Origin: Escherichia phage EP335
Reading direction: 5' to 3' (one strand)
Sequence record: MG748548
Length of the DNA stretch: 64,000 bases
How positions within the stretch are numbered: position 1 is the first letter of the stretch; each line of letters begins with the position of its first letter. Positions 1 to 64,000 of this stretch are shown piece by piece. Position numbers and translations under genes: made by a program. The notes below the pieces were generated by a model, which was not told the DNA's origin, did not search any database, and saw only the letters and a list, made by a program, of their open reading frames with translations.

Positions 1-144
1 ATAACCCTTAAGACTTACCACAGAGTTCACAGTGGGGTTCCTTCTTTTGCTAGTAATGAAAAAGAAGGGGTTGTTGATGGAGAACCTGTTGACATTCCAG
101 AGGGCCGTTGGGTAGATCTTCGTGTAGAGATGCCAACCGAGTAA
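1..144 (+). CDS. 3' end of an upstream gene (partial, product unknown)
   Basis: Frame 1 is open from the window edge to TAA at 142-144; a hairpin follows immediately. Confidence 0.35.
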   Translation: MTLKTYHRVHSGVPSFASNEKEGVVDGEPVDIPEGRWVDLRVEMPTE

Positions 145-153
145 ATAATATAT

Positions 154-174
154 GCTCCCTTCGGGGAGCTTTAA
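154..174 (+). terminator. Hairpin terminator (GCTCCC-TTCG-GGGAGC then TTTAA)
   Basis: Perfect 6-bp stem with TTCG tetraloop directly after the upstream stop codon; T-run is weak. Confidence 0.45.
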
Positions 175-184
175 GGAGATTTTA

Positions 185-2374
185 ATGTCTAGAGAATTAA
201 TGCCCAAATCTGGCATAATGATGCCTCATGTTGTTATTAACCGAGATGCTGCGGTGGTGGGTGTCTCAACTGTTGATGGTGTTGCTGGTGCGGTTAATCT
301 GACTGATAAATATTTACAGAAAACAGATGCAGCTTCTACTTATTTAACTAGAGCCGAAGGTGCTACTAAAACTTTTGTAACAGATGCAATTGGACCTATC
401 ATGTCTGGTGCACTGTTTAAAGATGACCCTGTTGTTGCAAATGATGTAGCTTTCCGTTCAGGTGGAGCTAATGGTGTAGAATCTGTGGATATGATTAAAG
501 TCACTCCAGAGAATACTATCAAACTTGGTAGTTATGCATCTTCTGTTCAGGGAGTAGAGATTCACTCAGCTGGTCGTCTTCAGGTTGTTGATCAGAATGA
601 CAGTGGTGTAGAAACTAAATACCCTGTTTATTCTAAACGGTATCGTCCTGAGATTGAAGATTTACCTTTTGCTGCAATTGGGTCTTATGTTAAGGATTCT
701 AAAGGTCGTACTATTGGTGTTACTCGTACTGGTATCAACTCTGATATCAAACAGCTTACACAGAAAGTCACATTTACTCAGCCTGTAACTGTAGCAGATG
801 GTGTTGGGGACTACGATGCTGTAACAATGAGGCAGCTGCGTAATAGTGGTGGTGGCTCTGGTGGTCCTACCATGAGTGGTATTTCTAACTTTGGTATTGG
901 TGATTTTCACCTACGTGACAGTCGTGCTTTCATCCCCGCTTTTGAGGTAGTCTCTGACGGGCAGCTTTTGAATCGCGCTGACTACCCTGATTTATGGGCT
1001 TATGCTCAACTCTTAACTCCAATCAGTGACGCTGCTTGGTTGGCGGATGCACAGCAGAGAGGTAAATACTCTACTGGTGATGGTACAACCACTTTCAGGG
1101 TTCCGGATAGAAACGGCGTACAAGCAGGATCTCTTAAAGAACTGTTTGCCCGTGGTGACGGTGGTAATTCTTCTAATAACGGTATGATGTATGATGCAGC
1201 TCTTCCTAATATCGTGGGCTATACCGCACATACTCTGCTAACAGCGTCTAGCTCTCAAGGACAGGTGGCAACTGATGGAGCTTTCACTTCAACCACATCA
1301 ACCCAAGGTGTATGGCCTGTTAGTGGGGGGGGTGGTCTTTATACTAACATTCGTTTTGATGCTAATCAATCTGATCCTACCTATGGTAGATATGGAATTA
1401 CATCAAACGTAATACCTCGTAACTTTATAGGTGTTTGGACTATTCGTGCGCATGGTGGTTTTACTGCTGCTAATACTTCTTGGTCTGTTATTGATAGTGA
1501 CTCGACAGAGCCTGCATCCGGAACAGTTGTTAGGGGCGGTAGTGTCAAATCTGAATACAAGATTGGTACAAGCCCAAAATATCAAGCATATCTTCAGGCA
1601 TATGGGAAAATTGGTGGGTTAGCAATTGACCGAGGTGCAGTTCTATCAAACGGGGTACAGGAGTGGTTCTTTAATCAAGATGGGACTTTGTATTTCCCAG
1701 ACGCAGAGACGCAAATTGGTACATTAAGGTCTGATGGCGCGTTACATATTAGCGCATACGTCAGGCCAAAGGATGTCGTTGTAAATCCATTAAACTCTGT
1801 TGGGGTTGCAGCTTCAGAAAGAAACGCCGTCAGAATGATCAACTACGCAAATGTACCAGAAGGGGGTTATATTAACTCAGTTGGTGGCGACTGGTATGAT
1901 GGGAATTGGATGCTCGGCGGAGTCAGAAGTGGCACAACAGCATTGGACCGTGCGCAACTTAACATTTTGAATGGCATTGGCAGCAGCGCCTCGTATATAT
2001 TTGGCTCTGATGGTATAGCAAGATGTCAAGAATGGAGAAGTACATCTGATGAACGGATTAAAAGCAATATTGAGCGTATCAGTGATCCACTCTCCAAGAT
2101 GAAAAACATCAAGGGGGTTACGTGGGTTCTGGAAACCAACGGCTCGGTAGGGTACGGATTCATCGCACAGGACGTAGAGAAGGATTTTCCTGAAGCTGTA
2201 TCAGAAATAAAGGCTTCACCAGTCACTCTGCGAGACGGGTCTGTGTTGGACAATGTAAAGTCAGTTAACACCTCGGGAGTTGCTGCTGCGTTGCACCATG
2301 AAGCTATTCTTGAACTTATGAAGCAGGTTGAAGATCTTAAGAAAGAGGTGTCAGAGCTTAAGTCTAGTAAGTAA
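185..2374 (+). CDS. Tail fibre protein with phage tail-collar domain and C-terminal intramolecular chaperone (peptidase S74-like) domain
   Basis: AAGGAG at 174-179 then ATG at 185 (the track start at 152 lies inside the hairpin). Collar-like motif DYPDLWAYAQ...GDGTTTFRVPDRNG; C-terminal TSDERIKSNIERI...GVTWVLETNG...GFIAQDVEKDFPEAV typical of self-cleaving tail-fibre chaperone domains. Confidence 0.85.
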   Translation: MSRELMPKSGIMMPHVVINRDAAVVGVSTVDGVAGAVNLTDKYLQKTDAASTYLTRAEGATKTFVTDAIGPIMSGALFKDDPVVANDVAFRSGGANGVESVDMIKVTPENTIKLGSYASSVQGVEIHSAGRLQVVDQNDSGVETKYPVYSKRYRPEIEDLPFAAIGSYVKDSKGRTIGVTRTGINSDIKQLTQKVTFTQPVTVADGVGDYDAVTMRQLRNSGGGSGGPTMSGISNFGIGDFHLRDSRAFIPAFEVVSDGQLLNRADYPDLWAYAQLLTPISDAAWLADAQQRGKYSTGDGTTTFRVPDRNGVQAGSLKELFARGDGGNSSNNGMMYDAALPNIVGYTAHTLLTASSSQGQVATDGAFTSTTSTQGVWPVSGGGGLYTNIRFDANQSDPTYGRYGITSNVIPRNFIGVWTIRAHGGFTAANTSWSVIDSDSTEPASGTVVRGGSVKSEYKIGTSPKYQAYLQAYGKIGGLAIDRGAVLSNGVQEWFFNQDGTLYFPDAETQIGTLRSDGALHISAYVRPKDVVVNPLNSVGVAASERNAVRMINYANVPEGGYINSVGGDWYDGNWMLGGVRSGTTALDRAQLNILNGIGSSASYIFGSDGIARCQEWRSTSDERIKSNIERISDPLSKMKNIKGVTWVLETNGSVGYGFIAQDVEKDFPEAVSEIKASPVTLRDGSVLDNVKSVNTSGVAAALHHEAILELMKQVEDLKKEVSELKSSK
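2048..2371 (+). other. Intramolecular chaperone / autoproteolytic domain of the tail fibre (predicted cleavage before DERIK)
   Basis: Last ~108 codons carry the S/DERxK motif and conserved downstream block seen in T5 pb1 and K1F endosialidase C-terminal chaperone domains. Confidence 0.65.
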
Positions 2375-2380
2375 TCTAGT

Positions 2381-2400
2381 AGCCCCTTCGGGGGCTTTAG
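2381..2400 (+). terminator. Hairpin terminator (AGCCCC-TTCG-GGGGCT)
   Basis: Perfect stem with TTCG tetraloop 7 nt after the tail-fibre stop; short T tract. Confidence 0.5.
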
Positions 2401-2468
2401 TAGTAAGTATGTTCAAGAAGTAATGAAACTACTATATCACAAAAGGAATACACATAGGAGATACGAAG

Positions 2469-2687
2469 ATGAAAATGATGAAACAAATCAGTTATGGGTT
2501 AGCTTGTGTTGCTACCGGTTTTGCTGTGTCAGTGGCTGTTCCTGTTAACGCAGTGCATCCTCTGGTAACACACCCTGCACCAATTGAGAAGTTAAGTGCA
2601 TCTTGTAAGCAGCGTACAATTCAGAATAATCTTGTGGTTATTTGTCCAGACTCTGATTCTAGTGCTCTGAGAAACATGCTTCAGTAA
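2469..2687 (+). CDS. Small protein with N-terminal signal peptide / TM segment (possible holin, antiholin or lipoprotein)
   Basis: AGGAGA RBS; 20-residue hydrophobic N-terminus with L-A-C lipobox-like triplet; sits immediately upstream of the endolysin. Confidence 0.5.
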   Translation: MKMMKQISYGLACVATGFAVSVAVPVNAVHPLVTHPAPIEKLSASCKQRTIQNNLVVICPDSDSSALRNMLQ

Positions 2688-2718
2688 TTTAGGGCTAACT
2701 GGGAAGGGAGGTGAAAAA

Positions 2719-3210
2719 ATGGATAATGTCGCATTGCCACCGATACAGCTGAGCTTAAGCCCAGACGGGATGGAATTCATCATGAAGCATGAAGGTATGA
2801 GAACTCGTGCTTACCAAGATTCCGCAGGTATCTGGACGATATGTGTTGGGGCTACGCGCGATATGAATGGGTATCCAGTTAGACAGGGATTAACGTATTC
2901 TATAGAGGATTGTCTAGCTCTGCTAGATAGAGACACACAAGACTCTGTTCGTGCCACTCAGAAAAATATTAGGGTTCCTTTGTTAACCCACGAGTTTGAT
3001 GCTCTCACCTCTTTCAACTTCAACGTTGGTGGTGGGGCTTTATCAACTTCTAAACTTAGGAAAGTTATTAACGGAGATGTAAAGGGTGATGTTTATTCTG
3101 AGTTCCTCCGTTGGGATAAAATTACAGTTAAAGGTAAGAAGATTAGCAGTCCGGGATTGAAGAATCGTAGAACTGCTGAAGCTGACCTTTACACTGAAGG
3201 TAAATACTAA
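2719..3210 (+). CDS. Endolysin, glycoside hydrolase family 24 lysozyme
   Basis: GGAGG RBS; motif HEGMRTRAYQDSAGIWTICVGAT matches the E-x8-D-x5-T catalytic region of P22 gp19 / lambda R-type lysozymes. Confidence 0.85.
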   Translation: MDNVALPPIQLSLSPDGMEFIMKHEGMRTRAYQDSAGIWTICVGATRDMNGYPVRQGLTYSIEDCLALLDRDTQDSVRATQKNIRVPLLTHEFDALTSFNFNVGGGALSTSKLRKVINGDVKGDVYSEFLRWDKITVKGKKISSPGLKNRRTAEADLYTEGKY

Positions 3211-3221
3211 AAGGAGTTGTC

Positions 3222-4025
3222 ATGGCAGTAGAAACTAATGCTAACACAATTAATGACCTCAACCCCCTGTACCCTCGTGACAGGGATTATCTTTACGAAG
3301 GGGCGGCTCAGATTCGCCTCGTTAAACAAGTATTGCAGAACACTTTTCCAAACGTAACAGAACCAGTTCAATTGGACTCAGACTCTCTCAATATTCTGGC
3401 TAGCAAAGTTACTTTTACTGGTGACTCTATGGATGTTGGTGGGTTGATGATCAAGAATGCAACTCCGGGTACAGGTGATAGAGATGTTGTCACTAAAGGC
3501 CAGATGGAAGCTTTCATGCAGAACTGGATGGCTAACAAAGTATTCAGGATTGGTTCTTACTATATCACTGAAGAAGATATTAACCCCGGTGATAGTTCTT
3601 CTCTTGGTTTTGGCTCTTGGGCTAAAGTGACTGGTGTTATTATGGGTTCTGGTGTAGTAAACCCTGACGGTTCTGTTCCTAATGCTCAGCGTGTTGAATT
3701 CCAAGCAGGTGGTACAGGTGGTCGTGTGTTTAACACTATCCGTGCTGATAACCTACCTCTTGTAACTATCAATGGCTCAAGCTTCTCTGTATCTAGTAAC
3801 ACTCACGGTCACAACATGGTGTTTGGTCGTGGTGACGCAAGTGGTCATAACAGCTCCCCTAACTGGTATAGTCCGGGTGGTGGTTATAGTCAGAGAACTG
3901 AAAATGATACACACTCTCACACAATCTCTGGTTCTGTATCTTTTGGTCGTGATGATGTTTCTCGTCAGCCAATTAATACTTTACCACCTTTCCGATCTGC
4001 ACACATCTGGAGACGTATTAGCTAA
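3222..4025 (+). CDS. Tail fibre / receptor-binding-like protein with His-x-His motifs
   Basis: Position in the tail module; C-terminal THGHN, SGHN, THSHT motifs resemble metal-binding HxH repeats of fibre tips. Confidence 0.55.
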   Translation: MAVETNANTINDLNPLYPRDRDYLYEGAAQIRLVKQVLQNTFPNVTEPVQLDSDSLNILASKVTFTGDSMDVGGLMIKNATPGTGDRDVVTKGQMEAFMQNWMANKVFRIGSYYITEEDINPGDSSSLGFGSWAKVTGVIMGSGVVNPDGSVPNAQRVEFQAGGTGGRVFNTIRADNLPLVTINGSSFSVSSNTHGHNMVFGRGDASGHNSSPNWYSPGGGYSQRTENDTHSHTISGSVSFGRDDVSRQPINTLPPFRSAHIWRRIS

Positions 4026-4034
4026 GGAGGAATT

Positions 4035-7000
4035 ATGGCGTTATACCCTATAAAATCACTTGGGGCTGTCGGTGTTATCGCTGATCAGGCACCAACTGAT
4101 TTAGCACCTAACGCTTTCACCAACGCTATGAACGCTCGGTTTGTTGAGCAGAGAGTTTTTAAGACGGGGGGCAATGCCCCTCTTTCTTACGTGGAAGAAG
4201 ACAAAGATCTGACTCCACTCTCTTTTGTCTCCATGCCTTTCGATTATTATAGCGCAGGAAATAGCTTCCTTGTAGTAGGTACAGATAAGAAGTTATATAA
4301 ACTGACAGATGAAAGCTTAACTGATATCAGTCGTAAAGTTGCTACGGTAACTAAGAAAGCTTCTGCTATCATAAAGATTTATCCAGTGGTCTCAAGGATT
4401 GTTCCTAAAGAGAGTACTATCACAATGAACTTTAACCAGACAAAAGAGTTAGAAGTTCAGGTTTTTCCAGAGGATGCTAATAATGCTAATCTGACTTGGG
4501 AAGTAAGTAACCCTTCTTATGCCAGTATTGCAGTAAATCCTACAGATTCTAAAAAAGCCACCCTCACTACATTATCTACAGAAGGAACACTGTCCATTAC
4601 TGTTTCCATTGAAGATGAATCTGTGACAGCTCAAATCTCCGTTAACATTGTTGATGGGGATACGGGTATCTTCTTGAGTCAAGACACAATCACAATTCGA
4701 AGAGGTGGTACAACAACTCTTACTGCTATCTCAGGTAAGACTCCTATCACTTGGATTAGTAGCAATGGTGGTGCTTTGTCTGTGACACCCAATGCCAATA
4801 CACTAACTGCTGTTCTCAATGCCATGGGAGAAGGAACTTTTACTGTTACAGCTGATAATGGCTCTAAGTCTGCTACCTGTACAGTTAATGTGATACCTCA
4901 GATTGATTCTATTTCTCTGAGTCAGACAGATGTTCAGATGGATAGAGGGACTCAGTATGTTCTAACTGCAACAGTCAACCCTGCTGATGCTCCTAATAAA
5001 GCAATCACTTGGACTTCTTCCAATCCTAATATTGCTACAGTATCAGGGACAAGCACAGAGGCTACAATTACTGGACTTCTGGCTGGGTTTACAGAGATTA
5101 CAGCAGTAACAGAGGAAGGTAGTCGTTCAGCTGTTTGTACTGTTCGTGTCAACCTAGCAGGTAGAATGCTAAATACCAGAAGCCTAGCGATGGCTGCTAG
5201 TGCACCTCTAGTGGAAGAGTTCAAAGAGGAAGAAGAACCAGTTGTGCAGAATGAAGAAGTTGTTTACTTCATGTCTGACTCTATGGGAATTGATACCTCT
5301 GGCATGGCTGAAGGCAATAACTTCTTTGACTACTCTAACGTATTTGATATGGAAGGTTTTGCTCGTGCTGCGGAGAACTCAAGAGCTGCTCCTCTGACAA
5401 ATGTGACACTAGATATTGTTGAAGCTTCTCTAGATGTAGGTGAAGAAATTGTCATAACTGCTACAGCAGCTCCAGAAGGGGATTACTCCTATCAGTGGGT
5501 TGTTGACAAGAGTGGTTATGTTTCTACTACCTCAACAACTGGAAGATCTTTGAAACTTACAGCTGTTCGTAAAGGCGAGATTAAAGTTACATGTACGGCG
5601 AGTCAGATGACTCAAAGAGACTACGATGCTTTTGATGATTACCCTTGGTATCATGCAGTAATCTCTAACTGTGCAGTAGCGACAACTCACTATGAAACTC
5701 CTCAGGTTAAAGAATTCGAATCTGAATACTTTACAGACCTTCCGGGCTGGGGTGAACAAACAATTGTTGATGGTGATGGGAACCCTTCTGTTCGTAAGTT
5801 TAACTGGAAGTGCGAAAGGGTTAGAGCTTTTAACAACAGATTGTTTGCTCTGAATATGAGGGAATCTAATGCCTCTGGTGTTACCACTCACTATCCTTTA
5901 CGTCTTCGCTGGTCTAACTTTGCGAACGAGAACAAGGCTCCTACTTTGTGGGATGATTATGCTTACGATCGACTGACAACTTCTGATCTTTCAGCGAACA
6001 TTGTTGGGCAGACTGAAGCTCTTGAGAATGGTTATGCAGGGTATATTGATCTGGCTGACTCTAACGGTAGTTTGATTGATGTTCTCCCTTTGAAAGATTA
6101 CTTATTTGTTTACACCGAGTTTGAAACCTACATCGGTTCTCCTACTAACAACACATACCAGCCTCTGATGTTTAAGAAGCTGTTTAACGATTCAGGTATT
6201 CTTGCTCCTGAGTGTGTGGTTGAAGTAGAGGGTGGTCACTTTGTTGTAACACAGAACGATGTGATTCTTCATAACGGTGCATCTAAGAAATCTATTGCAT
6301 CTAACCGTGTCAAGAACATGCTTATTAATGAAGTGTGTTTGGTAAACCCTCTAGCTACTAGAGTTCACTTGCACCAAGATAAGAAAGAAGTTTGGGTCAT
6401 GTATGTTGGGCCGGGAGAGCCGAAAGAAAGTTTTGCTTGTACGAAGGCTGCGGTCTGGAATTACGAGTTTGATACTTGGTCTTTCCGTACTATCCCGTAT
6501 GCTCAATGTATTGGTCTTGTTGATCCTCCTGTTCTCGAAAGAGGTCCAGTGTGGACTGACTTCCAAACTATCACTTGGGACGACCCTGCTATTGATAAAC
6601 TGGTGTGGAGAAAGGATGCAACTAACTTCCGTCAGAGAATTACTATCGTAGGCTCTTTCTTAAGGGGTTTCTATCAAGTAGATGTTGGTGCTTTGGATTA
6701 TTTCTATGACAGAGCGAATGACAAAATAATAGAGCGCCCTCTGGAAATGAGGTTAGAGAGAACAGGGATTGATTTTGATAACGTCACTAACGAATGGAAT
6801 CAAAAACACATCAACCGGTTCAGACCTCAGACTACAGGTTCTGGTACGTATATCTTTGAAGCTGGAGGTAGTCAATTCTCTAACGAGTATGGTCACAACC
6901 ACACAACTAAGAGTTATACGATTGGAGTTGATAGGCACGTAGCTGTGAGACTGAACCATCCATACCTATTCTATAATGTTATAGATAATGATGTTAACAG

Positions 7001-7055
7001 TAACGCAGCCATAAATGGGCTGACAATAGAGTTTAATGTTGGCGGTCGAAGATAA
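4035..7055 (+). CDS. Large virion protein with tandem bacterial Ig-like (Big_2) domains
   Basis: Several ~80-aa repeats of the form ITWxSSNxxxATV...TxTxxxxG (Big_2-like) in the N-terminal half; 1006 aa; RBS AAGGAGG. Confidence 0.7.
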   Translation: MALYPIKSLGAVGVIADQAPTDLAPNAFTNAMNARFVEQRVFKTGGNAPLSYVEEDKDLTPLSFVSMPFDYYSAGNSFLVVGTDKKLYKLTDESLTDISRKVATVTKKASAIIKIYPVVSRIVPKESTITMNFNQTKELEVQVFPEDANNANLTWEVSNPSYASIAVNPTDSKKATLTTLSTEGTLSITVSIEDESVTAQISVNIVDGDTGIFLSQDTITIRRGGTTTLTAISGKTPITWISSNGGALSVTPNANTLTAVLNAMGEGTFTVTADNGSKSATCTVNVIPQIDSISLSQTDVQMDRGTQYVLTATVNPADAPNKAITWTSSNPNIATVSGTSTEATITGLLAGFTEITAVTEEGSRSAVCTVRVNLAGRMLNTRSLAMAASAPLVEEFKEEEEPVVQNEEVVYFMSDSMGIDTSGMAEGNNFFDYSNVFDMEGFARAAENSRAAPLTNVTLDIVEASLDVGEEIVITATAAPEGDYSYQWVVDKSGYVSTTSTTGRSLKLTAVRKGEIKVTCTASQMTQRDYDAFDDYPWYHAVISNCAVATTHYETPQVKEFESEYFTDLPGWGEQTIVDGDGNPSVRKFNWKCERVRAFNNRLFALNMRESNASGVTTHYPLRLRWSNFANENKAPTLWDDYAYDRLTTSDLSANIVGQTEALENGYAGYIDLADSNGSLIDVLPLKDYLFVYTEFETYIGSPTNNTYQPLMFKKLFNDSGILAPECVVEVEGGHFVVTQNDVILHNGASKKSIASNRVKNMLINEVCLVNPLATRVHLHQDKKEVWVMYVGPGEPKESFACTKAAVWNYEFDTWSFRTIPYAQCIGLVDPPVLERGPVWTDFQTITWDDPAIDKLVWRKDATNFRQRITIVGSFLRGFYQVDVGALDYFYDRANDKIIERPLEMRLERTGIDFDNVTNEWNQKHINRFRPQTTGSGTYIFEAGGSQFSNEYGHNHTTKSYTIGVDRHVAVRLNHPYLFYNVIDNDVNSNAAINGLTIEFNVGGRR

Positions 7056-7060
7056 CAACT

Positions 7061-7090
7061 AAGGGGCTTCGGCCCCTTTTCTTGTTTTTA
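7061..7090 (+). terminator. Rho-independent terminator (AAGGGGC-TTCG-GCCCCTT then T-run)
   Basis: GC-rich 7-bp stem, TTCG loop, TTTTCTTGTTTTT tail directly after the 1006-aa gene stop. Confidence 0.65.
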
Positions 7091-7106
7091 AACTTTGGAG
7101 GTACTT

Positions 7107-8117
7107 ATGGGTGCTGGAGGTTTTCGTAAGAATACTGGACGTAACAACACCACACTTCCCTACAACGTTGGGTTTCTCAACAGGGTAGAGGATACAGAAA
7201 CGTATAACACTGCTGTCTATGATGAATTACAGAAAGTCAGTACAGCGACTAACCAAATGTTCCAAGCAATCGACGAGATTCATGATGAGATTGATGTTCG
7301 TATCAAAGCTCTTAACGCAATGAATCTCCAGTTCGATGAGCTTGAGAATCGAATTACTACAGAGATTGAAACAGCTATTGCAGACATTCAAACTCAAATG
7401 GGCAATCTATCTACGGATGATATTTGGGATAACTCAACGAATCCTCCTACTAAATTGAACGGTACGGTAGCTGGTATTAAAACTAGCATTGAAGGTAATG
7501 ATTTAAAGATTCAAACTGTTCAAGGCATTGTGAATGAGCAAGGACAAGAGATTGCTTTAGTTCAAACAGAACTTACAACTCAAGGTCAGAAGATTGTGGA
7601 TGTTGATGGAAGGGTTACAACTGTACAGAACTCTCTTTCTCAATATATGAAGCTTACCGAATATGAAGCTACTTGGGGTGTGAACTCAAGTGTTAACGGT
7701 CGGTATGCAGGAGTTAAGTTAACTAACAACGGAACGAACAGTGCTTTCCAAGTAACTGCTCAGAAGTTTATTGTCGGTGATGGTAGCTCTGGTAACACCC
7801 CTTTCGTCTTTGAGAATGGTAGGGCTAGAATGGAGTTCGCTGATATAAAGAATGTCAACATCACAACTGCCATGATTGCTAATGCTCGTATCCAGTTTGC
7901 TCAGATTGATAATGTATGGATTCAAGATGGTCAGATTGCTAACCTAACAGCTAACAAGATTACTGCTGGTAGTATGTCCGGCTCTAACTGGAGACTTACA
8001 GTAGGTGGGGATTTTGTAATGGGCGGAACAGGTGGGGCACAGCTTTGGATGAATGGAAACAGAATTGATTTCTATGATGGGAGTGGTGCTTTGAGAATTA
8101 GAATAGGGAGTTGGTGA
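7107..8117 (+). CDS. Coiled-coil tail fibre-like structural protein
   Basis: GGAGG RBS then ATG at 7107 (track start at 7095 is TTG); heptad-rich central region; Gly-rich C-terminus. Confidence 0.55.
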   Translation: MGAGGFRKNTGRNNTTLPYNVGFLNRVEDTETYNTAVYDELQKVSTATNQMFQAIDEIHDEIDVRIKALNAMNLQFDELENRITTEIETAIADIQTQMGNLSTDDIWDNSTNPPTKLNGTVAGIKTSIEGNDLKIQTVQGIVNEQGQEIALVQTELTTQGQKIVDVDGRVTTVQNSLSQYMKLTEYEATWGVNSSVNGRYAGVKLTNNGTNSAFQVTAQKFIVGDGSSGNTPFVFENGRARMEFADIKNVNITTAMIANARIQFAQIDNVWIQDGQIANLTANKITAGSMSGSNWRLTVGGDFVMGGTGGAQLWMNGNRIDFYDGSGALRIRIGSW

Positions 8118-8118
8118 T

Positions 8119-9150
8119 ATGGCATATGGAATTTGGGCACAACCTGTAGGGCCGGGGCCAGCTGCCCCTGCTCCTCTCTTTATAGATAGCGGGAGTACTT
8201 TCCCTCAGATAAAGAATACCATAAGTGGTAGTTTCAACTTTAACGGCGGTGGGAGATCTTTCCCTATTAGTGGGTGGGATGGTTCAGGTCAGATTGTTAT
8301 TGTCCCAACAGGATCTCTTTGTTGGCAATGGGAAGTCCCACCTAACCTAGTACCAGATGTTTATTGTGTAAACAATATCTACGTAGAGAACACCACATCA
8401 TTTCGTGTCAACCTTAACCAGAACCCCGGAAGCAACCCTCTTTTCGATTGTGGTTTTAACGTTTACCAAATCTGGCCCAGAGCTGATAGGAACTACGGTA
8501 TAACCTTTTCTAACACAGCGGATTACTTCTCTATCTCTGATGCTGGAGTTGTTGGTCAGTGTGTTTGGGCTTGGCAAGGAACAATAAACAATGCTTTACA
8601 AATTCCAGATATCGGTGGATTCTACATGCCTAACGCTGTGGTTTTTGCTAACTGGTCTGATGGTGGTTTAGGTCTATCTTACACTTCTGGTGACAGGGTT
8701 ATACGTGTTTATCAAAACCGTCCATATATTAATGGAAACACTAACGAAGGTGGTTCTGTCTTTGCTAGGGTTGCTGTGTTTTGTAATGGTGCTGGAGTTC
8801 CTGAGCACAATGGTGGTTTGAATATTTACTCACCGGGAACTGCACAGTGTGTATTCTCGACAAATAGGACACCTTTTACCATCGACAATTTTATAGGCTC
8901 TGGTGGGGGTAACACTGGAATGGCTTACCCTATGATACCTCTTTCCTCTGGTATTGGGGCTATAAAGGGTCAAGGAAGTGGTTGGAGATATCAGCAGATG
9001 AGATCTCATACAATGTCCGGTTCTAGTGTAGGAACGGGTTATGGGAGATATCTTTTCCAGTGGGATCAGAATTATGATTTAGGGTCTGATACTGTGGTCA
9101 ATTTATCTATACCTGTAATTAATGCAGCTAAAGTTTTTGCTGGTTTATAA
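8119..9150 (+). CDS. Virion structural protein (function unknown)
   Basis: Start tightly coupled to the upstream stop; 343-aa Gly/Asn-rich protein within the structural operon. Confidence 0.5.
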   Translation: MAYGIWAQPVGPGPAAPAPLFIDSGSTFPQIKNTISGSFNFNGGGRSFPISGWDGSGQIVIVPTGSLCWQWEVPPNLVPDVYCVNNIYVENTTSFRVNLNQNPGSNPLFDCGFNVYQIWPRADRNYGITFSNTADYFSISDAGVVGQCVWAWQGTINNALQIPDIGGFYMPNAVVFANWSDGGLGLSYTSGDRVIRVYQNRPYINGNTNEGGSVFARVAVFCNGAGVPEHNGGLNIYSPGTAQCVFSTNRTPFTIDNFIGSGGGNTGMAYPMIPLSSGIGAIKGQGSGWRYQQMRSHTMSGSSVGTGYGRYLFQWDQNYDLGSDTVVNLSIPVINAAKVFAGL

Positions 9151-9162
9151 CAAGGAGAGATT

Positions 9163-9957
9163 ATGGATAGGATTTTAGGAGTTTCAGAACTAGACCCACT
9201 GGTTCAACAAGCTGCTAAGAAGTATGGTATTCCTGCTGCTCTTGTTCATGCGGTCATTCAGAGGGAATCTAGTGGTAAGCCCTCTGCCGCTTCAGGAACA
9301 GGGCCAGTAGGGCTAATGCAGATTAGTAAAAGTTTGGCTAAAGATTATGGTTACAAACTAGAAGACCGTCTAGACCCAGCTAAGAATATTGACATGGGTG
9401 CTAGATATATCAAGGACAACTTAAAAGCATTTAATGGTGATGTAAGAAAGGCAATGGTAGGTTATTCAGAAGGGACTGGTGGTGCTAAGCAAATGTTTGC
9501 TGGTAAGAAAGGGTTCACCCCTCAAGCACTAGACTCCATGAACAACAAACACTTCCTCCCTTTCTTCAACCCTAATGATGCAGCAAGACAGACAGCAAAC
9601 CCTGTAGGAGCTTTACAGGAGGCTCAAGTTGTAGATCAATACAATCCATCAACACTAACTCGTGAGGGTGCTGCAAACGCTCCTACACAGGCTGAGGTGA
9701 TGGCTAGTAAGACAGGCGCTCTTGGTGGGAAACCTGCCGAGTTCTACGCTGAAGAAGTACAAGGTCAAGATCAACAAAGACCTCAGAACTTTGGGAATGC
9801 TGCACTTGCTGCTGCTGCAATGTTGGCTGGTAAAGTTCCTAACTCACAGACTGTTCAAAGAGCACATGCACCTACTGGAGCTTCCTCTAATTACAGTTCT
9901 CAAACTCAAGCGGTGCTCAGACGTTTAGCAAGCATCGGTACAGACATTTACAGGTAA
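9163..9957 (+). CDS. Lytic transglycosylase (SLT domain), probably virion-associated
   Basis: Motif VIQRESSGKPSAASGTGPVGLMQIS (catalytic Glu in the E-S motif plus GLMQ) typical of soluble lytic transglycosylases; RBS AAGGAGAG. Confidence 0.8.
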   Translation: MDRILGVSELDPLVQQAAKKYGIPAALVHAVIQRESSGKPSAASGTGPVGLMQISKSLAKDYGYKLEDRLDPAKNIDMGARYIKDNLKAFNGDVRKAMVGYSEGTGGAKQMFAGKKGFTPQALDSMNNKHFLPFFNPNDAARQTANPVGALQEAQVVDQYNPSTLTREGAANAPTQAEVMASKTGALGGKPAEFYAEEVQGQDQQRPQNFGNAALAAAAMLAGKVPNSQTVQRAHAPTGASSNYSSQTQAVLRRLASIGTDIYR

Positions 9958-9966
9958 GGAGGTTCT

Positions 9967-11013
9967 ATGTCTCTCTTCGGTTCTTCGGCTAAATCTAAAG
10001 TTACAGTATCGCCTTCTTCTCAAGTGGATGCTCTGTTACGTCAGATTGTTTCCAACGCTCAAGGAATGAATAAAGGTCAATTTGTTGGTCGTGAAATGGC
10101 AGGATTCAATCAGAATCAAAGTGCTGCTCTCTCAGGTTTGGCTAACTCTGATGTACAGAAACAATTGGCTGCTCTTTATACGCCTCGTACTCAGCAAGGC
10201 TTAGACCAGATGAATACTCTGGCCCAGCGATATCAGAGTATGGCAAACGGTGGTGGTGTTACTGGTCAAGCTGTTAATGATTATAGCAAATCCCTGAATA
10301 ACTCGGCTCTTGCACAAGCCACAGGTAAAGCAGCTTCTAATGTATCTCTTGGCAATGGCTCTGATTCTGGTTCACTCCGTCGTGCTAGTGCTCAAGGTGC
10401 TGCTCTGGCTAGTGCAAACACTAACCTCTCTCGTAGTATAGATGGTAAGAACATGGGGATTAATAACCTCCAGAACAATGAAGCTTTCCAACGTGGTATC
10501 CTAGGTGCTCAGACAGGTCTGGCTGGTCAGAATCTTAACTTGGGTGCACAAGGTGTTCAGGCTACTCAGCAAGCCATTCAGAATCAGCTCTTGGCTGGTA
10601 ATCTGCAACAGCAGCAAGATCAGACTCAGGCTAACCTTAATTGGGAGAATGCTATTGGTAATCAACAGTTCGGTTGGAATCAACTCAACAACCAGCTTAA
10701 TGTACTTAACTCAGTAAGTCCTATGGCTGGGTACACAATCAAGAATGCACAACCCGGTGTTAGTCAAGGGCAGCAACTGCTTGGTGCAGGTATGACTGGA
10801 CTAGGTATTGCAGGTCGCTTAGGTGCTTTCACTCCTAATGCTCAGACTCAGAATGCTTGGAACTCTTACAACGCTTCTGGTGGACAATCCGGTATGGCTG
10901 GTCCTATGATTGGTGGGTCTAACCTTTCTAATCAACAGAGTCAAAACAACTGGCTATCTACCGCAGGTAATAATATTTTAGGTGGTGTTCTTGGAGCATT
11001 CGGGGCTAACTAA
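9967..11013 (+). CDS. Gln/Asn/Gly-rich virion protein
   Basis: RBS AAGGAGG; low-complexity Q/N/G-rich composition; adjacent to the transglycosylase. Confidence 0.5.
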   Translation: MSLFGSSAKSKVTVSPSSQVDALLRQIVSNAQGMNKGQFVGREMAGFNQNQSAALSGLANSDVQKQLAALYTPRTQQGLDQMNTLAQRYQSMANGGGVTGQAVNDYSKSLNNSALAQATGKAASNVSLGNGSDSGSLRRASAQGAALASANTNLSRSIDGKNMGINNLQNNEAFQRGILGAQTGLAGQNLNLGAQGVQATQQAIQNQLLAGNLQQQQDQTQANLNWENAIGNQQFGWNQLNNQLNVLNSVSPMAGYTIKNAQPGVSQGQQLLGAGMTGLGIAGRLGAFTPNAQTQNAWNSYNASGGQSGMAGPMIGGSNLSNQQSQNNWLSTAGNNILGGVLGAFGAN

Positions 11014-11025
11014 GGAGAAAACTTT

Positions 11026-11994
11026 ATGGCTTTATTCGGTGGTGGGGGTGGTTCTACTACCTCCAAAATGACAAGACCTGACTATATTCAGAGTTACATT
11101 GATCAATTAGTTAATCAAGTAAACAACACAAGTTCAGGCGATTATGTTTATCGAGAGAATGTAGGGTTTAATAATAACCAGAACCAAGCTCTTAACGATC
11201 TTGCTCAATCTGGTGCCCTAGGTGCTCTCTCTTCTCAATATATGGATGCAGCTGGTCAAGGGTTAGGTTATATGGATAATGCCTACCAAGGCTTTAATAA
11301 CCTCTCCGGACAGGGGCCTATCTCAGCAGAACAGATTGGTGCTCTTGCTGGTGAACTCTACGACGATTCTGCTGTACAAGCAGCTATTACTGCTAACAAC
11401 GAACAAACTCAACAGAGTCTGGCACGTAATGCTCTTCCTCAACTGGCTCAGCAATATGCTGGTCAACAAGGTTCTGGTGCTCGTATGGCTAAATCTTTTG
11501 CTCAGGGTGATGCTCTGAATCAGATGCAGAATACAGCAACCAACATTACTAACAGTGCTTATGACTCTGCTTTAGGACAAGCTCAGAACATCCTCTCTGG
11601 AAACAGACAGAACCAAGCAGCTGCTCTTAGTGGACTCTCTAACATTGGTGGTAACTTGGCAGGCCTTGGTCAGCAAGGTGCTCAGTTGTCACAACAGCAA
11701 TTAACTAATCAATGGGGTGCTGGTTTGCAGCAACAGCAACAGCAACAAGCCGGTTTGGATAATGCTTATCAGAATGCTCAGAACGCAGCTAATTGGGGAT
11801 GGCAAGATATTAATAATCAACTAGGTGCAGCAGGCGTCCTTAATGGTGCTCTCGGAACGACTACAACTACTAAAACAACTGGTGGCGGCGGTGGTTTCCT
11901 TGGTGGGGCAGCAAGTGGTGCAGCAGCTGGTTCAGCGTTTGGACCTTGGGGTGCATTAGCTGGTGGTGTTATTGGTGGCTTATCCTCTACCTAA
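11026..11994 (+). CDS. Gln/Gly-rich virion protein with C-terminal glycine-zipper hydrophobic segment
   Basis: RBS AAGGAGA; C-terminus GGGGGFLGGAASGAAAGSAFGPWGALAGGVIGG resembles a membrane-inserting glycine zipper. Confidence 0.5.
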   Translation: MALFGGGGGSTTSKMTRPDYIQSYIDQLVNQVNNTSSGDYVYRENVGFNNNQNQALNDLAQSGALGALSSQYMDAAGQGLGYMDNAYQGFNNLSGQGPISAEQIGALAGELYDDSAVQAAITANNEQTQQSLARNALPQLAQQYAGQQGSGARMAKSFAQGDALNQMQNTATNITNSAYDSALGQAQNILSGNRQNQAAALSGLSNIGGNLAGLGQQGAQLSQQQLTNQWGAGLQQQQQQQAGLDNAYQNAQNAANWGWQDINNQLGAAGVLNGALGTTTTTKTTGGGGGFLGGAASGAAAGSAFGPWGALAGGVIGGLSST

Positions 11995-12008
11995 CTAGGA
12001 GATTAATT

Positions 12009-13673
12009 ATGCAACAAACTTCATATGCGTACCTCCGTAGTCGAGACCCACGCAATCAGATTTATGGTGTAAGTCAGGGAGGGGCACAAGCCTCTCCTTA
12101 TGTTCCTCGTCCTGCTTACCCACAAGCAGATATGTCTGTTTATACCCGTCCTAATATGGCTCCTGCTGGATTAGCTGGATTGGTTTCTCAGGCTAATGAA
12201 GATCAAGAAGCAATGCTTGGTCCAAACAAACAAGTTGTTCAGGGTGCTAATATCCAACCTGATATTCCTAACGAAACTCCTGTAGCAGCCTCTCAGTCAG
12301 CTTCTCCGTTTGCTAACGATGAAAGCATGGTTGCTGCTGGCCTTTCTCCAGAAACTGCTTCTCAAGAGTTCTCAGACCCTCTACCGGTAAGTGTTCCTCC
12401 TAAACCGTTGGAACCTACTGATACAGAGTTTACTCAAGACCAAGTTAAACAGGCACAACAGGTTATGTCAACCCTTTCTTCCGGCTTACCTGAAGCTGAA
12501 GGTATGGCAGGTGCTTCTCGTAGCGCTGATCAAGAACGTGTTAACAAGGATTTAATGGAAGTGGCTAAGGCTAAGAACCCGATGGAAGAGTGGGGTAAGT
12601 TACAGAAACAACCTTTCTATCAGAACTCTAGCTTCTATACAGGTTTGATGGGTGTAGGTCTTTCTATTATGTCAGGTAAGTCTCCTATTGAAGCTTTCCA
12701 GATTGGTTCTGGTATGGCTGCACAGGATGAGACTAAGAACCAACTTGAAGCTAACCGCGAATCTCTTATTGAACAGGGTTACTCTCCAGACTCAGTTGCT
12801 GCTGCAATTGCTACTGGTGACCCTTCTGCTCTGAAGATGCGTCAGATTAGTCCTCAAGAGAAACTTGCTTTGTCTGCTATCGAAGATGAGAGAGCTAACC
12901 GTGAATGGGACAGACGCCAACAGGTTAGTGAGCAGTCTATGAGTCGTAGGATGGATGCAACTCGCCAAGCTGCTGAACAACGTGCACAAGAACAGTTTGC
13001 TCGTCAGAAAGAGTTGATTGGGTATCGTGATCAAGTGAAAGCTGATCGTGCTGAACAAGCTGCTAAGAGTTTTAATTTTAACCCGAAAGAAGTTCGTCTT
13101 GCTCAGAACACAGCTGAAGGTACAGTTGCTAAGCAGTGGGCAGAGAAAGGTGGTCTGTTTAACCAGTCCCATAAAGACTTGGACTTGGCAGATCAGGCAG
13201 TTAAAGATAAAGACTACCAGACAGCTCGTTCTGCTTACATGCAGGCTATCATGAACTCCGCAAGGGCTGAAATCGGTGCTACTCGTTCTCTGACTGAAGA
13301 AGACTTACGTCACTTTGCAGAAGACCCCTCAATCTTTGTTAAGGTTGGTAATACTTGGTCTCTGAAAGGTGGGTATCGTCCTACTGATGCTGCTCTTGCT
13401 TATGCTCGTAAGCAGGCAACCGTTGGTGCTACTTCAGCAATGAAGGGTGTTAAGGATGCTAAGAAAGCAACCATTGAAGCTTACGTTGGTTCTGGTATGG
13501 ATAAGAAACGTGCTACTGCACTTGTTAACCGTGCGATACCTTCTGGTGGTTTCTATGACCCGTTAGGTACTTTTGAATCACAGGCTGAGGAAGAGGTTGG
13601 TGGTGCTGCTACTAATCCACGCCTGAATGGTGCTCTTTCAGCTTCTGAAGATACTAGCTGGTTCACTCAATAA
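12009..13673 (+). CDS. Virion protein (function unknown)
   Basis: AGGAG RBS then ATG at 12009 (track start at 11946 lies inside the upstream gene); 554 aa. Confidence 0.5.
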   Translation: MQQTSYAYLRSRDPRNQIYGVSQGGAQASPYVPRPAYPQADMSVYTRPNMAPAGLAGLVSQANEDQEAMLGPNKQVVQGANIQPDIPNETPVAASQSASPFANDESMVAAGLSPETASQEFSDPLPVSVPPKPLEPTDTEFTQDQVKQAQQVMSTLSSGLPEAEGMAGASRSADQERVNKDLMEVAKAKNPMEEWGKLQKQPFYQNSSFYTGLMGVGLSIMSGKSPIEAFQIGSGMAAQDETKNQLEANRESLIEQGYSPDSVAAAIATGDPSALKMRQISPQEKLALSAIEDERANREWDRRQQVSEQSMSRRMDATRQAAEQRAQEQFARQKELIGYRDQVKADRAEQAAKSFNFNPKEVRLAQNTAEGTVAKQWAEKGGLFNQSHKDLDLADQAVKDKDYQTARSAYMQAIMNSARAEIGATRSLTEEDLRHFAEDPSIFVKVGNTWSLKGGYRPTDAALAYARKQATVGATSAMKGVKDAKKATIEAYVGSGMDKKRATALVNRAIPSGGFYDPLGTFESQAEEEVGGAATNPRLNGALSASEDTSWFTQ

Positions 13674-13693
13674 GACCTAAGTCCTGCCTTCTA

Positions 13694-13702
13694 TAATGTA
13701 TA
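13694..13702 (+). promoter_or_regulatory. TAATGTATA promoter-like element upstream of the 1473-aa gene
   Basis: Exact TAATGTATA about 37 nt before ATG 13739, in the loop of a hairpin (13681-13716); the same 9-mer recurs upstream of other genes. Confidence 0.4.
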
Positions 13703-13738
13703 TAGGGGGTAGGACATTTTTATTTATAAGGAGACGTT

Positions 13739-16700
13739 ATGGCTAACATTAAATCTTGGGAAGAAGCATCGAAAAGCCCCAAGTATATGAACGCAACTCC
13801 TGAGCAACAAGCTCAGTTGAGAGAGCAATACAAAGCGGCAGGTGGTACAATCCCTGAAGATAAGCCAGTACAACCACAACAAGAAGAGCGTGGCTTAGTT
13901 GGTGAGTTCGCTCAGGGCGTATCTAATGCTATCGAATCTGGTGGAGCTAATATTGCAGCTAGTACCGCTCGTGGTTTAGGTGGTCTGGTTGAAATGGGTG
14001 AGAACGTTCTCGGTTCCCAAACAAGTTATGGTAAAAGAATTCAAGATAACGCAAAACAAGTATTAGAAAAGCGTATGGCTGGTATCGAGGATGGCTTTGG
14101 TAAGACTGCTGGGCAGTATGCTGGAGTGGCTGCTGATATTGGTTTGACGGTTGCTAACCCAGCTTTGGCTGCTGGTGTTATTGCGGGACGTGAAGCAGGT
14201 CGAGCTTATGCAGACCAGACCCCAGAAGAGGGAGAAGACAAGTCAGTGTTAGATGCTGCTCTTGTTGGTGGTGCTAACTTTGCAGCTCAGAAGATTCTTC
14301 CGGGTTTTACAGGAACAGCTGAATCTACTTTAGGTCGTATTGGTCAGAGTGCTGCTTCTAACGCCGTGGCTGGCGCTAAGGGTGGTGCTCTCGTAGGTGC
14401 TGCTGAAGCTCAGAATAAGTATGGTGATGACACTACACTTGCCAATGTACTAGAAGGTGCAATTGATGAAGGTGTTGCTGGTGCTGCTTATGGTGGAGCT
14501 ATCGGTGGTGTTCATGGTGCAATTAGTCGCCCTAGTCCTCAAGTGTTTGATAAGACTCCTGAGAATGTTAAGACTGATATCTCCGCTGAAGATGAAGCAA
14601 TTCGTAGTGCGAAGAATGCTGATGAACTCCGTGAAGCTTACTCTCAAGCCGATACTGCTAACACAGCTTCCGCTCTTAACCTGCTAGACCAGAACGATTT
14701 CCGTATTACAGATGCTGTGGCTATGGATTCTCCTGCTGCCCAACGTATCCTTAATACTGACCAGACTCGTGCTGAGAAAGCTGCTTCCTCTCTTACAGAG
14801 CGTTCTAATATTCCGGGTCTTAATCCTCTTGTTTCTCCAAGTAAGGTCAAGGGTAAAGCTTTTGCGGATAACGAACATAACCAGAAGCAAGCCGTAGCAA
14901 TGAAAGATGCAATGGCTGACTACACTAAAGACAACACCAAGGCTCTTAATGATGTTCTTGATAACCTAGACCGAGAGTTGAACGACCTTCGTGTTCGTGG
15001 TGACTTTACTGGTAGTGCTATTGACATTAAGAATCAGACTCGTAACGATCGTGATTTCATTGATGCTTACAAGAACTTCTATACTGAAGCAAACAGATTC
15101 AAAGCTCGTGATGGCGAAGACTTTAATAACTTTGTAGAGAAAGCTACTGAACTACAGAAACTTGCTGACAATGTTTCTCCAGAGATGAAGCAAGCTATTG
15201 GCGGTTTGAAGAAACTCAAAGGTATGCCTGAAGGTTTCAACCCTATCCAAGATGCCTTTACTCTGAACAACACAGCTAAACTAATGAGTAATCAAGACCG
15301 TGGTTGGACGACACTGACAGATGATGGTTTCCGTGAAGCCTCTTCTCCAAGCTTTGTTATGAACACCCTAGGTGCTGCTAAGTATGCTCTGAACCGCTTC
15401 TCTTCAGAGAGGGCTAGATCTCAACGTGCTCGACAGCAGGACTCAAACAGTGAAGCAATTCGCTCTTTGGCTCGTGGTGATTTAGAGGTTGCTCGTGCTC
15501 GAAGAGCAGCAGCAAAAGCACGCGAAGAAATGGAAGCCGAACCGGTTGTTGATGACGTCCAATTTAAGACGCAAGCTGATGACCAAAATCAGGCTGGTTC
15601 TGAACCTTCTTCTCCAGCTACTGTGACGGAAGATTTCTCTCCTTCTCCAGCTCCTTTAACTGCTCGTGATTTGGTTGCTCAAAGACGTGCCATCCGACAG
15701 GCGGAACAACGCCGTGCAGAGGAAGAAGCGCAAGCTGCTCAGAATGCTCCAGTTGAACCAGAAGCTCCAGCAGAAACTTTACCTACGCGTAACCCTCTTG
15801 AGGAACGTAGAGTGCAAGAAGCTGAGATGGAACAACAGCGTGCAGCAGAAGAGGCTGCTAAAGCTCCTGAGACGCCCGTAGAAGAGTCTACAGCTAAAGC
15901 TGAGCCATTACCTGCTCGTGCTCCTAAAGCTCCTAAGGAAGCTGCTCCTGAGGTTAAACCGGCTACTGGTGTAGAACGTCTTGCTGCTATGTCAACAGCT
16001 GCTCGTCAGGCTACTAAAAACCGTGCTGAACGTTTTGCTCGTTCTCTGTATACTGCTGGTGCTAAAGCTAAAGCTACTGCGGAAAACTTCTTGGCTTACA
16101 AAGGGGACCCGAAAGAGTTAATGCGTCGTATCCGTCAGGAAGACCAAGCGAACAATGCTGCTCGTCATGAAGAGATGGCTCGCAACCAATTAACTTCTCA
16201 GCAAGGTATTGCAGCTGCTAAGTCTAACCGAGTTCGTTCTGCATTCTCCGATTGGGTTAAAGAACGTGGACTACCTTCTGAAATCGCCTCTAAAGCCCTG
16301 CGTGCTGAAGAACGTGGATTGGATGGTAACGTGTCAAGTCTAGACTCTCTGAAGCGTAGAGCTGAGCGTATGTATCAGAAAGAACGTGATGATGAGTTTG
16401 ATAGAATGTATCGTGAAGCTCTGGAAGAAAACAAAGCTTTCGATAAGAACGATGCACCTAAGCTGAAAGACCAGAAGGCTGAGTTCCAGTCAGAGATTGA
16501 TTCTCTGCTTGAGAGCGAACCTCTTCGTCCTGCTCAGAAAGATGCAATGCGTAAGATGATGAGTGATTTTGTTGATGGGAAGTTTAAAGCGGCTGAGAAA
16601 GCTGGAAGGGAAGAAGCTTTAGAGGTTGGTCAAATGAAGGATTTGTGGGATGGGTTTATTAATACCTACAATCGTGAAGTTGGCATGTTCAATAAAGCTA

Positions 16701-18160
16701 ACAAGAACTCTCAGTATGAAGCAGCAGCTAAACATCTACAGGCTCGTGAAGAACGTCTTACCTCTTTACGTAACAGAGCAGAAGCTCGTGCTCAAGCGAA
16801 AGCTACAGCAGAAGCTGAACGTCAGTCACTCGAAGCGATTGCTGGTCAGAAGACTGAGATAGAGAAGATGTTTGATGAGTTACCTAAACCTGTCCGCGAG
16901 GCTCAGGAAAGTCGTACTCTGAAACAGCTTGCAGCTCACCATGATAAGAACTCCCCTGTTCCTCCAGAACGTTTCCGTAGTATTATCGAACGTATCCATA
17001 ACGCAGAGTCAGACTACCTTGATCGTAAGCGTCGTCTCACTGATGCAGAGGAAGATGCTCGTGAAGCTAAGTGGAACAAGATGTATGAACAAGCAGAGGA
17101 GATGAACCGTAAGTTCGATATAGATGCTCGTGTATCCCGTGATAAGAGCCTCAAAGAAGCTCAGGAGCGACAGAATGATCTCATGGCAGTACAACGCCAA
17201 CGTGATGACATTCATAGCCGTCTGGTGCGTTCTATCGAAGATAAGGGCATCCCTAAAGCTGATGCTGAAGCATTTGCTGGTTCTTATATGGATAACCGTT
17301 ATGCTCTTCTTGAAAAACCTATGACCCCTACCGAACACCAGAATGCTCGTGCACGTATTGAGTCCGATGTAGAGAAGTTTGCTAAGAAGTATGAAAGCTT
17401 GTCTCCTATTGAGAAAGACGTGGTTAAGATTACTGGTGATGTGGAAGGTAAACTGGATGGGTTGGATGCTGAGACTGTGAAGGCAGTTGAGGAAGCTAGG
17501 AAGGTTGACTCTGATATTAAGAAACTTCAGGACGAAGAGTTGGAAATGGAGAAAATCCGTTCAGCTTTACCTGATGATGAAAAGTCTCAGGCAAATTCCG
17601 ACATTCTGGAAAGCATCAAAAAGCAAGAAGATGAGTTTGCAGGGAAGGTTGAGAAGGCATTCTTGGAAGGCAAGGACTTGAAGGAACTGGCTAGTGTTGC
17701 AGAGGTTCTGGATAGGGTTCATGGTGCTGACAAGGCTGGGAACAACCGTAGATTTGTTCGTGCTCTACAGACTGCTGCTGACAACAAGAAGAAGTATGGG
17801 GATAATCCGGTAGCTTGGTTTAGTGCTGATGATTACTCTGCTATTGCTAAACTTGGTGCTGCATCAGCGGGCGGTAACAAATCGAGAGCGTTGGAGAAGA
17901 TCTTTGGTTCTACAGCAGATCAAGCTAAGGCTAAGCTTTTGGGGAGAGATGATGTAGCGAAGATGAGACGTGTGATTGAAGCGAATCCTGAAGTCAAGAT
18001 TCCTTCTTACAAGACTACTACTCGTCAAGAGTATTTACAGTTCTTGGAGAAGTATAATGATGAGGGAGTGTTGAAAGTCAAACGTGGTTCTCTGTCTGAC
18101 AAATTAGAAAGGAATAAGCGTCAAGCTAAACTCCGTGTTAGAGTTCGCTCGAAAGAGTAA
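13739..18160 (+). CDS. Very large coiled-coil/charged virion protein (candidate internal ejection protein)
   Basis: RBS AAGGAGA; 1473 aa; Gly/Ala-rich hydrophobic N-terminal segments followed by an A/E/K/R-rich helical region; last gene of the + block. Confidence 0.6.
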   Translation: MANIKSWEEASKSPKYMNATPEQQAQLREQYKAAGGTIPEDKPVQPQQEERGLVGEFAQGVSNAIESGGANIAASTARGLGGLVEMGENVLGSQTSYGKRIQDNAKQVLEKRMAGIEDGFGKTAGQYAGVAADIGLTVANPALAAGVIAGREAGRAYADQTPEEGEDKSVLDAALVGGANFAAQKILPGFTGTAESTLGRIGQSAASNAVAGAKGGALVGAAEAQNKYGDDTTLANVLEGAIDEGVAGAAYGGAIGGVHGAISRPSPQVFDKTPENVKTDISAEDEAIRSAKNADELREAYSQADTANTASALNLLDQNDFRITDAVAMDSPAAQRILNTDQTRAEKAASSLTERSNIPGLNPLVSPSKVKGKAFADNEHNQKQAVAMKDAMADYTKDNTKALNDVLDNLDRELNDLRVRGDFTGSAIDIKNQTRNDRDFIDAYKNFYTEANRFKARDGEDFNNFVEKATELQKLADNVSPEMKQAIGGLKKLKGMPEGFNPIQDAFTLNNTAKLMSNQDRGWTTLTDDGFREASSPSFVMNTLGAAKYALNRFSSERARSQRARQQDSNSEAIRSLARGDLEVARARRAAAKAREEMEAEPVVDDVQFKTQADDQNQAGSEPSSPATVTEDFSPSPAPLTARDLVAQRRAIRQAEQRRAEEEAQAAQNAPVEPEAPAETLPTRNPLEERRVQEAEMEQQRAAEEAAKAPETPVEESTAKAEPLPARAPKAPKEAAPEVKPATGVERLAAMSTAARQATKNRAERFARSLYTAGAKAKATAENFLAYKGDPKELMRRIRQEDQANNAARHEEMARNQLTSQQGIAAAKSNRVRSAFSDWVKERGLPSEIASKALRAEERGLDGNVSSLDSLKRRAERMYQKERDDEFDRMYREALEENKAFDKNDAPKLKDQKAEFQSEIDSLLESEPLRPAQKDAMRKMMSDFVDGKFKAAEKAGREEALEVGQMKDLWDGFINTYNREVGMFNKANKNSQYEAAAKHLQAREERLTSLRNRAEARAQAKATAEAERQSLEAIAGQKTEIEKMFDELPKPVREAQESRTLKQLAAHHDKNSPVPPERFRSIIERIHNAESDYLDRKRRLTDAEEDAREAKWNKMYEQAEEMNRKFDIDARVSRDKSLKEAQERQNDLMAVQRQRDDIHSRLVRSIEDKGIPKADAEAFAGSYMDNRYALLEKPMTPTEHQNARARIESDVEKFAKKYESLSPIEKDVVKITGDVEGKLDGLDAETVKAVEEARKVDSDIKKLQDEELEMEKIRSALPDDEKSQANSDILESIKKQEDEFAGKVEKAFLEGKDLKELASVAEVLDRVHGADKAGNNRRFVRALQTAADNKKKYGDNPVAWFSADDYSAIAKLGAASAGGNKSRALEKIFGSTADQAKAKLLGRDDVAKMRRVIEANPEVKIPSYKTTTRQEYLQFLEKYNDEGVLKVKRGSLSDKLERNKRQAKLRVRVRSKE

Positions 18161-18165
18161 ACAAG

Positions 18166-18202
18166 AAAAGCCCCAACCGAAAGGAAGGGGCTTTATTTTT
18201 AT
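18166..18202 (+). terminator. Rho-independent terminator (AAAGCCCC ... GGGGCTTT then T-run)
   Basis: 8-bp stem followed by ATTTTTA, 6 nt after the stop; lies in the convergent junction between the + and - blocks. Confidence 0.65.
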
Positions 18203-18263
18203 CTAAATTTTAGAAACCATCAAATTCGTCATACATCCCAATTTTCTTCATTCATACAACCTC

Positions 18264-18518
18264 CTAGATTAAGTCGTAATATTGAATAATATCTTTCAGA
18301 GCAAAGTCACGAATCTGATCTTTCTCTGTATCATAGGCTGTCATAATCCAGCAAGGATTCCCGTCATTGTGATAAACGGAAACACCAACTGAAGTTCGGA
18401 TAGGAATAACGGCGCGGTCTGCAACCTCACCTCTCCAATTACGATAGCGAAAGCGAAGAATTTGTTTCGTAGAGACTGGAGCATCAGTTGTTTCCTTTTT
18501 TAAATTGTTTTCTAGCAT
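18264..18518 (-). CDS. Hypothetical protein (start uncertain; overlaps 3' end of the HNH gene)
   Basis: Track ORF 18264..18632 overlaps the HNH gene by 149 nt; the most internal Met gives 18518, still overlapping by 35 nt. Confidence 0.35.
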   Translation of the reverse strand: MLENNLKKETTDAPVSTKQILRFRYRNWRGEVADRAVIPIRTSVGVSVYHNDGNPCWIMTAYDTEKDQIRDFALKDIIQYYDLI

Positions 18519-18885
18519 TATTTTCTTCTTGAGTTTTAGTCTTGTGACAAGGTTCTTTACAAAGCACTTGGAATCCGTGTTTCTCAACAAGTGCTCTCTG
18601 AATAATTTCATCCCAAGTAGCTTCATGGTCAATAGGGACCAGAGGTTCTATATGGTCAATAGCCATTTCTTTAACAGGGTGATCGTTGCCACACATAGCA
18701 CATTGATAGTGCATTGCCAGCTTCCCTGTCTTGGGGTTTATCTTGCGTTCTGTTTGAGCATCTTTAAGAGCATCGAACATAGGCTTCCACTTCCTAGTCA
18801 GAGAACGAATCCCTGACTTGATGAAGGAATTGTATCGAGCTTCTGTCCAAGTGCCACTACAGCGAGTCTTCTCAACCTTCGCCAT
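18484..18885 (-). CDS. HNH endonuclease
   Basis: Cys/His motif CAMCGNDHPVKEMAIDHIEPL...LCKEPCHKTK matches the HNH zinc-binding nuclease core. Confidence 0.75.
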   Translation of the reverse strand: MAKVEKTRCSGTWTEARYNSFIKSGIRSLTRKWKPMFDALKDAQTERKINPKTGKLAMHYQCAMCGNDHPVKEMAIDHIEPLVPIDHEATWDEIIQRALVEKHGFQVLCKEPCHKTKTQEENNARKQFKKGNN

Positions 18886-19066
18886 AACCTACATCCATAT
18901 CATCCTCCTGCCAGACTCGTTTGTTAACACGGTGACTAACCTTGTCAGCTTTAGGGATACGACCAGTACGTTGATCAAACAGTTGGTGTTTAATCTTCTG
19001 ATCTTTACGAGTTTCACGGTTAGGTGAAGTTTCATCATAAGTACGGTAGTTGAATTTATTACCCAT
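18872..19066 (-). CDS. Small basic protein
   Basis: AAGGA RBS before internal ATG at 19066; Lys/Arg-rich 64 aa. Confidence 0.4.
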   Translation of the reverse strand: MGNKFNYRTYDETSPNRETRKDQKIKHQLFDQRTGRIPKADKVSHRVNKRVWQEDDMDVGYGEG

Positions 19067-19898
19067 TATCAATATCCTTATTCCAAATTTTATCAAGCCA
19101 TGACCACTCGAAGAGGTCTTCTGGTGTTTGACCTACGAATAGGAGACGAGCATTCTCAAGCATCTTCTCTTCCCATTCTGTATCAAACTTCTTATAATAT
19201 TCCATTCGCACTATATGATAAAGAGTCCACTTATCACTTACACCTTGTAAAAGGTTGATAGCGGCTTTCTTTCCAACCCCTTGACGACGGAGTTGTAACT
19301 TACCTCCCCACATAACTTCCTCACGTTCGCCACAACCGGGAATGTTATCTGTTCCATCACCAATGAGCATTTGATAAAAGAAGTTTTGCCAAGCAACCTC
19401 ATCTGATACATAGTGAGGAGGAACCTCTTTCTGCCTTTCTCCACATGCCCACCGATAATGCCAACCGGGAGTTATCAGTAAATCTTTGTCTCGTGTACAG
19501 ATGATGGTGTTCTTGTCAGTTCGCTGCCTTTCTGCTAATGCGTCATCAGCCTCTCTTCCGTAAACATCTATATACTCATAATTGTTTTTAATGTAATCAC
19601 CAACGTTCTGCCAGTGGAAAGGTCTTTCTCCCGGAGGTCGGTTGGCTTTGTATCCTTGCTGCTTTGCTACATCAAAACGGAAGTTACCGCCTTCACTGAA
19701 ATAGAAGACTGTCTTTCGACAGCCAGCGCGAGCAATGATTGTATCAAGTTTGTTTTGAAGTCGTTCAATTAGAAATCCATAATCTACTGGTGTACGTCCT
19801 GTATCTAGGAAAGGATGCTCCTGAGTCAGAGCACCCACTTCGTATCGGAGAACATCAGCATCCACTAAAGCTACTTCAGGATACTTAACGTCTTCCAT
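19059..19898 (-). CDS. 5'-3' exonuclease / flap endonuclease (FEN family)
   Basis: Motifs GYKANR, GREADDALA, CTRDKDLL and GDGTDNIPG match the metal-binding motifs of T5 D15 / Pol I 5' nuclease family; RBS GGGGAG. Confidence 0.85.
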   Translation of the reverse strand: MEDVKYPEVALVDADVLRYEVGALTQEHPFLDTGRTPVDYGFLIERLQNKLDTIIARAGCRKTVFYFSEGGNFRFDVAKQQGYKANRPPGERPFHWQNVGDYIKNNYEYIDVYGREADDALAERQRTDKNTIICTRDKDLLITPGWHYRWACGERQKEVPPHYVSDEVAWQNFFYQMLIGDGTDNIPGCGEREEVMWGGKLQLRRQGVGKKAAINLLQGVSDKWTLYHIVRMEYYKKFDTEWEEKMLENARLLFVGQTPEDLFEWSWLDKIWNKDIDNG

Positions 19899-19899
19899 A

Positions 19900-20491
19900 T
19901 TACTCCCCTAAAAGTTTACGAACTTCTTTCTTGAATGTTTCATACTCTTCAGGGTATTCAAACCCACACTCTAGCATTGCGTAGTGAACAACCTTAAGCA
20001 AGTCTTGAACCTTGTTCTTATCTTTGTGACGATAAGCATACTTAATCATGTTGCATTGCTGGAAATTGAGCTGAGGGTTATTTGCATAGAACATACTTAA
20101 TCATGTTGCATTGCTGGAAATTGAGCTGAGGGTTATTTGCATAGAACTCAATAGGTTGAATTTTCTTAGAGTCAGGGTCGTAGTGAGCACCACCAACCAT
20201 AACATCTAGTGCTGGACTTCTTTTGCTGGTTTGTTCAGTTGTATTCTTAAAACTGACCACAGGAACAGAAGAGTAAACTATATACTCTTCCCCTACTGGT
20301 GGTTTTACTCTTAGTCCACGCATGGCATATTCAATCTTTATGTCAGCGGAACCTGAAGCGACCTCTTCAATAGATTTTCGATAGCTGTCAATAACTGCTC
20401 TTAGCATAGAGATTGTTTTGGTCATATCTTTTACTTTCTCATTCAGTACAACAATCTCTGATTCTTTGAAATCGAACAAATTCATTTCCAC
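19900..20491 (-). pseudogene. DUF3310-like gene interrupted by a 55-bp tandem duplication (two ORFs 19900..20094 and 20078..20491)
   Basis: Both ORFs contain FYANNPQLNFQQCNMIKY; removing one repeat copy restores a single ~178-aa frame with an HY...NxIKY...R..K DUF3310-like core. Confidence 0.6.
20037..20146. repeat. Perfect 55-bp direct tandem duplication (2 copies)
   Basis: 20037-20091 and 20092-20146 are identical: catacttaatcatgttgcattgctggaaattgagctgagggttatttgcatagaa. Confidence 0.9.
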
Positions 20492-20874
20492 TCTCCAATG
20501 ATTTCCATATCAAATTTATCTCCTTTCTTCGTAAGGAGTATTGCCGGTTTATCTTTACTTTTCATGTACTCAAACATATGCAGAGAGCCTCTTGACTCTC
20601 CATCCCAGAAGACTATCGCTGAGTCAGCATACTCTCCCATGTCTACGTTTCGAAGGATACCAGCTTTCTTTCCTAAGGTTGTCCAAGAAGGGATAAACCT
20701 TTTAATACCAAGGCCGTTATGCTTAGCAATAACCTCTCCATGAGAGTCTGGCCCTTTTGCTCCCCCTGATACAACTTCAGTGAAGAGCTTAGGTATCTCT
20801 TTCGGGAGTAAATCCCACATCTGAATAAAAGAAGGCCAGTCAATAGACCGGCTTCCTGCTATAATCACTTTCAT
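20482..20874 (-). CDS. DUF2493 / SLOG-family protein
   Basis: Pattern IIAGSR...VVSGGAKGPDSHGE...GKKAGILRN...IVFWDGESRGS matches the DUF2493 (LOG/Smf-like Rossmann) family. Confidence 0.65.
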   Translation of the reverse strand: MKVIIAGSRSIDWPSFIQMWDLLPKEIPKLFTEVVSGGAKGPDSHGEVIAKHNGLGIKRFIPSWTTLGKKAGILRNVDMGEYADSAIVFWDGESRGSLHMFEYMKSKDKPAILLTKKGDKFDMEIIGEWK

Positions 20875-20875
20875 A

Positions 20876-21517
20876 TTAAGACCCTTGGAATTCTTCCTTG
20901 TCGAAGTGCTTCTCTACCACATACTCATACAGATCTTTATACTCTGCATAACGCCGATAGAAAGTCCCGTGTGAGATGCCTAGCTCTTTCTGAATAGAAT
21001 CATGAGGGATACCTAAGAAGAGCATTGAGAACATGCTTGCGAGCTTCTGTGTGTCCATTGTATCACTCAAATCTTGGAAGAAGTAGAAGATACGAGATTC
21101 CATGAAAGGGTCCCCAACTGAATCATGCTTATTAACTGCATATTCCAGAGGACCTTCTGAGTAAATGTCAGGGTTGTTAAACATATCTGCTTCTGGAATA
21201 GCATAGATACGTCGATCACCAACTGTCTGTCGATTAGAACGGATAGACCAGATGATATTCTTCACACGATAGGTCATGTGCTCAATCTCTACTTCACCTT
21301 CCAGTAGAAGCTCTTCTTGCTTGGAATAGATAAAACGCCAAACATTAAGCAACACCTCTTGAGCTACATCCTCTGCTTCATGATAGTCACGAATGTCATA
21401 CATAAAGAATTTGTGAACCACTTTCCAGTTCACCTTATAGAACTCATCGAAGGTTGGGAAGTATTTGATTGGAATACCGTGAATACGATATCGAGTAGGT
21501 GTTGTTTTCTTAGCCAC
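20876..21517 (-). CDS. Phage sigma factor (ECF-like, sigma-70 regions 2 and 4)
   Basis: Region-2-like [15 protein letters not shown] and C-terminal [19 protein letters not shown]; no phage RNA polymerase gene is seen in the window. Confidence 0.6.
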
Positions 21518-21547
21518 AAGTTATCCTTAACTTTGTTGGTTTTAAAT

Positions 21548-21754
21548 TTATACGCTGATCAAGTAAATAGCTGTTTCTGGGTTTGGTGTGTGTTGTTGTG
21601 GTGTTCCGGGGATACGAATCCACTCATCGTTTTCTGGTTCGTAATACAACCAAGCATCTGTGAATTTGAAAGTTCTTCCAAACACTTTATTATCATGTTC
21701 CCAAATTACGTGAACATTCCTAGTATCAGGTAATACTGTTTGCGCTCTAATCAT
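21548..21754 (-). CDS. Hypothetical protein
   Basis: 68-aa ORF in the - strand gene chain. Confidence 0.4.
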   Translation of the reverse strand: MIRAQTVLPDTRNVHVIWEHDNKVFGRTFKFTDAWLYYEPENDEWIRIPGTPQQHTPNPETAIYLISV

Positions 21755-22011
21755 TGGATACCTCTTTCTTTTAGAGCCTCTATTAACCCGTTGTGGTTAG
21801 CAGCACACTCTGTATATTGGTCTTGATACCACTCTAGTGTCGTTGATAGTGCAACACCTTGTGGGCCTTCTAGCATCGGTAAATCTACCCTACACTCAGC
21901 TTTTAGGTTTGCTGGTAAGGGCATTAATTGCCTGCTGTTGTCGCTCATTGAACAGCTTGACGTACTTATCACTAGCGCAAACATTATAAAAAACTGGCTT
22001 AGTCTTTTCAT
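21751..22011 (-). CDS. o-spanin-like outer-membrane lipoprotein (Rz1-like)
   Basis: Signal peptide plus lipobox-like ISTSSC, Pro-rich mature region; overlaps the 3' end of the i-spanin-like gene in another frame. Confidence 0.55.
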   Translation of the reverse strand: MKRLSQFFIMFALVISTSSCSMSDNSRQLMPLPANLKAECRVDLPMLEGPQGVALSTTLEWYQDQYTECAANHNGLIEALKERGIQ

Positions 22012-22246
22012 AGTGCATCTCTTTGTAAACTGTCTCAGTGTTCTTCTTCCAATCTGATAGACCGTTGAGAACTCTCATAGCAACCTCATCAGCTGCTTTG
22101 TTTCTCTCTATCTCTAATTCTTGCTGATGTTTCTCTTTGTCCAGATTATTACTATCTGTTTGATATTCGTTAAACTTCATACCACCAAAGAACACAAGAG
22201 CTGAAAAGACGATGAACCCTAAGTTATCACTTAACGTGTTTTGCAT
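21896..22246 (-). CDS. i-spanin-like protein (Rz-like; N-terminal TM, periplasmic coiled coil)
   Basis: ATG at 22246 with GGAGATAAT RBS; N-terminal TM LGFIVFSALVFFGG then charged helical region. Confidence 0.55.
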   Translation of the reverse strand: MQNTLSDNLGFIVFSALVFFGGMKFNEYQTDSNNLDKEKHQQELEIERNKAADEVAMRVLNGLSDWKKNTETVYKEMHYEKTKPVFYNVCASDKYVKLFNERQQQAINALTSKPKS

Positions 22247-22257
22247 ATTATCTCCAA

Positions 22258-22282
22258 CGAAAAAAGCCACCCGAAGGTGGCT
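22258..22282 (-). terminator. Rho-independent terminator (AGCCACC-UUCG-GGUGGCU then U-run) downstream of the SSB-like gene
   Basis: Perfect 7-bp stem with tetraloop; A6 on the + strand gives a U-tract on the - strand transcript. Confidence 0.6.
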
Positions 22283-22304
22283 AAACTATTACAAGGAGAG
22301 ATAC

Positions 22305-23045
22305 TTAGAATGGAGATTCGTCTTCTTCAAAAGTAGACTCAGGCTCACGATCGATAGTAGGGATAGAAGCAACCGGCTCTTTCTGCTCGTTCTCAGAAGC
22401 CTTAGTGACTTCACGACCAGCGAGAGGAATGTTCTTAGCGTCATTAGCTTGGGTAAGCAGGTTACGCTGGAATGGGAAGATTACCTGATAAGCAGCTACG
22501 TTATCATCTGTTTCAGCATACGGTTCGAAGAAGACCAGAGGACTGCGAGCAGCAGCAACAGCTTCACGATACTTGGTAGGAATCGGAGTAATCTGTTTGA
22601 TAGAGTTCTTAACTTCACCAGCTTTGTTGGTGTAAGAGTTGATTAGAACGTTTACAGGCTGACCTAACAGCATTTCTTTAAACCAAGCCAAATCACCTTT
22701 CAGTGCTTGGATGCTAGGGTCAACCATCTTAATTAGGTTGAGAATACCAGAGTTCTTAGCTCGTGGGTTTACATCGAAGCTCTTAAACTGACATGCAGGG
22801 CGCGGGTCAAGAGCATTGCCTTCAGAGTCCTTACCGGTTGCATCAACACCAATCAGCTCAAACGCCAAGTCCATACGGAAAGCTGGGTTCTTAGGAGTAA
22901 CTGCTTTAGTCTTAGGGTCAACCCAAGGGTCACGATTGTGAACACCAAGACCAACAACACGAACGATACGAGCTTCGTACTCACCATCAGGGATTACGTC
23001 GTAGTTGGATTTACGGGAAACGGACATAGTTGGGATAGAAGACAT
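22305..23045 (-). CDS. Putative single-stranded DNA-binding protein
   Basis: 246-aa protein ending in acidic tail EEDESPF (terminal Phe, as in SSB C-termini); weakly supported. Confidence 0.45.
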   Translation of the reverse strand: MSSIPTMSVSRKSNYDVIPDGEYEARIVRVVGLGVHNRDPWVDPKTKAVTPKNPAFRMDLAFELIGVDATGKDSEGNALDPRPACQFKSFDVNPRAKNSGILNLIKMVDPSIQALKGDLAWFKEMLLGQPVNVLINSYTNKAGEVKNSIKQITPIPTKYREAVAAARSPLVFFEPYAETDDNVAAYQVIFPFQRNLLTQANDAKNIPLAGREVTKASENEQKEPVASIPTIDREPESTFEEDESPF

Positions 23046-23102
23046 ATTTTAATTTCCTTATTTAATTTAAGATTGTTGCTCACTTTGAGCGGTTATGTAT
23101 AG

Positions 23103-23111
23103 TATACATTA
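23103..23111 (-). promoter_or_regulatory. TAATGTATA promoter-like element upstream of the SSB-like gene
   Basis: Reverse complement of 23103-23111 is TAATGTATA, about 60 nt upstream of the start at 23045; a second copy in + orientation lies at 23175-23183. Confidence 0.4.
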
Positions 23112-23590
23112 CACCTATACCGATAAGGGTGCTATATAGTATAAGCAGTAGTGGTAGTAGATATTGACTACTAGTAATGTATATATTGTATAGATGATAA
23201 TTCTATTGCAGGCTTGTATATTGGGCAATTCTCAGAATCCCTTGCAAGTACCGAAGGGCAGGAGACACCTGCGAGATAAAAATAGAGAATTAAGGAATCC
23301 TTGATTTAGGTTGTAGGGACTCCTAGGGACTTTGATTCTCTATTTAAAAGAAATATTAATTACTTACTACCTAAATAGTTAACTAACTTACTTAAAACCT
23401 TTTCAATAAGAATTGCTAAAAGGATAATTCCTAAGAAAGCTAATAAGAGAAAGGCATAAGTTACCATTCCATCATTCCTTTTAATCTAGATTCTTCTACT
23501 ATTCGCTGATAGAGTAAGTTAGACTCAGCTTGATCTTTTAACATTTTACTGTATTGATCTCTGAGACTATCTTTATAAACAACAGGTGGT

Positions 23591-24097
23591 TTAAATAGTG
23601 ATGATACTTTGTTCTTTTCTTCTTTCATCAAAAGTCTTCCTAATCTCTTGCAGAGATACAGCTTTAAAGTTGATTTGTTCCATCGAGGTACAGAAGTATC
23701 TCCAATCATCAATCACATGATTGTGAGTATGAGCATAGATGTTGAACTTCCCTCTCATTTCATCAGCGTGAATGGGAATGTGAGTCACCCAAAACTCTTT
23801 GTACTTGAAGTCACCTGATACAGTTCTGAACACTTTCATAATCTGTGGTAACAAATCCAGTCTGTCATGATTCCCTAAGACAAGATGCTTCTCGCCTTTA
23901 ATCTCATAGATGATATCCAGTGCATATGGTTCAAACACCCAATCACCAGTGAAGAAAGTCTTATCTCGTTTAGTCACATGGTCAAACGCTGAAAGAACTG
24001 CTTTATCGTGCTCTTCAATACTACCAAACTGTTTACGAAACTTGCAGATATTACGATGACCTAAGTGACCATCTCCTGCGAAATATACTTCAGCCAT
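23591..24097 (-). CDS. Metallophosphoesterase (calcineurin-like phosphatase)
   Basis: Motifs GDGHLGH, GDWVF, GNHD and HTH match the MPP signature D-x-H...GD...GNH[DE]. Confidence 0.8.
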   Translation of the reverse strand: MAEVYFAGDGHLGHRNICKFRKQFGSIEEHDKAVLSAFDHVTKRDKTFFTGDWVFEPYALDIIYEIKGEKHLVLGNHDRLDLLPQIMKVFRTVSGDFKYKEFWVTHIPIHADEMRGKFNIYAHTHNHVIDDWRYFCTSMEQINFKAVSLQEIRKTFDERRKEQSIITI

Positions 24098-24106
24098 AAA
24101 GACCTC

Positions 24107-24328
24107 TTAGATTGTGCAACCATCACACACGAAATCCCCACTCAGGGATTCTTGTAATAAACGACTTTGTTCATCAGAGACTAACTGATTAACAACTTTC
24201 TGTAACTCTAACAGTTGATCAAAATCTATATATCCCCCTTCCTCAAGAACGTTAGTTTCAATCCCCCATAAAGGTGATGGCATGTTTCTGCTTGCATTAA
24301 AAATCATCGTATGTTTCCTTATGTCCAA
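24107..24328 (-). CDS. Hypothetical protein
   Basis: 73-aa ORF directly downstream of the phosphatase gene. Confidence 0.4.
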   Translation of the reverse strand: MDIRKHTMIFNASRNMPSPLWGIETNVLEEGGYIDFDQLLELQKVVNQLVSDEQSRLLQESLSGDFVCDGCTI

Positions 24329-24458
24329 GATTTAGCTTTTACTTCAACGTAGGTTTTAACTTCACCTTTCAGAACCTCTTGAGAAGCGATAGCGCTTTCT
24401 TCAGAGTGGTGTACAACAGTAATTACTTTCTTCCCAATCTTATAAGTATGAACCCAAA

Positions 24459-24665
24459 TCATTTAACTTCCTCAATATCAACTAGTTCAAAACTTCCTAT
24501 TTCTTCAAGCTGGATAATCTCTTTAACCTTCTCAACAGCTTTAATAGGGTTTTCTTCTTCTACAACTTTACACCCTGACACTTCGAGACTGCCTGTTCCA
24601 CGAAGGTATAGATTTAACTTATAGATCACTTTGTAATATTTCATCGTATTCCCAATTTCTTTCAT
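24459..24665 (-). CDS. Hypothetical protein
   Basis: 68-aa ORF; start uncertain. Confidence 0.35.
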   Translation of the reverse strand: MKEIGNTMKYYKVIYKLNLYLRGTGSLEVSGCKVVEEENPIKAVEKVKEIIQLEEIGSFELVDIEEVK

Positions 24666-24798
24666 AATATCCAGAGTTGTAGTTTAGGGCGCATTTCTCA
24701 GCCTCTTCTATGTCATCTGTGTTTAGGATATTAACCCAACCACCAACTTCATCAAAACCCTCTTCTTCTTCATTAAACCATACGCTGTATTTCTTCAT
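24619..24798 (-). CDS. Hypothetical acidic protein
   Basis: Internal Met of track ORF 24619..24819, coupled to the stop of an upstream small gene. Confidence 0.35.
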   Translation of the reverse strand: MKKYSVWFNEEEEGFDEVGGWVNILNTDDIEEAEKCALNYNSGYYERNWEYDEILQSDL

Positions 24799-24974
24799 CT
24801 TGATAAGACTCTTCCCCAATCCTTGATGTAACAGCGACCATCAACCCACTTGGTCTCTGATTTAAACTCTTGAGAGATTCTTGTTTCACAGTCTTCTTTA
24901 CTGTAATCACCAAGCATCTCCATCACACAAATAAACAGAGCTATACCAATGGCCCACAGAATTAATTTCTTCAT
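24798..24974 (-). CDS. Small membrane protein (59 aa, not in ORF track)
   Basis: My own translation MKKLILWAIGIALFICVMEML...; stop overlaps the next start (ATGA). Confidence 0.35.
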
Positions 24975-25363
24975 CGAATCACCAAAGGCTCATCAGAATA
25001 CACAGGAGCTGCTATTTCTACAGGAGGTGCTGCTCTGAGGTCATTAAGTCTTACACCTTTTAGCATTCCATCTAGATGGTCCATTTTAGGAATTCCAACA
25101 GGGAAGTCGTCAATCCAAATATCTACAAAGAAACCAAGCTGACGACACACATCATCCTTCTGTACGCCGTTACAAAAGATAATAGGAATCTGCAAGCACT
25201 CTGCATCAATCTTAATGTCGTGGTTGTCGTACCCATTAGGCTCTGCAAAGCGATAAGTTACGAATCGTACATCATAACCCTTCGACTGCATTAATGCTAC
25301 CACAGAACGCCACAACTCTTTATCAGAGGTGTAGGTATCATCGTAATCTAAACCAATGTTCAT
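24971..25363 (-). CDS. HAD-like hydrolase (possible nucleotidase)
   Basis: N-terminal IGLDYDDTYT resembles HAD motif I (DxDxT); later IWIDDFP resembles motif IV. Confidence 0.5.
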   Translation of the reverse strand: MNIGLDYDDTYTSDKELWRSVVALMQSKGYDVRFVTYRFAEPNGYDNHDIKIDAECLQIPIIFCNGVQKDDVCRQLGFFVDIWIDDFPVGIPKMDHLDGMLKGVRLNDLRAAPPVEIAAPVYSDEPLVIR

Positions 25364-25379
25364 ATCTAATCCTTAGACA

Positions 25380-25406
25380 AGAAAAGCCGCCCGAAGGCAG
25401 CTTTTT
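25380..25406 (-). terminator. Terminator-like hairpin (AGCCGCC-CGAA-GGCAGCT) with flanking A/T runs
   Basis: 6/7-bp stem, tetraloop, T5 on one side and A4 on the other. Confidence 0.45.
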
Positions 25407-25409
25407 AGT

Positions 25410-25607
25410 TTATGCTTCTTGTTCTTCTGGCTCTTCAGCATTCAGCTGTTCCAGCCGATCATTCTCAATACTCAGATCGATAACTACACCAGTAAGCTCT
25501 ACTACAGCCTGACGCAGTGCATCTTTACCCATCGAGTTAACTTGGGTCAGGAAGAATGCTTTACCTTCTTCGGTGGATAGGGTTTCTTTAAGTTCAATAG
25601 GGGTCAT
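25410..25607 (-). CDS. Hypothetical acidic protein
   Basis: 65-aa ORF; start coupled to the stop of an upstream small ORF. Confidence 0.4.
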   Translation of the reverse strand: MTPIELKETLSTEEGKAFFLTQVNSMGKDALRQAVVELTGVVIDLSIENDRLEQLNAEEPEEQEA

Positions 25608-25954
25608 TTATTATCTCTCATAAATTCGGGTTACTGTACCACCCGCAGCTTCTACTTGAGCTACGAATGAATCACGCTCTTCGTCTGTATAAACCAGCTC
25701 ATTCAGGAACGTCCCTTCAGAGTCTTGGTACAGGATGTTCCACTTAGGCAGGGGCTTACGAATCAAGTCCATCATTCTTTATCCTCCCGTTCTTTCCACA
25801 GTTGGGCTAGTTCTAAATAATACTCAGCTTCTTCAGTGCGTCCTTGTTCTTTACAGACACTGTACTGACGGAAGCACCAATCTGAAGGTTGCTCTTCCAC
25901 TTCCTTGTCTCCTTGAGAAGTAATCAATAAGACTACTTCATTTGTTTTTCCAAT

Positions 25955-26146
25955 TCACTCTGCCATTTGAGGAATCTCTAGATGCTTTATAGAGAAACTT
26001 TTATTTGGGAAAGTCTTTATTAGCCAAGCTGCTTCTTGGATAGCTTTGTTTTCTTTCTCGTAAATACAAAGCCTAGCATCCAAGGAAACAATTCTCCCGG
26101 TTTCACTGACGACTACCCATGTTTTATATGTGTAAGTAGGTGTCAT
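25955..26146 (-). CDS. Hypothetical protein
   Basis: 63-aa ORF. Confidence 0.4.
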   Translation of the reverse strand: MTPTYTYKTWVVVSETGRIVSLDARLCIYEKENKAIQEAAWLIKTFPNKSFSIKHLEIPQMAE

Positions 26147-26518
26147 TTATTTCTCCAACACTGAGATACTGTACCAATTGTGTAAGGTTTTTCTAACCCA
26201 AGCAATGCGTTTAGGGTTTTTGTGATGAGAGCCTGTGTAACGTTCTCTGTGGTATGTGTCACAACCGAAAGGGTATACCGGGTCCTCAAACCCTTCGTGT
26301 TCAAACATATACGTCAGGTCATTAAAGTCTATATGTTTTGTGAAGAAGTAATAGCTTTTATAACAACGGTAGTTGAAACACAAACCGTGCTCAGGACTGA
26401 ACCATTTTGGGTATTCGTCTGTCTGAGAGATGTTATAATACTGGAGGAGGAAATCCTCCATCCCCCTTTCTTTGGCAATACATCTTAGTGTTCGGTACAT
26501 AATGTTACTCTGCTTCAT
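26147..26518 (-). CDS. Hypothetical protein
   Basis: 123-aa ORF immediately downstream of the polymerase gene. Confidence 0.45.
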   Translation of the reverse strand: MKQSNIMYRTLRCIAKERGMEDFLLQYYNISQTDEYPKWFSPEHGLCFNYRCYKSYYFFTKHIDFNDLTYMFEHEGFEDPVYPFGCDTYHRERYTGSHHKNPKRIAWVRKTLHNWYSISVLEK

Positions 26519-26527
26519 TGTGAATTC

Positions 26528-28375
26528 TCAGTGTGTGTGATTCCAGTTTAATCCAATCTGACAATCAGATGCCAGAGGGCATTCCATCTTGAGATACTCA
26601 CCAGCTTTCTTAACACAAAGCTCTGTAAGTTCTTTTAGTTTTTGTGCATCATTACGGTGAACAGAGAACTGCCCTTCATCGTGCATGTCAATAACCTTCG
26701 CACAACGAACACTATCACGCTCAATCCACTTGTTAAGGAAAAGCATGGCATACTTCATAACAATCGCACCAGCACTCTGTAAGAGTGTATTCAGTGCTTT
26801 ATGAACCATAACCTTACCTGTTGCGTCACGTCTCATTGTAATACGACGACCATCAACACCCAAGATATAACCTTGAGCTGCTTTCTCTGTCATACGCTCA
26901 ATAAGAATTGCAATACAAGGATTCTCTGCCAAGAAACGTGTTCTCATTACTGAACCTTCTTCAGAGCCTCCACCAACAATAGAACCAAGCTTAGCATCAC
27001 CTGCTCCGTAGTTGAACGCATAGATAAACGTCTTAGCGTTGTCACGAGTAGGAAGACCAGCAAGTCTCTGGTTGTGGGAGTGGATATCACCTTCTAATAG
27101 AATGTCACGATACATAACAGCAGAAGCTAAACCACGTTCAGCTAATGCTTTCTTACCAGCGTTACCTTCTGCAATTGCTTCAGCAAGCATGTCTCTACAC
27201 TCTTTAATGAGGTAGTGAGCAAGCATACGAAGTTCTAATCCAGAACCATCATAACCTAGGAAGAGTTCTCTACCAGCTGGTACATAATACTTATACAGCC
27301 CTACTGGTTTGTCTTTCTTTCCGGGTTTTCCACGTTCGTAGATAACGTTTGTATTTTTTCGTAAGTAACACCCATCAGGGATATTGTTGGTAATGATGAA
27401 AGGATAGTTATGACTATCATCTGTGGAGTAGTTAGATTGAAATAAACTCCTACACTCGTGACCAAACAGACCGCGAGAAGGAATATTAACAACAATGCGA
27501 TGTTTAAAACGAAATGTCGGAGTAGCGCAGCTATTAGCTTCCGCTGAGAGTTTACCATCTGGACGTTCCTTATCAATCAGTCCATTAATCAAGCCTAGTC
27601 TGTGAGCCGCTACAACACGTCTCTTAAGCAGACTTCCCACTTTACCTAGATCACCCTCAAGACCTTCTTCAAGAGTCTCTTCGAGGTTTGTAGGAGCTGT
27701 GGGCCACTTGTTCGAAGTAGCTAATGCTCTCTTAATTTCATCAAAGGTTACAGGTTTCTTCCTGTTAGGGTTTAAACCTAAACCAAAGACATAAGCCTTC
27801 ATGTAGTTGACAGTTTTGTGACGAAAGTGCTTATCCAAGAACTTCTTGATATCAGCATCAACCATCTGAGCTGTCTGTCGCTCTTTCTCATTGCCACGCA
27901 TCCAAGAGTTGTACCATTCTTGATACGTTCCACACTTACGCATGGCTCGCTTAATCTCAAATGTGTTCCAAGGCTTCTTAGATGTATTAAATTCTGGAGG
28001 AAGAAAACCTTCATCCATCAGTGCTTCTTTAACTCGTGCATCCTTTGATGGGTCAAAGTCAACATACTCAACACAAGTAAAAGCTCCACCAATATCTTCT
28101 CTCTTTAACCCCACTCTGTCGCAATATAATTGAGGCCACTTCTGAAGAGCACCAGTCTTCTTAAAGGGTTTCATGTAAGTAGAACCATCAACCCTCATCT
28201 TAGGTAACAGAGGAATCAGCTCTCTGTCGATGTTAACGATAATCTCTCTGAGAAGGTGAACATACCACCGTGCATTCCTCCGATTAAAGTTGACACCACT
28301 CTTCGCTTGCTTTGAAATTATATCAGCGACAGTCATCTCCGTTAAGAACGGAAGTACATCAGGGTTCTCCATCAC
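26528..28375 (-). CDS. DNA polymerase, family A (T7 gp5-like), polymerase domain only
   Basis: Motif A DGSGLELRMLAHY, motif B RDNAKTFIYAFNYGAG, motif C VIDMHDE; C-terminal half aligns by eye with the T7 gp5 C-terminus; no 3'-5' exonuclease motifs in this ORF. Confidence 0.9.
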   Translation of the reverse strand: MMENPDVLPFLTEMTVADIISKQAKSGVNFNRRNARWYVHLLREIIVNIDRELIPLLPKMRVDGSTYMKPFKKTGALQKWPQLYCDRVGLKREDIGGAFTCVEYVDFDPSKDARVKEALMDEGFLPPEFNTSKKPWNTFEIKRAMRKCGTYQEWYNSWMRGNEKERQTAQMVDADIKKFLDKHFRHKTVNYMKAYVFGLGLNPNRKKPVTFDEIKRALATSNKWPTAPTNLEETLEEGLEGDLGKVGSLLKRRVVAAHRLGLINGLIDKERPDGKLSAEANSCATPTFRFKHRIVVNIPSRGLFGHECRSLFQSNYSTDDSHNYPFIITNNIPDGCYLRKNTNVIYERGKPGKKDKPVGLYKYYVPAGRELFLGYDGSGLELRMLAHYLIKECRDMLAEAIAEGNAGKKALAERGLASAVMYRDILLEGDIHSHNQRLAGLPTRDNAKTFIYAFNYGAGDAKLGSIVGGGSEEGSVMRTRFLAENPCIAILIERMTEKAAQGYILGVDGRRITMRRDATGKVMVHKALNTLLQSAGAIVMKYAMLFLNKWIERDSVRCAKVIDMHDEGQFSVHRNDAQKLKELTELCVKKAGEYLKMECPLASDCQIGLNWNHTH

Positions 28376-28387
28376 CCTCTCCTTTTA

Positions 28388-28765
28388 TTATCGGTATAGT
28401 AAATCTGTAAACGCTTGGTTGTCTGCTATTACGTCCAAAGCCTCATCCGTGCTAGGAACTTCAGTTTCTTCCACTTGGTACGCAACCTCACGTACACGGA
28501 AAGCTCTTGCAGGAACCCTAAAGCCAGCATGTCTCTCCATAACATCTTTCTGAACCTGTGCAAGCTTCATACCCCACACTTCTTCATAAAGCTCTGGATG
28601 TTTATTACTAATAACTACATACTGACGATGTACGGACTTCGACTCTCTGACCTTAGCTAATAACTCATTAAACAAGTCTAACTCTTCTTCAGAGAGCGCA
28701 TCTACAACGTCTTCCCACTTCTCTACACAGAAGCGGTGGGCATGTCTGATAGGAAGTGACATCAT
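28388..28765 (-). CDS. Hypothetical protein
   Basis: 125-aa ORF immediately upstream of the polymerase-domain gene. Confidence 0.45.
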   Translation of the reverse strand: MMSLPIRHAHRFCVEKWEDVVDALSEEELDLFNELLAKVRESKSVHRQYVVISNKHPELYEEVWGMKLAQVQKDVMERHAGFRVPARAFRVREVAYQVEETEVPSTDEALDVIADNQAFTDLLYR

Positions 28766-29020
28766 TTACCCCTTAGGAAAAGGAAGAAGATTCTCTACTG
28801 CAACACGATAAACCTTTTCTACGTTTTTGTTTTTATAGGAGATGAACTTGCCATCAGCACCACGAAGGATTACATTAGTGCGAGCAGTCTTCGGGTTCTG
28901 GGAAATCTGACCAGCAATGATAGATGCATTAAGTGCGTTCTCAGCGTAGTTAGTAAACTTCCACTTAACAAGTTTATTGGCAATTGAATCGATAATGGTT
29001 ACAGTTTTTACGATAGACAT
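28766..29020 (-). CDS. Hypothetical protein
   Basis: 84-aa ORF. Confidence 0.45.
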   Translation of the reverse strand: MSIVKTVTIIDSIANKLVKWKFTNYAENALNASIIAGQISQNPKTARTNVILRGADGKFISYKNKNVEKVYRVAVENLLPFPKG

Positions 29021-29049
29021 AATTTCTTACCTAAGAAGTTTAATTTGGT

Positions 29050-29085
29050 TTATATAAAAGAAAAGGCCACCCAAACGGGTAGCCT
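29050..29085 (-). terminator. Rho-independent terminator (AGGCUACCC-GUUU-GGGUGGCCU then U-run)
   Basis: 9-bp stem with one G-U pair followed by UUUCUUUUAU on the - strand, just downstream of the stop at 29090. Confidence 0.6.
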
Positions 29086-29089
29086 CTGA

Positions 29090-29404
29090 TTAACTAGAGC
29101 TTAAAGCTCCTTTGCGACCGCCAGCTGATTTTCCAGCGCGATCTCCACTTTTGCCGCCAGCTGAACGATTTCCGCTGACTGTCTCAACACGTAAATTGCT
29201 TGACGCATTAGAGCCTCCTGATTTAATGGCTCGTTTGTGTCCGACATCTTTACCTTTGAGTGCAGATTTTCCAACGCGTTTTTCAACGATGCGACGTGCA
29301 CGGTGGCGCTGAGCATCTCCGCTCTTACTTCCAATTCCCGTTTCACCTCTTGCGATGGCTGTACGTCTTTCTTGTGCATAATCTCTTTTAGCCTTATCAG
29401 TCAT
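29090..29404 (-). CDS. Highly basic Gly/Ser/Arg/Lys-rich protein
   Basis: Strong RBS AAGGAG 7 nt before ATG 29404 and an upstream TAATGTATA motif; an alternative-frame ORF (29101..29379) is embedded. Confidence 0.45.
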   Translation of the reverse strand: MTDKAKRDYAQERRTAIARGETGIGSKSGDAQRHRARRIVEKRVGKSALKGKDVGHKRAIKSGGSNASSNLRVETVSGNRSAGGKSGDRAGKSAGGRKGALSSS

Positions 29405-29440
29405 TTACAACTCCTTAATATATCAGTGTACACTAAGGAG

Positions 29441-29449
29441 TATACATTA
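29441..29449 (-). promoter_or_regulatory. TAATGTATA promoter-like element upstream of the basic-protein gene
   Basis: Reverse complement of 29441-29449 is TAATGTATA, about 40 nt upstream of ATG 29404. Confidence 0.4.
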
Positions 29450-29462
29450 TGAGAGGGTAGCT

Positions 29463-30203
29463 TTAGTTGCCATCCTTCTCCATAGCTTTAACGATTGCTT
29501 TACAGAAACCAGAACGAACAATATCATCCGAGTCACCATCAACAATATCAGCGAACTCATACAGATCGTGCTCGTCAATGAACTCGGTAGCCCAAGTAAG
29601 ACCACTCTCTCGACCTTTCATATCGTGCTGGTTAGTGTCACCCATGCAGAACAGCTGGGATGTTTCACCCAAGCGAGTCATAATAGAGAATGCTTCATCT
29701 TTGGTTGTATTCTGGAACTCATCCACAATAACAATGGCATCATTGAAAGAGCGACCACGGAGATATTCCAGAGGTACGAACTCAATATTACCGTTACCAA
29801 GCTGGCATTCATAGAAACCTTTACCATACCGCTGAGTGATTACATCAACAATAGGCATTAGGTACGGTTCGAACTTATCACGAAGCCCACCCGGAAGTAG
29901 TCCAAGAGAGTTACCCATGCCAACAGAAGGTCGGCTAATGATAATCTTTTGAATCTTACCGCTCTTCAGTGCATCAATGACAGTAGAGGTGATGACGAAC
30001 GTCTTACCACAGCCCGCAGGAGCGTCTGTGAACACCACTTGTTTAGTCTTGATAGCATTGAGCAGCTCAGATTGAAACTGATTCTGAGGGACCACTGGCT
30101 TCGCTAAAACAACCTCTTCATATTCACGCTTACCCTTCTTGGTGACTAAGGCTTCACGACGTAAATCTTTACGAGACTCTCTACGGGACTGTCTACGGCT
30201 CAT
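29463..30203 (-). CDS. phoH: PhoH-like ATPase
   Basis: Walker A DAPAGCGKTF, Walker B IVIVDEFQN and overall PhoH-like layout. Confidence 0.8.
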   Translation of the reverse strand: MSRRQSRRESRKDLRREALVTKKGKREYEEVVLAKPVVPQNQFQSELLNAIKTKQVVFTDAPAGCGKTFVITSTVIDALKSGKIQKIIISRPSVGMGNSLGLLPGGLRDKFEPYLMPIVDVITQRYGKGFYECQLGNGNIEFVPLEYLRGRSFNDAIVIVDEFQNTTKDEAFSIMTRLGETSQLFCMGDTNQHDMKGRESGLTWATEFIDEHDLYEFADIVDGDSDDIVRSGFCKAIVKAMEKDGN

Positions 30204-30385
30204 TTGCGCTCTCCTAGCTCTTCGTAATTAAATACAGAGGTTCGACAATCTTTACATGTTGTTGTATAGACCCGAACATTAATGAACTTCTTGTTCTTCC
30301 CTTTGGTGGGTGAGCCTTTAGCAAGCTCACTAATAACCTTAGAACTCAGGTTTAGGTTTGTGCCCTCGCATTTAGAGCACTTCAC
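30200..30385 (-). CDS. Small zinc-ribbon protein
   Basis: Two CxxC pairs (CSKC...CKDC); GTG start overlapping the upstream stop (GTGA). Confidence 0.45.
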   Translation of the reverse strand: MKCSKCEGTNLNLSSKVISELAKGSPTKGKNKKFINVRVYTTTCKDCRTSVFNYEELGERK

Positions 30386-30548
30386 TCAGGCTCACCAACA
30401 GTAACTTCCCATACAACTTGAGAGATGATATTGTTGATCTGTTTGATTTGCTCGTGAGTCAGTTGCATGCCTTTCATTTTCCGAGAGGCATTACTTCGTG
30501 CTCTTCGCTGACGGTAGAAGTTATTCTTCTTAACAGAGTGTAAGCTAC

Positions 30549-30794
30549 TCATTTCACAAGCTCCACTTCTTCAATGCTGTACCCTTCATAATCCCACTCA
30601 TCTCCCCAATAACTCTCCTTACCTTCGAGAAGTGATTCAATAACTCGCTCACGGTGTTTATCTGGAATAGGAAGACTTTCTAAATCCTTGCGTTCAGGGG
30701 GTGATAGAAAAACTTTGACAGCATAGGAGTAATCAGAACTCCCTTCCATCTCTCCTGCAAGTTTTGTTAAGACGAAACATTTAGATGCAGTCAT
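30549..30794 (-). CDS. Hypothetical acidic protein
   Basis: 81-aa ORF. Confidence 0.4.
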   Translation of the reverse strand: MTASKCFVLTKLAGEMEGSSDYSYAVKVFLSPPERKDLESLPIPDKHRERVIESLLEGKESYWGDEWDYEGYSIEEVELVK

Positions 30795-30976
30795 TTCACA
30801 ACCTTAAACTTAAATGTTGTTGGGTGGTAGTAGTGTAACCTGTTTATTGTATGCTTAGTCTCATGATACAGGATACAAGAGTGGCACATTGAATGGTGCA
30901 AACAGGTTACTGGATTACGTTTGAAATTGGCAATAAGCTTCCGCTTGTTACAGAAGCTACATGTTTTGTGTAAGTC
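30791..30976 (-). CDS. Cys/His-rich small protein (zinc-finger-like)
   Basis: Internal ATG immediately after the ThyX-like stop; CSFC...CLHHSMCHSC. Confidence 0.4.
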   Translation of the reverse strand, partial: DLHKTCSFCNKRKLIANFKRNPVTCLHHSMCHSCILYHETKHTINRLHYYHPTTFKFKVVK

Positions 30977-30978
30977 CA

Positions 30979-31635
30979 TTAACTCTCCAGAGTTTTCCTT
31001 AGAGCTGACCAAGAAATTGGGTAGAGTTTAGCCATCTCTTCATCTAATGACTGAGCAAACAGTCGAACTTCATACTGAGCATGGGATGATAGTCGTTGAC
31101 GACACAATTCAAACCAGCCATACAAACTACCAGTCCATACCCACTCAGTAATCATCCCCTGAGGAAGAACAAAGCGAGCTTGCTCTGGTGCAACAAATTC
31201 AATTAATTTGTCATAGGCTGCCAGTGAAGCCTCATACGCATTATTGATTAGCATTAATGCTTCGGCTCGTTCTCCGTTGACAAGCTGTGTCCCTGAACCT
31301 GCATGGAGGTCCGAAGGTCTCGCAAAAATCTCTTTAGGGATGAAGACTTCAACTGCTCCATCTTTATACCGCCGGGACATTTCGTTCCACGAGAATCCAA
31401 CCTGATGTTTTTGTAGTTGACGAGCTATTGCAATTGGAGCTTTACATCGAAAAGATACTTGAGGGTGTCTGAACGGAGTACAGTGTTTCTCTCTGGCAAG
31501 AAAGTTGATTAATCGAGTATCACGATCATTCAAATCACCCTCTCGCACAACACCGAAAGAAACTCTTGCAGCATTAACAACTGTTTTATCACTACCCATA
31601 GCTTCAATCAATGTTGCCTTCAATTGTTCATTCAT
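30979..31635 (-). CDS. thyX: ThyX-like protein (flavin-dependent thymidylate synthase family; RHR motif replaced by KHQ)
   Basis: FRHPQVSFRC and QLQKHQVGFSWNEMSRRY align with ThyX FEHVSF and QLVRHRxxSxxxxSxRY blocks. Confidence 0.65.
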   Translation of the reverse strand: MNEQLKATLIEAMGSDKTVVNAARVSFGVVREGDLNDRDTRLINFLAREKHCTPFRHPQVSFRCKAPIAIARQLQKHQVGFSWNEMSRRYKDGAVEVFIPKEIFARPSDLHAGSGTQLVNGERAEALMLINNAYEASLAAYDKLIEFVAPEQARFVLPQGMITEWVWTGSLYGWFELCRQRLSSHAQYEVRLFAQSLDEEMAKLYPISWSALRKTLES

Positions 31636-32110
31636 ACTTCAACTTCTCCTTGTTATAAGCAATCTCTGCTTCCTCTGGAGTGTGGAAAGTTCCCAAATGT
31701 TTAGTCTTTCCGCCAACTCCGATGATAGCTCTGAATTTTGTACCACTCGCCGTCTCTCTGATATAGACACCCATTGGGAGCTTTCCAGCTTTTCCGGCTC
31801 TGTTATATTGTTTCCTGTTATGACAGTTTGTAGATGGGTCAACATCTCTTAGGTTTTTAAGAGAGTCATCCAGTTTAATCTGGTTGATATGATCAATCTC
31901 AAACTCAGGCATCTTTCCATAAGAGAAAAACCAAGCTAAACGACAAGCTCTGTAAGATTTTCCTTCGTAATAAATATACCTGTAACCTAGTGTAGAGATA
32001 CACCCAGCAATATTCCCAGCCACCCGTCTACCTTTGGTATTCTTCCACCGAAAGATTCCAGTTTCAGGGTCATAAGACAGGTCTTCTTTTATCTTGTCAG
32101 TTAATATCAA
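31628..32110 (-). CDS. HNH homing endonuclease with AP2-type DNA-binding domain
   Basis: HNH core EIDHINQIKLDDSLKNLR plus AP2-like GVYIRETASGTKFRAIIGVGGKTKHLGTFHTPEEAEIAYN. Confidence 0.75.
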   Translation of the reverse strand: MILTDKIKEDLSYDPETGIFRWKNTKGRRVAGNIAGCISTLGYRYIYYEGKSYRACRLAWFFSYGKMPEFEIDHINQIKLDDSLKNLRDVDPSTNCHNRKQYNRAGKAGKLPMGVYIRETASGTKFRAIIGVGGKTKHLGTFHTPEEAEIAYNKEKLKYE

Positions 32111-32372
32111 AAGCTGTTACCAAGAAAGATTTCAGGTTTGCTTCAGTCTGCATACCAGATAAGCTATAATGTGCACCGCTGTTACGGTTAGGTACGATGA
32201 AAGCAGGAATACTTCGTACACCGTATTCGATAGCTCGATCACGACCATTGCCTTCGAGGATGTTAACCTCTTCAACTTCTAGGTTAAGCTCTTCAGCTAA
32301 TTTGTTGAGGGTAGGGGCCATTGCTTTGCAAGGAGCACACTGATTACTATAAAACTTAATAACTTTATTCAT
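32097..32372 (-). CDS. Thioredoxin
   Basis: Active-site CAPC in the expected position of an ~90-aa thioredoxin fold. Confidence 0.7.
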   Translation of the reverse strand: MNKVIKFYSNQCAPCKAMAPTLNKLAEELNLEVEEVNILEGNGRDRAIEYGVRSIPAFIVPNRNSGAHYSLSGMQTEANLKSFLVTAFDIN

Positions 32373-32552
32373 TCACTCTTCCCATTTACAAACAGCTCAA
32401 GATGTCGCTTGGTAGTGGGGACTACGATATAGTCCTTGTAGCCATGAGACTTAGCAAGCTCTTCTGCTATCTTTTTGGTAGCACCTAATGCTACTACACA
32501 TCGGCACACGATGATTGTGTGCGCTTTGTATTCATCTTTGTTCATAAAAACC

Positions 32553-32738
32553 TTAAGCAGTGATCAGGTGGAGGATAAACGGGATGACTACAGAGATGAT
32601 AACCCAAGCAACAGATGCGATTTGAATTTCAGCTTTCTTGTCAGGAGTTTCTTCAATAAGTTTCTTGCTACCATAATAAACACCTCCGCCAATGAGAAGT
32701 GCCCAAATACTCCAAATGATTGCTGATAACATATTCAA
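32553..32738 (-). CDS. Small membrane protein with two TM segments (holin-like topology)
   Basis: Two hydrophobic helices separated by a charged loop. Confidence 0.4.
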   Translation of the reverse strand: MNMLSAIIWSIWALLIGGGVYYGSKKLIEETPDKKAEIQIASVAWVIISVVIPFILHLITA

Positions 32739-32790
32739 TTCCTTATAAATAAGTTCGCCCTACCTCGGATTAGGAGACAGGGCGGAGGTT

Positions 32791-33378
32791 TTAGTATGAG
32801 ACGTCACTAGAGTGTGACATGTTACTTTTAACGAAGTAGCAATACTTGCCTAACCCTTCGTTGATTTCTTGGAGCATGCTCTGGTCAACTGGATACTCGC
32901 TCAAACATCCATCGAACTCATCCATTTTGTCAATCATGCACATTAAAGACATGCACATATCAGAGAGCATACCATCCATATCTAGGTCTGCATTTCCTTC
33001 AGAGAACCAAGAGTGTGATAGGTAGTTAGAAGCAGTTGCATCCACCTTAATACAGTGGAAACGCATACGTTCAGCTATCCGATCACCTGTCTCACGAGCA
33101 TAATCTTCAAGCTCATCAAACATTCCATGAACACCCTGAAATCCTGCACCAGATACGTTCCAGTGATAATTCTTAGCTTTGATATGCAAGAGTTCTAAAT
33201 TAGCTTGAATACCGCATAGAATGTGTTCTAGGCTGTTTCCACTAATCATCCCTTGCATACGCTCTAAACGGGAGATAGAAGAGTCTGTTTCACGTAATAC
33301 ATCACGGAAAGAAGTCTCTTTTGTTAGAGTTGGTAGGTCGAAAACATTGTGATTAGGCATTAGGATTCTCTCCATCAA
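32791..33378 (-). CDS. Dps/ferritin-like protein
   Basis: NYHWNVSGAGFQGVHGMFDELEDYARETGDRIAERM matches the Dps ferroxidase-centre region (HWN..G..F...H..F.E...........AER). Confidence 0.6.
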   Translation of the reverse strand: MMERILMPNHNVFDLPTLTKETSFRDVLRETDSSISRLERMQGMISGNSLEHILCGIQANLELLHIKAKNYHWNVSGAGFQGVHGMFDELEDYARETGDRIAERMRFHCIKVDATASNYLSHSWFSEGNADLDMDGMLSDMCMSLMCMIDKMDEFDGCLSEYPVDQSMLQEINEGLGKYCYFVKSNMSHSSDVSY

Positions 33379-33682
33379 GTTCTACTGAGTTCGCAACATT
33401 GCGTGTAATGTTATCCATTACCTGTTGGGTGATAACGATGCAGTTCTGTGGGTCAACCGACTTAGAACGTCCCATCTCAGGGTCATACACTTTAACGCGC
33501 TTTGCTGTAGAACCAGTTACCTGTAACACCTTGAGAAGATAACCCTGATTCCCGATAGACCATGCAACAACATCACGATTCTTGATGAATCGACCAAGCA
33601 TATCACGATGATAGAACTGCTGCATAACCTTTGATTTATTAATCTCTTCGGCTGGCGGAGCCACTTTACTCAAATCTAACAT
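33353..33682 (-). CDS. Hypothetical protein
   Basis: 109-aa ORF; AAATGTATATA motif 40 nt upstream. Confidence 0.45.
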   Translation of the reverse strand: MLDLSKVAPPAEEINKSKVMQQFYHRDMLGRFIKNRDVVAWSIGNQGYLLKVLQVTGSTAKRVKVYDPEMGRSKSVDPQNCIVITQQVMDNITRNVANSVELDGENPNA

Positions 33683-33754
33683 TTCACTCTCTCCTGTTCA
33701 ATACAATATTCTTATACTGTATATACATTTGAGAGTGATCATATCTACTACCAA

Positions 33755-33961
33755 CTAGTAGAAAACTGCTTTGGATATAAAAGAGCCAGTATTAGGGTCC
33801 TCATGCCATCGATGCATAGTGACTTTTGAGATAACCTTGCAAGCTTTCAAGTTTTTCTTGGTGAGACGAGCTTCTTCTCTGGTGTTGAATAACTTGATGG
33901 TATCTTTACCCACACGCTCTTCTACTCTCCACACTATTCGTATAGCCCACATCTTTTTCAT
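33755..33961 (-). CDS. Small protein, member 1 of a tandem paralog triplet
   Basis: MKKMWAIRIVWRVEE..., similar in length and pattern to the next two genes. Confidence 0.45.
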   Translation of the reverse strand: MKKMWAIRIVWRVEERVGKDTIKLFNTREEARLTKKNLKACKVISKVTMHRWHEDPNTGSFISKAVFY

Positions 33962-34176
33962 TAGTAATGTACCTTTCCGCTGATATAAATACGGCCTGAG
34001 GTATACTCATAGCCCTTGAGGATTTTGACAGAGGAAACACTATTCATCCCACTGAGAGATTTCTTAAGATTACGTGAACCCTCTCGTGTTTTCTGATAGG
34101 TCATGGTTGTATTACCATTATCCCACTCTATCTTAACTATCCAAATTCTTTTCATAAGACCTGCTCTCTTTACCAT
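33961..34176 (-). CDS. Small protein, member 2 of the tandem paralog triplet
   Basis: MVKRAGLMKRIWIVKIEWDNG...; stop/start coupled to neighbours. Confidence 0.45.
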   Translation of the reverse strand: MVKRAGLMKRIWIVKIEWDNGNTTMTYQKTREGSRNLKKSLSGMNSVSSVKILKGYEYTSGRIYISGKVHY

Positions 34177-34373
34177 TAGTAGTACACCTTGCTATTGGCG
34201 AAAAAAGCACCTTCGCTATTCACAATAGCTTTTCCTAATGTAACCTTGTTAAGTCTAAAAGTAGACTTGTATTGATTTTTGACCCTACGTGCGTGATCTC
34301 GAGTCTTAACAAAATCTACAGCTACCAAGTCTCCAGTCATGTTATCATGTACACGAACAATCCACTTTTTCAT
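34176..34373 (-). CDS. Small protein, member 3 of the tandem paralog triplet
   Basis: MKKWIVRVHDNMTGDLVAVDF...; ends in YY like member 1. Confidence 0.45.
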   Translation of the reverse strand: MKKWIVRVHDNMTGDLVAVDFVKTRDHARRVKNQYKSTFRLNKVTLGKAIVNSEGAFFANSKVYY

Positions 34374-34907
34374 TTACACACCCTTAGAAGCAACAACACC
34401 TTCGCTACCATTGTAGCGACCTTTAACTGCATAGGAATGCTCACCAGCATGTGAATGCTCAAACATCACCATCTGACCGACACGCATACCAGCACGAACC
34501 CGTAAGCTGTGGTGCTTGGTTACGTTATGGAACTCAAATGTCAGCTTGCTATTGTTAAACCCAGCGTCTGCCCAACCAGCGTGCAAGTGGTTCAAGCCAC
34601 AACGAGCCATTGAAGATCGTAGAACAAACAAGCTGGAGATGTTATCTGGGAGGTTGAACTCTTCCATTGAGTGAGCCAAGAAGAATTGTCCCGGAGTGAT
34701 GATAATGCCATCTTCAGGGATTTTTACTTCTTTCCACTTGAGGTTTTCTTTCGCATCAATGTCAACAATCCCATCAGCCTGTTCTTCAATAAGGATAGTA
34801 TCACCAACACGGATATCCACACTAGCAGCGTTAACATACTTATGCTCCGCATCCAGAAAACCGTTGTCGATAACGTCGTGTAATTCCATGCTTCCTAATA
34901 AACTCAT
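34374..34907 (-). CDS. dcd: dCTP deaminase (dUTPase-fold)
   Basis: SVDIRVGD, PGQFFLAHSMEEFNLPDN, RSSMARCGL and AGWADAGF align with E. coli Dcd TVDVRLG, PGELALAVTLESVTLPAD, RSSLARLGL, PGWSG. Confidence 0.8.
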   Translation of the reverse strand: MSLLGSMELHDVIDNGFLDAEHKYVNAASVDIRVGDTILIEEQADGIVDIDAKENLKWKEVKIPEDGIIITPGQFFLAHSMEEFNLPDNISSLFVLRSSMARCGLNHLHAGWADAGFNNSKLTFEFHNVTKHHSLRVRAGMRVGQMVMFEHSHAGEHSYAVKGRYNGSEGVVASKGV

Positions 34908-34921
34908 TCTTATTCCTTATG

Positions 34922-36202
34922 TTAATCTGCGATACTGTCGCTTTCGTCCATCCAGACTGGACTGTTAACCTGTCCTAGACGACGAGCTGATGTTTCGTTA
35001 ATAGAGTTAACCCCTGCTGTGCGAGGGTTTGTGTACCACGGTCGAGCTATGGTGCCCTCTCGAATCACTTGGTTCGTTTCGACATGCCATCTGTTTGATA
35101 CCGTGTTGGCTCCGAAGTTACCACCCGCCCCACCACTAACAGGTACAGCTTGAGCTGGTTGGTTTACTCGGTTAGTTCCTGCCCCAAAGGCTGCTGCAAA
35201 TTCAGACACACGTGCATCAAATGAAGAACGAACACGCTGAGTAGGTGATATATCATTTCGTGTATCTACTGCACGAGGCATAGCCCAAGTATCATCTGTT
35301 GAGATATCAGGGGTAGGCTCTTGCTCTAGAGGTTGAAGATTAGCTGTCCATTGACTATTCAGTATACGATAGAAATCTGCACCATAACCACTTCGGATAA
35401 CATCCTCTCTGACACCAAAGAAGCGACTGATATCCCCACCGATTCGGGCTAGTTTGTCATTGTATGCAGGTATGATTATTCCACCCTCTGTCACTAAATC
35501 AGAGACACGACTTGTTGTAAGTGGTGAAGTGATCCAACAATAATAATCAGTAATGTGACCATCGTATCCGAAGAATGCAATCTCTGCATCAGGCCATTTC
35601 TTGTGGACATATGCCACTTCACGGTTAGAACAAACAGGGATTGCACCTGTTTCAGTCATTGCATAGAAGCCGTCAGAAGAGAACCAAAGTGAATCTAGTG
35701 CTAAGAATCCACGACACACGCTCGGGAAAGTAGCAGCCAGCGCCCCAAGTGAGGTAGGTTCATTGAACATTAACTGAATCTTTGCACCCTGATAATTAAT
35801 CTCTAGGATATCTACAAAATTCAAAGAAGACCCAGGGGCATATTGATTATTACTTCGTCCAATATCCTGCTCAATGAGAAGAGATCTTGTTTCAACACCA
35901 TGAGCCTCTGCCCACTCTTTGAAATCTTCAAGGAACAAGCGAGCCTTAGCTCGCCACATCGACCGATCAATTACAGACTGTCTCGGCAATCCACCCTCTG
36001 TAGTGATGAGAAAGATATCAATGTCGTGAGGTTCACGCGTCTGAAAGATTGCATCCCTAACAGCACCACCTGCAATGATAGGGTACACACCATCAGGGAT
36101 TAAACGGTTTGCAATCAACTCGTTAATTAACGTAAGACCAGACACAAGCTGCGGACTATCATCAATCCGTCGACGAATTAGTGCATTAGGGATATTATAC
36201 AT
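34922..36202 (-). CDS. Pol-beta superfamily nucleotidyltransferase (CCA-adding-enzyme-like head domain) with long Gly/Asn-rich C-terminal region
   Basis: IIAGGAVRDAIFQTREPHDIDIFLI matches the GG-x-R-D ... D-x-D nucleotidyltransferase motif of class II CCA-adding / poly(A) polymerase enzymes. Confidence 0.55.
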   Translation of the reverse strand: MYNIPNALIRRRIDDSPQLVSGLTLINELIANRLIPDGVYPIIAGGAVRDAIFQTREPHDIDIFLITTEGGLPRQSVIDRSMWRAKARLFLEDFKEWAEAHGVETRSLLIEQDIGRSNNQYAPGSSLNFVDILEINYQGAKIQLMFNEPTSLGALAATFPSVCRGFLALDSLWFSSDGFYAMTETGAIPVCSNREVAYVHKKWPDAEIAFFGYDGHITDYYCWITSPLTTSRVSDLVTEGGIIIPAYNDKLARIGGDISRFFGVREDVIRSGYGADFYRILNSQWTANLQPLEQEPTPDISTDDTWAMPRAVDTRNDISPTQRVRSSFDARVSEFAAAFGAGTNRVNQPAQAVPVSGGAGGNFGANTVSNRWHVETNQVIREGTIARPWYTNPRTAGVNSINETSARRLGQVNSPVWMDESDSIAD

Positions 36203-36751
36203 TTACATTTTCCAATATAAAGATGGGGGGTCATTTGGGTCAAAGTTTGCAATATGACAAAGATATTTATAAACCTTAACCGTTAAGTTTACGTCCTGTT
36301 CACAATAAGTAAACATGTCCTCTGTAAAGGCATCCCATGCTTCTTCCTGTTCACCGTAATCGCCCTTAAGCTCTTCTAAGAACTCACCCCATTGCTTTAA
36401 GCCATGACCTCTTGGGCCATGTCTAGGGTCGCCTTTCGGATACTCAGGACTGTCACCAATACGGTCAGGTTTAAGATACCGACTCAGACATAAAGTGTCT
36501 AGGACGTTGAATTTGTATTTGATTAATTTCGGATATACTTTCTTCAGAGCTGGAAGGTCGAAGTCAATAATATTATGACCTACAACAATATCAGCCTCTG
36601 TAAGTTTCTTGATACCCTCTTCAATCTGGTGAGGACGAAATCCCCACCGTTCACCAGTTGCTATATCGAAGATAAAGATACACCATACGTTTGTGATATT
36701 GTCGTACAGTGCATCACTCTCAATATCAAATGCGTAGACTTTCTTTACCAC
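36203..36751 (-). CDS. DNA polymerase family A, 3'-5' exonuclease domain (T7 gp5 N-terminal-like), separate gene
   Basis: Exo I AFDIESD, Exo [13 protein letters not shown], Exo [12 protein letters not shown]; [11 protein letters not shown] and [19 protein letters not shown] resemble T7 gp5 N-terminal blocks; stop after ~182 aa. Confidence 0.85.
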
Positions 36752-38535
36752 GGGCTTTTCTCTCCATCTTGAGCAAGAAGTGATGCTGCATCCTCTCCAT
36801 TTGTCAGCGAGAATGGATTTTCTTCATCAATTTCATGATCTTCACGCTCAAGCAACCGTCCCGTCTCTCCTACATACTTCGTATAGCACACCCCTGTTTG
36901 TCCATAGTTACGCTCTTTGAGGAGTCGTATAATGGATAGGTTCTTAGCCAGACCATCTGCTTGTTTGTCACGTTCAAAACCGATGATACATTGACACCAA
37001 CGCATAAGAGAACGAGAACCAGTAAACTGTACCTCTCGAACCTGACCACCTTCTTCATGAGGTGCACCACCTGCCGGAGCATTAAGATGAGATAGCACGA
37101 ATGCTGTGAAGTTTAATTCTTGACACATACCAGCAAGCTCTGAAGCAATCTTACTGATTTCAGTGTTAATCTCTGAAGGTGTTAAATGGGATACCAGAGC
37201 GGTAATGTTATCAAGGATGATAAACTTACACTGGTTTTCAACAACCCAGAAACGGATACACTGTTTAATGTCGGCCCATTCATTCTGACCAAAGTTATCA
37301 TAGAGGAAGAATTTATCTGCATATCGAAGAGCTTCGTTACGCAATGTATCTTCATCATACTCAACATCAGGTCTGTGGAAAGGAATAGATGCTGACTTAC
37401 CTGCAATATTCTTAACGGACATTCCGACCTTCTCTTCCAAGAAGAATCCACCACCATTAAAACCATGCTCAAGACAAAGCCAAGCAACCAGTTCATGTGC
37501 AATCAATGTTTTACCAGAGCCTACACCTCCACCAATTGCTACCATCTCTCCCCAACGAATACCGTAGGTCATCTCATTAAGAGTCTTCCACGGATATGGG
37601 ATACCCCACTCTGCTTTCTTCAGAGCATCATCTAAGCAATCAAAAACAGTTACAGCACCAGCTGGGGATTCCCGCTTCGCTGAATATTTAAGAATGTTAA
37701 ACAACTCCTGACCACGACCAGAGAGGAGCATATCATTCGCATCTTTAAGCTCTTTCTCAACACCGTTGTACTGGAAAGAACCTTTAGGAATACGAGCAAA
37801 CTTCACATGGGGGAACAGAGCACGCCCTTTGGTAAGAGCAATCTCACCAGCATCATCGTTGTCCATACAGAGAACAACCTCTTCAAAACCATTCAAGAAC
37901 TCACGGTTGCGAGATAAAACGGAAGAGATTGACCCTGCACCGAAGGGTAAAGAGACGCACGCTGGTTTAATATTTGTTGCATTTGTAAAAGCTGTAAGAA
38001 CATGGAAACCAGACATGCAAGACAAAGGGTCTTCAAAGATGAAGAGCTTCTTATTGTACACATCTCCACGTTTAGCCTGTGCCATACCAAACAAATCAGC
38101 TTCTTTCACACTACCGATGTAATAAAACTTTTTACTATCAAGTAGTTTAACCTCATAACCAACAATGTTTCCATCACGTTCACGAGGGAAGAAGTAACTG
38201 TCTGGTGTCTGACCATCAGTTTGACTGAGACCGATACGACATTCAAAACGCTCTGATACAGCTTTAGGGATTAATCGACGAGTGAGTTCTCCTTGAGGTA
38301 ACTCCAAGCAATCATCCAAGACTTCTCGAAGTTCTTCAGGGGACAGCTCTTTCTTTTCGTTTGGTGTAGGTGTCGTGCCTTTCTCAAAGACTTCGTAATT
38401 ACCACACCGGTTACAACTACCCCACTCTTCACCGGATTCCTCATTACGGAAGAGAATCATGTGATTGTGGGTTTTATCACGACCATGAGAGATGCACTCT
38501 TTACAGCCTGTATCTCCCAAAATGATCTTTGACAT
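36745..38535 (-). CDS. Primase-helicase (T7 gp4-like)
   Basis: N-terminal zinc-binding Cys cluster, [15 protein letters not shown], DnaB-family Walker [10 protein letters not shown]. Confidence 0.9.
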
Positions 38536-38572
38536 GCTCTATCCTCCTTGGATTCTCCTTGAGCAAACTACC

Positions 38573-38782
38573 TTACTTATAAAAACTTCGAATCATGTCC
38601 CAGATTTCTTCCTGCTGGACCCTAAAGAAAGCTAAACGTGTCGATGTACGTTCAATAAATTCTTCACTATGCTTTTCTCTATCTAGCATACTGACAAGCT
38701 TTTCATATTTATTGATCTTCCATCGCATTTTTAAATAGTCTGATTCCAGTGTCCTTAACCTCTGACACTCAATCAAACCCAT
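38573..38782 (-). CDS. Hypothetical protein
   Basis: 69-aa ORF. Confidence 0.4.
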   Translation of the reverse strand: MGLIECQRLRTLESDYLKMRWKINKYEKLVSMLDREKHSEEFIERTSTRLAFFRVQQEEIWDMIRSFYK

Positions 38783-39201
38783 TAGTTATCCTCTGACAGA
38801 TAAAGAGACCAGTCACCAGATTCAACCAGCTCATCCTGCTCTTCATCGATGTGATAAATCCAAGCAGTGATAGTTTCACCACTATCCATTACAACTTCGA
38901 TAGGAGTACGCTTATAGAAAGTGTGTGGGTTGTCATTACCGCGATGCCCTTCCAGCATATCATAAGCACCCTCAACACCATCCATATCCGTCTTAAATAC
39001 TTCAACACGAACAGGTTTACCGTTGCTGTTGTGTTCCAGAGAAACACTTGGGAAGTATGAACCACCGTAGCGGTACAAGTTGTAGTTTTCTTTAGTGAAG
39101 CCTTCACCAATTGATTCAGCACCTGCACGAGCATTCACTCGGAAGTTGGCCTGACCAGTGCGAAGAGAACCGTAAGTTGCTACATAAATTACTTCTGACA
39201 T
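38782..39201 (-). CDS. Gamma-glutamyl cyclotransferase-like (AIG2/GGCT family) protein
   Basis: N-terminal VATYGSLRTGQ (YGSL motif) and downstream AYDMLEG with conserved Glu. Confidence 0.6.
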   Translation of the reverse strand: MSEVIYVATYGSLRTGQANFRVNARAGAESIGEGFTKENYNLYRYGGSYFPSVSLEHNSNGKPVRVEVFKTDMDGVEGAYDMLEGHRGNDNPHTFYKRTPIEVVMDSGETITAWIYHIDEEQDELVESGDWSLYLSEDN

Positions 39202-39202
39202 T

Positions 39203-39412
39203 TTAAATACCTTTCCAATCGTTCATGATTTTTTCAATATAAGCACACTGTTGATCAGTGGCACCTGTTACAAATATTTCACACCCTAACTGTTCACAGA
39301 AAGGATTGAGTATTAAGATTTGAGATTTACCATATGAGTGATGCTCTCTGTAAATAACACAACCAGCATCCCAAACTGAATCTAATGCCTTACTTAACCT
39401 TTTGTGTTTCAT
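39203..39412 (-). CDS. Hypothetical protein
   Basis: 69-aa ORF. Confidence 0.4.
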   Translation of the reverse strand: MKHKRLSKALDSVWDAGCVIYREHHSYGKSQILILNPFCEQLGCEIFVTGATDQQCAYIEKIMNDWKGI

Positions 39413-39468
39413 ACAGTCTCCAGTTAATCCGAACTAGCCTCCTCTTTCGAAGAAGCTAGAGCAGATTG

Positions 39469-39651
39469 CTATGCTGTGAAGTTTTTGATTACACCGCAAA
39501 TAACATCTGTTTCAAACGTACCCACCAGAACATCGTCTCGGTAGAAATTAATCGCTTTACCATCTCGGTTAAAGTGATCTGCTTCAATGAGCATAGATTG
39601 TACCTGACCATCTGGGGTGGAGGTTCGAAAGATGACGTTATACTGACTCAT
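39469..39651 (-). CDS. Hypothetical protein
   Basis: 60-aa ORF. Confidence 0.35.
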   Translation of the reverse strand: MSQYNVIFRTSTPDGQVQSMLIEADHFNRDGKAINFYRDDVLVGTFETDVICGVIKNFTA

Positions 39652-39890
39652 AAAGAAGTTACTCCCTTATCTTCTTGAGCGATAGAGATGATACGACTCA
39701 CACACTGCATTGAGTACTCATCACCACGCTTTAGGAACGTTACGATAGCAGAGAATTGATTACCAATCATCCGCTCATTTGTAATACCGAACTCTTTGCA
39801 GAGTTCTTTCAGTTTGCTACGAGAACCAATAATCAGAGGTTCTTTTTCTTCAGTCATTCCACGACTAATCAAATCTTCAATAGACAACAT
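39648..39890 (-). CDS. Hypothetical protein
   Basis: 80-aa ORF; start coupled to neighbours. Confidence 0.4.
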   Translation of the reverse strand: MLSIEDLISRGMTEEKEPLIIGSRSKLKELCKEFGITNERMIGNQFSAIVTFLKRGDEYSMQCVSRIISIAQEDKGVTSL

Positions 39891-39913
39891 AATTCCATTC
39901 CTTGGGGGTTTAA

Positions 39914-41131
39914 TTAAAAGTTTACTGCTTCACCATCAACGGTAGTTACTGATGCAAGACGACGAACACGGCCAATCTGTTCACGACTGATTGGAGTATT
40001 CCAACCAGAGCGATAGAAGTTGCGACCACAGAAGAACACAACAACATTAGAAGCAATCCGTCCGTAGTTACGATCAGGGTGATTGATGTTAGCAAGATAA
40101 TAACCACGGGTCAAGTTTGCATTTTCGTTGATATGCCGAGCATTTGGTGCAGTTGTTTCAGCTTGCATCATTTCAGGAACATCTTCTACGATAGGCTCAA
40201 CCGTAGGTTCATCACCAGCTAAAGCAAAGTTCTCATCAGCAGCCTCTTCTGCATCATCTTCCAGCTCCACAGTTTCCTGAATAACTGGCAGAGGGTATGC
40301 TACACGATACTCAGGGTTTTGACCACGGAGAGATTCAACATACTGCAAGAAGTTGTGCTGGTAAGTTTCCAGAGTTGTACCAGTCAGGCCCGGAGCGGTA
40401 TTAACTTCTAACACCCACGCTTCCTCACCTTTACTGATAAGATCAACAGCACCAAAGTTAAGACCGAGTGCTTGTACTGCTTTGTGCGCTTGAATTAGAA
40501 CCTGATCAGGTGGTGAATCATTAAAAGAGTTGGAATAAACCCAACCAGTGTGGTGATTACGAACATCTTCACGATAGTCAGGGTTATCACGATACCCATT
40601 ACGACGAATCTTCTTCTGGACGTAAGTAATAACACCTTCAAAAACATGCACACGCCATTCACGACGTGGACCAGTGATTGCTTTTGTATACAGAGGAGCC
40701 TCAGCAACACCCTCACGAGGAAGACGAACAGTGATGCCTTCACCAGAGTGACCATTAAGTACACCACGTTCGTAAACAATACTGTTTTGGTTCCAGTTAA
40801 GTGCTTCATCTCGGTTAGTGGTATACTCAACAGTCTTGACTTCCGCAAGACGCATGGCATTGAAAGCTGCAACCTTGTTAGCCGCACGATTCAATGCTGC
40901 TACGTTGTTCAGAACCGTTGCACCTTCGAAGAAGGATTCTTGATAACGACGGTTTCCATAGTTGATAATCACGTCACCAGAACGAGCACGGAATCGGCTG
41001 GTTCCATCAGACAGAAGAGCCATTGCGTTGGCATTGATTCGGTTGTCACGGAGATGTTGATTCAAGCTGGATACCAGAGCATTAACAGAATCAGAAGGGC
41101 CATAAGGGAGAACACGGATACGAGTAGTCAT
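39914..41131 (-). CDS. ATP-grasp domain ligase
   Basis: WVLEVNTAPGL matches the ATP-grasp E-x-N-x-x-PG loop; 405 aa. Confidence 0.7.
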   Translation of the reverse strand: MTTRIRVLPYGPSDSVNALVSSLNQHLRDNRINANAMALLSDGTSRFRARSGDVIINYGNRRYQESFFEGATVLNNVAALNRAANKVAAFNAMRLAEVKTVEYTTNRDEALNWNQNSIVYERGVLNGHSGEGITVRLPREGVAEAPLYTKAITGPRREWRVHVFEGVITYVQKKIRRNGYRDNPDYREDVRNHHTGWVYSNSFNDSPPDQVLIQAHKAVQALGLNFGAVDLISKGEEAWVLEVNTAPGLTGTTLETYQHNFLQYVESLRGQNPEYRVAYPLPVIQETVELEDDAEEAADENFALAGDEPTVEPIVEDVPEMMQAETTAPNARHINENANLTRGYYLANINHPDRNYGRIASNVVVFFCGRNFYRSGWNTPISREQIGRVRRLASVTTVDGEAVNF

Positions 41132-41133
41132 TT

Positions 41134-41367
41134 TTAGATACCTTTAAGTTTAAGAATTTCGTTGCGAGTACGTTGGATACGTTCTTCAAGAGTATGATAA
41201 TCAAAGATGCACATCTCTTCTGCTTCATCAGAAGGTGCATCCATTAAACCCATAGCAATCGGATACACCTTTCGCTGTTCCGTTGTCATGTCCTGTAGCC
41301 GGAGTCGTTGATACTCCAGCAGGGTAATTTTCGGCTTGTTAGTTTCCTTGCTTGACATGAGGCTCAA
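41134..41367 (-). CDS. Hypothetical protein
   Basis: 77-aa ORF. Confidence 0.4.
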   Translation of the reverse strand: MSLMSSKETNKPKITLLEYQRLRLQDMTTEQRKVYPIAMGLMDAPSDEAEEMCIFDYHTLEERIQRTRNEILKLKGI

Positions 41368-41572
41368 CCTTGATACCTTTCAGTTTCACATAGTCAGCCA
41401 GCACGTTGTTAATAACTGTTGGGAAAGGAATCTCAACAGGTGCATTAACTAACCCACCAATACCCTCTTGCATCCACTTCTGGATTGCACGAAGGTTATC
41501 ACATCCTGTGCTTGTCATTGGAATACGGCGAGTGGTTACAACGTTATCCAACATCATCTTACGAATTTCCAT
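41339..41572 (-). CDS. Hypothetical protein
   Basis: 77-aa ORF. Confidence 0.4.
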   Translation of the reverse strand: MEIRKMMLDNVVTTRRIPMTSTGCDNLRAIQKWMQEGIGGLVNAPVEIPFPTVINNVLADYVKLKGIKVEPHVKQGN

Positions 41573-41582
41573 AATACACCTC

Positions 41583-43601
41583 TTAATTATGACCTTTACA
41601 GTGCACTGAATCGCACACCACTTGATTGGTATTGTTTAGTGTGCAGAGTTCTGCATCACGCCACGGAATCTTTTTAAAACAGACTGCACAAAACCCAAGA
41701 GTAGACCAGAGGGCTTTTGTGAAGGTTGCTGATCGGTTTCCATCGAAGGACGCAACTGTTCTGGTAATTGAGACTTTTGACTCACGAAAGGTTTCCGCTG
41801 CTGGAGCGGGTTCCTCCTTTGGGGTAGTCACTGCAATAGCATAAACACCACCCCAACGCTTCTCAATGTAAGCACCGAACACATCTTCCAGAGTGATTTC
41901 ACTCTTACGTTTGGTTGAGGATTCCATGACAATCATGTTGTCCAGAATCTTTTGATCAACACGAAGAGCTACTTCAGGACGTCGAGCACTTGTTGTATCA
42001 ACATACTTGGTCCAAACATAACCCTCTTTCAGAGTGACTTGAGTTGCTTGCTTCTTTGCTTTATTAGCACAGATTTTACAAACATCGTCACCACGAAGTT
42101 TACTGAACTCTTCATCAAATTCAAAGTCAGACTTCACTTCGCCGCACACTGAACAAACGCCGATAGGAATCTCATCCTCTTCAACGTCTTCCACTTGCTT
42201 CTGGATAGAATCAAAACAAGCTTTATGCCAATATGCTTGGTATGCGAAGATCGCACTTGGTGCTTCTTTCCAGTCAATGTGCTTATCACATCCACCACAA
42301 TCACCGTGGGAATGGGCTTCCCAGAACTTACGAGTGATAGTCACCCCATTCTTGCTGACAAAACTATCCTCTGCATCAAAAGGGATATCATCATCGAAAT
42401 CAGCTGTAGTGCTTTCCGGCTCCTTTTTCGACAAGTCAAAGAAGTGACCAGAGATCAACACCAAACGAATCATGCTATTAACTTCAGAGATACAGCCAAC
42501 CGTACCACGGTAAACCATATGCTTGTTCTTAAGAGCAGCTTCGTAATCAGTTTGCAGGATGTTATGAACATCACCCTCAATATACTCTTGAGCTTTGTCA
42601 TCATAAATATAACCAACCATCTTACCGCGATCGGTATCTTTATAACAAACAAACTCGTGAGGAATAATATCAACCTGCATATCACGACGGACATCAACAC
42701 CTTTGTCAGAGGCGATCTTGTTTTGTTTCAAGATTGCTTCACGACGACGTACATCACCTGCGGTTACGCCGGGCTTTCTTTGCTCGTCGCTGTTCCCGTT
42801 TACGTAACTTTTTGTCACGCTTGAGTGATTGTTGCTGTAGCTGTTCGAGTAATAACTTCCCCAACGCGTTGCTACCGTAAAAACCGGGAGTTCATGTACG
42901 ACCTCCTCTACCAAAGTCATCTTGTTGTCAGAAACATCAAAGATGTACTCTGTACCGACTTTACACTCAAAGTGCTCATCAATTCGGTTCTTGTGGCTCT
43001 TAGAACGCTGAAGAATCCACATTAGCATCGCTTCTTCTGAAGCACCAAACCATGAAGTTCCCAGACGGGCCAGATGGAAAGGACGTTCATCGTTACGAAT
43101 GATGTGAAGACGGTTATCACTTGCATCATGCCAGATTAGAGTGAATGCACCATCCAACTTCTGAATAGTCTCTGCTGCACCAATCTTGTTAATAGAGTGG
43201 CAGATGTTCTCACTATCAACCTCAAAAGCCTTACTGTCAGGCAGAAGGTCTTGATCAACTAAGGTTCCGTTATGAACCAGAGTAATATTTCCGTGAGAGA
43301 ATGGGTGAGCGTTACGTGAGTTAATAGCGCCTTTCGTAGCATGTCGGCTGTGACCAACAATCCATGAAGGAGGCACTGTGTAATTAGTAAGGCCAGTTGT
43401 CAGCTCGGTGTACTCTTTCTGTAACATGAAAGCATAGGAAGGCAGTGCTTCTTTGTAAGAGAACACAGATCTTTCGCTTTTACGCTGACCGAAAATACCA
43501 GTTGAGTGTTGACCACGAAATACACCAGCATAAAGAAGCTGGTTGTAAATATCTAAGTCATAACTTGAGAGGCTTCCACCTGCTAATACGATACCACAAA
43601 T
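41583..43601 (-). CDS. Class II (Ntn-hydrolase) glutamine amidotransferase domain protein with Cys-rich C-terminal extension; probable non-canonical ATT start
   Basis: Frame stays open 45 codons above the track start; first codons after the in-frame TAG are AAA ATT TGT GGT ATC (K-I-CGIV..., classic Ntn Cys1 context); AGGTGG sits 8 nt upstream of ATT; GHSRHATKG...NAHPF...LVHNG follows. Confidence 0.65.
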   Translation of the reverse strand: MCGIVLAGGSLSSYDLDIYNQLLYAGVFRGQHSTGIFGQRKSERSVFSYKEALPSYAFMLQKEYTELTTGLTNYTVPPSWIVGHSRHATKGAINSRNAHPFSHGNITLVHNGTLVDQDLLPDSKAFEVDSENICHSINKIGAAETIQKLDGAFTLIWHDASDNRLHIIRNDERPFHLARLGTSWFGASEEAMLMWILQRSKSHKNRIDEHFECKVGTEYIFDVSDNKMTLVEEVVHELPVFTVATRWGSYYSNSYSNNHSSVTKSYVNGNSDEQRKPGVTAGDVRRREAILKQNKIASDKGVDVRRDMQVDIIPHEFVCYKDTDRGKMVGYIYDDKAQEYIEGDVHNILQTDYEAALKNKHMVYRGTVGCISEVNSMIRLVLISGHFFDLSKKEPESTTADFDDDIPFDAEDSFVSKNGVTITRKFWEAHSHGDCGGCDKHIDWKEAPSAIFAYQAYWHKACFDSIQKQVEDVEEDEIPIGVCSVCGEVKSDFEFDEEFSKLRGDDVCKICANKAKKQATQVTLKEGYVWTKYVDTTSARRPEVALRVDQKILDNMIVMESSTKRKSEITLEDVFGAYIEKRWGGVYAIAVTTPKEEPAPAAETFRESKVSITRTVASFDGNRSATFTKALWSTLGFCAVCFKKIPWRDAELCTLNNTNQVVCDSVHCKGHN

Positions 43602-43675
43602 TTTCTAATCCACCTGAAGGGTAAACCCTTTCATCTAATTAACCTTTAGTTGTGCCCCTTTCGAGGCACCCATTG

Positions 43676-44776
43676 TTACAGCAGTCGTTCTAACTGAATT
43701 TCCAAGTGATCTGGAATATATTCAGTGACGTTGTTATCGGAGACGCCAGATTCACGCATCATGTTGAGCATGCTACGAATCTGTCCTTCTGTTGCTTCAC
43801 GAGTTTCACTAATCTCTGTTTCATACAGAGCCATGATCTCGTTATGAACATCTTGAGCATTACCACGGACATATCCGAGGAAGCCATAGAAGTCAGACAT
43901 ATCACGAAGGGATACAACTACCGACCCACTATTATCAAGAGTTTGTAAACGAATACGCCCAACCTGACGGACAGAACGATTACGACAGAACAGGATATCA
44001 CGAGCCAGACGATAACCACTATCAAGATCTTCGTGTCTTGGGGTGTAGTCTAGAGGTAGGTGAGGGAGCATAGGGTCAAAACGAACCCTGTTAAGCATCT
44101 CAACAAACTCTTCATTGTCCATCTCTGCATTTTCAACTGCTAATTTCTTAAGAACCAAGAAGCGGTTTACCAGATTTAACAGCTGACCTTTCTTCCACTT
44201 AGGCTCTGAGATACGGAACTCAACAGAACCGAACTGAGCCAGAGGAAGTAGGTTAAGTGATGTGTACTTATCCCAACGATCAACAATGTGTCGGAAGAAG
44301 TTCTCACCTTCGTAGTTAAATGCTTCAGAAGCATTCATTACTTGAGCCTGCACTACCGCAAAAGCAGGACAGAAATTACTACGGTAACGGTGATAACCAG
44401 AGCACTTAAACATCAATGCTTCATAGAAAGTCCACCCAAGGATAACTTTCTTAACGATATTGCTATCAGCATCTCGCATATCCATATGAACGTGAGTGGA
44501 ACAGCGCCAAGTCCCTTCTGCTTCGGACTCCATCACTGCCTCACTCAGATTGTTGATAGCGTCAAACAGTTCTACACCATTGTAAGGGCGAGAACAGACC
44601 ATTTCACATCCGTTGCGAAGCGAGCCATCCTCTGTACATTCCCACATATCTGCTTCGATATGATCGTCACCTTCAAGCTCCAGCTCAATACCAATACCGC
44701 ATTGGAATGCGATACTCGGATGTGCTTCACTCAGACGATTACTACGGTATCCAAAAGCTTGCGCTACAGTTGTCAT
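43676..44776 (-). CDS. Amidoligase (GCS2/YbdK-like carboxylate-amine ligase family)
   Basis: N-terminal GIGIELELEG and later STHVHMD resemble GCS2-type amidoligase blocks. Confidence 0.55.
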   Translation of the reverse strand: MTTVAQAFGYRSNRLSEAHPSIAFQCGIGIELELEGDDHIEADMWECTEDGSLRNGCEMVCSRPYNGVELFDAINNLSEAVMESEAEGTWRCSTHVHMDMRDADSNIVKKVILGWTFYEALMFKCSGYHRYRSNFCPAFAVVQAQVMNASEAFNYEGENFFRHIVDRWDKYTSLNLLPLAQFGSVEFRISEPKWKKGQLLNLVNRFLVLKKLAVENAEMDNEEFVEMLNRVRFDPMLPHLPLDYTPRHEDLDSGYRLARDILFCRNRSVRQVGRIRLQTLDNSGSVVVSLRDMSDFYGFLGYVRGNAQDVHNEIMALYETEISETREATEGQIRSMLNMMRESGVSDNNVTEYIPDHLEIQLERLL

Positions 44777-45387
44777 AACGACTCCACTAACTCCACAGTG
44801 TATTGGTTAAAATCACTTTGAATATGCTTGAACACATCAAGCAGTTGTACGGTCTGACGACCACGGCTGTCATGTCCAGCACCGAGAAGCACGCGACCAA
44901 CGTGTGCTCCTTTATAATAAACAAGACCATCGGAAGGGTTGATGAAGATAAAGCGAGTCAACAAACCTTCAAAAGATGGATTAAACAGGTTATAAACCAT
45001 CTCACCGGAGATGTTACGACCAAGAGAAGTTACGCCACGGAGTTTGTTACCCATCAACCCCTTAGCTCGCTGACGAACTGGATTGATATGGGTCCAACTT
45101 ACCATGTTACGACCATGTTGAAGATAACCAACATCAGGGGATTCCAGAATCAGGTTAGGGTTGAACACTCCAATCTGAACTGTTGTACGGTTAAACCCTG
45201 AGTCTGTTTTAACCCAACGCTCTGCTTCGAACATCAAAGCCATCTCTGCTTCGTGAGAGAAGTCATCACGAGAGAACTCGCCTTGTTGGAATACGTTCAT
45301 AACAAACAATGGGATGTTTAAGTTCCCACGTCTTTCAGCAATCCATGTCCCACAATAGTAATGAGAGAAGTCAGTTACTAAGCTCAC
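44773..45387 (-). CDS. Hypothetical protein inside the amidoligase cluster
   Basis: 204-aa ORF coupled to both neighbours. Confidence 0.45.
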   Translation of the reverse strand: MSLVTDFSHYYCGTWIAERRGNLNIPLFVMNVFQQGEFSRDDFSHEAEMALMFEAERWVKTDSGFNRTTVQIGVFNPNLILESPDVGYLQHGRNMVSWTHINPVRQRAKGLMGNKLRGVTSLGRNISGEMVYNLFNPSFEGLLTRFIFINPSDGLVYYKGAHVGRVLLGAGHDSRGRQTVQLLDVFKHIQSDFNQYTVELVESL

Positions 45388-45396
45388 GATAACCCC

Positions 45397-46284
45397 TTAC
45401 GCTACCTGTAAACGTTTCAAGAACACATCTGCTTCACGAACATCGTTGGTGTTGATGATCTGGTGCAGCTTTTCAATCGGAAGGCGAGAGTGGAGGCCCA
45501 TCAAGAACTCCATGTCGCTGTTTTGTACAACCTTGTCAACTTGATCATACACAAATTGACGATCTTCTTTCTTGCCAATCCAGAAGTTTGACAGAGAGCG
45601 ATACTCAATGCCATAAGGTTTGTAACGGATTGCGGATGCTTTACCGTATAGCTCTTTACGACGAGCATCACCGTCCATCAGAACAGCAGGCAATGACAGG
45701 AAGTAATCACACAGAACGCCCAGCATCATCTGAACCTTCTTATTCACATCCAGAGAGCCAGTGACACCGATATGCACATGACCGCCTGCTGTACGCAAGC
45801 CCTTGTTCTCTGAAGTTGGGGAAGCATTCTTTTGACCAGTGAATGCGTTGAAGTCTGGAGTACAACCAAACACGAAAGCGGACGGATGGAATGATTCCAA
45901 TTCTTCTTTAGAGAAGATATGAGAACTTACACCCAGAGCCGCTTCCATGTCCTGTTTCTTCAGAACTTCGTTGGTAAGATCAATACCACGCTGAACGTTG
46001 TCATTAAACGCTTCAAAACCTTGTTGTGGGTTGATATCAAATTCAGCAAGAACGTTGTCTTCTTGGAGACGAACATCCTTAGCCAGATCGATTTTATTTT
46101 CTTTAGAACAGCCCAGCTTTCCAGCAACAGAGGTGATGATGCCAGAAGAAGTACGAACAAACATTTCAGGGTCAGTGCCGATTAAAAAGATGCGCTTAGT
46201 CATTGTAGTATTCCACCAATTCTTTAAAGAGGGATGTGATTGTTTCTTTGTTGCTCTCTGTACTAGAGTCACAACGACTTTCAA
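45397..46284 (-). CDS. Second amidoligase-like protein (GCS2-like)
   Basis: IGTDPEMFV and GGHVHIGV in positions analogous to the first amidoligase. Confidence 0.5.
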   Translation of the reverse strand: MKVVVTLVQRATKKQSHPSLKNWWNTTMTKRIFLIGTDPEMFVRTSSGIITSVAGKLGCSKENKIDLAKDVRLQEDNVLAEFDINPQQGFEAFNDNVQRGIDLTNEVLKKQDMEAALGVSSHIFSKEELESFHPSAFVFGCTPDFNAFTGQKNASPTSENKGLRTAGGHVHIGVTGSLDVNKKVQMMLGVLCDYFLSLPAVLMDGDARRKELYGKASAIRYKPYGIEYRSLSNFWIGKKEDRQFVYDQVDKVVQNSDMEFLMGLHSRLPIEKLHQIINTNDVREADVFLKRLQVA

Positions 46285-47125
46285 TACGTTCTAAGAAACC
46301 ATTTACACTGATGTTAGAAATCTTTTCATCAAGAGATGAACGTTTCCAACCAGTGCTCATAGACCAAACTCTCAAAAAGGTACTCATTGAAGAGTACATC
46401 TCTGCGTTTTGGTTTCGACGACGAGCAATACGACGAAGGGCTGCACGGTCATGGTTTCGGATATACCCTGATGTGTTATCACCTTCTCCAACTTTGTTTT
46501 GCAACCAAACATCGGTTGAAAACTCATCTGTATTGCAAATGATCGGAAGAAATGCAAATGCTGGTAAGTCGTGCGGTAAGTAGATAGATGTTGATTCATC
46601 AGTGGAATCATTAACTCTATCAAAGTTAAGCTCCCCAAAGAAATCCTTACTTACCCCAGCAAGAGCTAGAGCTAATCCAACACGACGACGGAATAGCCAT
46701 TCTTCTCTATCATCAACTCCCTCTGAAAGAAAATCCATAGATTCATACTCGCAATCGAGATAACTACGGAAAGTCATTAGTCCTGTAAAAACTTTATCTG
46801 CTGCGTGTTCACGAAGATCAACCTCTACACTATTAGCAGAAGTGATTGTGAACATATCTTTGTACATAGAACAGGAGTTTAGTACATCAGCAGTATCCAA
46901 CAAATGAGACTCAATCTCATCCATGTTGCAGTGAGGCCAGTAGTTAATCTTACCCATGTGTGCTGTGAAGTTATCTAAGCTGGTTCGATTACTCAGGCCA
47001 TTAATATCACGAGTGCTGAAGTTGTGCATAGAGTTGTGGATACCGAAACAGACTCGGCTCGTAAAACTCTGCTCACCCACCATATCACTAACTTCTACAG
47101 GAGCTAATGTTGTGGAAATTGCCAT
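46196..47125 (-). CDS. Hypothetical protein
   Basis: 309-aa ORF; 5' end overlaps the preceding gene, start uncertain. Confidence 0.45.
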   Translation of the reverse strand: MAISTTLAPVEVSDMVGEQSFTSRVCFGIHNSMHNFSTRDINGLSNRTSLDNFTAHMGKINYWPHCNMDEIESHLLDTADVLNSCSMYKDMFTITSANSVEVDLREHAADKVFTGLMTFRSYLDCEYESMDFLSEGVDDREEWLFRRRVGLALALAGVSKDFFGELNFDRVNDSTDESTSIYLPHDLPAFAFLPIICNTDEFSTDVWLQNKVGEGDNTSGYIRNHDRAALRRIARRRNQNAEMYSSMSTFLRVWSMSTGWKRSSLDEKISNISVNGFLERIESRCDSSTESNKETITSLFKELVEYYND

Positions 47126-47137
47126 TGTCTTTAACCT

Positions 47138-48331
47138 TTAATTTCCTAAGAAAAGTTTCGTGAGAATTGAATCCCACTCCGTACTAGGCAGTACATCAAA
47201 ACTGCTATTATTTGACAGATTCGACTGTTGAAAGTGGCGAATCATTGTGTAAGTATTAACACGGTCATTGCCAAATCGAGTATACAACAACTCATTTCGA
47301 GTCTTGTCTGATAGGGAAATAGCTTTGGCAAAAGCTACAATCAGCATAGGCTCTTTGAGGGCACGATCTTGAAGGGCTTCCGGTTGAAGAATAGGTAAGA
47401 ACATTGAGTTGTTTACATACAGCTCATGCTCTTCGTGTCCGGGAACGTCATACCAAACACTCGAATAGTCTTCATCACGGAAATGTCCTTCACCAGCCAT
47501 ATATGACGGTTGACGCCACGCAGTCTGGCGAGGTTCTGCCATATTAGCTCCGATGCCCACTGTGTACAGTGTTACAGGGAACAGGCAGTTATCGTATTCA
47601 TTACCAGTAAAGGCAACTCGTACTTCGCCAAACAGATTCTCTTTTGCGTTAATCAATCGAGAATAGGCAAGAGCTTGTAACGGAGACCAATCGTCCATAA
47701 AGAGCTTATCAAGGAAAGTCCACACATTTGCTTGCTCATCTTCTTGATAAAACAGACGATTAACCATAAGATAGAACAGGCAACGATCAGCAGGCACTGG
47801 TTCAGATACATCTTCTGTTACCACACCCATAAAACCTTTTTCATGCCAAACAAGACATGAAGGACGATCTTTATCCATGAAAGCTTCAAGTGCTTCCATA
47901 ACTGACTTGACAGTTACATCAGGTCGTTCACGATATTCAGCCCAAAGCTCAACTGCGTTCTTAGGCTTTTCATCCCCTACATCAGCGTGATAGAAAGCAT
48001 ATTGGAAGGAGATGATGTTGTTGCTCCCATCCTTTCCACGCATAGGGATATGGGTTCCAGAGTTCCAGATAATACGAATATCTTCCATTGACATTAAACT
48101 GCTTAGGAGTTCATCGCTGCCAGAGCTTTGCATCAAGCTATAGCTGCTATCCCAAACATGGACATACTGCGTCCAGCCTTCATTGGCTTCGTAGGTAATG
48201 GGGTCGTAATAATCACTATCTTCGTCACAATCATCACCACCGTGGTAGTTGCTGTGCTGAAGAAAGCCATAGCAAGGAGGCCAGACTGTTACTACATTGT
48301 CCTGCTTATCCTGCAATGTTACTGGAAACAT
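47138..48331 (-). CDS. Hypothetical protein
   Basis: 397-aa ORF. Confidence 0.5.
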   Translation of the reverse strand: MFPVTLQDKQDNVVTVWPPCYGFLQHSNYHGGDDCDEDSDYYDPITYEANEGWTQYVHVWDSSYSLMQSSGSDELLSSLMSMEDIRIIWNSGTHIPMRGKDGSNNIISFQYAFYHADVGDEKPKNAVELWAEYRERPDVTVKSVMEALEAFMDKDRPSCLVWHEKGFMGVVTEDVSEPVPADRCLFYLMVNRLFYQEDEQANVWTFLDKLFMDDWSPLQALAYSRLINAKENLFGEVRVAFTGNEYDNCLFPVTLYTVGIGANMAEPRQTAWRQPSYMAGEGHFRDEDYSSVWYDVPGHEEHELYVNNSMFLPILQPEALQDRALKEPMLIVAFAKAISLSDKTRNELLYTRFGNDRVNTYTMIRHFQQSNLSNNSSFDVLPSTEWDSILTKLFLGN

Positions 48332-48342
48332 TTTGAAACCTC

Positions 48343-48705
48343 TTATTGTTGTTTGATCAACTCAACGGACTTACGGATGTAAAGAATATCACGGAAGTTA
48401 CGGTAGTTGTTCATGAATTGATGCTTCTGGAACTCCGCTTCAAGCAGAGATTCTTTGGCACTTTCATAACTCTTACGGGCAAGATACACAACCCGCTCTG
48501 GTAATACGTTTGCACGACGGATGATATACTTGTGAGCTTTCATATTGCTCTGCTCACGAGATATCTTACTTTTCGCTACCGTAATGCCATTTGCAAGCCA
48601 AACAAGCTCTTGCTCAAGCTCTTCGTTGGACATTCCACCGAGGTTTGATGCAACCTTGTTCAGAGTTTCAATGTTAACGTTGCCCTTGATGGGACGTGTA
48701 TTCAT
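48343..48705 (-). CDS. Hypothetical protein
   Basis: 120-aa ORF. Confidence 0.45.
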   Translation of the reverse strand: MNTRPIKGNVNIETLNKVASNLGGMSNEELEQELVWLANGITVAKSKISREQSNMKAHKYIIRRANVLPERVVYLARKSYESAKESLLEAEFQKHQFMNNYRNFRDILYIRKSVELIKQQ

Positions 48706-49096
48706 ACCTACTCCTGTTGTTTACACTCACCAATAACCCACTGATAAGAAGTGGATTGACCTGAAAAGAAACACTGAATAAATCCAGACGTTCTCTGCGT
48801 TACCAGTGCTAGTGCACATATCACTACCGCTGCTGCTAGCAGTTTCATATCTAATTTAGACATATTTCCTCTCTTTGAATTTAAAAAAGGACTCTCCGAA
48901 AAGAGCCAAGCTTTAAATACAAAAAGATATTACCCAATATCTGTGGATAACCTGCTCTTAAAATATCTATCCGACGGATGTTCGAGGATTGTTCCTCTCC
49001 CTAGCATCGGCCCCATACGGGAAATATATTAAGATTAGGTTAGTTGAGTCAGAATGACTCACATAGCCCTCCGAAGGGAAGGCTATAAATGTCACT

Positions 49097-49339
49097 CTAT
49101 TTATCCCCACCAAAGGCGAGGTAGGCATCTCTGATTTCAGTAACCTGTGAATCAGGTTTGAATGCAGACAAATGTCCTGTGTTCAGGTTAACTGCGTTGG
49201 CAGGGATGATGCAACCCTCTACTTTAGTATCAGGGATTTTCATGTAGTAACTTGAAAAGTGCTCTGCTGAGAAAACTTCTCCAACAGTGATATCACTAAT
49301 CTTCGCTAGAACATCCTTAGCTGGTTGCCCTATTTTCAT
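49097..49339 (-). CDS. Small-paralog-family protein A
   Basis: Family motif ISDITVGEVF...YYMKI...AVNLNTG shared with ten other small genes. Confidence 0.55.
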   Translation of the reverse strand: MKIGQPAKDVLAKISDITVGEVFSAEHFSSYYMKIPDTKVEGCIIPANAVNLNTGHLSAFKPDSQVTEIRDAYLAFGGDK

Positions 49340-49572
49340 TACTCACCTTTCTTAGCACGGTCTTTGGCAGTTTTACCAGTGCGGATACGATGGGAAACGT
49401 TAACCAGAGTGCCACCTTCAATAATGGTAACGCTCTTGTTCTTGGCAATGTCAAACACAGACTTCTCTGTGCCACCCAAGCGAATCTGCTTAGGCTCGCT
49501 GAAGGTTTGAGTGGACTTGGATTGGATGTTGAACGGCTGACGGATTGCATCGATTGCGCTTACTTTACTCAT
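49339..49572 (-). CDS. Hypothetical basic protein
   Basis: Internal ATG at 49572 with AGGAG upstream; alternative-frame ORF 49317..49550 considered less likely. Confidence 0.4.
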   Translation of the reverse strand: MSKVSAIDAIRQPFNIQSKSTQTFSEPKQIRLGGTEKSVFDIAKNKSVTIIEGGTLVNVSHRIRTGKTAKDRAKKGE

Positions 49573-49805
49573 AGGGGAATAGCTCCTAAAAATCATGACT
49601 GCGCAGAGGGAATTCCCTACGCAAAAACGACGCTAAAAGAAGCGTCACAGTAGTTGAAAAGAGGTACAGAAACAGGGGTTATTTAGCTACCTTTTTCTGA
49701 CCGTTTACGAACCAGATAATTGAACCGTCAGGCTGTCGTTGACCGAAGCCTTTCATGGTTAGCATGTCTTCCGAAAACTCTTTAAAAGTAATCACTTACT
49801 TACCC

Positions 49806-50051
49806 TTACATTGGAGTTAATATAATCTCTGCTTTGGCATACTTAACACCGACTTCAAGATTGTCAGCAACAGGACGAGGTTTGCCTGTACCCAAATTAA
49901 CTGCTCTGCGATATCCTCCGGATACAGTCATCATCAAATAGATGGTGCTGCTGTCATCTTCTTTTAAAGTGAAGATATCAGCGGTTGACAGATCTTTAAC
50001 AAAGAGTTTCTTTTCTTCTTCGTGACGAACCTTGATATGTATTGTGCTCAT
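49806..50051 (-). CDS. Small-paralog-family protein B
   Basis: VKDLSTADIF...YLMMTV...AVNLGTG. Confidence 0.5.
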   Translation of the reverse strand: MSTIHIKVRHEEEKKLFVKDLSTADIFTLKEDDSSTIYLMMTVSGGYRRAVNLGTGKPRPVADNLEVGVKYAKAEIILTPM

Positions 50052-50053
50052 AC

Positions 50054-50305
50054 CTACTCCTGAACCACGGACATACGAATCATTTCTACCGGAGTGTCAC
50101 CCTTCATAACACCCAGCACGCCAGTCAGAAGGTTAACTGTAGTAATCCAGTCTTTTTCTACAGAGATTTTGCTGGATACATTGGCAACACGCATATGATA
50201 CTGAGGTGATGCTGAACCTCGCTGAATTACGAAAGGGTTTCCGGGGATGATAGTATCCAGTGGATAAGTGTTATCTTTAACCTTGGGGATAATTTTCATT
50301 AGCAA
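50054..50305 (-). CDS. Small-paralog-family protein C (divergent)
   Basis: PLDTIIPGNPF...YHMRV...TVNLLTG. Confidence 0.45.
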   Translation of the reverse strand: MLMKIIPKVKDNTYPLDTIIPGNPFVIQRGSASPQYHMRVANVSSKISVEKDWITTVNLLTGVLGVMKGDTPVEMIRMSVVQE

Positions 50306-50568
50306 CCACTCACTAAAAGTTCAGCTGATACAGGGACAACATGGCACGTAGAATCTGGTGCTGTTACCAATCCATCACACAGACGAAGGGCTAAGGTACG
50401 TCCACTTTTTACGGACACATTAGGAGTATTGTGAACAAAGCCTTTAACATAGAGGGTGTCGCTGTCTGGGTGCTTGAACACCGCTCCATTTTCTAAGGAC
50501 TCGAGTCGGACACGATCTGTTCTGTTGGTAATTTTCACATTAACCCTTAACAACCTTAGCTTCAACAT
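50299..50568 (-). CDS. Small-paralog-family protein D
   Basis: LESLENGAVF...LYVKG...NVSVKSG. Confidence 0.5.
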   Translation of the reverse strand: MLKLRLLRVNVKITNRTDRVRLESLENGAVFKHPDSDTLYVKGFVHNTPNVSVKSGRTLALRLCDGLVTAPDSTCHVVPVSAELLVSGC

Positions 50569-50785
50569 TGACAGGATAAACCTTCATGCCATCAACAGGG
50601 GCACTCAGTTCGCCATTTTCCAGTTTAACACACACAATACGACCGAGAGGTGGCTCAATCCAAGACGTCTTATCTGTTGTACATACCATGTGAATAGGTC
50701 CACATGACTCTTTTCTGAAGGTGTCTCCGCTTTTTAACTCGGACAGCTTTACAGTTTTAGTAGGACTAACATCATTAACTTTCAT
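50540..50785 (-). CDS. Small-paralog-family protein E
   Basis: Internal start MKVNDV...; LSELKSGDTF...IHMVCT...VKLENG. Confidence 0.5.
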   Translation of the reverse strand: MKVNDVSPTKTVKLSELKSGDTFRKESCGPIHMVCTTDKTSWIEPPLGRIVCVKLENGELSAPVDGMKVYPVNVEAKVVKG

Positions 50786-50786
50786 A

Positions 50787-51017
50787 TTATTTACCCTGAA
50801 TAATAAGTTTAGACTCGAACATCTCAACAGTATTGGATTGAGGGACTGGATAGAAAATTTCTTTGGAGTTCTGAACACCCATTGCAGAGTGGTCTCCTAT
50901 TTTCATCCAGAACTTAGGGGCTATGCTGTCACCAGTAAAACGGAAAACATCTCCATTCTCTAAGTCAGAGAAGGTCTTGGAGGGTTCTTTGCTTTTTGGT
51001 ACTTGCTCAAAGTTCAT
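50787..51017 (-). CDS. Small-paralog-family protein F
   Basis: FSDLENGDVF...FWMKI...GVQNSKE. Confidence 0.55.
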   Translation of the reverse strand: MNFEQVPKSKEPSKTFSDLENGDVFRFTGDSIAPKFWMKIGDHSAMGVQNSKEIFYPVPQSNTVEMFESKLIIQGK

Positions 51018-51025
51018 CTTGATTC

Positions 51026-51349
51026 CTATTTAAGTTTAAGGCTGATATTAAGGTGCATACACGCCCTGTTCTGTACAGCGGCATAACTTCTACCGAGCAT
51101 GTCTGCCATTCTCTGAATAGGCATGAATCCAGCATTACGAATAACAAACTGATCTTCTTCTTCCGTCCACTTGACACGTAGAGTAGCTCTGGAAATTTTG
51201 AATTTAGTACAAGCTGTGTTAACAGCATTCTCTGTAACATTCATAATCAAAGCTATCTCAGGGATAGAGTATTCTTTGATCAACCGTCTAAGATTCTCGA
51301 TTTGCATCGGAGTCCATATGGTTCTTCTGGCTTTCATCTCACCACCCAT
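51026..51349 (-). CDS. DNA-binding protein with two Myb/SANT-like helix-turn-helix repeats
   Basis: Two ~45-aa repeats each beginning W-T and containing a basic recognition-helix-like segment. Confidence 0.45.
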   Translation of the reverse strand: MGGEMKARRTIWTPMQIENLRRLIKEYSIPEIALIMNVTENAVNTACTKFKISRATLRVKWTEEEDQFVIRNAGFMPIQRMADMLGRSYAAVQNRACMHLNISLKLK

Positions 51350-51560
51350 GTCTACTTTTAACTAGGATGCCATCAATTATTAGATAGTGGGAATGGTTAA
51401 TCATATCCGAAGACAAATCTCCGTGAGAGCTATTCCATTTAAGGAAGTTCATATTTTCCCAATCGGTGTAGTGCTTCTTGGCCTCTTCCTCTACCTGACT
51501 AAGAGTTACCCTTCTGAAAGGATAAGGACTGTACTTGATAAGCATTTCACATTTTGTCAT
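51339..51560 (-). CDS. Hypothetical protein
   Basis: Internal ATG with GGAGGA RBS; the track start at 51641 lies in a hairpin. Confidence 0.4.
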   Translation of the reverse strand: MTKCEMLIKYSPYPFRRVTLSQVEEEAKKHYTDWENMNFLKWNSSHGDLSSDMINHSHYLIIDGILVKSRHGW

Positions 51561-51989
51561 ACATCCTCCAATTAAACATTTATGTAAGACTTGCTTAGAT
51601 AAAGATTCAATAAAATAGGGGGAGGGGACGAATCCTCCCATATCCTATTAATTAATTTTGCATGTAAGATCTAACAATCGGCTGCCTTTGTAGGATAAGC
51701 GTTATGCTTTTCCAGCACTAAACTCCCGCCCCCTTAGTGGGCTGGGTTATTAAAGGGTAACGCCCTTGTAGGCTAGTTACGTGAATGTTAGTTTGATAGG
51801 AGATCTGAAGTCCTATCTCAAAGGACTCTCGTAAGAATCCTTCACGATATTACTTATTCATTTTTCGTCGGCTATCTCTCCAAGCCAACCAAGTGTAGGT
51901 TTTCAACTCTTCAAAATCTTCTGGAGAGAATAGATATTCTTTGAAGGTGTCACCAAACCACTCTAAAAACTCTTTAGTCATAAATACCC

Positions 51990-52238
51990 CTACTCCTTTT
52001 TAGGGAGAATGAAACCCCACAGCCCTGCCCACAAGCAAAGGGATATAAACATCACAGCAACAATGGGCCATAGAAAAACCATAATTGCTATCTTTGATAG
52101 GTTTGGTTCGTTACCCCATCCTCTGAACTCGACACTACCTTTTACGTCAAGGATTTTTATCAGGGCTGAAGATAACACCATACCTATCAGATAAACGATT
52201 AACACACTAACAAGACTCATCGCAAGGTTGGTCTCCAC
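51990..52238 (-). CDS. Small membrane protein (two TM segments)
   Basis: Two hydrophobic helices; start uncertain. Confidence 0.4.
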   Translation of the reverse strand: METNLAMSLVSVLIVYLIGMVLSSALIKILDVKGSVEFRGWGNEPNLSKIAIMVFLWPIVAVMFISLCLWAGLWGFILPKKE

Positions 52239-52389
52239 ATGTTTTACAAATCACTGGCGAATAACTACAGGCAGGATATACTGACACACCATCCCACGTC
52301 TCACATCCACAGTCAGGGCATTCACCGTTGGATTCCATGTCATCATCGTCACACACTTCACCGCCACCATAACAGCTCATGTGAACTCC

Positions 52390-52611
52390 TTAGTAAACTA
52401 AACCTACAACCTTTGCATCAGGCTGAGGTACTACTTGTGCATTAGGGCGATAACCATCTACTGAACCATTCCAAATATTGATGCAGGTTATATACCCGTC
52501 ATTTACAGTATCTGTTTTAATCCAGAAATGTTTATCGTGCCCAAAAACATCCCCGTTAGAGAGGGAGGACAGTTCAACAGTTTTAAGGCACTGTTTAGAA
52601 TTCAGTTTCAT
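52390..52611 (-). CDS. Small-paralog-family protein G
   Basis: LSSLSNGDVF...FWIKT...CINIWNG. Confidence 0.55.
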   Translation of the reverse strand: MKLNSKQCLKTVELSSLSNGDVFGHDKHFWIKTDTVNDGYITCINIWNGSVDGYRPNAQVVPQPDAKVVGLVY

Positions 52612-52623
52612 GATAACCTCTGA

Positions 52624-52845
52624 TTAATAAGTGACACCAGTTAATGTAGCTTCAGGCATATGGACCACTTTAACTCCTGCTGCGAACCCATCCATATCAC
52701 CGTTGTGCAGGTTGACTGCTTTATAGTAACCGGACAAGAAACTAGAGGTCTTTACCCAAAAGCCATTATTCCATTTGAATACAGACCCACCTTTGAGAGT
52801 GGAAATCTCAACTGTAGTCTCACTGTTTGTTGCATCAATAATCAT
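52624..52845 (-). CDS. Small-paralog-family protein H
   Basis: ISTLKGGSVF...FWVKT...AVNLHNG; internal start assumed. Confidence 0.5.
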   Translation of the reverse strand: MIIDATNSETTVEISTLKGGSVFKWNNGFWVKTSSFLSGYYKAVNLHNGDMDGFAAGVKVVHMPEATLTGVTY

Positions 52846-53080
52846 AATCAGTGTTCCAATGTTCGTAGTTAATATGACTTCTAGGACGACCATACATAAT
52901 GAAGTGGGTCTTATTAATCCTTTCTTTCAAGGTATAATAAAGATCGCTATCGAAATTACCAATCTTTACTTGCCATCTAAGAGAGCGGGCATCCATTCGA
53001 AGCATTGATATCATCTGATTATGACTCTGACTACTCATTGCTTCCAGAAGCTTCTTCGTATTCCAATAATGAGTTGTCAT
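52835..53080 (-). CDS. Hypothetical protein
   Basis: 81-aa ORF. Confidence 0.4.
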   Translation of the reverse strand: MTTHYWNTKKLLEAMSSQSHNQMISMLRMDARSLRWQVKIGNFDSDLYYTLKERINKTHFIMYGRPRSHINYEHWNTDYDY

Positions 53081-53081
53081 A

Positions 53082-53369
53082 TTACCACTCCTTACCAGAT
53101 GTTGTTACAGAACCACTGCACCACTGTGCATTCGACAGTGTTTTAGTTTCTTCATCAACAGATGCACCATTAAGGCAAGAGATTCCATTATAGCGCATAT
53201 CAATCTCACCACTAGGAACCTTGTTCCCTGAATGCCAGCGAGATACGCACACACCTTCAACAGACACTGCACACCATCCATCAGGACGGCTCTGTACACA
53301 GCCTGTAAGGACCACACAAGCGATGAAGATACAGATTAAGGATATTACACCACCCCAACTCATAGGCAC
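53082..53369 (-). CDS. Cys-rich lipoprotein
   Basis: Signal peptide with lipobox VLTGC and five further Cys in the mature part. Confidence 0.5.
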   Translation of the reverse strand: MPMSWGGVISLICIFIACVVLTGCVQSRPDGWCAVSVEGVCVSRWHSGNKVPSGEIDMRYNGISCLNGASVDEETKTLSNAQWCSGSVTTSGKEW

Positions 53370-53503
53370 CTCCTAATTAAAGTGGTGGACTATCTGGAAT
53401 CGAACCAGAAGCTCACTAAGAAAGCAATTCCCACTGTTATAAAAGCACTTGCCTCAACAGGGATACACTAACTTTGGTGCCGTACCCATACTAGCCCTAA
53501 ATG

Positions 53504-53579
53504 TGGTGCGCCCTACAGGATTCGAACCTGTAACCAATAGCTTAGAAGGCTACTGCTCTATCCGTTGAGCTAAGAGCGC
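53504..53579 (-). tRNA. tRNA-Arg (anticodon UCU), CCA encoded
   Basis: Reverse complement folds as a canonical cloverleaf: acceptor GCGCTCT/AGGGCGC, D-arm GCTC-AACGGATA-GAGC, anticodon arm GTAGC-CTTCTAA-GCTAT, T-arm ACAGG-TTCGAAT-CCTGT, then A-CCA. Confidence 0.9.
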
Positions 53580-53938
53580 AGAATTATTTAAATCATGTCA
53601 CGCTTGGTAACATGACCACACACTTTACACTGCATAACATAGCGAAGACCTTTGTGCTTTGTCTCACCGTAATCGTCAGTAATCCTCAGTGTATATTTTT
53701 CAAGGATTACCCAATCATGCAGATGCACAAGACGTTTAAACCATTTGAACATAGTCAGGAACCTTTAACAGAAAAGGATATAGCTTCATTTAGAGAACGA
53801 AACCGTCCAACATACTGACCTGCGGCAGAAGTTACAACAAACCACTGACCTACAAAAGAGATTCCAGCAATCCGTCGGTTGTCATCATCAGCTACTCTCC
53901 AGTAGTCTTTATGAATTTGTTTTACTTTCACATCAACC

Positions 53939-54190
53939 TCAAGCACATGCAGGGAGTGTAACGATCTCAGGTTTACCTTCGAACTCTTCAAACAAACCCA
54001 AGAACGTCGGGCTATACGTACCAGTACAAACAAACTCATCAAAGAGTTCATTGTACGAAGGCTTAATCTTCCAAGCCCACACATAGCCCATCTTATCAAT
54101 CGCAATGTGACGAGTGTTCAGAGGAACAGCCATCATCACATCACCTACTGCAATAACTTTGGTTATCGGTGCAGCTTGGAAGTTTTTCAT
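53939..54190 (-). CDS. Hypothetical protein (possible distant member of the small-paralog family)
   Basis: 83-aa ORF; VIAVGDVMM...YVWAWKIK loosely resembles the family motif. Confidence 0.4.
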   Translation of the reverse strand: MKNFQAAPITKVIAVGDVMMAVPLNTRHIAIDKMGYVWAWKIKPSYNELFDEFVCTGTYSPTFLGLFEEFEGKPEIVTLPACA

Positions 54191-54362
54191 ACTTTACCTT
54201 TGATTCGCACGTTGTTGATGTAACAGGAAGGACAAGGACGAACAACTTCCCCGCCTTCTTTGATTATCTTAATCTCACTACGAGTGATATTCACACGAGC
54301 ACCACAACAAGGAGAATTAACGTAAGAGTAACCAGATTGGGTATGTTTGATGATTTGCTTGT

Positions 54363-54626
54363 TCATATTACACCTCTTTCGGAGATTTCAGCAACAAACC
54401 AGACTTGTGGAGTGTGTTGATAAACTTCATACGACTTGACTACGGATAAGCAGTATTCTAAGAAACCTTTCACAAGAATTGTTGTTTTCTCTACAGGGAT
54501 TTCTGAAATGTCAACACCAAAGATTTCCATAACAACCTCACCCTTTTGGATGATGCGAACATTCATATCAGTACCTCTTGTTAGTTTAAGTAAGAGTTGG
54601 CCCTTAATTAAAACAACAAAGGCCAC
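54363..54626 (-). CDS. Hypothetical protein
   Basis: 87-aa track ORF; start uncertain. Confidence 0.35.
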   Translation of the reverse strand: MAFVVLIKGQLLLKLTRGTDMNVRIIQKGEVVMEIFGVDISEIPVEKTTILVKGFLEYCLSVVKSYEVYQHTPQVWFVAEISERGVI

Positions 54627-54639
54627 CCGAAGGTAGCCT
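54605..54639 (-). terminator. Rho-independent terminator (AGGCUACC-UUCG-GGUGGCCU then U-run)
   Basis: 8-bp stem, UUCG tetraloop, then UUUGUUGUUUUAAUU on the - strand just downstream of the stop at 54647. Confidence 0.65.
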
Positions 54640-54646
54640 TATTTGA

Positions 54647-54868
54647 TCAGTTTTGCTTTAAGCCGAGCAGTCTGTTCTGTAAGAACTCATCCTCTGCATT
54701 GTACAGGAAAGCGAACAACAACTCTTTAGCCATATCTCGTGAGCAGTTAAGGCACTTAGAGATTTGAGTCAGTTGGAGATTTCGATCATCGTGTTCAACT
54801 ACAGCAATGCGAATGATCTCTCGCATACCGAACACATGAGTTGACTTAGCCGCCATAAGACCAATCAC
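54647..54868 (-). CDS. Hypothetical protein
   Basis: 73-aa ORF followed by a strong terminator. Confidence 0.45.
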   Translation of the reverse strand: MIGLMAAKSTHVFGMREIIRIAVVEHDDRNLQLTQISKCLNCSRDMAKELLFAFLYNAEDEFLQNRLLGLKQN

Positions 54869-55344
54869 CTTGACGTTTACGGATGTTACCAGTCAGACGC
54901 AGCATGGCAGACTCAATCTTCAGAGCACCATTTGCTACTGCATCCATACGCTCAGGACGGTTCATACGCTTGGTTGACTTCTTCATAACGTTCTCTCTTT
55001 GTTAGTGGAGGCATTATTGCCAGTTGATATAAGGGATAGCCCTAGTCAGGAGGCTAATTCTGACCGCGTACTCATTGCCGACCTTCTCTGCCTAAGAGTT
55101 CAGGTTCTAGAGCTATCTCTTATTCCAACTGGTGAAGACCTCCTACCCCTAGGAGATCTCCCAAATCCCAAACCAATACGTACCCCTACGTAGTGGAAAG
55201 TCTACCGAAATTGAACAGGTTTTAGTCTAACACCGGATGTTCGAGCAAGCTCTCCCTAGCGGTGCGGCATATGCCTGATTGATATATTTAATGAGGAACA
55301 CCCTCACATAGCCCTCTGATAAACACAAGGGCTATAAGTCGGTG

Positions 55345-55563
55345 TTACTTTTGGGATAAACACAGATCAGGACGTGGCATAACAGTGGTTGATAGACCGA
55401 AGACTTCAACAGAACCGCTGTTCAGATCGGCGGCCTTACACAAACCATCAGGAGTTTTATCTTCTAACATCAGCCAGAAACGTCTATCGTAAGAGAAAAC
55501 ATCACCACCTTTAACATCTTCTGCATTTGCATATTTAGGATAATCCACTACTTTAATTTCCAT
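55345..55563 (-). CDS. Small-paralog-family protein I
   Basis: AEDVKGGDVF...FWLML...AADLNSG. Confidence 0.55.
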   Translation of the reverse strand: MEIKVVDYPKYANAEDVKGGDVFSYDRRFWLMLEDKTPDGLCKAADLNSGSVEVFGLSTTVMPRPDLCLSQK

Positions 55564-55818
55564 CTACTTACCTTTATTAGTAACTACTGCATCAGGAATA
55601 AGGACTACAGGAATATCTGAAGCGAGCTTCATGACCTGATTGATGTTTAAATTGATCACCACACAACCCGCACTAGGCTTAACTTCGGCTACGTGTGGAG
55701 TGAAGAGTTGAACAACCATGTAATAACTTATACCGGTGTTTTTAACTTGGAACACATCGCCTAGTTTCAGATCACTCAACTTAAGTTCTGGATTCTTCCA
55801 CTCAAGATCAATCTTCAT
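55564..55818 (-). CDS. Small-paralog-family protein J
   Basis: LSDLKLGDVF...YYMVV...VINLNIN. Confidence 0.55.
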   Translation of the reverse strand: MKIDLEWKNPELKLSDLKLGDVFQVKNTGISYYMVVQLFTPHVAEVKPSAGCVVINLNINQVMKLASDIPVVLIPDAVVTNKGK

Positions 55819-56065
55819 CTTTAACCTCTATATTGGTTATGTGGAGATCATTGCGCACTTGGCAGATTTCATTTCTACTGATAGCGACAAGCACCCCTGA
55901 TACTACACTAACACAGTTTACGTGATAGTCAGTTGTTGAACCTGTTCTGATAAAAAGTTTATCTCGGAAAGAAAATAAAACCCCTGGCTTCATATTGCCC
56001 AAACGGAGTATCGTACCATCAGATTTAATATTAACCTTCACTGTTGATCTCCTGTTGCTTGGCAA
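55808..56065 (-). CDS. Small-paralog-family protein K (divergent)
   Basis: ILRLGNMKPGVLF...LFIRTG...VSVVSG. Confidence 0.45.
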   Translation of the reverse strand: MPSNRRSTVKVNIKSDGTILRLGNMKPGVLFSFRDKLFIRTGSTTDYHVNCVSVVSGVLVAISRNEICQVRNDLHITNIEVKDED

Positions 56066-56336
56066 TAGCTACTCGCAAGTCTTCATTAGCACGAGCAAGG
56101 CGTTTAACTTCATGATCAAGGCTGATAAGGCGCTTATTTCTATCTTCAACCTGTTCAACCAGATCAAAAAGCTCAACTCTCACCTTTTCTGTATACATCT
56201 CCTCTACTTTAACCAGACTGTTATAGCGACGTTCCCAGCTGGCTGCTTTATTGCGTAGCATAATAAAACCTAACACAGCAACAGTTAACAGCAATACAAG
56301 TAAGAATTTATATACTTCAATACTCATCTTATTCAC
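56031..56336 (-). CDS. Membrane-anchored coiled-coil protein
   Basis: N-terminal TM FLLVLLLTVAVLGFIM followed by a charged heptad region. Confidence 0.45.
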   Translation of the reverse strand: MNKMSIEVYKFLLVLLLTVAVLGFIMLRNKAASWERRYNSLVKVEEMYTEKVRVELFDLVEQVEDRNKRLISLDHEVKRLARANEDLRVAIAKQQEINSEG

Positions 56337-56525
56337 CTTTAAAGTAAGTTATTATAAGAAATATTATTTAGAATTATTATTTTCTAAACATAATTTCTAT
56401 AATCTTTTTCAGAGGTCTATATACAGTCATTACCCCTAGTTCCAAATTGCTTCCACTTTTCAGCGACTATTTTCTAAGTGGTTGGTTTATAAGGGAATTT
56501 AGTTTGTCAATTCTGGCACCTATGA

Positions 56526-56912
56526 TTATTCATGAGCATCATTATTGAACACTAAATCACCACAATACATCGGATTGGTATACCACTTTGGCACCCCCTC
56601 GCTCTTACTCTGAAAGTAGGTTCCACTATACAGAGGAACATAATTCTTCTTGAGAGCACGTCTAGCAAGCTGTTCGCTTTCCCTTATGGCTTGTTTAGTC
56701 ATAGGATTATCATCACGAATCAACTTTACATAACGCTTAAAAGGTTTCTCCTTTCTAAGTAATACAGGAATCCACTCAAACTGGTTCTTTTGTCTTATCA
56801 CCTGTTCAGCGGTCAGTTTTCGTTGTGACATTCTGTTTATTACGGTATCCGCAACTAGTGCTTTACATGCGGTTGGCTGATTCCCTGCCTCATAATAAAT
56901 AGTCAATGTCAA
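56526..56912 (-). CDS. Cell-wall hydrolase (SleB-like, Hydrolase_2 family)
   Basis: TIYYEAGNQP...ACKALVADTVINRM resembles the SleB-type motif AR.IYAEARGE...AVA.VVLNRV. Confidence 0.55.
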   Translation of the reverse strand: MTLTIYYEAGNQPTACKALVADTVINRMSQRKLTAEQVIRQKNQFEWIPVLLRKEKPFKRYVKLIRDDNPMTKQAIRESEQLARRALKKNYVPLYSGTYFQSKSEGVPKWYTNPMYCGDLVFNNDAHE

Positions 56913-57301
56913 AAGTAGCTGGGCCGTTGTTATCAGAACTTACTACCCCCTATTCTATGGGTACAAAAAAGCCCCAGCCGTAGCCGGGGCAAACCTGAAA
57001 GCAATACATGACTATTGCAGTAAATGCACTCGTAAATGCGCTTACGGCAACGACAAAAGCCGCTCAAAGGCGGCTATGTGGAAGCTTCAAATGGGGAGAG
57101 GGCACGACGCTACAGAAAGAGCGTCATAGTACTAAAAAGAGAGGCTATTGGAGAGGTTACTTATTGCCTTCCTTAATGCCTTGTTTTCTTGTTTAACCAA
57201 TTCGTTTTCTTCTTGCAAGGATGCTACCAGATGGACCAGAACATCAACTACTGCATCACCTTGCCGCATCTCTCTGACTTTATTTAGAATCTCTGAATAA
57301 A

Positions 57302-57745
57302 TCATTTTACCCTCGCCTCTTTGATGGGGTCAATGTATTTTTCAACTCCCCATTTGTGTTTACTATCTGCGTAGAAAACATCAGGTGCACACTGGCTTGT
57401 CTTAGGAAAGGCTTGCGGGTCTTTTGTGCTACCTTTAAACTTCTGCTTACCGCGAGTGCGACCGTTACAAAAGATTTCTAACTTCTTCTCGTCTTCTGTT
57501 TTAGCGCCCCCGCTCTGTAACAAAGAACGCTTATGATCAGCTAACAGCAAGGCATCAGCACGATGGGTACGATGGCCTACACGCTTAGGCACACTAGAAG
57601 GAATATGAGATTCAGCTTCAGCCTTTGCAGCACGACGTTTTAAACTACGCTTGCTGACGTGATTGGTTGCTTTTGGTTTCTCTTTTTCCAGTTCAGAGAT
57701 AGAGAAACAGCGCCCGCCCTTCATGCTGATTTTAGATTTAGCCAT
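57302..57745 (-). CDS. Basic protein (function unknown)
   Basis: 147-aa Lys/Arg-rich ORF. Confidence 0.45.
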   Translation of the reverse strand: MAKSKISMKGGRCFSISELEKEKPKATNHVSKRSLKRRAAKAEAESHIPSSVPKRVGHRTHRADALLLADHKRSLLQSGGAKTEDEKKLEIFCNGRTRGKQKFKGSTKDPQAFPKTSQCAPDVFYADSKHKWGVEKYIDPIKEARVK

Positions 57746-58020
57746 TATCTTATTCCTTTCAGTGATAAGTTATATCGGGCAAGCCCATCAAGGTGACAGG
57801 CTTGAACAAACAACTCAATCAAGTAAACTAAATGATTTCCAACTACGCAACAAAACTGTTCCGTCATCCATCGCTACGCTTAACTGTAGTAGCTTCTTAT
57901 TAATACTACTTACCGTTAAAATCCGTCCAGTTGTAGCTTTACCTTTATTACTATAAAGATACACTACACGACGACTCAATAAACGAGATGGCGCTTTCTT
58001 AAATTCAGATATATTAGTTA

Positions 58021-58245
58021 TCATGATGCTTGATACCTTTGAATATGTTCGATACGGGTGGATTGAGCAAAAGACGCTTTAACAGCCATTTCTTTAACTT
58101 CTTCTTTACGCTGATTAGCGTGTACAGTATCCCAATGTTTATGGTCACGACGTCGCTGTAATATCTTACTACATTTGCGATGGTTTCCACTGCTTCGATG
58201 TTTCTCACAAATAGGACACTTACCAAAATTACTACTAAAGATCAT
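58021..58245 (-). CDS. Small Cys/His-rich basic protein
   Basis: CPICEKHRSSGNHRKC...H...H; zinc-binding-like. Confidence 0.4.
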   Translation of the reverse strand: MIFSSNFGKCPICEKHRSSGNHRKCSKILQRRRDHKHWDTVHANQRKEEVKEMAVKASFAQSTRIEHIQRYQAS

Positions 58246-58469
58246 TTTCTCAATCCCAGCTTGCGTAATACACGGCCTAACATTGTTTCTTGTGTTATGG
58301 TGTAGCTAATTGCTTCACGTTCTAGCATCTCAATTTTCATTGGCGACGGATACCATTCACCGGTAAGCATACATTTGCACTCGACACCATATTTTTTAGA
58401 TAGGCGGTAATGTTGACCGTTGCGAAGGTTTCTATAAACCGTGGTATGTGTAGTTAACATAATCGTCAC
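58242..58469 (-). CDS. Hypothetical protein
   Basis: 75-aa ORF coupled to the downstream gene. Confidence 0.4.
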   Translation of the reverse strand: MTIMLTTHTTVYRNLRNGQHYRLSKKYGVECKCMLTGEWYPSPMKIEMLEREAISYTITQETMLGRVLRKLGLRK

Positions 58470-58569
58470 CTTTGATTAGATTCTTTGATTAGCACACTGA
58501 ATCAATGCACTGATAAAAGAAAAGGCGCTACCCGTTAAGATAGCGCCTTATGTTGTTTATATTGTGGTG

Positions 58570-59481
58570 TTATGCTGCATTTTGACGTGCTGCCATAATC
58601 TCAGCCGCTTTCCGCAAGATCTCTTCTTGCTCAGCCGCCGCCGCTTGTTCTGTACGGATTGCAACCGTTGAAGAGATACGACCGCGCAGATTATCTAACT
58701 TCTCCTGCATTTTTGTGATGGTTGATTCCATTTCATCGGCATAAGAATCCAGTGATTCCAATTCCTTGCTTGATGCGTTCATCAAGTAGTCATCAGAGAT
58801 CGCTACGGTTGAAGCCGTTACTTTCTTAATCAGTGAATCGAAGGACTTCTTAACCTTGCCCACTTCTTCACTAAGGGCAATAGTGTTATCACTGGTAGCG
58901 CCGTTACGTTCATCAGCCAATAATTTGGCTTCAATACGGATTGCATTTAAGCGTTCTACCAGATTGTAAATATCCTGATTAAAATCTTCTTTAACTTTCG
59001 CCGGGATTTGCAGGTGTGCCGCTACGTTATCGTTACAACCTTTGAAGAAGTTAGGATTATCTACTTCGATTTCATCACCTTTGGCGAATTTTTCGAAAGA
59101 GTTAGACCAACGAGCGCGGTTTTGTTCCATTTTCGCCTTAATTTGCGCTTCTTTCGCATCTTCTTTCGCTTTCGCTTCACCTTCCAGATTAATCCACTTT
59201 TTACGACCATTTGCCGCATCAGTGTTATATTTGATAGGAGTTAAGAAAGTAATTGCAGTGGCGATCACATCCATATCGCGGAAACGTTCGGTTAACAGGA
59301 AGTCAACCGCCGCCTGCAATACGTCCAACTTCTTACCGTTGCTACGGAAGTGCTGCAAATGTCCTAACAGGAAGTTAGAAACATCTTGTTTGATCGCCGC
59401 GTTGTTGCTACGAATGTTGTTAGCCAGTGCATTAAAACCAGATTCGTTAACCAGATTAAAGATTTTAGCCATGATATTCAC
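58570..59481 (-). CDS. Hypothetical protein (first gene leftward of the long non-coding region)
   Basis: 303-aa helical, Ala/Lys/Glu-rich ORF; its 5' third (GCCGCCGCCGC) is more GC-rich than the surroundings. Confidence 0.5.
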   Translation of the reverse strand: MNIMAKIFNLVNESGFNALANNIRSNNAAIKQDVSNFLLGHLQHFRSNGKKLDVLQAAVDFLLTERFRDMDVIATAITFLTPIKYNTDAANGRKKWINLEGEAKAKEDAKEAQIKAKMEQNRARWSNSFEKFAKGDEIEVDNPNFFKGCNDNVAAHLQIPAKVKEDFNQDIYNLVERLNAIRIEAKLLADERNGATSDNTIALSEEVGKVKKSFDSLIKKVTASTVAISDDYLMNASSKELESLDSYADEMESTITKMQEKLDNLRGRISSTVAIRTEQAAAAEQEEILRKAAEIMAARQNAA

Positions 59482-60391
59482 CTTTCAATTGTAAGGGCGC
59501 TATTGCCCCGCTCTCTATGAGCTTTTTTAAGTCACTATTGACTTATCGATAACCACTCATTTTTAAGTAGTTATTGATAAGTAAGGGAGTCTTATCAGGA
59601 ATTAACCTTGCTCCCTTATTATCTGCGATGTTTCATCCGGTATCTTTAATTAGTCGCTATAAACTAAGCCGACCTGATAGCGATGATCAATCATCACAAT
59701 AAGGCAGTGTGCCCGACTCTAATTAGTTACTTTATTGTAACCGTCGGTAATATCGTTTACTCTGTTTTCGCTCCCGCCTATCCTTTTGTACCGACTCTTA
59801 ATCGCTAACCATCGCCCACTACGGGAGGTTATTACGAGAAAGTCATCAGCCGTCTAATACATTGACGTTTTATATCTTTCAGCAGGTTTACTACATAAAC
59901 TGACTATGTACGCCATCAATAGTGACCTCAAATCATTCACTTCGTAAACGTTCACACTAAACCTTATTGTTAAATAGCAATTTGCTACTCTTTAACCACT
60001 CCCCGCCGCTCGCAATTGAGCTTGTATTCGTCGGAATTGCCTACCCTGATTAACTTCTTTCACCGTAGCGCCTTGTTAGCGATGACCGCCGCTACCCTTA
60101 ACCGTGGGCGATTAGCTTAAGTCTTTGCGTGCACTCGATGAATCTGCTTATCAGTGGTGACGTTTCCAGTAAGGGATTGTAAGATTGTTTACTCTGATAA
60201 CTTAGAGAATCTTACACCGTTTTATCTGGTATGCTATCCGATGGTTATTATCATCTAGCATATTCAACCGATATAGGAGAATGTTTAAATTGTTAAAGAG
60301 CGGTAAATCTATCAGTGTGCTTTCTCACACTATGCAACTGTTAGCCGTTGTTACGCTGTTCACTTCGCGGTGATTTGCTTAGTGAGTGCTC

Positions 60392-60420
60392 ATTATGAAT
60401 CATGTTGTTTTAGCTGTCAA
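60392..60420 (-). promoter_or_regulatory. Sigma-70-like promoter candidate (TTGACA-17 bp-CATAAT) directing leftward transcription
   Basis: Reverse complement of 60415-60420 is TTGACA and of 60392-60397 is CATAAT, with exactly 17 bp between. Confidence 0.4.
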
Positions 60421-61347
60421 CCGCTTTTTAATCTTTTTCGTCGTTCCCTTTATTGGGAGGAGATATCAATCAGCTATATTTGATTGAAGATTAAGCGGTA
60501 ATGCTTAACTTATGATTCATATTTTTAAAGAGCGGTTACTACACTTTCAGCTTAACACATCGTGTTAGCTTGTCAACCTCTTTTTTATCATCTTCTTTTA
60601 ATTCCGTTCCCTTATCTCGCGTGAATCTTTGCGAAAGGGCAAGACGATAAGTCTGATTTGTCTTTTAGGAATCTAGTGCGCTTTCAAGCATCGACCATTT
60701 GAAAGTATCGAACAAATGAGGCTTATTTTGTTGCTCATCGTCCGCCTGTTTCACGTATGAATCAGGAATCAATTCTAGCGGTCAACTAAGCGCCTTATAG
60801 TAATGACGTTACCGCCACCTGTAAGACAAATCATATTTTTAAAGAGCGTAGCACTTCGTTGTGCGTCTTACCATCGGTATTCCTACCGCTCCCCCGTTGA
60901 AGCCTTTTACCGTGATGCTAATCACCTATCAGGGAGTCTTGTTGCTTGTTGCTTACTGCTTACTACGGGATTCATATTAATATACAGGAAAATTATGTCA
61001 ATACCCTTTTTTCAAATTATTTTACATCTCATTGATTTATAAAGGTTTTTATTTTACTTCACTCTGGAACTAGCAACGATTTATAGGCTGGCAGTGTTAT
61101 AAAGTAACATAAAAAGTATCATAATCGTGACGTAATAGACCACGCGCGGGATAACATACGCAAAACAGGCTGTAAAGCAGTTTCTAACGTCCTGTAAGCC
61201 ATTCTAACGAGCTAAAAGGGGGCAAGGCATACAATCACCCTATAAATGAAAAAAGCCTCATAGAGAGGCTTATAGGAAGGATTTAAAGTATTAGATAGAT
61301 TATGACCATAGGCATGACTACGGCACAATACAGGAGAAAGATTAATC

Positions 61348-61725
61348 CTATGGATTTACACATTGACCGTTACCGGATGCCACTTCATTCATAGACTCAT
61401 CGAACAAGGTTAGGGATGAGCGTAACAGGTGATCAATCATGATTTGCTTGCCAGTGGTTTCATTTACCAGTTGAATAGTTTTATCGAATGATAATACCTG
61501 ATCGAAATCACCAACGTGTAAAATAATAACCTTCGGTGATTGTTTACCAGTATCATAATTTTCTATGAGATAGGTACATTGCAAGCCTTCGATAGTCTTA
61601 GGTGTGAATGTTGCAGCCTTAACACTACCCATAGACGATAGGAGAACACCCAGCAGGAGAACAACCAGAAAGAAGCCTACGAACACTTTTACCACAAATT
61701 TGATAATACCCATGATGATAATCAC
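61348..61725 (-). CDS. Membrane-anchored protein
   Basis: Strongly hydrophobic N-terminus FVVKVFVGFFLVVLLLGVLL followed by a soluble domain. Confidence 0.45.
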   Translation of the reverse strand: MIIIMGIIKFVVKVFVGFFLVVLLLGVLLSSMGSVKAATFTPKTIEGLQCTYLIENYDTGKQSPKVIILHVGDFDQVLSFDKTIQLVNETTGKQIMIDHLLRSSLTLFDESMNEVASGNGQCVNP

Positions 61726-61807
61726 CTATAGTTAGAGAATGTAAGAATAAAGCATATCAGCGACGAATAACGCCACTGTAGCAACGAACAAGCAACGCCA
61801 AAAATAA

Positions 61808-62089
61808 TCATGAATCATCGTTGCCATCCTCGCCAAAAAAGGATATACTGATTTGTTCCACTTCTTCCAGCGACAACAAAATCCCACGTTGGGCTAAATA
61901 CTTCCCAACAGTCAGATAGTCCTGCACTAAACAGACAACAGGAAAGCGGATAGTCTGTATCTCACCTTTAGAAAGAAAAGACAAATAACCAACGTCACTT
62001 GACTCATCAAAGGATAAAGTAACGCCACCGTAATTATGCGTATCAATTAACGCGATAGTTTCATTTCCCATAATGTTTCCAATCCTCAT
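61808..62089 (-). CDS. Hypothetical protein
   Basis: 93-aa ORF coupled to the upstream gene. Confidence 0.45.
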   Translation of the reverse strand: MRIGNIMGNETIALIDTHNYGGVTLSFDESSDVGYLSFLSKGEIQTIRFPVVCLVQDYLTVGKYLAQRGILLSLEEVEQISISFFGEDGNDDS

Positions 62090-62961
62090 TATTGTTTAGC
62101 ACTGATACAATCAGCCAGATTAAAATGAATGGTGTACATCGCATTATTTTCGCTATTGTAAACCGTGGTAGCGAGCATTGATTCATTCATCGGGCCATAG
62201 CTGACCAGATTAGTGACAGCTTTCGCATGGCTGTAACGTTGTACAGTACCAAATGTGACTAGTTCGGGATCATTATCAGTACGCTTTAATAACAGATCTT
62301 CATTGCCCTGATTATCTAGTGTTTTGGTACTAACGACCAGACCATCACGGGAAACATTACTAAATTTAACCTTTAAAACGACCTGATTGGTGTCACTATC
62401 CGCACCATTACAGACTAGCCATTGCTTAGGTGCAACCTTAACGAATAGATTAGCGGCATCACTAGCAACAGGAGCAGGACTAGCAATAGCGTTATCAGAG
62501 ATAGCACCAACGACAGCACTGACACCGATAGCTGCAACCAGTGCATAACTTGCAAGGTTGACAGACTTCATAATCTTACCTGCAATAGAAGGCTTGCTAT
62601 CTTTCTTCTTCATGTTCTGGATAGCTTCAACCATAGCAGACAAGCGGGATAATAATGCGTTAACATCACGGCAAGATTCAGGCCAATCGTTTTGAGTCCA
62701 ACTATCTAAGTTAGCCTGAATGTAACAGTTAATAGCGTCCTGCATATCGGTAAAACCATTCTCTTTGAATGACTCACTATCTTCACACTGTAAAGCGTTC
62801 GCAGCAGAATCGATGATAAGACAAGCCAGAATAATAGAGTTTTTAAAGCTGGTACGGGCTTGCTGGTTATCCATCCATTGAGTAGGCACACCAACGGAAA
62901 GACCTAACGGGGAAAGTTTTTCATTTGCTTGATTCAGATGTTTGATTGCTAACTTTGACAT
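62089..62961 (-). CDS. Hypothetical protein (most upstream gene of the leftward block in this window)
   Basis: 290-aa ORF directly left of the non-coding region 62962-63830. Confidence 0.5.
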   Translation of the reverse strand: MSKLAIKHLNQANEKLSPLGLSVGVPTQWMDNQQARTSFKNSIILACLIIDSAANALQCEDSESFKENGFTDMQDAINCYIQANLDSWTQNDWPESCRDVNALLSRLSAMVEAIQNMKKKDSKPSIAGKIMKSVNLASYALVAAIGVSAVVGAISDNAIASPAPVASDAANLFVKVAPKQWLVCNGADSDTNQVVLKVKFSNVSRDGLVVSTKTLDNQGNEDLLLKRTDNDPELVTFGTVQRYSHAKAVTNLVSYGPMNESMLATTVYNSENNAMYTIHFNLADCISAKQ

Positions 62962-63165
62962 TTTCGCTAATCCTTTCGGTTGATGTGAACTACAAACTAC
63001 ACTCGCAACTATATATTAAAGGAAAAAACTGTCAACTATTTATTTTCTAACTTTCTTATAACTCACTGAATCATAAAGGAATTTAATTTACTAAACTTTC
63101 TCATTCAGGGCATAGCTTACTACTCTTATTGTTACTTTATAACATAACGCCAGACCAACGGGGAG

Positions 63166-63236
63166 AACGTGCCGCATAAACAGATCTACGGGGCAACGGT
63201 ACAACGCAACCAGCACGGGGGAGTATAAACGGGTAA
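63166..63236. repeat. Cluster of four ACGGGG-type short repeats
   Basis: caACGGGGag, ctACGGGGca, gcACGGGGga, aaACGGGtaa at ~20-27-bp spacing. Confidence 0.5.
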
Positions 63237-63600
63237 CATATAATGTATGTTGTTACATGATGCTATTGTTAGCGGCTTGCGGAAGTAATATACCAATCAA
63301 ATATTTCGCTACTGACGTAGCTCATATGCTTCACTCATCAAACTATCACGCACTGCGTGCAACGCTGAAAAAGAAAAGATTAAAAGAATAACATAAAGAA
63401 ACAATTAAAAGAATAATAATAACATCAATTATTAAATCCAATCTAATTAATACATACATCATTAATCCACTCATAATCATCACACTAATCATTATTTACA
63501 TTCAAACTATGGGGCGATGTGATTGTTACTATCCGGTATTATTAGTCATGAAATGGTGTGCCCTGTACAGTGCTGGCCTCTCATACCCTCCCAATTAATG

Positions 63601-63707
63601 AATGAAATAAACGGGGCAAAAGTAATGGGTACTATATTACACGGGGTAATGATTGCACGGGATAGGACACGGGGGGAGGTTAGGCATTCAGGCACGTTCA
63701 CGGGGAA
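63601..63707. repeat. Cluster of five (C)ACGGGG-type short repeats
   Basis: ACGGGGc, acACGGGGt, gcACGGGat, acACGGGGgg, tcACGGGGaa at ~13-30-bp spacing. Confidence 0.5.
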
Positions 63708-63830
63708 GTAAGGAAGTGAGGGAATAGCCATAAAATAAATGAGGACTCCCCCTTTTTGGGAAACGCGCGCGAGGCGGCTAGGCACACTCGGTCAAATCAG
63801 AATTTTAAACTGTTATATATAAGGTTGAAT

Positions 63831-63977
63831 ATGAATCTCGATACTAAAGAGTTTATTAAAATTGCAATAGAAGATAACTTAAAGAAGATTGGTGATATTT
63901 CTTTATCAGATAGAGAACGGGTGGAATCAGCTCAGATGCTAGTGTTACTAACCAAAGCTTTACGGGAGGTGGAATGA
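63831..63977 (+). CDS. Small protein, first rightward gene after the strand switch (49 aa)
   Basis: Internal ATG of track ORF 63756..63977 (MNLDTKEF...); the stop overlaps the next start (GGAATGA). Confidence 0.4.
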   Translation: MNLDTKEFIKIAIEDNLKKIGDISLSDRERVESAQMLVLLTKALREVE

Positions 63978-64000
63978 ATCTAGTTAAAGTGTTTAGACGG

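What the first reader, a model, noticed from the sequence alone, without database searches (positions are those of the whole stretch)
154..2400. Tail-fibre gene with self-cleaving chaperone domain bracketed by near-identical UUCG hairpins
The receptor-binding tail fibre (collar domain plus C-terminal intramolecular chaperone) is flanked by GCTCCC-TTCG-GGGAGC (154-169) and AGCCCC-TTCG-GGGGCT (2381-2396). The matching hairpins on both sides delimit the fibre as a discrete cassette, consistent with host-range module exchange; the upstream one overlaps the start region and may also modulate translation.
Basis: partly seen in the sequence, partly recalled or inferred. Interest (0 to 1): 0.4.

Follow-up and report, generated by a model that had tools for sequence, protein, structure and literature searches.

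The report
Tail-fibre gene followed by conserved RNA hairpins
This is the distal long tail fibre gene of a phiEco32/Kuravirus-type E. coli phage; the two small hairpins around it are conserved stem-loops that sit after each of two consecutive fibre genes, and the parts of the fibre that get swapped between phages lie inside the gene, so the finding is real but ordinary.

Summary
Both hairpins are exactly where stated and are not chance: the window has four perfect C(UUCG)G hairpins with stems of at least 6 bp, against 0.12 expected. The gene really starts at 185 (729 aa). It is the Gordonclarkvirinae distal long tail fibre, published as a "T-shaped" dual-receptor-binding fibre. Its C-terminal Peptidase_S74 chaperone has the T620|S621...K626 motif, predicting a 109-aa released fragment.

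The "cassette bracketed by hairpins" reading is only partly right. Each hairpin lies a few bases after the stop codon of one fibre gene: hp1 after the proximal fibre, hp2 after the distal fibre. Both are conserved in relatives, with compensatory stem changes. No relative examined swaps the hairpin-to-hairpin unit. Hp1 and the fibre's first ~310 codons form one continuous conserved block. The variable segments lie inside the gene (1117-1416 and ~1500-2370). Transfers to and from Wifcevirus, T5-like and Seuratvirus phages cover only 1417-2341. Hp2 does mark the right edge of the variable region.

Hp1 and hp2 have only three U after the stem, and hp1 must be read through for the fibre to be made. 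They are most likely RNA-level stabiliser or weak attenuator elements in the late operon. The feature is ordinary and of low interest.

The parts
1..144 (+). 3' end (last 47 codons plus stop) of the proximal long tail fibre gene (SU10 gp12 equivalent)
   Evidence: PHROG tail-fibre families match at E=3e-19. It is syntenic with the annotated proximal fibre genes of relatives (PMC9509320).
154..169 (+). hp1: C(UUCG)G stem-loop GCTCCC-TTCG-GGGAGC, 9 nt after the upstream stop codon and followed by TTTA and then the ribosome-binding site
   Evidence: -12 kcal/mol. It is conserved in relatives, with 100% of cells paired and 2 of 6 pairs compensatory (GCCCTC/GAGGGC in SU7, ECBP2 and Bas88). Other stems sit at the same site: AACCCC/GGGGTT in IMEP8 and an 8-bp GAAA-loop hairpin in Paul.
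173..178 (+). Ribosome-binding site AAGGAG of the fibre gene
   Evidence: It lies 6 nt upstream of ATG 185. The arrangement hairpin-TTTA-(A/T)GGAG is kept in all relatives.
185..2374 (+). Distal long tail fibre gene (729 aa; SU10 gp13 equivalent; published "T-shaped" dual-receptor-binding fibre)
   Evidence: phrog_6921 matches full length at E=0. Relatives carry the same annotation. Literature.
185..1116 (+). Conserved N-terminal part (aa 1-311): attachment region and shaft, plus the conserved start of the Gp12/collar-like receptor-binding domain 1
   Evidence: It is contiguous with hp1 at 76-88% nucleotide identity in all two-gene relatives, with many invariant residues. The Collar match at aa 294-311 is sub-threshold. 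Residues from aa 203 on are homologous to DT57C LtfA.
1117..1416 (+). Variable patch inside receptor-binding domain 1 (aa 312-410)
   Evidence: No detectable DNA homology in most relatives. It is 97% identical only to phage TH43 and 75% to NJ01-type phages.
1417..1501 (+). Conserved linker (aa 411-439, ...RNFIGVWTIRAHGGFTAANTSWSVI...), a recurrent breakpoint inside the gene
   Evidence: It forms an island of 83-94% identity in all relatives, and its residues are invariant. It is the left edge of the homology to Wifcevirus, T5-like and Seuratvirus fibres and is shared with DT57C LtfA.
1502..2044 (+). Receptor-binding domain 2 (aa 440-620, T5-like by published structure prediction of homologues)
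   Evidence: It is replaced in most relatives. It is shared at 74-95% amino-acid identity with 4E8, ECML-117 (Wifcevirus), APCEc03 (Tequintavirus) and SA126VB (Seuratvirus). Fold assignment comes from PMC11990801 and was not tested here.
2045..2371 (+). C-terminal intramolecular chaperone domain (aa 621-729; Peptidase_S74)
   Evidence: Pfam E=3e-12, found in 13 of 14 homologues. The motif T620|S621...K626 matches T5 pb1 T1263|S1264...K1269 (PMC4690869). It aligns with PDB 6f45 at E=5e-7.
2381..2396 (+). hp2: C(UUCG)G stem-loop AGCCCC-TTCG-GGGGCT, 6 nt after the fibre stop codon and followed by TTAG
   Evidence: -13.9 kcal/mol. The core GCCCC-TTCG-GGGGC-TTTAG is invariant in 15 relatives. Ptacy1479, 1-6af and WFI101126 carry the compensatory variant AACCCTC/GAGGGTT. 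The homologue is annotated as a terminator in record NC_070991.1.
2420..2438 (+). Conserved non-coding motif GTAATGAAACTAMTATATC between hp2 and the holin gene (function unknown)
   Evidence: It is invariant in the 15 aligned relatives and its core is kept in ES17 and XT18. It is unique in the window.
2469..2687 (+). Holin gene, the first gene of the conserved block downstream of hp2
   Evidence: phrog_11161 holin at E=3e-46. Relatives carry the same annotation.
7061..7078 (+). hp3: third C(UUCG)G hairpin AAGGGGC-TTCG-GCCCCTT with a T-rich tail, after the 1006-aa nozzle-protein gene. It looks like a terminator.
   Evidence: -15 kcal/mol; positive terminator score.
22265..22282 (-). hp4: fourth C(UUCG)G hairpin AGCCACC-TTCG-GGTGGCT followed by TTTTTT, on the minus strand between leftward genes. 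It looks like a terminator.

Best explanation
**Setting.** The window comes from a phiEco32/Kuravirus-type (Gordonclarkvirinae) E. coli podophage. Bases 185-2374 encode its distal long tail fibre.

**The fibre.** It has five parts:
- a conserved N-terminal part that joins the proximal fibre;
- a Gp12/collar-like receptor-binding domain;
- a conserved linker;
- a second receptor-binding domain;
- a C-terminal Peptidase_S74 intramolecular chaperone.
The chaperone is predicted (not shown) to cleave itself off between T620 and S621 after the fibre trimerises.

**The hairpins.** They are not brackets of this gene. Each is the 3' element of one fibre gene: hp1 belongs to the proximal fibre gene and hp2 to this one. 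They belong to a small set of very stable C(UUCG)G stem-loops between genes of this phage's operons.

**Proposed mechanism (inferred).** They act on the RNA of the late polycistronic transcript. RNA polymerase largely reads through them. The folded hairpin then blocks 3'-to-5' exonucleases and, at most, terminates weakly. The fibre-encoding upstream segments would then be more stable and more abundant than the lysis genes that follow hp2.

**Host-range exchange.** It is real, but it works on pieces inside the gene. The linker at 1417-1500 and the end of the gene are the usual borders. Hp2 marks the right border only because it is the first conserved element after the stop codon.
For: **Identity of the fibre**
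-; literature.
- Chaperone motif.

**The hairpins are selected as structures**
- 4 observed against 0.117 expected.
- The hp1 stem is 100% paired, with two compensatory pairs.
- Further different stems occupy the same two sites: IMEP8 AACCCC/GGGGTT; Paul with an 8-bp GAAA-loop stem; Ptacy1479, 1-6af and WFI101126 with AACCCTC/GAGGGTT.
- The AU-rich spacer just upstream of each hairpin varies freely.

**A hairpin, not a particular sequence or a T-tract, is what persists**
- In ES17 the imported fibre gene brought its own 8-bp hairpin without a T tail, and the resident hairpin has decayed.
- XT18 has an unrelated 11-bp stem at the site.

**Read-through**
- Only 15 nt separate hp1 from the fibre start codon, so there is no room for a promoter. 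The SU10 orthologue is a virion protein by mass spectrometry.
- The exact late-promoter motif TAATGTATA (PMC8948821) occurs on the + strand only at 13694 and 23175.
- Hp1 and hp2 have three T after the stem and borderline or negative terminator scores (-6; -11 to 0). Hp3, hp4 and the operon-end terminator at about 18170-18200 have long T runs (+10 to +31).

**Exchange is sub-genic**
-.

**Each hairpin goes with its upstream gene**
-.
Against: - No transcript data for any phage of this group were found, so termination efficiency, RNA 3' ends and RNA processing are all inferred.
- The TTT immediately after the stem is invariant at junction 1 in every variant, including Paul's unrelated hairpin. 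That is what a weak intrinsic terminator would need and a pure stability element would not.
- Hp2's homologue has been annotated as a terminator by others.
- The conserved motif at 2420-2438 could be an unrecognised promoter. If so, hp2 could terminate efficiently.
- The terminator score formula was recalled from memory and used with modern energy parameters, so only the ranking is reliable.
- Autocleavage of the chaperone has not been shown for any Gordonclarkvirinae fibre in the papers read.
Confidence: 0.6

Rival explanations
1. Hp1 and hp2 are efficient Rho-independent terminators that make the fibre gene its own transcription unit.
For: - A G+C-rich stem with a very stable tetraloop lies directly after a stop codon and is followed by TTT.
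- Hp2's homologue is annotated as a terminator in NC_070991.1.
- Hp3 and hp4, of the same class, look like true terminators.
Against: - Only three T follow the stem, and the terminator scores are borderline or negative.
- The consensus scan did not call either hairpin on the + strand.
- There is no space for a promoter between hp1 and the fibre start.
- No exact late-promoter motif lies between hp2 and 13694.
- Mapped phiEco32 promoters lie upstream of genes 6, 13, 26, 40, 58 and 68 only.
- The substitute hairpins in ES17 and XT18 have no T tail.
Confidence: 0.1
2. One reading: the hairpins are linker sequences where recombination occurs, so that the fibre moves as a discrete cassette. This would resemble the promoter-stem-loop cassettes that flank shuffled genes in T4-type phages.
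For: - The two hairpins are nearly identical.
- Homology breaks fall at 142-171 in some relatives and at 2373-2383 in most.
- In some relatives the upstream fibre gene also ends with chaperone domain, stop codon and hairpin.
Against: - No relative shows a hairpin-to-hairpin swap, and hp1 is always continuous with the fibre's N-terminal 310 codons.
- Cross-family homology ends 30-60 nt before the stop codon. Those phages have their own, different terminators.
- In E20-1 and EK010 the spacer between stop codon and hp1 is the resident junction-1 type. The crossover was therefore left of the hairpin, not in it.
- In Paul and ES17 the hairpin itself was imported or replaced along with the upstream gene.
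- Every donor within the subfamily shares several kb of homologous DNA downstream, so the hairpin is not needed as an anchor.
Confidence: 0.08
3. Hp1 is mainly a 5' element of the fibre mRNA. After RNase cleavage in the AU-rich spacer it would cap the 5' end and stabilise the message, or set the translation rate by lying 3 nt from the ribosome-binding site.
For: - The arrangement hairpin-TTTA-GGAG, with fixed spacing, is kept in all junction-1 variants, including Paul's unrelated hairpin.
- The AU-rich single-stranded spacer upstream resembles an RNase E context.
- A 5' CUUCGG hairpin stabilises a T4 transcript, as cited in PMC8948821.
Against: - Hp2, hp3 and hp4 are 60, 18 and about 12 nt from the next ribosome-binding site, so this cannot be the common role of the class.
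- There are no processing data.
- This role could coexist with the best explanation rather than replace it.
Confidence: 0.2
4. The hairpins are chance inverted repeats with no function.
For: Each is short (16 nt).
Against: - 4 observed against 0.117 expected, with no shuffle above one.
- They are conserved across three genera with compensatory changes, while the adjacent spacers vary.
Confidence: 0.02

Closest known systems
Distal long tail fibre of Gordonclarkvirinae (SU10 gp13; Bas87 Gp10 "T-shaped" fibre with Gp12-like RBD1, T5-like RBD2 and intramolecular chaperone; PMC9509320, PMC11990801)
   Same: - The gene order is the same: proximal fibre, distal fibre, holin, endolysin, short fibre, nozzle.
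- It matches the PHROG family full length and shares 56-84% amino-acid identity with annotated orthologues.
- It has the same variable-domain pattern and the same exchange with Wifcevirus and Tequintavirus.
   Different: This phage carries its own mosaic of domain alleles. The N-terminal part is closest to KBNP1711 and TH43, the RBD1 patch to TH43, and RBD2 plus chaperone to 4E8 and Bas89.
Peptidase_S74 intramolecular chaperone domains of endosialidases and of the T5 L-shaped fibre pb1 (PMC4690869)
   Same: - It sits at the C-terminus and passes Pfam's cut-off.
- The T|S-D-x-x-x-K motif has the same Ser-to-Lys spacing as pb1 T1263|S1264...K1269.
   Different: - Cleavage is not demonstrated here.
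- The domain is 109 aa, against 133 in pb1.
C(UUCG)G hairpins in intergenic regions of phage genomes (abundant in T4, where they stop reverse transcriptase and can stabilise transcripts; noted for the phiEco32-like phage 7-11 in PMC8948821)
   Same: - It has the same loop and closing pair.
- It lies between genes.
- It has high predicted stability.
   Different: - Function was not tested in this phage group.
- The 7-11 example has a GUUCGG loop and lies upstream of the sigma-factor gene, a different site.
Intrinsic (Rho-independent) terminators
   Same: A G+C-rich stem-loop just after a stop codon. Hp3, hp4 and the 18170-18200 element fit fully.
   Different: - Hp1 and hp2 have only three U after the stem.
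- Hp1 must be read through.
Promoter-early stem-loop cassettes that flank shuffled genes in T4-type phages
   Same: A short repeated regulatory motif with a stem-loop lies next to variable genes.
   Different: - No promoter is attached to the motif.
- Breakpoints coincide with the motif only on the 3' side of each gene.
- The hairpin-to-hairpin unit is never seen to move.

Membership tests
Peptidase_S74 intramolecular chaperone | Match to the family profile above the curated cut-off | tested here: met
   PF13884 at 47.1 bits against a cut-off of 22, aa 621-672. Found in 13 of 14 homologues.
Peptidase_S74 intramolecular chaperone | Scissile or catalytic Ser with Lys five residues downstream, at the start of the domain | tested here: met
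   T620|S621-DERI-K626. S621, D622 and K626 are nearly invariant. The spacing matches T5 pb1.
Peptidase_S74 intramolecular chaperone | Autocleavage and release of the domain after trimerisation | not testable with these tools
   SU10 proteomics lists only calculated masses. This needs a gel or mass spectrometry of virions.
Gordonclarkvirinae T-shaped distal long tail fibre | Orthology and gene order with SU10 gp13 and Bas87 Gp10 | tested here: met
Gordonclarkvirinae T-shaped distal long tail fibre | Gp12/collar-like receptor-binding domain 1 | tested here: inconclusive
   Pfam Collar is below the cut-off (18.6 bits against 24) but recurs in 12 of 14 homologues. The region shows strong homology to DT57C LtfA.
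Gordonclarkvirinae T-shaped distal long tail fibre | T5-like fold of receptor-binding domain 2 | not tested
   Taken from published predictions for homologues.
Intrinsic terminator | Stable G+C-rich stem-loop after a stop codon | tested here: met
Intrinsic terminator | Run of U (typically at least 5 of 8) directly after the stem | tested here: not met
   Hp1 has TTTAAGGA and hp2 has TTAGTAGT. Neither was called on the + strand by the scan. Scores are -6 and -11 to 0, against +10 to +31 for hp3 and hp4.
Intrinsic terminator | Transcripts end there in vivo | not testable with these tools
   No transcript-end data were found for this phage group.
C(UUCG)G stable tetraloop hairpin class | UUCG loop closed by a C-G pair on a Watson-Crick stem | tested here: met
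   All four hairpins fit.
C(UUCG)G stable tetraloop hairpin class | Structure maintained in evolution | tested here: met
   100% of cells paired, two compensatory pairs at hp1 and two more at hp2 in Ptacy1479-type phages. The changes probably reflect few independent events.
   The right boundary coincides with hp2. The left boundary is never at hp1 for this gene.

The most novel reading that the evidence does not exclude
The unit [quoted passage not shown] could be a portable 3' boundary element. It would actively promote shuffling of receptor-binding-domain-plus-chaperone modules. The shuffling would occur between the two fibre genes of one genome and between phages. This would explain why some relatives carry a second complete T-module on the proximal fibre, ending at hp1, and why junction 2 (TTTAGTAG or TTTTAGGAG) looks like a decayed copy of junction 1.
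Probability: 0.08. Interest if true: 0.45.

Novelty: new member of a known kind. Interest (0 to 1): 0.2.

Why it matters
For anyone re-targeting Kuravirus-type phages, the practical result is where a fibre can be cut and pasted. The natural joints are the conserved linker at codons 411-439 and the last codons of the chaperone domain, not the gene borders. The hairpin after each fibre gene should be kept, because evolution has kept a hairpin there even when the whole gene was replaced. Beyond that, the feature adds one more allele to a published fibre family. It also adds a conserved but unstudied pair of intercistronic stem-loops to a well-known class.

Tried and rejected
- **Rfam:** a scan of 1-8000 at E<=1 found nothing relevant.
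- **Late-promoter motif at the start codon:** TAATGTCTA at 183-191 is a one-mismatch match to the phiEco32 late-promoter motif. Such matches occur 18 times against 19 expected, so it was rejected as chance.
- **Second hairpin inside the gene:** GGCAT-AATG-ATGCC at 212-225 was flagged by the scan. Its third stem position varies without compensation in relatives, so it was rejected.
- **More relatives:** scans of IMG/VR and of metagenome contigs with the conserved start of the gene gave only 4 loci each. They added phiEco32 and two informative metagenome contigs, but not enough depth for statistics.
- **Sigma-70 promoter:** none could be fitted to the conserved 2420-2438 motif. The spacers are 12-15 nt and the -35 region is not conserved.
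- **Mass-spectrometry evidence for cleavage:** the SU10 paper was checked. Only calculated masses and 40% coverage are given.
Full report
**1. What is in the sequence**

GCTCCC-TTCG-GGGAGC is at 154-169 and AGCCCC-TTCG-GGGGCT is at 2381-2396.
- They differ by one base pair: GC(T)CCC-TTCG-GGG(A)GC-TTTA.
- A scan of the whole window for perfect stems of at least 6 bp around a TTCG loop finds four. They are at 154, 2381 and 7061 on the + strand and at 22282-22265 on the - strand.
- Dinucleotide-preserving shuffles give 0.117 on average and never more than one in 300 trials.
- All four sit 6-22 nt after a stop codon, between genes of the same orientation.
- As RNA they fold at -12.0, -13.9, -15.0 and -12.7 kcal/mol.

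**2. The gene**

- The real start is ATG 185, preceded by AAGGAG at 173-178. All annotated relatives start at the equivalent MSRELMP.
- The upstream ATG is missing (Bas89, CYGL) or out of frame (SU7 type) in relatives.
- Hp1 therefore spans -31 to -16 from the start codon, 3 nt upstream of the ribosome-binding site.
- The 729-aa product matches the tail-fibre family phrog_6921 end to end.
- The window is a Gordonclarkvirinae (phiEco32/Kuravirus-like) E. coli podophage. The best overall matches are Bas89, 4E8, KBNP1711 and TH43.
- In SU10 the upstream gene is the proximal long tail fibre (gp12) and this gene is the distal one (gp13) (PMC9509320).
- The second BASEL paper describes these distal fibres as "T-shaped". 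They have a Gp12-like RBD1, a T5-like RBD2 and an intramolecular chaperone. The domains are exchanged horizontally among Gordonclarkvirinae, Wifcevirus and Tequintavirus (PMC11990801).

**3. Domains**

- Peptidase_S74 matches aa 621-672 at E=3e-12 and is found in 13 of 14 homologues.
- The sequence T620-S621-D-E-R-I-K626 reproduces the scissile Thr-Ser bond and the Lys five residues later of T5 pb1 (T1263|S1264, K1269; PMC4690869).
- Cleavage would leave a 620-aa, 65.8 kDa mature fibre and a 109-aa, 11.9 kDa fragment. This is a prediction. No paper read here shows processing in this phage group.
- The "collar" domain is only a sub-threshold Pfam hit, though it recurs in 12 of 14 homologues.
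- Residues aa 203-522 are strongly homologous to the solved DT57C LtfA fibre at E=1e-88.

**4. Are the hairpins cassette borders?**

I compared the window with 12 annotated relatives, four more with unusual junctions, five with a single fibre gene and three informative metagenome contigs.

- *Two-gene relatives.* Homology runs without a break from the last 30-140 nt of the upstream gene, through hp1, into the fibre gene as far as 1116-1500.
- *Variable segments.* These are 1117-1416 (a patch in RBD1, 97% identical only to TH43) and about 1500 to 2233-2370 (RBD2 plus chaperone).
- *Conserved island.* Between the variable segments lies 1417-1500, encoding RNFIGVWTIRAHGGFTAANTSWSVI. It is invariant in all 14 aligned proteins.
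- *Cross-family homology.* It covers only the inside of the gene: 1417-2341 for Wifcevirus ECML-117 (81% nt), and 1418-2312 for Tequintavirus APCEc03 and Seuratvirus SA126VB. Each of those phages has its own, different downstream element or none.
- *Conclusion.* The unit that moves is sub-genic, and hp1 is not a left border of it.

**5. What the hairpins do mark**

- Downstream, homology to the holin-endolysin block begins at 2375-2383 in 24 of 25 rows sampled evenly from 97 records, and at 2420 in the other.
- Upstream, in E20-1 and EK010 (152), IMEP8 (142), Paul (171) and contigs OERO01000484.1 and CYGL01002189.1, the proximal fibre has a different C-terminus. Homology to the window begins at or next to hp1.
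- In several of these the proximal fibre carries its own RBD1, linker, RBD2 and chaperone module, then a stop codon, then hp1.
- So each hairpin is the first conserved element after the variable C-terminus of one fibre gene. The two are serial 3' tags, not a pair of brackets.
- In ES17, myPSH2311, Ptacy1479, 1-6af, XT18 and WFI101126 a single gene of about 1000-1100 codons replaces both fibre genes. Hp1 is absent and nothing from 1-2372 matches.

**6. Evidence that the structure is selected**

- At junction 1 the stem is GCTCCC/GGGAGC in most phages, GCCCTC/GAGGGC in SU7, ECBP2 and Bas88, and AACCCC/GGGGTT in IMEP8. Paul has an unrelated 8-bp stem with a GAAA loop.
- All are followed by TTTA and the ribosome-binding site.
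- On a 10-sequence alignment every cell is paired and two of six pairs change on both sides. No shuffle reaches the observed covariation score, and shifted registers drop to 38-67% paired. The compensatory changes probably stem from very few events.
- At junction 2 the core GCCCC-TTCG-GGGGC-TTTAG is invariant in 15 relatives.
- Ptacy1479, 1-6af and WFI101126 have AACCCTC/GAGGGTT there, which is two compensatory pairs.
- In ES17 the imported gene is followed by its own hairpin (AACCCCGC-TTAG-GCGGGGTT), and the resident one has decayed to CTCCCC-TTCG-AGGCC.
- XT18 has an 11-bp stem of different sequence.
- The AU-rich spacers just upstream of both hairpins vary freely.
- A stable hairpin after the fibre gene is therefore the conserved property.

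**7. Terminator or not?**

- Hp1 and hp2 are followed by TTTA and TTAG. The consensus scan did not call either on the + strand.
- A d'Aubenton-Carafa-type score gives about -6 for hp1 and -11 to 0 for hp2. It gives +10 to +31 for hp3 and +22 for hp4. The formula was recalled from memory, so only the ranking should be trusted.
- The end of the rightward operon, at about 18170-18200, has a separate hairpin with a long T run.
- The substitute hairpins in ES17 and XT18 have no T tail at all.
- Hp1 lies 15 nt from the fibre start, so the fibre must be transcribed by read-through. SU10 gp13 is found in virions.
- phiEco32 late and middle promoters have the single element tAATGTAtA and were mapped upstream of genes 6, 13, 26, 40, 58 and 68 (PMC8948821).
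- In the window the exact motif occurs on the + strand only at 13694 and 23175. By this criterion the lysis, short-fibre and nozzle genes also depend on read-through of hp2.
- I conclude that hp1 and hp2 are at most weak attenuators. The hairpin itself most likely acts on the RNA as a barrier to 3' exonucleases, giving the fibre segments a longer life than the lysis genes downstream. This step is inference; no transcript data exist.
- One GenBank record annotates the hp2 homologue as a terminator. Published SU10 and SU7 terminator lists do not include these sites.

**8. Does recombination occur in the hairpins?**

- The chaperone C-terminus of the E20-1/EK010 proximal fibre (...VEELEAKLAAK) resembles that of the distal fibre of contig OERO01000484.1 (...VEELEAQLAAK). 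This shows module traffic between the two loci.
- The spacer between the stop codon and hp1 in E20-1 is the resident junction-1 type (ACTAACAAT). The crossover was therefore to the left of the hairpin.
- Donors within the subfamily share kilobases of homologous DNA downstream, so no special anchor is needed.
- I rate a recombination role at under 10%.

**9. Comparison and verdict**

- The fibre is a new mosaic allele of a published family.
- The chaperone domain is a standard Peptidase_S74 member by sequence.
- The hairpins belong to the long-known class of C(UUCG)G intercistronic hairpins of phages, discussed for this phage group in PMC8948821.
The interpretation as a hairpin-bracketed cassette is only partly supported. 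The feature is ordinary.

Noticed in passing
window 2420-2438: The 19-nt non-coding motif GTAATGAAACTAMTATATC lies 24 nt after hp2 and 31 nt before the holin start. It is invariant in the 15 aligned relatives and its core is kept in phages whose whole fibre locus was replaced. It is unique in the window. It resembles neither a sigma-70 promoter nor, closely, the tAATGTAtA late-promoter element. It may be an unrecognised promoter or regulatory site for the lysis genes.
   Followed up: partly
window 185-230: The first ~15 codons of the fibre gene are almost invariant at synonymous sites across relatives that differ by 20-25% elsewhere. The N-terminal ~40 codons also match tail-fibre genes of T5-like Salmonella phages at 71-78% nucleotide identity.
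   Followed up: partly
L021 713-4027 and 4067-6247; L024; L030 1830-5051; L031 272-3493; L032 796-3507: In some relatives and metagenome contigs the proximal long tail fibre carries its own complete receptor-binding module with a chaperone domain (RBD1-linker-RBD2-IMC in L021, L024, E20-1 and EK010; an IMC-type C-terminus in IMEP8). Both consecutive fibre genes then end in a self-cleaving chaperone followed by a UUCG hairpin. This suggests a fibre with two receptor-binding modules in series.
   Followed up: partly
L025 6360-6587 (phage ES17): The single imported fibre gene is followed by its own 8-bp UUAG-loop hairpin and about 150 nt of extra DNA. The resident UUCG hairpin at the usual site has lost pairing (CTCCCC-TTCG-AGGCC).
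   Followed up: yes
L009 5020-5600 (phage Bas93): The fibre gene is truncated within the chaperone domain. Three small ORFs lie between it and the retained hp2 homologue, and a remnant of the original gene end lies just before the hairpin.
   Followed up: no
window 18166-18200: At the end of the rightward late operon, facing leftward genes, lies a two-step hairpin GCCCC-AA-CC-GAAA-GG-AA-GGGGC. It is preceded by AAAA and followed by TTTATTTTTATC, and looks like a bidirectional terminator.
   Followed up: no
window 13694-13702 (+), 23175-23183 (+), 23103-23111 (-), 29441-29449 (-): These are exact copies of the phiEco32 middle/late promoter element TAATGTATA. The one at 13694 lies just upstream of the 1473-aa gene, as reported for SU10 between CDS 23 and 24.
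   Followed up: partly
window 4166-4182: The terminator-like hairpin GGGGGGC-AAT-GCCCCTC plus TTTCTT lies inside the coding sequence of the 1006-aa nozzle-protein gene. The equivalent site is annotated as a terminator in the phage 4E8 record.
   Followed up: no
window 53504-53579 (-): A tRNA-Arg (anticodon TCT) gene, as reported for SU10 and SU7.
   Followed up: no

What the first reader, a model, noticed from the sequence alone, without database searches (positions are those of the whole stretch)
20037..20146. Perfect 55-bp tandem duplication frameshifts a DUF3310-like gene
Two identical adjacent 55-bp copies (20037-20091, 20092-20146) split what would be a single ~178-aa ORF into 20078..20491 and 19900..20094, both retaining FYANNPQLNFQQCNMIKY. 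Because 55 is not a multiple of 3, the duplication frameshifts the gene. It could be a recent inactivating mutation, a phase-variable on/off switch by repeat gain and loss, or an assembly artefact.
Basis: seen in the sequence. Interest (0 to 1): 0.6.

Follow-up and report, generated by a model that had tools for sequence, protein, structure and literature searches.

The report
Untrimmed assembler overlap splits phage gene
The perfect 55-bp tandem duplication is real in the deposited sequence, but it is almost certainly a leftover 55-base SPAdes contig-end overlap and not biology; the phage (E. coli phage EP335) really carries one copy and an intact 176-aa DUF3310 gene.

Summary
Positions 20037-20091 and 20092-20146 are identical, adjacent 55-mers, and this is the only exact repeat of 30 bp or more in the 64-kb window. 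The extra copy splits a minus-strand gene into 135-aa and 64-aa ORFs.

The best-supported explanation is an assembly artefact.
- The window is phage vB_EcoP-EP335. Its 729-aa ORF at 185-2374 has the residues published for EP335 gp13 (Phe236, Ala422, Ser621|Asp622, 11.8-kDa C-terminal fragment).
- EP335 was assembled with SPAdes 3.10. I recall 55 as SPAdes' default largest k-mer for reads under 150 nt.
- An independent k=31 Logan assembly of run SRR8505896 gives one circular contig. It matches the whole window with zero mismatches except that it has one copy of the 55-mer.
- That contig's unique length is 76,567 bp, and 76,567 + 55 = 76,622 bp, the published genome size.
- The sister genome from the same paper and pipeline (EP75, MG748547) has its first 55 bases identical to its last 55.
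- All six relatives aligned have one copy, and the junction is absent from three public collections.

The true gene is an intact 176-aa DUF3310 protein that shares only that domain with the T7 gp1.7 nucleotide kinase. I found no support for an inactivating mutation or a phase-variable switch. Interest is low: this is a curation fix.

The parts
20037..20091 (.). Copy 1 of the 55-mer CATACTTAATCATGTTGCATTGCTGGAAATTGAGCTGAGGGTTATTTGCATAGAA. One of the two copies is spurious; which one is arbitrary.
   Evidence: Absent as a second copy from Logan contig SRR8505896_131 and from six relatives.
20092..20146 (.). Copy 2 of the 55-mer, identical to copy 1. The copy1|copy2 junction (..GCATAGAA|CATACTTA..) exists only in this record.
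   Evidence: The 35-nt junction is absent from IMG/VR, JGI metagenomes and GTDB genomes. 29 junction-only 31-mers are absent from the Logan contig.
20078..20485 (-). Artefactual 5' fragment ORF (135 aa from the ATG at 20485; 137 aa if read from the GTG at 20491). It is the N-terminal 131 residues of the true protein followed by a 4-residue frameshift tail (VLCK).
   Evidence: No Pfam hit on its own. This product is not on record in the gene index.
19900..20094 (-). Artefactual 3' fragment ORF (64 aa): the C-terminal part of the true protein, starting inside the DUF3310 domain.
   Evidence: Marginal DUF3310 hit (24.1 bits). This product is not on record in the gene index.
19900..20485 (-). The real gene. 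With one 55-mer removed it is a 531-nt, 176-aa ORF: an uncharacterised N-terminal region plus a C-terminal DUF3310 domain at residues 100-151. It is the orthologue of KBNP1711 gp030 and WFI101126 gp031.
   Evidence: PF11753, E 2.2e-8; phrog_26149, E 1e-106, full length. An intact 176-aa gene is called on Logan/ENA contigs L005-L008.
20482..20874 (-). Upstream neighbour (130 aa). Weak SLOG/YspA-like hit; called 'GTP-binding domain' in relatives. Its stop codon overlaps the ATG of the DUF3310 gene. This protein was the handle used to find the independent assemblies.
19059..19898 (-). Downstream neighbour (279 aa): 5'-3' exonuclease.

Best explanation
The second 55-mer is an assembly artefact. 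Phage EP335 was assembled with SPAdes 3.10. When a genome closes into a circle in the assembly graph (circular, circularly permuted or terminally redundant), SPAdes prints a linear contig whose first k bases are repeated at its end, and adjacent contigs also overlap by k. Here k = 55; from my own knowledge this is SPAdes' default largest k for reads shorter than 150 nt. That overlap was not trimmed. The genome was then re-opened at another position, or two contig ends were simply abutted. This placed the two copies head to tail inside the record, where they happened to fall in a coding region and created an apparent frameshift. The phage itself has one copy and an intact 176-aa DUF3310 gene. 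Shown directly: the exact 55-bp duplication; the single-copy independent assembly; the length arithmetic; and the 55-bp end overlap in the sister genome. Inferred: the exact manual step (re-opening versus abutting contigs), and that run SRR8505896 is the run behind the deposit.
For: (1) Identity of the window. It is 96-97% identical to KBNP1711, and that genus has only one other species, EP335. It has one tRNA-Arg and 42.4% GC, against tRNA-Arg and 42.5% in the announcement. ORF 185-2374 (729 aa) has Phe236, Ala422, Ser621|Asp622 and an 11,838-Da C-terminal fragment, as published for EP335 gp13. (2) The announcement states SPAdes 3.10, SSPACE and HiSeq 2500, with a genome size of 76,622 bp. 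(3) Logan contig SRR8505896_131 (76,597 bp) closes on itself with a 30-bp (k-1) overlap, giving 76,567 unique bp; 76,567 + 55 = 76,622. (4) The window with one 55-mer removed (63,945 bp) is tiled completely by that contig with 0 mismatches. (5) A k=31 de Bruijn graph of the window as given has 4 branching nodes and 29 junction-only 31-mers at the site, whereas the single-copy version has none. A fixed true duplication would therefore have broken the Logan contig, yet the contig passes through and breaks about 7 kb away. (6) The sister genome EP75 (MG748547), from the same paper and pipeline, has bases 1-55 identical to bases 158,089-158,143, an untrimmed k=55 overlap. [quoted passage not shown] (8) Only 1 bp of flanking microhomology, and zero divergence between the copies. 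(9) All six relatives aligned have one copy, and the junction is absent from three public collections.
Against: No reads were inspected directly. The link between SRR8505896 and the deposited record rests on 100% identity and the length arithmetic, not on run metadata (a paper search for the run number found nothing). GenBank record MG748548 is not in the searchable collection, so I could not see its coordinates, origin or annotation. I could not show that the record was re-opened at a particular reference origin: KBNP1711's origin maps to about window 63,330-63,349, inside the window. A low-frequency two-copy subpopulation would be invisible to the Logan contig. That 55 is the default top k for reads under 150 nt is from my own knowledge of SPAdes; the read length is not stated in the paper. 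The announcement's figures (1,664x from 589,508 reads) imply about 108 nt per read if 'reads' means read pairs, but about 216 nt if it means single reads.
Confidence: 0.96

Rival explanations
1. A real, recent tandem duplication fixed in the sequenced EP335 stock inactivates the DUF3310 gene. The gene is dispensable in the laboratory.
For: The duplication is in the deposited sequence. Accessory nucleotide-metabolism genes in phages are often non-essential, and this slot is occupied by a different gene in phiEco32 and Bas89. Perfect identity of the copies would fit a very recent event.
Against: An independent assembly that is 100% identical over the whole window has one copy, and its contig passes through the site unbroken. 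The length is exactly the assembler's k. The same 55-bp overlap sits at the ends of the sister genome from the same pipeline. Published size = unique length + 55. There is almost no microhomology to seed replication slippage.
Confidence: 0.02
2. The stock is heterogeneous: a two-copy subpopulation coexists with single-copy phage, and SPAdes happened to report the two-copy path.
For: Logan's simplification would drop low-coverage junction k-mers, so a minority variant is not excluded.
Against: It needs the coincidence that a biological duplication has exactly length k = 55. It also needs an assembler to prefer a minority path. It does not explain the 55-bp terminal overlap in EP75 or the exact +55 length arithmetic any better than the artefact does.
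Confidence: 0.015
3. The repeat is a phase-variable on/off switch: gain and loss of the 55-bp unit toggles the reading frame of the DUF3310 gene.
For: Only the formal fact that one copy is in frame and two copies are out of frame.
Against: No copy-number variation exists among relatives: KBNP1711, WFI101126 and four metagenomic or Logan contigs all have one copy. Three copies are also out of frame. Known contingency loci use many copies of short units, not two copies of a 55-mer. All the artefact evidence above also applies.
Confidence: 0.005

Closest known systems
SPAdes k-mer end-overlap artefact of circular or circularly closing contigs
   Same: The repeat is exact and its length is a SPAdes k value (55). 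The deposited length equals the unique length + k. An independent assembly lacks it. The sister genome from the same pipeline shows the textbook form, with the first 55 nt equal to the last 55 nt. The artefact is described in PMC5923482 (127 bp) and PMC8483715 (55 bp).
   Different: Here the two copies are not at the record ends but head to tail in the interior. An extra manual step (re-opening or concatenation without trimming) must be assumed, and it makes the artefact look like a frameshifting mutation.
Short-read assembly repeats in phage genomes shown to be artefacts (przondovirus Tokugawa, 79-bp internal repeat; PMC10438801)
   Same: An internal repeat introduced by a SPAdes/Shovill short-read assembly, outside the terminal-repeat region, and shown by other data to be spurious.
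   Different: That case was resolved by long reads and Sanger sequencing. Here it is resolved by an independent k=31 assembly and length arithmetic.
T7 gp1.7 nucleotide kinase / Pfam DUF3310 (the gene that is really there)
   Same: Both carry a DUF3310 domain near the C-terminus: T7 gp1.7 at residues 122-184 (E 4.5e-23) and EP335 at residues 100-151 (E 2.2e-8). PHROG families labelled 'nucleotide kinase' match the same region.
   Different: No pairwise similarity is detectable by BLASTP (E = 28), the N-terminal region is unrelated, there is no solved structure, and kinase activity is untested. The label 'dNMP kinase' on relatives is a propagated annotation.
Phase-variable contingency loci (repeat-number switches)
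   Same: The change in copy number changes the reading frame.
   Different: The unit is 55 nt with two copies. There is no population or between-relative variation in copy number, and the second copy is not supported by an independent assembly.

Membership tests
SPAdes k-mer overlap assembly artefact | Repeat length equals the final k-mer size of the assembler actually used | tested here: met
   Length is exactly 55. SPAdes 3.10 was used. Final k = 55 in this pipeline is shown by the 55-bp end overlap of the sister genome EP75. That 55 is a SPAdes default is from my own knowledge plus the precedent in PMC8483715.
SPAdes k-mer overlap assembly artefact | The two copies are exactly identical, with no biological signature such as microhomology or divergence | tested here: met
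   100% identity; 0 bp left and 1 bp right extension.
SPAdes k-mer overlap assembly artefact | Deposited length = unique genome length + k | tested here: met
   Logan circle 76,597 - 30 = 76,567; the published size is 76,622; the difference is 55.
SPAdes k-mer overlap assembly artefact | An independent assembly or the reads lack the junction | tested here: met
   The Logan k=31 contig has a single copy and is otherwise identical over all 63,945 bp. A real duplication would create branching nodes and break the contig. Direct read counts could not be made with these tools.
SPAdes k-mer overlap assembly artefact | Copies lie at the two ends of the raw contig | not testable with these tools
   The raw SPAdes contig is not available. 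In the deposited record the copies are internal, so a re-opening or joining step is inferred. In the sister genome EP75 they are at the record ends.
Pfam PF11753 (DUF3310) | Match to the family model above the curated gathering score | tested here: met
   The restored 176-aa protein scores 34.5 bits against a cutoff of 24, residues 100-151. Of the split ORFs, the 135-aa piece has no hit and the 64-aa piece scores 24.1 bits.
T7 gp1.7-type nucleotide kinase | Full-length homology to gp1.7 and nucleotide kinase activity | tested here: not met
   Only the DUF3310 domain is shared. BLASTP finds no pairwise similarity. Enzymatic activity is not testable here.
Phase-variable repeat switch | Copy number varies between close relatives or within populations | tested here: not met
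   One copy in KBNP1711, WFI101126, ENA ERZ28436098, and Logan SRR35890760, ERR3393547 and SRR8505896. The junction is absent from three collections.

The most novel reading that the evidence does not exclude
The EP335 stock contains a real, unstable two-copy subpopulation whose size matches the assembler's k only by coincidence. In that case a 55-bp duplication and collapse would toggle expression of a T7 gp1.7-like DUF3310 protein.
Probability: 0.02. Interest if true: 0.35.

Novelty: not a real feature. Interest (0 to 1): 0.04.

Why it matters
There is no biological significance; the value is curation.
- The public EP335 genome (MG748548) most likely contains 55 spurious bases that split an intact gene into two ORFs and inflate the genome size. 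The unique sequence is 76,567 bp, before any terminal repeat is added.
- The companion EP75 record (MG748547) carries the same 55 extra bases at its ends, so its unique sequence is 158,088 bp.
- The announcement presents both phages as candidates for controlling STEC O157 in food, so accurate reference genomes matter.
- More generally, exact tandem or terminal duplications of the SPAdes k values I recall (55, 77, 99, 127 bp) in phage records should be treated as assembler overlaps until reads show otherwise. A genome scanner can filter them automatically.

Tried and rejected
- Exact-product look-ups for the two truncated ORFs found nothing. Nobody else has assembled this split, but that alone does not decide the question.
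- Searches for the 35-nt junction in IMG/VR, JGI metagenomes and GTDB genomes gave 0 hits each.
- A paper search for 'SRR8505896' gave 0 hits, so the run-to-record link stays inferential.
- MG748548 is not in the phage collection, so I could not see the record's annotation or origin.
- I tested whether the record was re-opened at KBNP1711's origin, which would put the window end at the record end. This is not supported: KBNP1711 position 1 maps to about window 63,349, inside the window. The position of the record origin remains unknown.
- I considered whether the repeat is a remnant of the phage's direct terminal repeat. Rejected: relatives' record ends and terminal-repeat features map to about window 63.3-63.8 kb, some 43 kb from the duplication.
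- I considered replication slippage seeded by microhomology. Only 1 bp of microhomology flanks the unit.
- I looked for a functional assignment of the gene beyond the domain level. BLASTP against T7 gp1.7 shows no similarity and there is no PDB relative. I did not pursue structure prediction because it does not bear on the finding.
- Two exact-product look-ups (1006-aa and 107-aa ORFs) failed, probably because of different start-codon calls. Other proteins gave full coverage instead.

Full report
**1. Observation**

The window carries two identical, adjacent 55-mers at 20037-20091 and 20092-20146 (sequence). Tandem Repeats Finder reports period 55, 2.0 copies, 100% matches and score 222, and a string comparison confirms identity. 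The match extends 0 bp to the left and 1 bp to the right, so there is essentially no flanking microhomology. It is the only exact direct repeat of 30 bp or more in the 64-kb window, so it is not chance.

On the minus strand the duplication separates a 137-aa ORF (20078-20491, GTG start; 135 aa from the ATG at 20485) from a 64-aa ORF (19900-20094). Deleting one copy restores a single ORF. With the ATG at 20485, which overlaps the stop of the upstream gene and is the start annotated in relatives, the protein is 176 aa.

**2. What the window is**

The region is 96.7% identical to Escherichia phage KBNP1711 (genus Nieuwekanaalvirus, Gordonclarkvirinae, phiEco32-like podoviruses) and about 80% identical to kuraviruses. 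The genus has one other species, EP335.

The EP335 genome announcement (PMC6473133) reports:
- 76,622 bp and 42.5% GC;
- one tRNA-Arg;
- 96.73% identity to KBNP1711;
- assembly with SPAdes 3.10 and SSPACE from HiSeq 2500 reads.

The window has one tRNA-Arg and 42.4% GC. ORF 185-2374 (729 aa) has Phe236, Ala422, Ser621|Asp622 and a C-terminal fragment of 11,838 Da. These are the features published for EP335 tail fibre gp13, including the 11.8-kDa loss on self-cleavage (PMC8217332). The window is therefore EP335. The GenBank record MG748548 itself is not in the searchable collection.

**3. Relatives have one copy**

KBNP1711 gp030 and WFI101126 gp031 are intact 176-aa genes with a single copy of the unit. 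The identical neighbouring 130-aa protein (20482-20874) is found on four independent ENA/Logan contigs, and each has an intact 176-aa DUF3310 gene next to it with a single copy. The 35-nt junction sequence is absent from IMG/VR, JGI metagenomes and GTDB genomes. The two truncated products are not on record anywhere in the gene index.

**4. An independent assembly of the same phage**

One of the four contigs, Logan SRR8505896_131 (76,597 bp), is 100.000% identical to the window. After fetching five overlapping pieces (L006, L009, L015, L016, L020), the window with one 55-mer removed (63,945 bp) is tiled completely with zero mismatches. The extra 55-mer is the only difference in 64 kb.

The contig's two ends overlap by 30 bp, which is k-1 if Logan's k is 31 (my recollection). 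It is therefore a closed circle of 76,567 unique bp.

As I understand it, Logan contigs come from a k=31 de Bruijn graph. I built that graph for the window. With the duplication there are four branching nodes and 29 junction-only 31-mers at the site. Without it there are none. A fixed real duplication would therefore have broken the contig at this site. Instead the contig runs straight through and is broken about 7 kb away, at window 12826-12855. The junction k-mers must be absent or rare in those reads.

**5. Arithmetic**

76,567 + 55 = 76,622 bp, exactly the published EP335 genome size.

**6. Why 55**

From my own knowledge of SPAdes, the default k series for reads shorter than 150 nt is 21, 33, 55. 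A contig that closes on itself is printed with its first k bases repeated at the end.

The literature describes this artefact. [quoted passage not shown] A 79-bp internal repeat from a short-read assembly was likewise shown to be an artefact in a przondovirus (PMC10438801).

The announcement's figures (1,664x from 589,508 reads) give about 108 nt per read if 'reads' means pairs. That fits 2x125 reads and k = 55. If 'reads' means single reads, the figure is about 216 nt, so this check is ambiguous.

**7. Test on the sister genome**

EP75 (MG748547) comes from the same paper, sequencing and SPAdes pipeline. I fetched all 158,143 bp. Its first 55 bases are identical to its last 55. This is the textbook untrimmed k=55 overlap, and it shows both that the final k was 55 and that this pipeline did not trim overlaps.

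In EP335 the same 55-bp overlap is internal. The contig must therefore have been re-opened at another point, or two ends were abutted, without trimming. That step is inferred, not shown. I could not locate the record's origin: KBNP1711's origin maps to about window 63,349.

The duplication is not related to the physical genome ends or the terminal repeat. In relatives those map to about window 63.3-63.8 kb.

**8. What is really there**

The real gene is an intact 176-aa ORF on the minus strand, spanning 19900-20485 with one 55-mer removed. It lies between a SLOG-like 130-aa gene and the 5'-3' exonuclease.

It has a DUF3310 domain at residues 100-151 (34.5 bits against a cutoff of 24). It matches phrog_26149 over its full length (E 1e-106) and 'nucleotide kinase' PHROGs over the domain. 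T7 gp1.7, the characterised nucleotide kinase, carries the same domain at residues 122-184. However, the two proteins show no pairwise BLAST similarity and no PDB relative exists. The 'dNMP kinase' label on relatives is a domain-level inference, not a tested function.

**9. Rivals**

- A fixed real duplication is contradicted by points 4-7.
- A minority two-copy subpopulation cannot be excluded without reads. It would require the coincidence that its length equals k, and it explains nothing that the artefact does not.
- A phase-variation switch has no support. No relative varies in copy number, three copies are also out of frame, and the architecture is unlike known contingency loci.

**10. 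Verdict**

It is not a real feature and its biological interest is very low. The practical outcome is that MG748548 and MG748547 should each lose 55 bp. Exact duplications whose length equals an assembler's k should be filtered in genome scans.

Noticed in passing
L028 1-55 and L031 11089-11143 (MG748547 positions 1-55 and 158,089-158,143): The sister genome EP75, from the same paper and SPAdes pipeline, has its first 55 bases identical to its last 55. This is an untrimmed k=55 circular-contig overlap, so the record is 55 bp too long (unique length 158,088 bp).
   Followed up: yes
window 19900-20485; L004 1613-2506 (phiEco32 gp34); L002 1386-1994 (Bas89_0026): The slot between the SLOG-like gene and the exonuclease holds unrelated genes in different members of the subfamily. 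EP335, KBNP1711 and WFI101126 have a 176-aa DUF3310 protein. phiEco32 has a 297-aa and Bas89 a 202-aa protein with only weak P-loop hits and no DUF3310. All are labelled 'deoxynucleoside monophosphate kinase' in annotations. This may be non-orthologous replacement, or it may be annotation carry-over.
   Followed up: partly
window 26528-28375 (615-aa DNA polymerase A ORF); L005 1512-4426: The family-A DNA polymerase is one ORF of about 614 aa in EP335. In the related ENA contig ERZ28436098 it is split into 451-aa and 139-aa pieces, with 144-aa and PDDEXK_5-like ORFs in and after the split. This suggests an inserted mobile or homing element in some relatives. HNH endonuclease genes also come and go between relatives.
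   Followed up: no
window 38782-39201, 41583-43466, 45397-46203 (minus strand): A cluster encodes a GGACT-like gamma-glutamyl cyclotransferase-fold protein (139 aa), a 627-aa glutamine amidotransferase (GATase_6/7) protein and a COOH-NH2 ligase-like protein (268 aa). They lie among replication genes and are conserved across relatives. Such enzymes could act on nucleotides or DNA; their function is not established.
   Followed up: no
window 20482-20874 (minus strand): This 130-aa protein is annotated 'GTP-binding domain' in relatives. It gives only a sub-threshold hit to the YspA/SLOG family (PF10686, 22.3 bits against a cutoff of 28.2) and matches phrog_289. Its stop codon overlaps the start of the DUF3310 gene, which suggests translational coupling.
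   Followed up: partly
window 12826-12855; L016 end and L006 end: The Logan contig for this phage closes into a circle with a 30-bp overlap and no sign of a distinct terminal repeat. Short-read graph assemblies therefore collapse whatever terminal redundancy the phage has. The true ends and terminal-repeat length of EP335 remain undetermined, and the 'linear, 76,622 bp' description is not based on mapped termini.
   Followed up: partly

Follow-up and report, generated by a model that had tools for sequence, protein, structure and literature searches.

Replacement sigma factors such as T4 gp55 and SPO1 gp28/gp34 redirect the host core RNA polymerase (RNAP) to phage promoters, and T4 middle transcription keeps and remodels sigma-70. 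Phages of the phiEco32 type differ from the T4 middle system in using a complete replacement sigma factor together with a small partner, which evicts sigma-70 region 4 and props the phage sigma factor. The promoters of phiEco32 were reportedly mapped in Pavlova 2012, which is said to be the primary paper. What the phiEco32 type shares with T4 AsiA/MotA is that the host core RNAP is redirected over time through remodelling or replacement of sigma region 4, a comparison drawn in PMC12276001.

The phiEco32 system has been resolved by cryo-EM of a complex in which gp36, gp79 and promoter P68 are bound to E. coli RNAP (PDB 9m7y; PMC12276001). According to this work, gp36 contacts the clamp helices through D44, E47, E49, D50 and E54, its −10 readers and wedge residues are E79, H80, Y83, R84, W90, S91, S94 and N95, and its −35 readers are Y186 and R187. 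The bases read by gp36 in the structure are −14A, −13A, −12T and −11G, and in P68 −37G is contacted by R187 and −34A by Y186. The partner gp79 displaces sigma-70 region 4 and stabilises the C-terminal domain of gp36, and the gp36 holoenzyme transcribed P26 and P68 in vitro (PMC12276001). The experimentally determined consensus, TAATGTATA or tAATGTAtA, is located upstream of genes 6, 13, 26, 40, 58 and 68 (PMC4331800), and PMC4281155 describes three middle and three late phiEco32 promoters with the common motif. In middle and late promoters that depend on gp36, the core AATGTA lies around −11.5 (PMC12276001).

Two further systems are close enough for comparison. Salmonella phage 7-11 (PMC4331800) likewise has a highly diverged phage sigma factor, a single dominant −10-like element, the same genome layout and an anti-sigma partner; its promoter logo, however, can be aligned with TAATGTATA only by introducing a 1-bp gap (PMC4331800). 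Group 4 (ECF) sigma-70 factors share with gp36 the two-domain architecture of a sigma-2-like and a sigma-4-like part, and the recognition of a −10 element that is read partly in single-stranded form with an additional −35 contact. They differ from gp36 in that helix alpha-1 of gp36 is rotated by about 70 degrees, the alpha-4 helix of its sigma-4-like domain is shortened, the flap-tip helix is bound differently and the C-terminal domain is stabilised via gp79 (PMC12276001).

The DNA analysed here is a stretch of 64,000 nucleotides from Escherichia phage EP335 (record MG748548), hereafter the window. Positions 19000–25000 are 95.9% identical to KBNP1711 and 97.3% identical to KarlSchell_Bas89 (Bas89), and about 81–83% identical to some 90 further E. 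coli and Shigella phages of the Gordonclarkvirinae. Judged from these identities, the source of the window is a phiEco32-like coliphage of the subfamily Gordonclarkvirinae with KBNP1711 and Bas89 as nearest relatives; compared with phiEco32 it represents another genus-level lineage (KBNP1711/Bas89-like), with a DNA identity of about 80%. From gene 15 up to the right end of its genome, phiEco32 runs collinear with the window. Because phiEco32 genes 1–14 are thus not covered, the counterparts of P6 and P13 lie outside the window. GC skew changes its sign only once along the window, at the strand switch near 18 kb, and is near zero over approximately 21–24 kb; the region from 23 to 25 kb is AT rich (GC 0.36). 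A previous sequence-only reading of this DNA had noted that no phage RNAP is visible. Indeed, none of the seven window ORFs of at least 450 aa contains an RNA-polymerase Pfam domain, which agrees with the use of the host RNAP throughout by phiEco32-type phages (PMC12276001).

The same reading had proposed that a phage sigma factor is encoded at 20876–21517. This assignment holds, and an orthologue of the gp36 partner is present as well:

20876..21517, minus strand: sigma factor, orthologue of phiEco32 gp36 (213 aa, GTG start; matches to gp36, 9m7y_F and PHROG 1740)
39648..39890, minus strand: orthologue of phiEco32 gp79 (73% identity over 80 aa, E = 5e-46)

Over 212 of its 213 aa, the product of the sigma factor ORF shares 83% identity with phiEco32 gp36 (E = 2e-138). 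Among solved structures it matched one chain, PDB 9m7y chain F, which is gp36 (E = 4.5e-121), and it also matched PHROG 1740, 'RNA polymerase sigma factor' (E = 8.7e-46). By homology, the ORF is a gp36 orthologue of the PHROG 1740 type. Its nearest copy, in Bas89 (99.5%), is annotated 'RNA polymerase sigma factor', an annotation that is already present in KBNP1711, Bas89 and many other records. Homologues were detected in 105 phage records, some of them as weak matches of the N-terminal part (approximately 44%) in relatives of Salmonella phage 7-11; the resemblance to the 7-11 sigma factor is confined to the first 62 residues. A search of IMG/VR with the sigma protein returned four close relatives only.

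The region 2 to which the sequence-only reading had drawn attention is borne out by a 17-residue stretch at residues 46–62. Residues 41–60 are identical to gp36 with the exception of V59 (A in gp36), and in the alignment to gp36 all clamp-interface residues (D44, E47, E49, D50, E54) are conserved. The −10 readers E79, H80, Y83, R84, W90, S91, S94 and N95 are identical and bear the same numbers, and the −35 readers are conserved within GTFYRRY, where a 1-residue insertion shifts Y186/R187 to Y187/R188.

The designation 'ECF-like' holds for the architecture of the protein and not for family membership, since the Pfam and TIGR02937 cut-offs are not reached. Pfam Sigma70_r2 scored 17.7 bits, below its gathering cut-off of 24 (E = 0.0031), and covered residues 34–62 only, the region-2 match around DVAQEV that the protein has in common with group 4 factors. 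Neither Sigma70_r4 nor Sigma70_r4_2 matched the ORF, and HTH_23 alone was found at residues 169–193 (E = 0.13). NCBIfam TIGR02937 (sigma70-ECF) gave 25.8 bits against a cut-off of 42.9, with a weak end-to-end match over residues 23–191 that spans both domains. A sigma-2-like plus sigma-4-like fold has been reported for gp36, which is 83% identical to the window protein (PMC12276001). Unlike group 4 factors, the window sigma factor misses all curated thresholds and is not accompanied by a cognate membrane anti-sigma factor.

With sigma contact residues that are all conserved, a gp79 orthologue, the same gene order and tAATGTAtA promoters at orthologous positions (see below), the locus closely resembles that of phiEco32. 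We consider it very probable, on the basis of orthology, that the phage relies on the host RNAP with a gp36/gp79-type switch and four orthologous promoters. Early genes would be transcribed by the host sigma-70 holoenzyme, as the phiEco32 literature describes and orthology suggests here. The two-domain phage sigma factor (20876–21517) and the small gp79-like partner (39648–39890) would then be produced. Bound in the RNA-exit channel, gp79 would displace sigma-70 region 4 and thereby switch off host and early transcription. The N-terminal domain of the gp36 orthologue would sit on the beta' clamp helices, read AATGTA at −14 to −9 and melt the DNA from −11, and the C-terminal domain, supported by gp79 together with the flap-tip helix, would recognise a weak −35 box in which −37 is a purine and −34 is A.

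How the sigma gene itself is first expressed can be narrowed down from its position downstream of the P40 orthologue and of a good terminator at 22282–22265 (minus strand). As both lie upstream of the gene, its first expression must result from read-through or from a sigma-70 promoter, and such an origin has been proposed for SU10 (PMC4281155). A sigma-70 promoter was not discernible directly upstream of the sigma gene: the best match was 10/12 at 22011–21983 (minus strand), and promoter-like matches did not exceed the shuffle background.

The suggestion of the sequence-only reading that sigma-dependent promoters of phiEco32-like phages contain an element of the TAATGTATA type is borne out by PMC4331800, PMC4281155 and PMC12276001. 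The exact 9-mer occurs four times in the window, at 13694 (+), 23103 (−), 23175 (+) and 29441 (−). The three copies that had been reported, 13694–13702 (+), 23103–23111 (−) and 29441–29449 (−), are all present; the fourth, 23175–23183 (+), had been overlooked. Both near matches also exist, AAATGTATA at 33722 (−) and TAATGTATG at 63241 (+). By chance 0.69 exact copies would be expected, and a count of four was reached in 1 of 100 shuffles, so that the support from copy number is modest. One-mismatch variants are not enriched (18 observed, 19.2 expected). For this reason near matches could not be accepted on counts and were therefore judged by orthology. Five of the six occurrences of the octamer AATGTATA fell within the approximately 8.4% of the window in which the transcribed strand carries no ORF, and four sites were located 30–51 nt upstream of ORF starts in sense orientation, the ORFs being the orthologues of phiEco32 gene 26 (late) and genes 40, 58 and 68 (middle). 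It is placement, not copy number, that makes the promoter case.

Four sites, 13694 (+), 23103 (−), 29441 (−) and 33722 (−), can be aligned base-for-base to P26, P40, P58 and P68 of phiEco32:

13671..13709, plus strand: predicted late promoter, P26 orthologue (TAAGA at −38 to −34; TAATGTATA at 13694–13702; predicted +1 at 13709)
23096..23134, minus strand: predicted middle promoter, P40 orthologue (9-mer at 23103–23111; predicted +1 at 23096; bipartite pattern)
29434..29472, minus strand: predicted middle promoter, P58 orthologue (9-mer at 29441–29449; predicted +1 at 29434; bipartite pattern)
33715..33753, minus strand: predicted middle promoter, P68 orthologue (GGTAGTAGATAT at −37 to −26; AAATGTATA at 33722–33730; predicted +1 at 33715)

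The +1 positions were taken from the published phiEco32 numbering; from homology we infer these start sites and the dependence of the window promoters on the sigma factor. The P26 site is identical to phiEco32 P26 from −40 to +5, matches the bipartite pattern and precedes a 1473-aa ORF at 13739–18160 with a predicted 5′ UTR of 30 nt; its 9-mer is invariant in eight genomes. The P40 site, whose 9-mer is invariant in nine genomes, precedes the ORF 22305–23045 (−) with a predicted 5′ UTR of 51 nt. The P58 site precedes the ORF 29090–29404 (−) (predicted 5′ UTR 30 nt). Here the sequence upstream of about −17 is wholly divergent between genomes and unrelated to that of phiEco32, whereas hardly any changes occur between the start of the 9-mer and the end of the downstream leader. 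The P68 site, the counterpart of the promoter in the cryo-EM open complex (PMC12276001), carries the same A-for-T deviation as phiEco32 P68 and also shares its GGTAGTAGATAT box. Its −35 box and 9-mer are invariant in seven genomes, and it precedes the ORF 33353–33682 (−) with a predicted 5′ UTR of 33 nt. In general, the 9-mer of each site is invariant across the six to eight relatives that can be aligned there, while the flanks diverge at some sites.

When the six phiEco32 promoters were aligned, four positions proved constrained throughout: −38 is always T, −37 and −36 are always purines, and −34 is always A. The invariant purine at −37 and the A at −34 agree with the structural contacts to −37G and −34A (PMC12276001). 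A bipartite pattern built from these six promoters, TRRNA-N18-WAATGTA, finds six matches in the window compared with 0.59 expected, and none of 100 shuffles reached six. Over the whole phiEco32 genome it recovers the six known promoters and two other sites. All four orthologous sites of the window combine T-R-R-N-A at −38 to −34 with WAATGTATA at −15 to −7.

The fourth exact 9-mer, at 23175–23183 (+), is found 64 bp away from the 9-mer of P40, in the opposite orientation. It forms part of the following candidate, downstream of which a conserved element is located:

23152..23190, plus strand: candidate gp36-type promoter, divergent from P40 (TGGTAGTAGATAT-N10-TAATGTATA; predicted +1 at 23190)
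23190..23350, plus strand: predicted non-coding transcript of about 160 nt or conserved element (5′ hairpin at +1 to +17; GCAGG/CCUGC hairpin; long hairpin at about 23279–23346)

The candidate has TGGTA at −38 to −34 and is identical to the P68 box in 12 of 12 positions from −37 to −26. Within the window GGTAGTAGATAT occurs only twice, at this site and at P68, each time 10 nt upstream of the 9-mer. Since its GGTAGTAGATAT-N10 architecture is that of P68, the −37G and −34A of the structurally resolved promoter are also present in the candidate. The −10 element is that of a gp36 promoter, with an exact TAATGTATA that is extended to TAATGTATATA in 15 genomes, and TGGTAGTAnAT-N12-TAATGTATATA is kept in 15 of 15 genomes with constant spacing and a variable spacer sequence. 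The phiEco32 counterpart, at 36681–36719 (+), is one of the two matches to the bipartite pattern beyond the six known promoters. A search of IMG/VR with the composite pattern identified five related genomes, each with exactly two matches, namely the candidate and P68. The genomes found in this way were the same as in the search with the sigma protein, plus chance matches.

We rate the chance that 23152–23190 (+) is a functional seventh gp36 promoter as even or slightly better, based on this architecture and its conservation. The site is not among the six promoters given in PMC4331800 and PMC4281155, which cite Pavlova 2012, and a literature search for an antisense promoter, small RNA or origin in phiEco32 or Kuravirus found nothing relevant. 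This extra divergent promoter copy appears to be undescribed. The candidate faces away from gene 40, has no sense-oriented middle or late gene downstream and points into non-coding DNA, followed by the antisense strand of minus-strand genes. A 36-codon ORF at 23194 (+) was rejected as a leaderless gene, as its start codon ATG is CTG or TTA in relatives.

A considerable possibility, if short of even, is that 23175 (+) is not an independent promoter, and is instead a decoy or non-productive site for the gp36 holoenzyme, a regulatory or architectural element of P40, or part of a transcription-activated replication origin, which in that case would extend over the 100-nt conserved element as well as the AT-rich DNA beyond. 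Such readings would account for the missing conserved ORF downstream and for the absence of the site from the six published promoters. Against them stand the complete two-box layout of P68, with the same spacing, and the conservation of both boxes across a spacer that varies. A role as an accessory to P40 is argued against by ES17 and a metagenomic viral contig (IMG/VR UViG 3300045988): in both, P40 is separated by 186 nt and has its own GGTAGT box, whereas the (+) copy still adjoins the conserved downstream element. The origin variant is favoured by the AT-rich DNA beyond the site (GC 0.36 over 23–25 kb), but GC skew has no origin-like inflection near 23.2 kb.

The remaining evidence on this question comes from the element itself, which is more conserved than any other non-coding stretch that was found in these genomes. 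About 100 nt within it are invariant across genomes with divergent flanks, the element region is present in 97 of 97 related records, and the intergenic region is approximately 92% identical to genomes of Kuravirus, the genus of phiEco32, compared with approximately 81% for the neighbouring genes. A 6-bp hairpin starts exactly at the predicted +1 (23190). It shows UA/GC and CG/AU/UA exchanges, and in seven sequences it contains G.U pairs, which would be A.C mismatches if the other strand were read. In the hairpin 97.4% of cells are paired compared with 88.9% in shuffles, none of 500 shuffles being as high, for a set of sequences that are closely related; slid controls gave at most 50% paired. 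The plus strand folds more stably than the minus strand in 13 of 13 distinct sequences, by a mean of 7 kcal/mol. A covarying hairpin with G.U pairs that begins exactly at the predicted +1 speaks against the non-promoter readings. On the other side, the predicted RNA has a 5′ half of unremarkable stability (z 0 to −1.6), and the long hairpin at about 23279–23346 has a proper U-run on the minus strand only, its 2–3-U tail on the plus strand making it a poor terminator in that direction. Searching Rfam with 22900–23600 yielded only sub-threshold matches to irrelevant families, and the conserved element had no match in the E. coli genomes searched.

Returning to the seventh promoter, we tentatively suggest, at less than even probability for the two outcomes jointly, that the candidate drives a conserved structured RNA of about 160 nt (a gp36-dependent small RNA) or a primer or activator transcript of an origin. 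The RNA would begin with the covarying 5′ hairpin and would end at the long hairpin, which would also terminate oncoming minus-strand transcripts.

The second near match had been put forward together with the sigma-dependent sites, but is not supported as such:

63241..63249, plus strand: near match TAATGTATG, one mismatch to the 9-mer, unsupported as a gp36 promoter

The region around 63241 does not align with phiEco32, so that the site is without an orthologue there, and it fails the bipartite pattern because −38 is G and not T. We regard it as unlikely that 63241 (+) is a lineage-specific extra gp36 promoter that reads toward the terminal repeat and the left-end genes. Such a promoter would fit the intact AATGTA core, the GGGA at −37 to −34 that also occurs in phiEco32 P6 and the non-coding location, and the site is kept in Bas89, ECBP2 and KBNP1711, with the core kept in 4E8. 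Against it stand the chance rate of one-mismatch copies, the G at −38 together with a G at position 9, and the overlap with a perfect TATAAT. Conservation is uninformative at this site, because the region as a whole is 92% identical in all four relatives where it is present and no footprint stands out. A 44-codon lipobox-like ORF at 63257 (MMLLLAACG...) was rejected as a leaderless gene: in relatives this following ORF has 15 codons, and its greater length in the window is due solely to a lost stop codon.

That the 9-mers are AT-rich intergenic words or −10-like elements (TATACT/TATATA) for host sigma-70, and that the phage sigma factor has another or no specificity, is very improbable: the small excess of exact copies, the chance level of one-mismatch copies, a weak sigma-70-like match overlapping 23158–23187 and the sigma-70 promoters that the SU10 authors predict to overlap middle promoters, which may also be read by sigma-70 (PMC4281155), would fit it, but in position the sites are orthologous to promoters that PMC4331800 and PMC4281155 describe as experimentally established for the gp36 holoenzyme, P26 and P68 were transcribed in vitro by that holoenzyme (PMC12276001), the gp36 residues that read −14A, −13A, −12T and −11G are all conserved in the window sigma factor, the motif is invariant though its flanks diverge, and a canonical −35 box is absent at the proper distance.

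The finding of a phage sigma factor with TAATGTATA promoters is correct but already known, because the sigma factor, gp79, the consensus and a cryo-EM structure showing the open complex have been published for phiEco32 and extend to this phage by orthology. Its practical value is annotation, as middle and late transcription units can now be drawn with predicted start sites. The divergent copy and the conserved element that it faces are a modest new lead and the sole part that could add knowledge. If the divergent copy is transcribed, a non-coding RNA or an origin transcript would be added to a well-studied phage regulatory circuit, and GGTAGTA at −37 would be the preferred −35 box of gp36.

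The P26-like late promoter (window 13681-13715, + strand) is enclosed by a 15-bp hairpin, which is followed by AUUUUUAUUUAU. The fold of the 76-nt stretch at this promoter has an energy of -24.5 kcal/mol (z=-3.4), and the identical arrangement of hairpin and P26 promoter is present in phiEco32. In RNA coming from upstream through this site, a terminator would form. RNA begun at the predicted +1 (13709) would carry only the 3′ arm of the hairpin and would escape termination.

At the convergent junction 3′ of the 1473-aa ORF, a 36-bp stretch (window 18166-18201) shows 100% identity to more than 100 unrelated, approximately 175-kb T4-like phages of Klebsiella, Enterobacter and Cronobacter, and some of these records label it 'terminator'. 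The stretch forms the fold AAAGCCCC...GGGGCUUU with a U-run behind it (z=-3.4). A further terminator-like hairpin is listed here together with two hairpins of a conserved non-coding element:

22265-22282, minus strand: strong intrinsic-terminator-like hairpin AGCCACC-TTCG-GGTGGCT plus T6, directly 3′ of the gene 40 homologue
within 23252-23350: short hairpin GCAGG-N5-CCTGC
within 23252-23350: long hairpin AAATAGAGAAT...ATTCTCTATTT

The hairpin at 22265-22282 separates the middle promoter P40 from the spanin and sigma genes; due to this position between P40 and the sigma gene, the first transcription of the latter is not plain from sequence. The element of approximately 100 nt at 23252-23350 corresponds to phiEco32 36781-36879 and is invariant across genomes with diverging flanks. 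It also contains two TAGGGAC repeats; in Paul, ECBP2, Bas87 and TH34, each repeat lacks one G, both being affected together. Read on the minus strand, the long hairpin has TTTTTAT on its 3′ side, and together they look like a terminator.

A stretch of approximately 1.9 kb (window 59482-61347) has no ORF of at least 40 aa on the transcribed strand, and in phiEco32 its counterpart, which lies between genes 124 and 125, is likewise without an annotated gene. For SU10, early sigma-70 promoters have been placed in the corresponding spacer of the early region (PMC4281155). Near the genome end (window 63150-63300), three ACGGGG repeats spaced by approximately 30 nt precede the 9-mer near match at 63241. 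The mini-ORF behind it, MMLLLAACGSNIPIK, has a lipobox-like LAAC and extends over 44 codons in the window, compared with a stop after 15 codons in four relatives. Among the differences from KBNP1711, the closest RefSeq relative, is the layout of the family-A DNA polymerase, which is a single 615-aa ORF in the window (26528-28375, minus strand) and one ORF in phiEco32 but is annotated in KBNP1711 (39285-41910) as two pieces with an endonuclease gene in between.

The bipartite pattern of promoters used by the phage sigma factor gp36 also has an intragenic match:

10675-10704, plus strand: TGGAA-N18-TTAATGTA, within the gene 23 homologue

Both phiEco32 (23005) and KBNP1711 (23281) have a counterpart at this position. 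The match lacks TATA after AATGTA; it may represent a weak late promoter inside the gene or a coding-constrained chance occurrence. For gp36-type promoters, we compared the −35 boxes at window positions 13671-13675, 23130-23134, 23152-23156, 29468-29472 and 33749-33753 with those of phiEco32 P6 and P13. Middle promoters have T-R-G-Y-A (TGGTA, TAGCA/TAGTA, TGGCA) and late promoters T-R-R-G-A (TAAGA twice, TGGGA), and a longer TAAGACCTA is common to P13 and P26. In this small sample, the −35 boxes seem to divide by temporal class, middle versus late.
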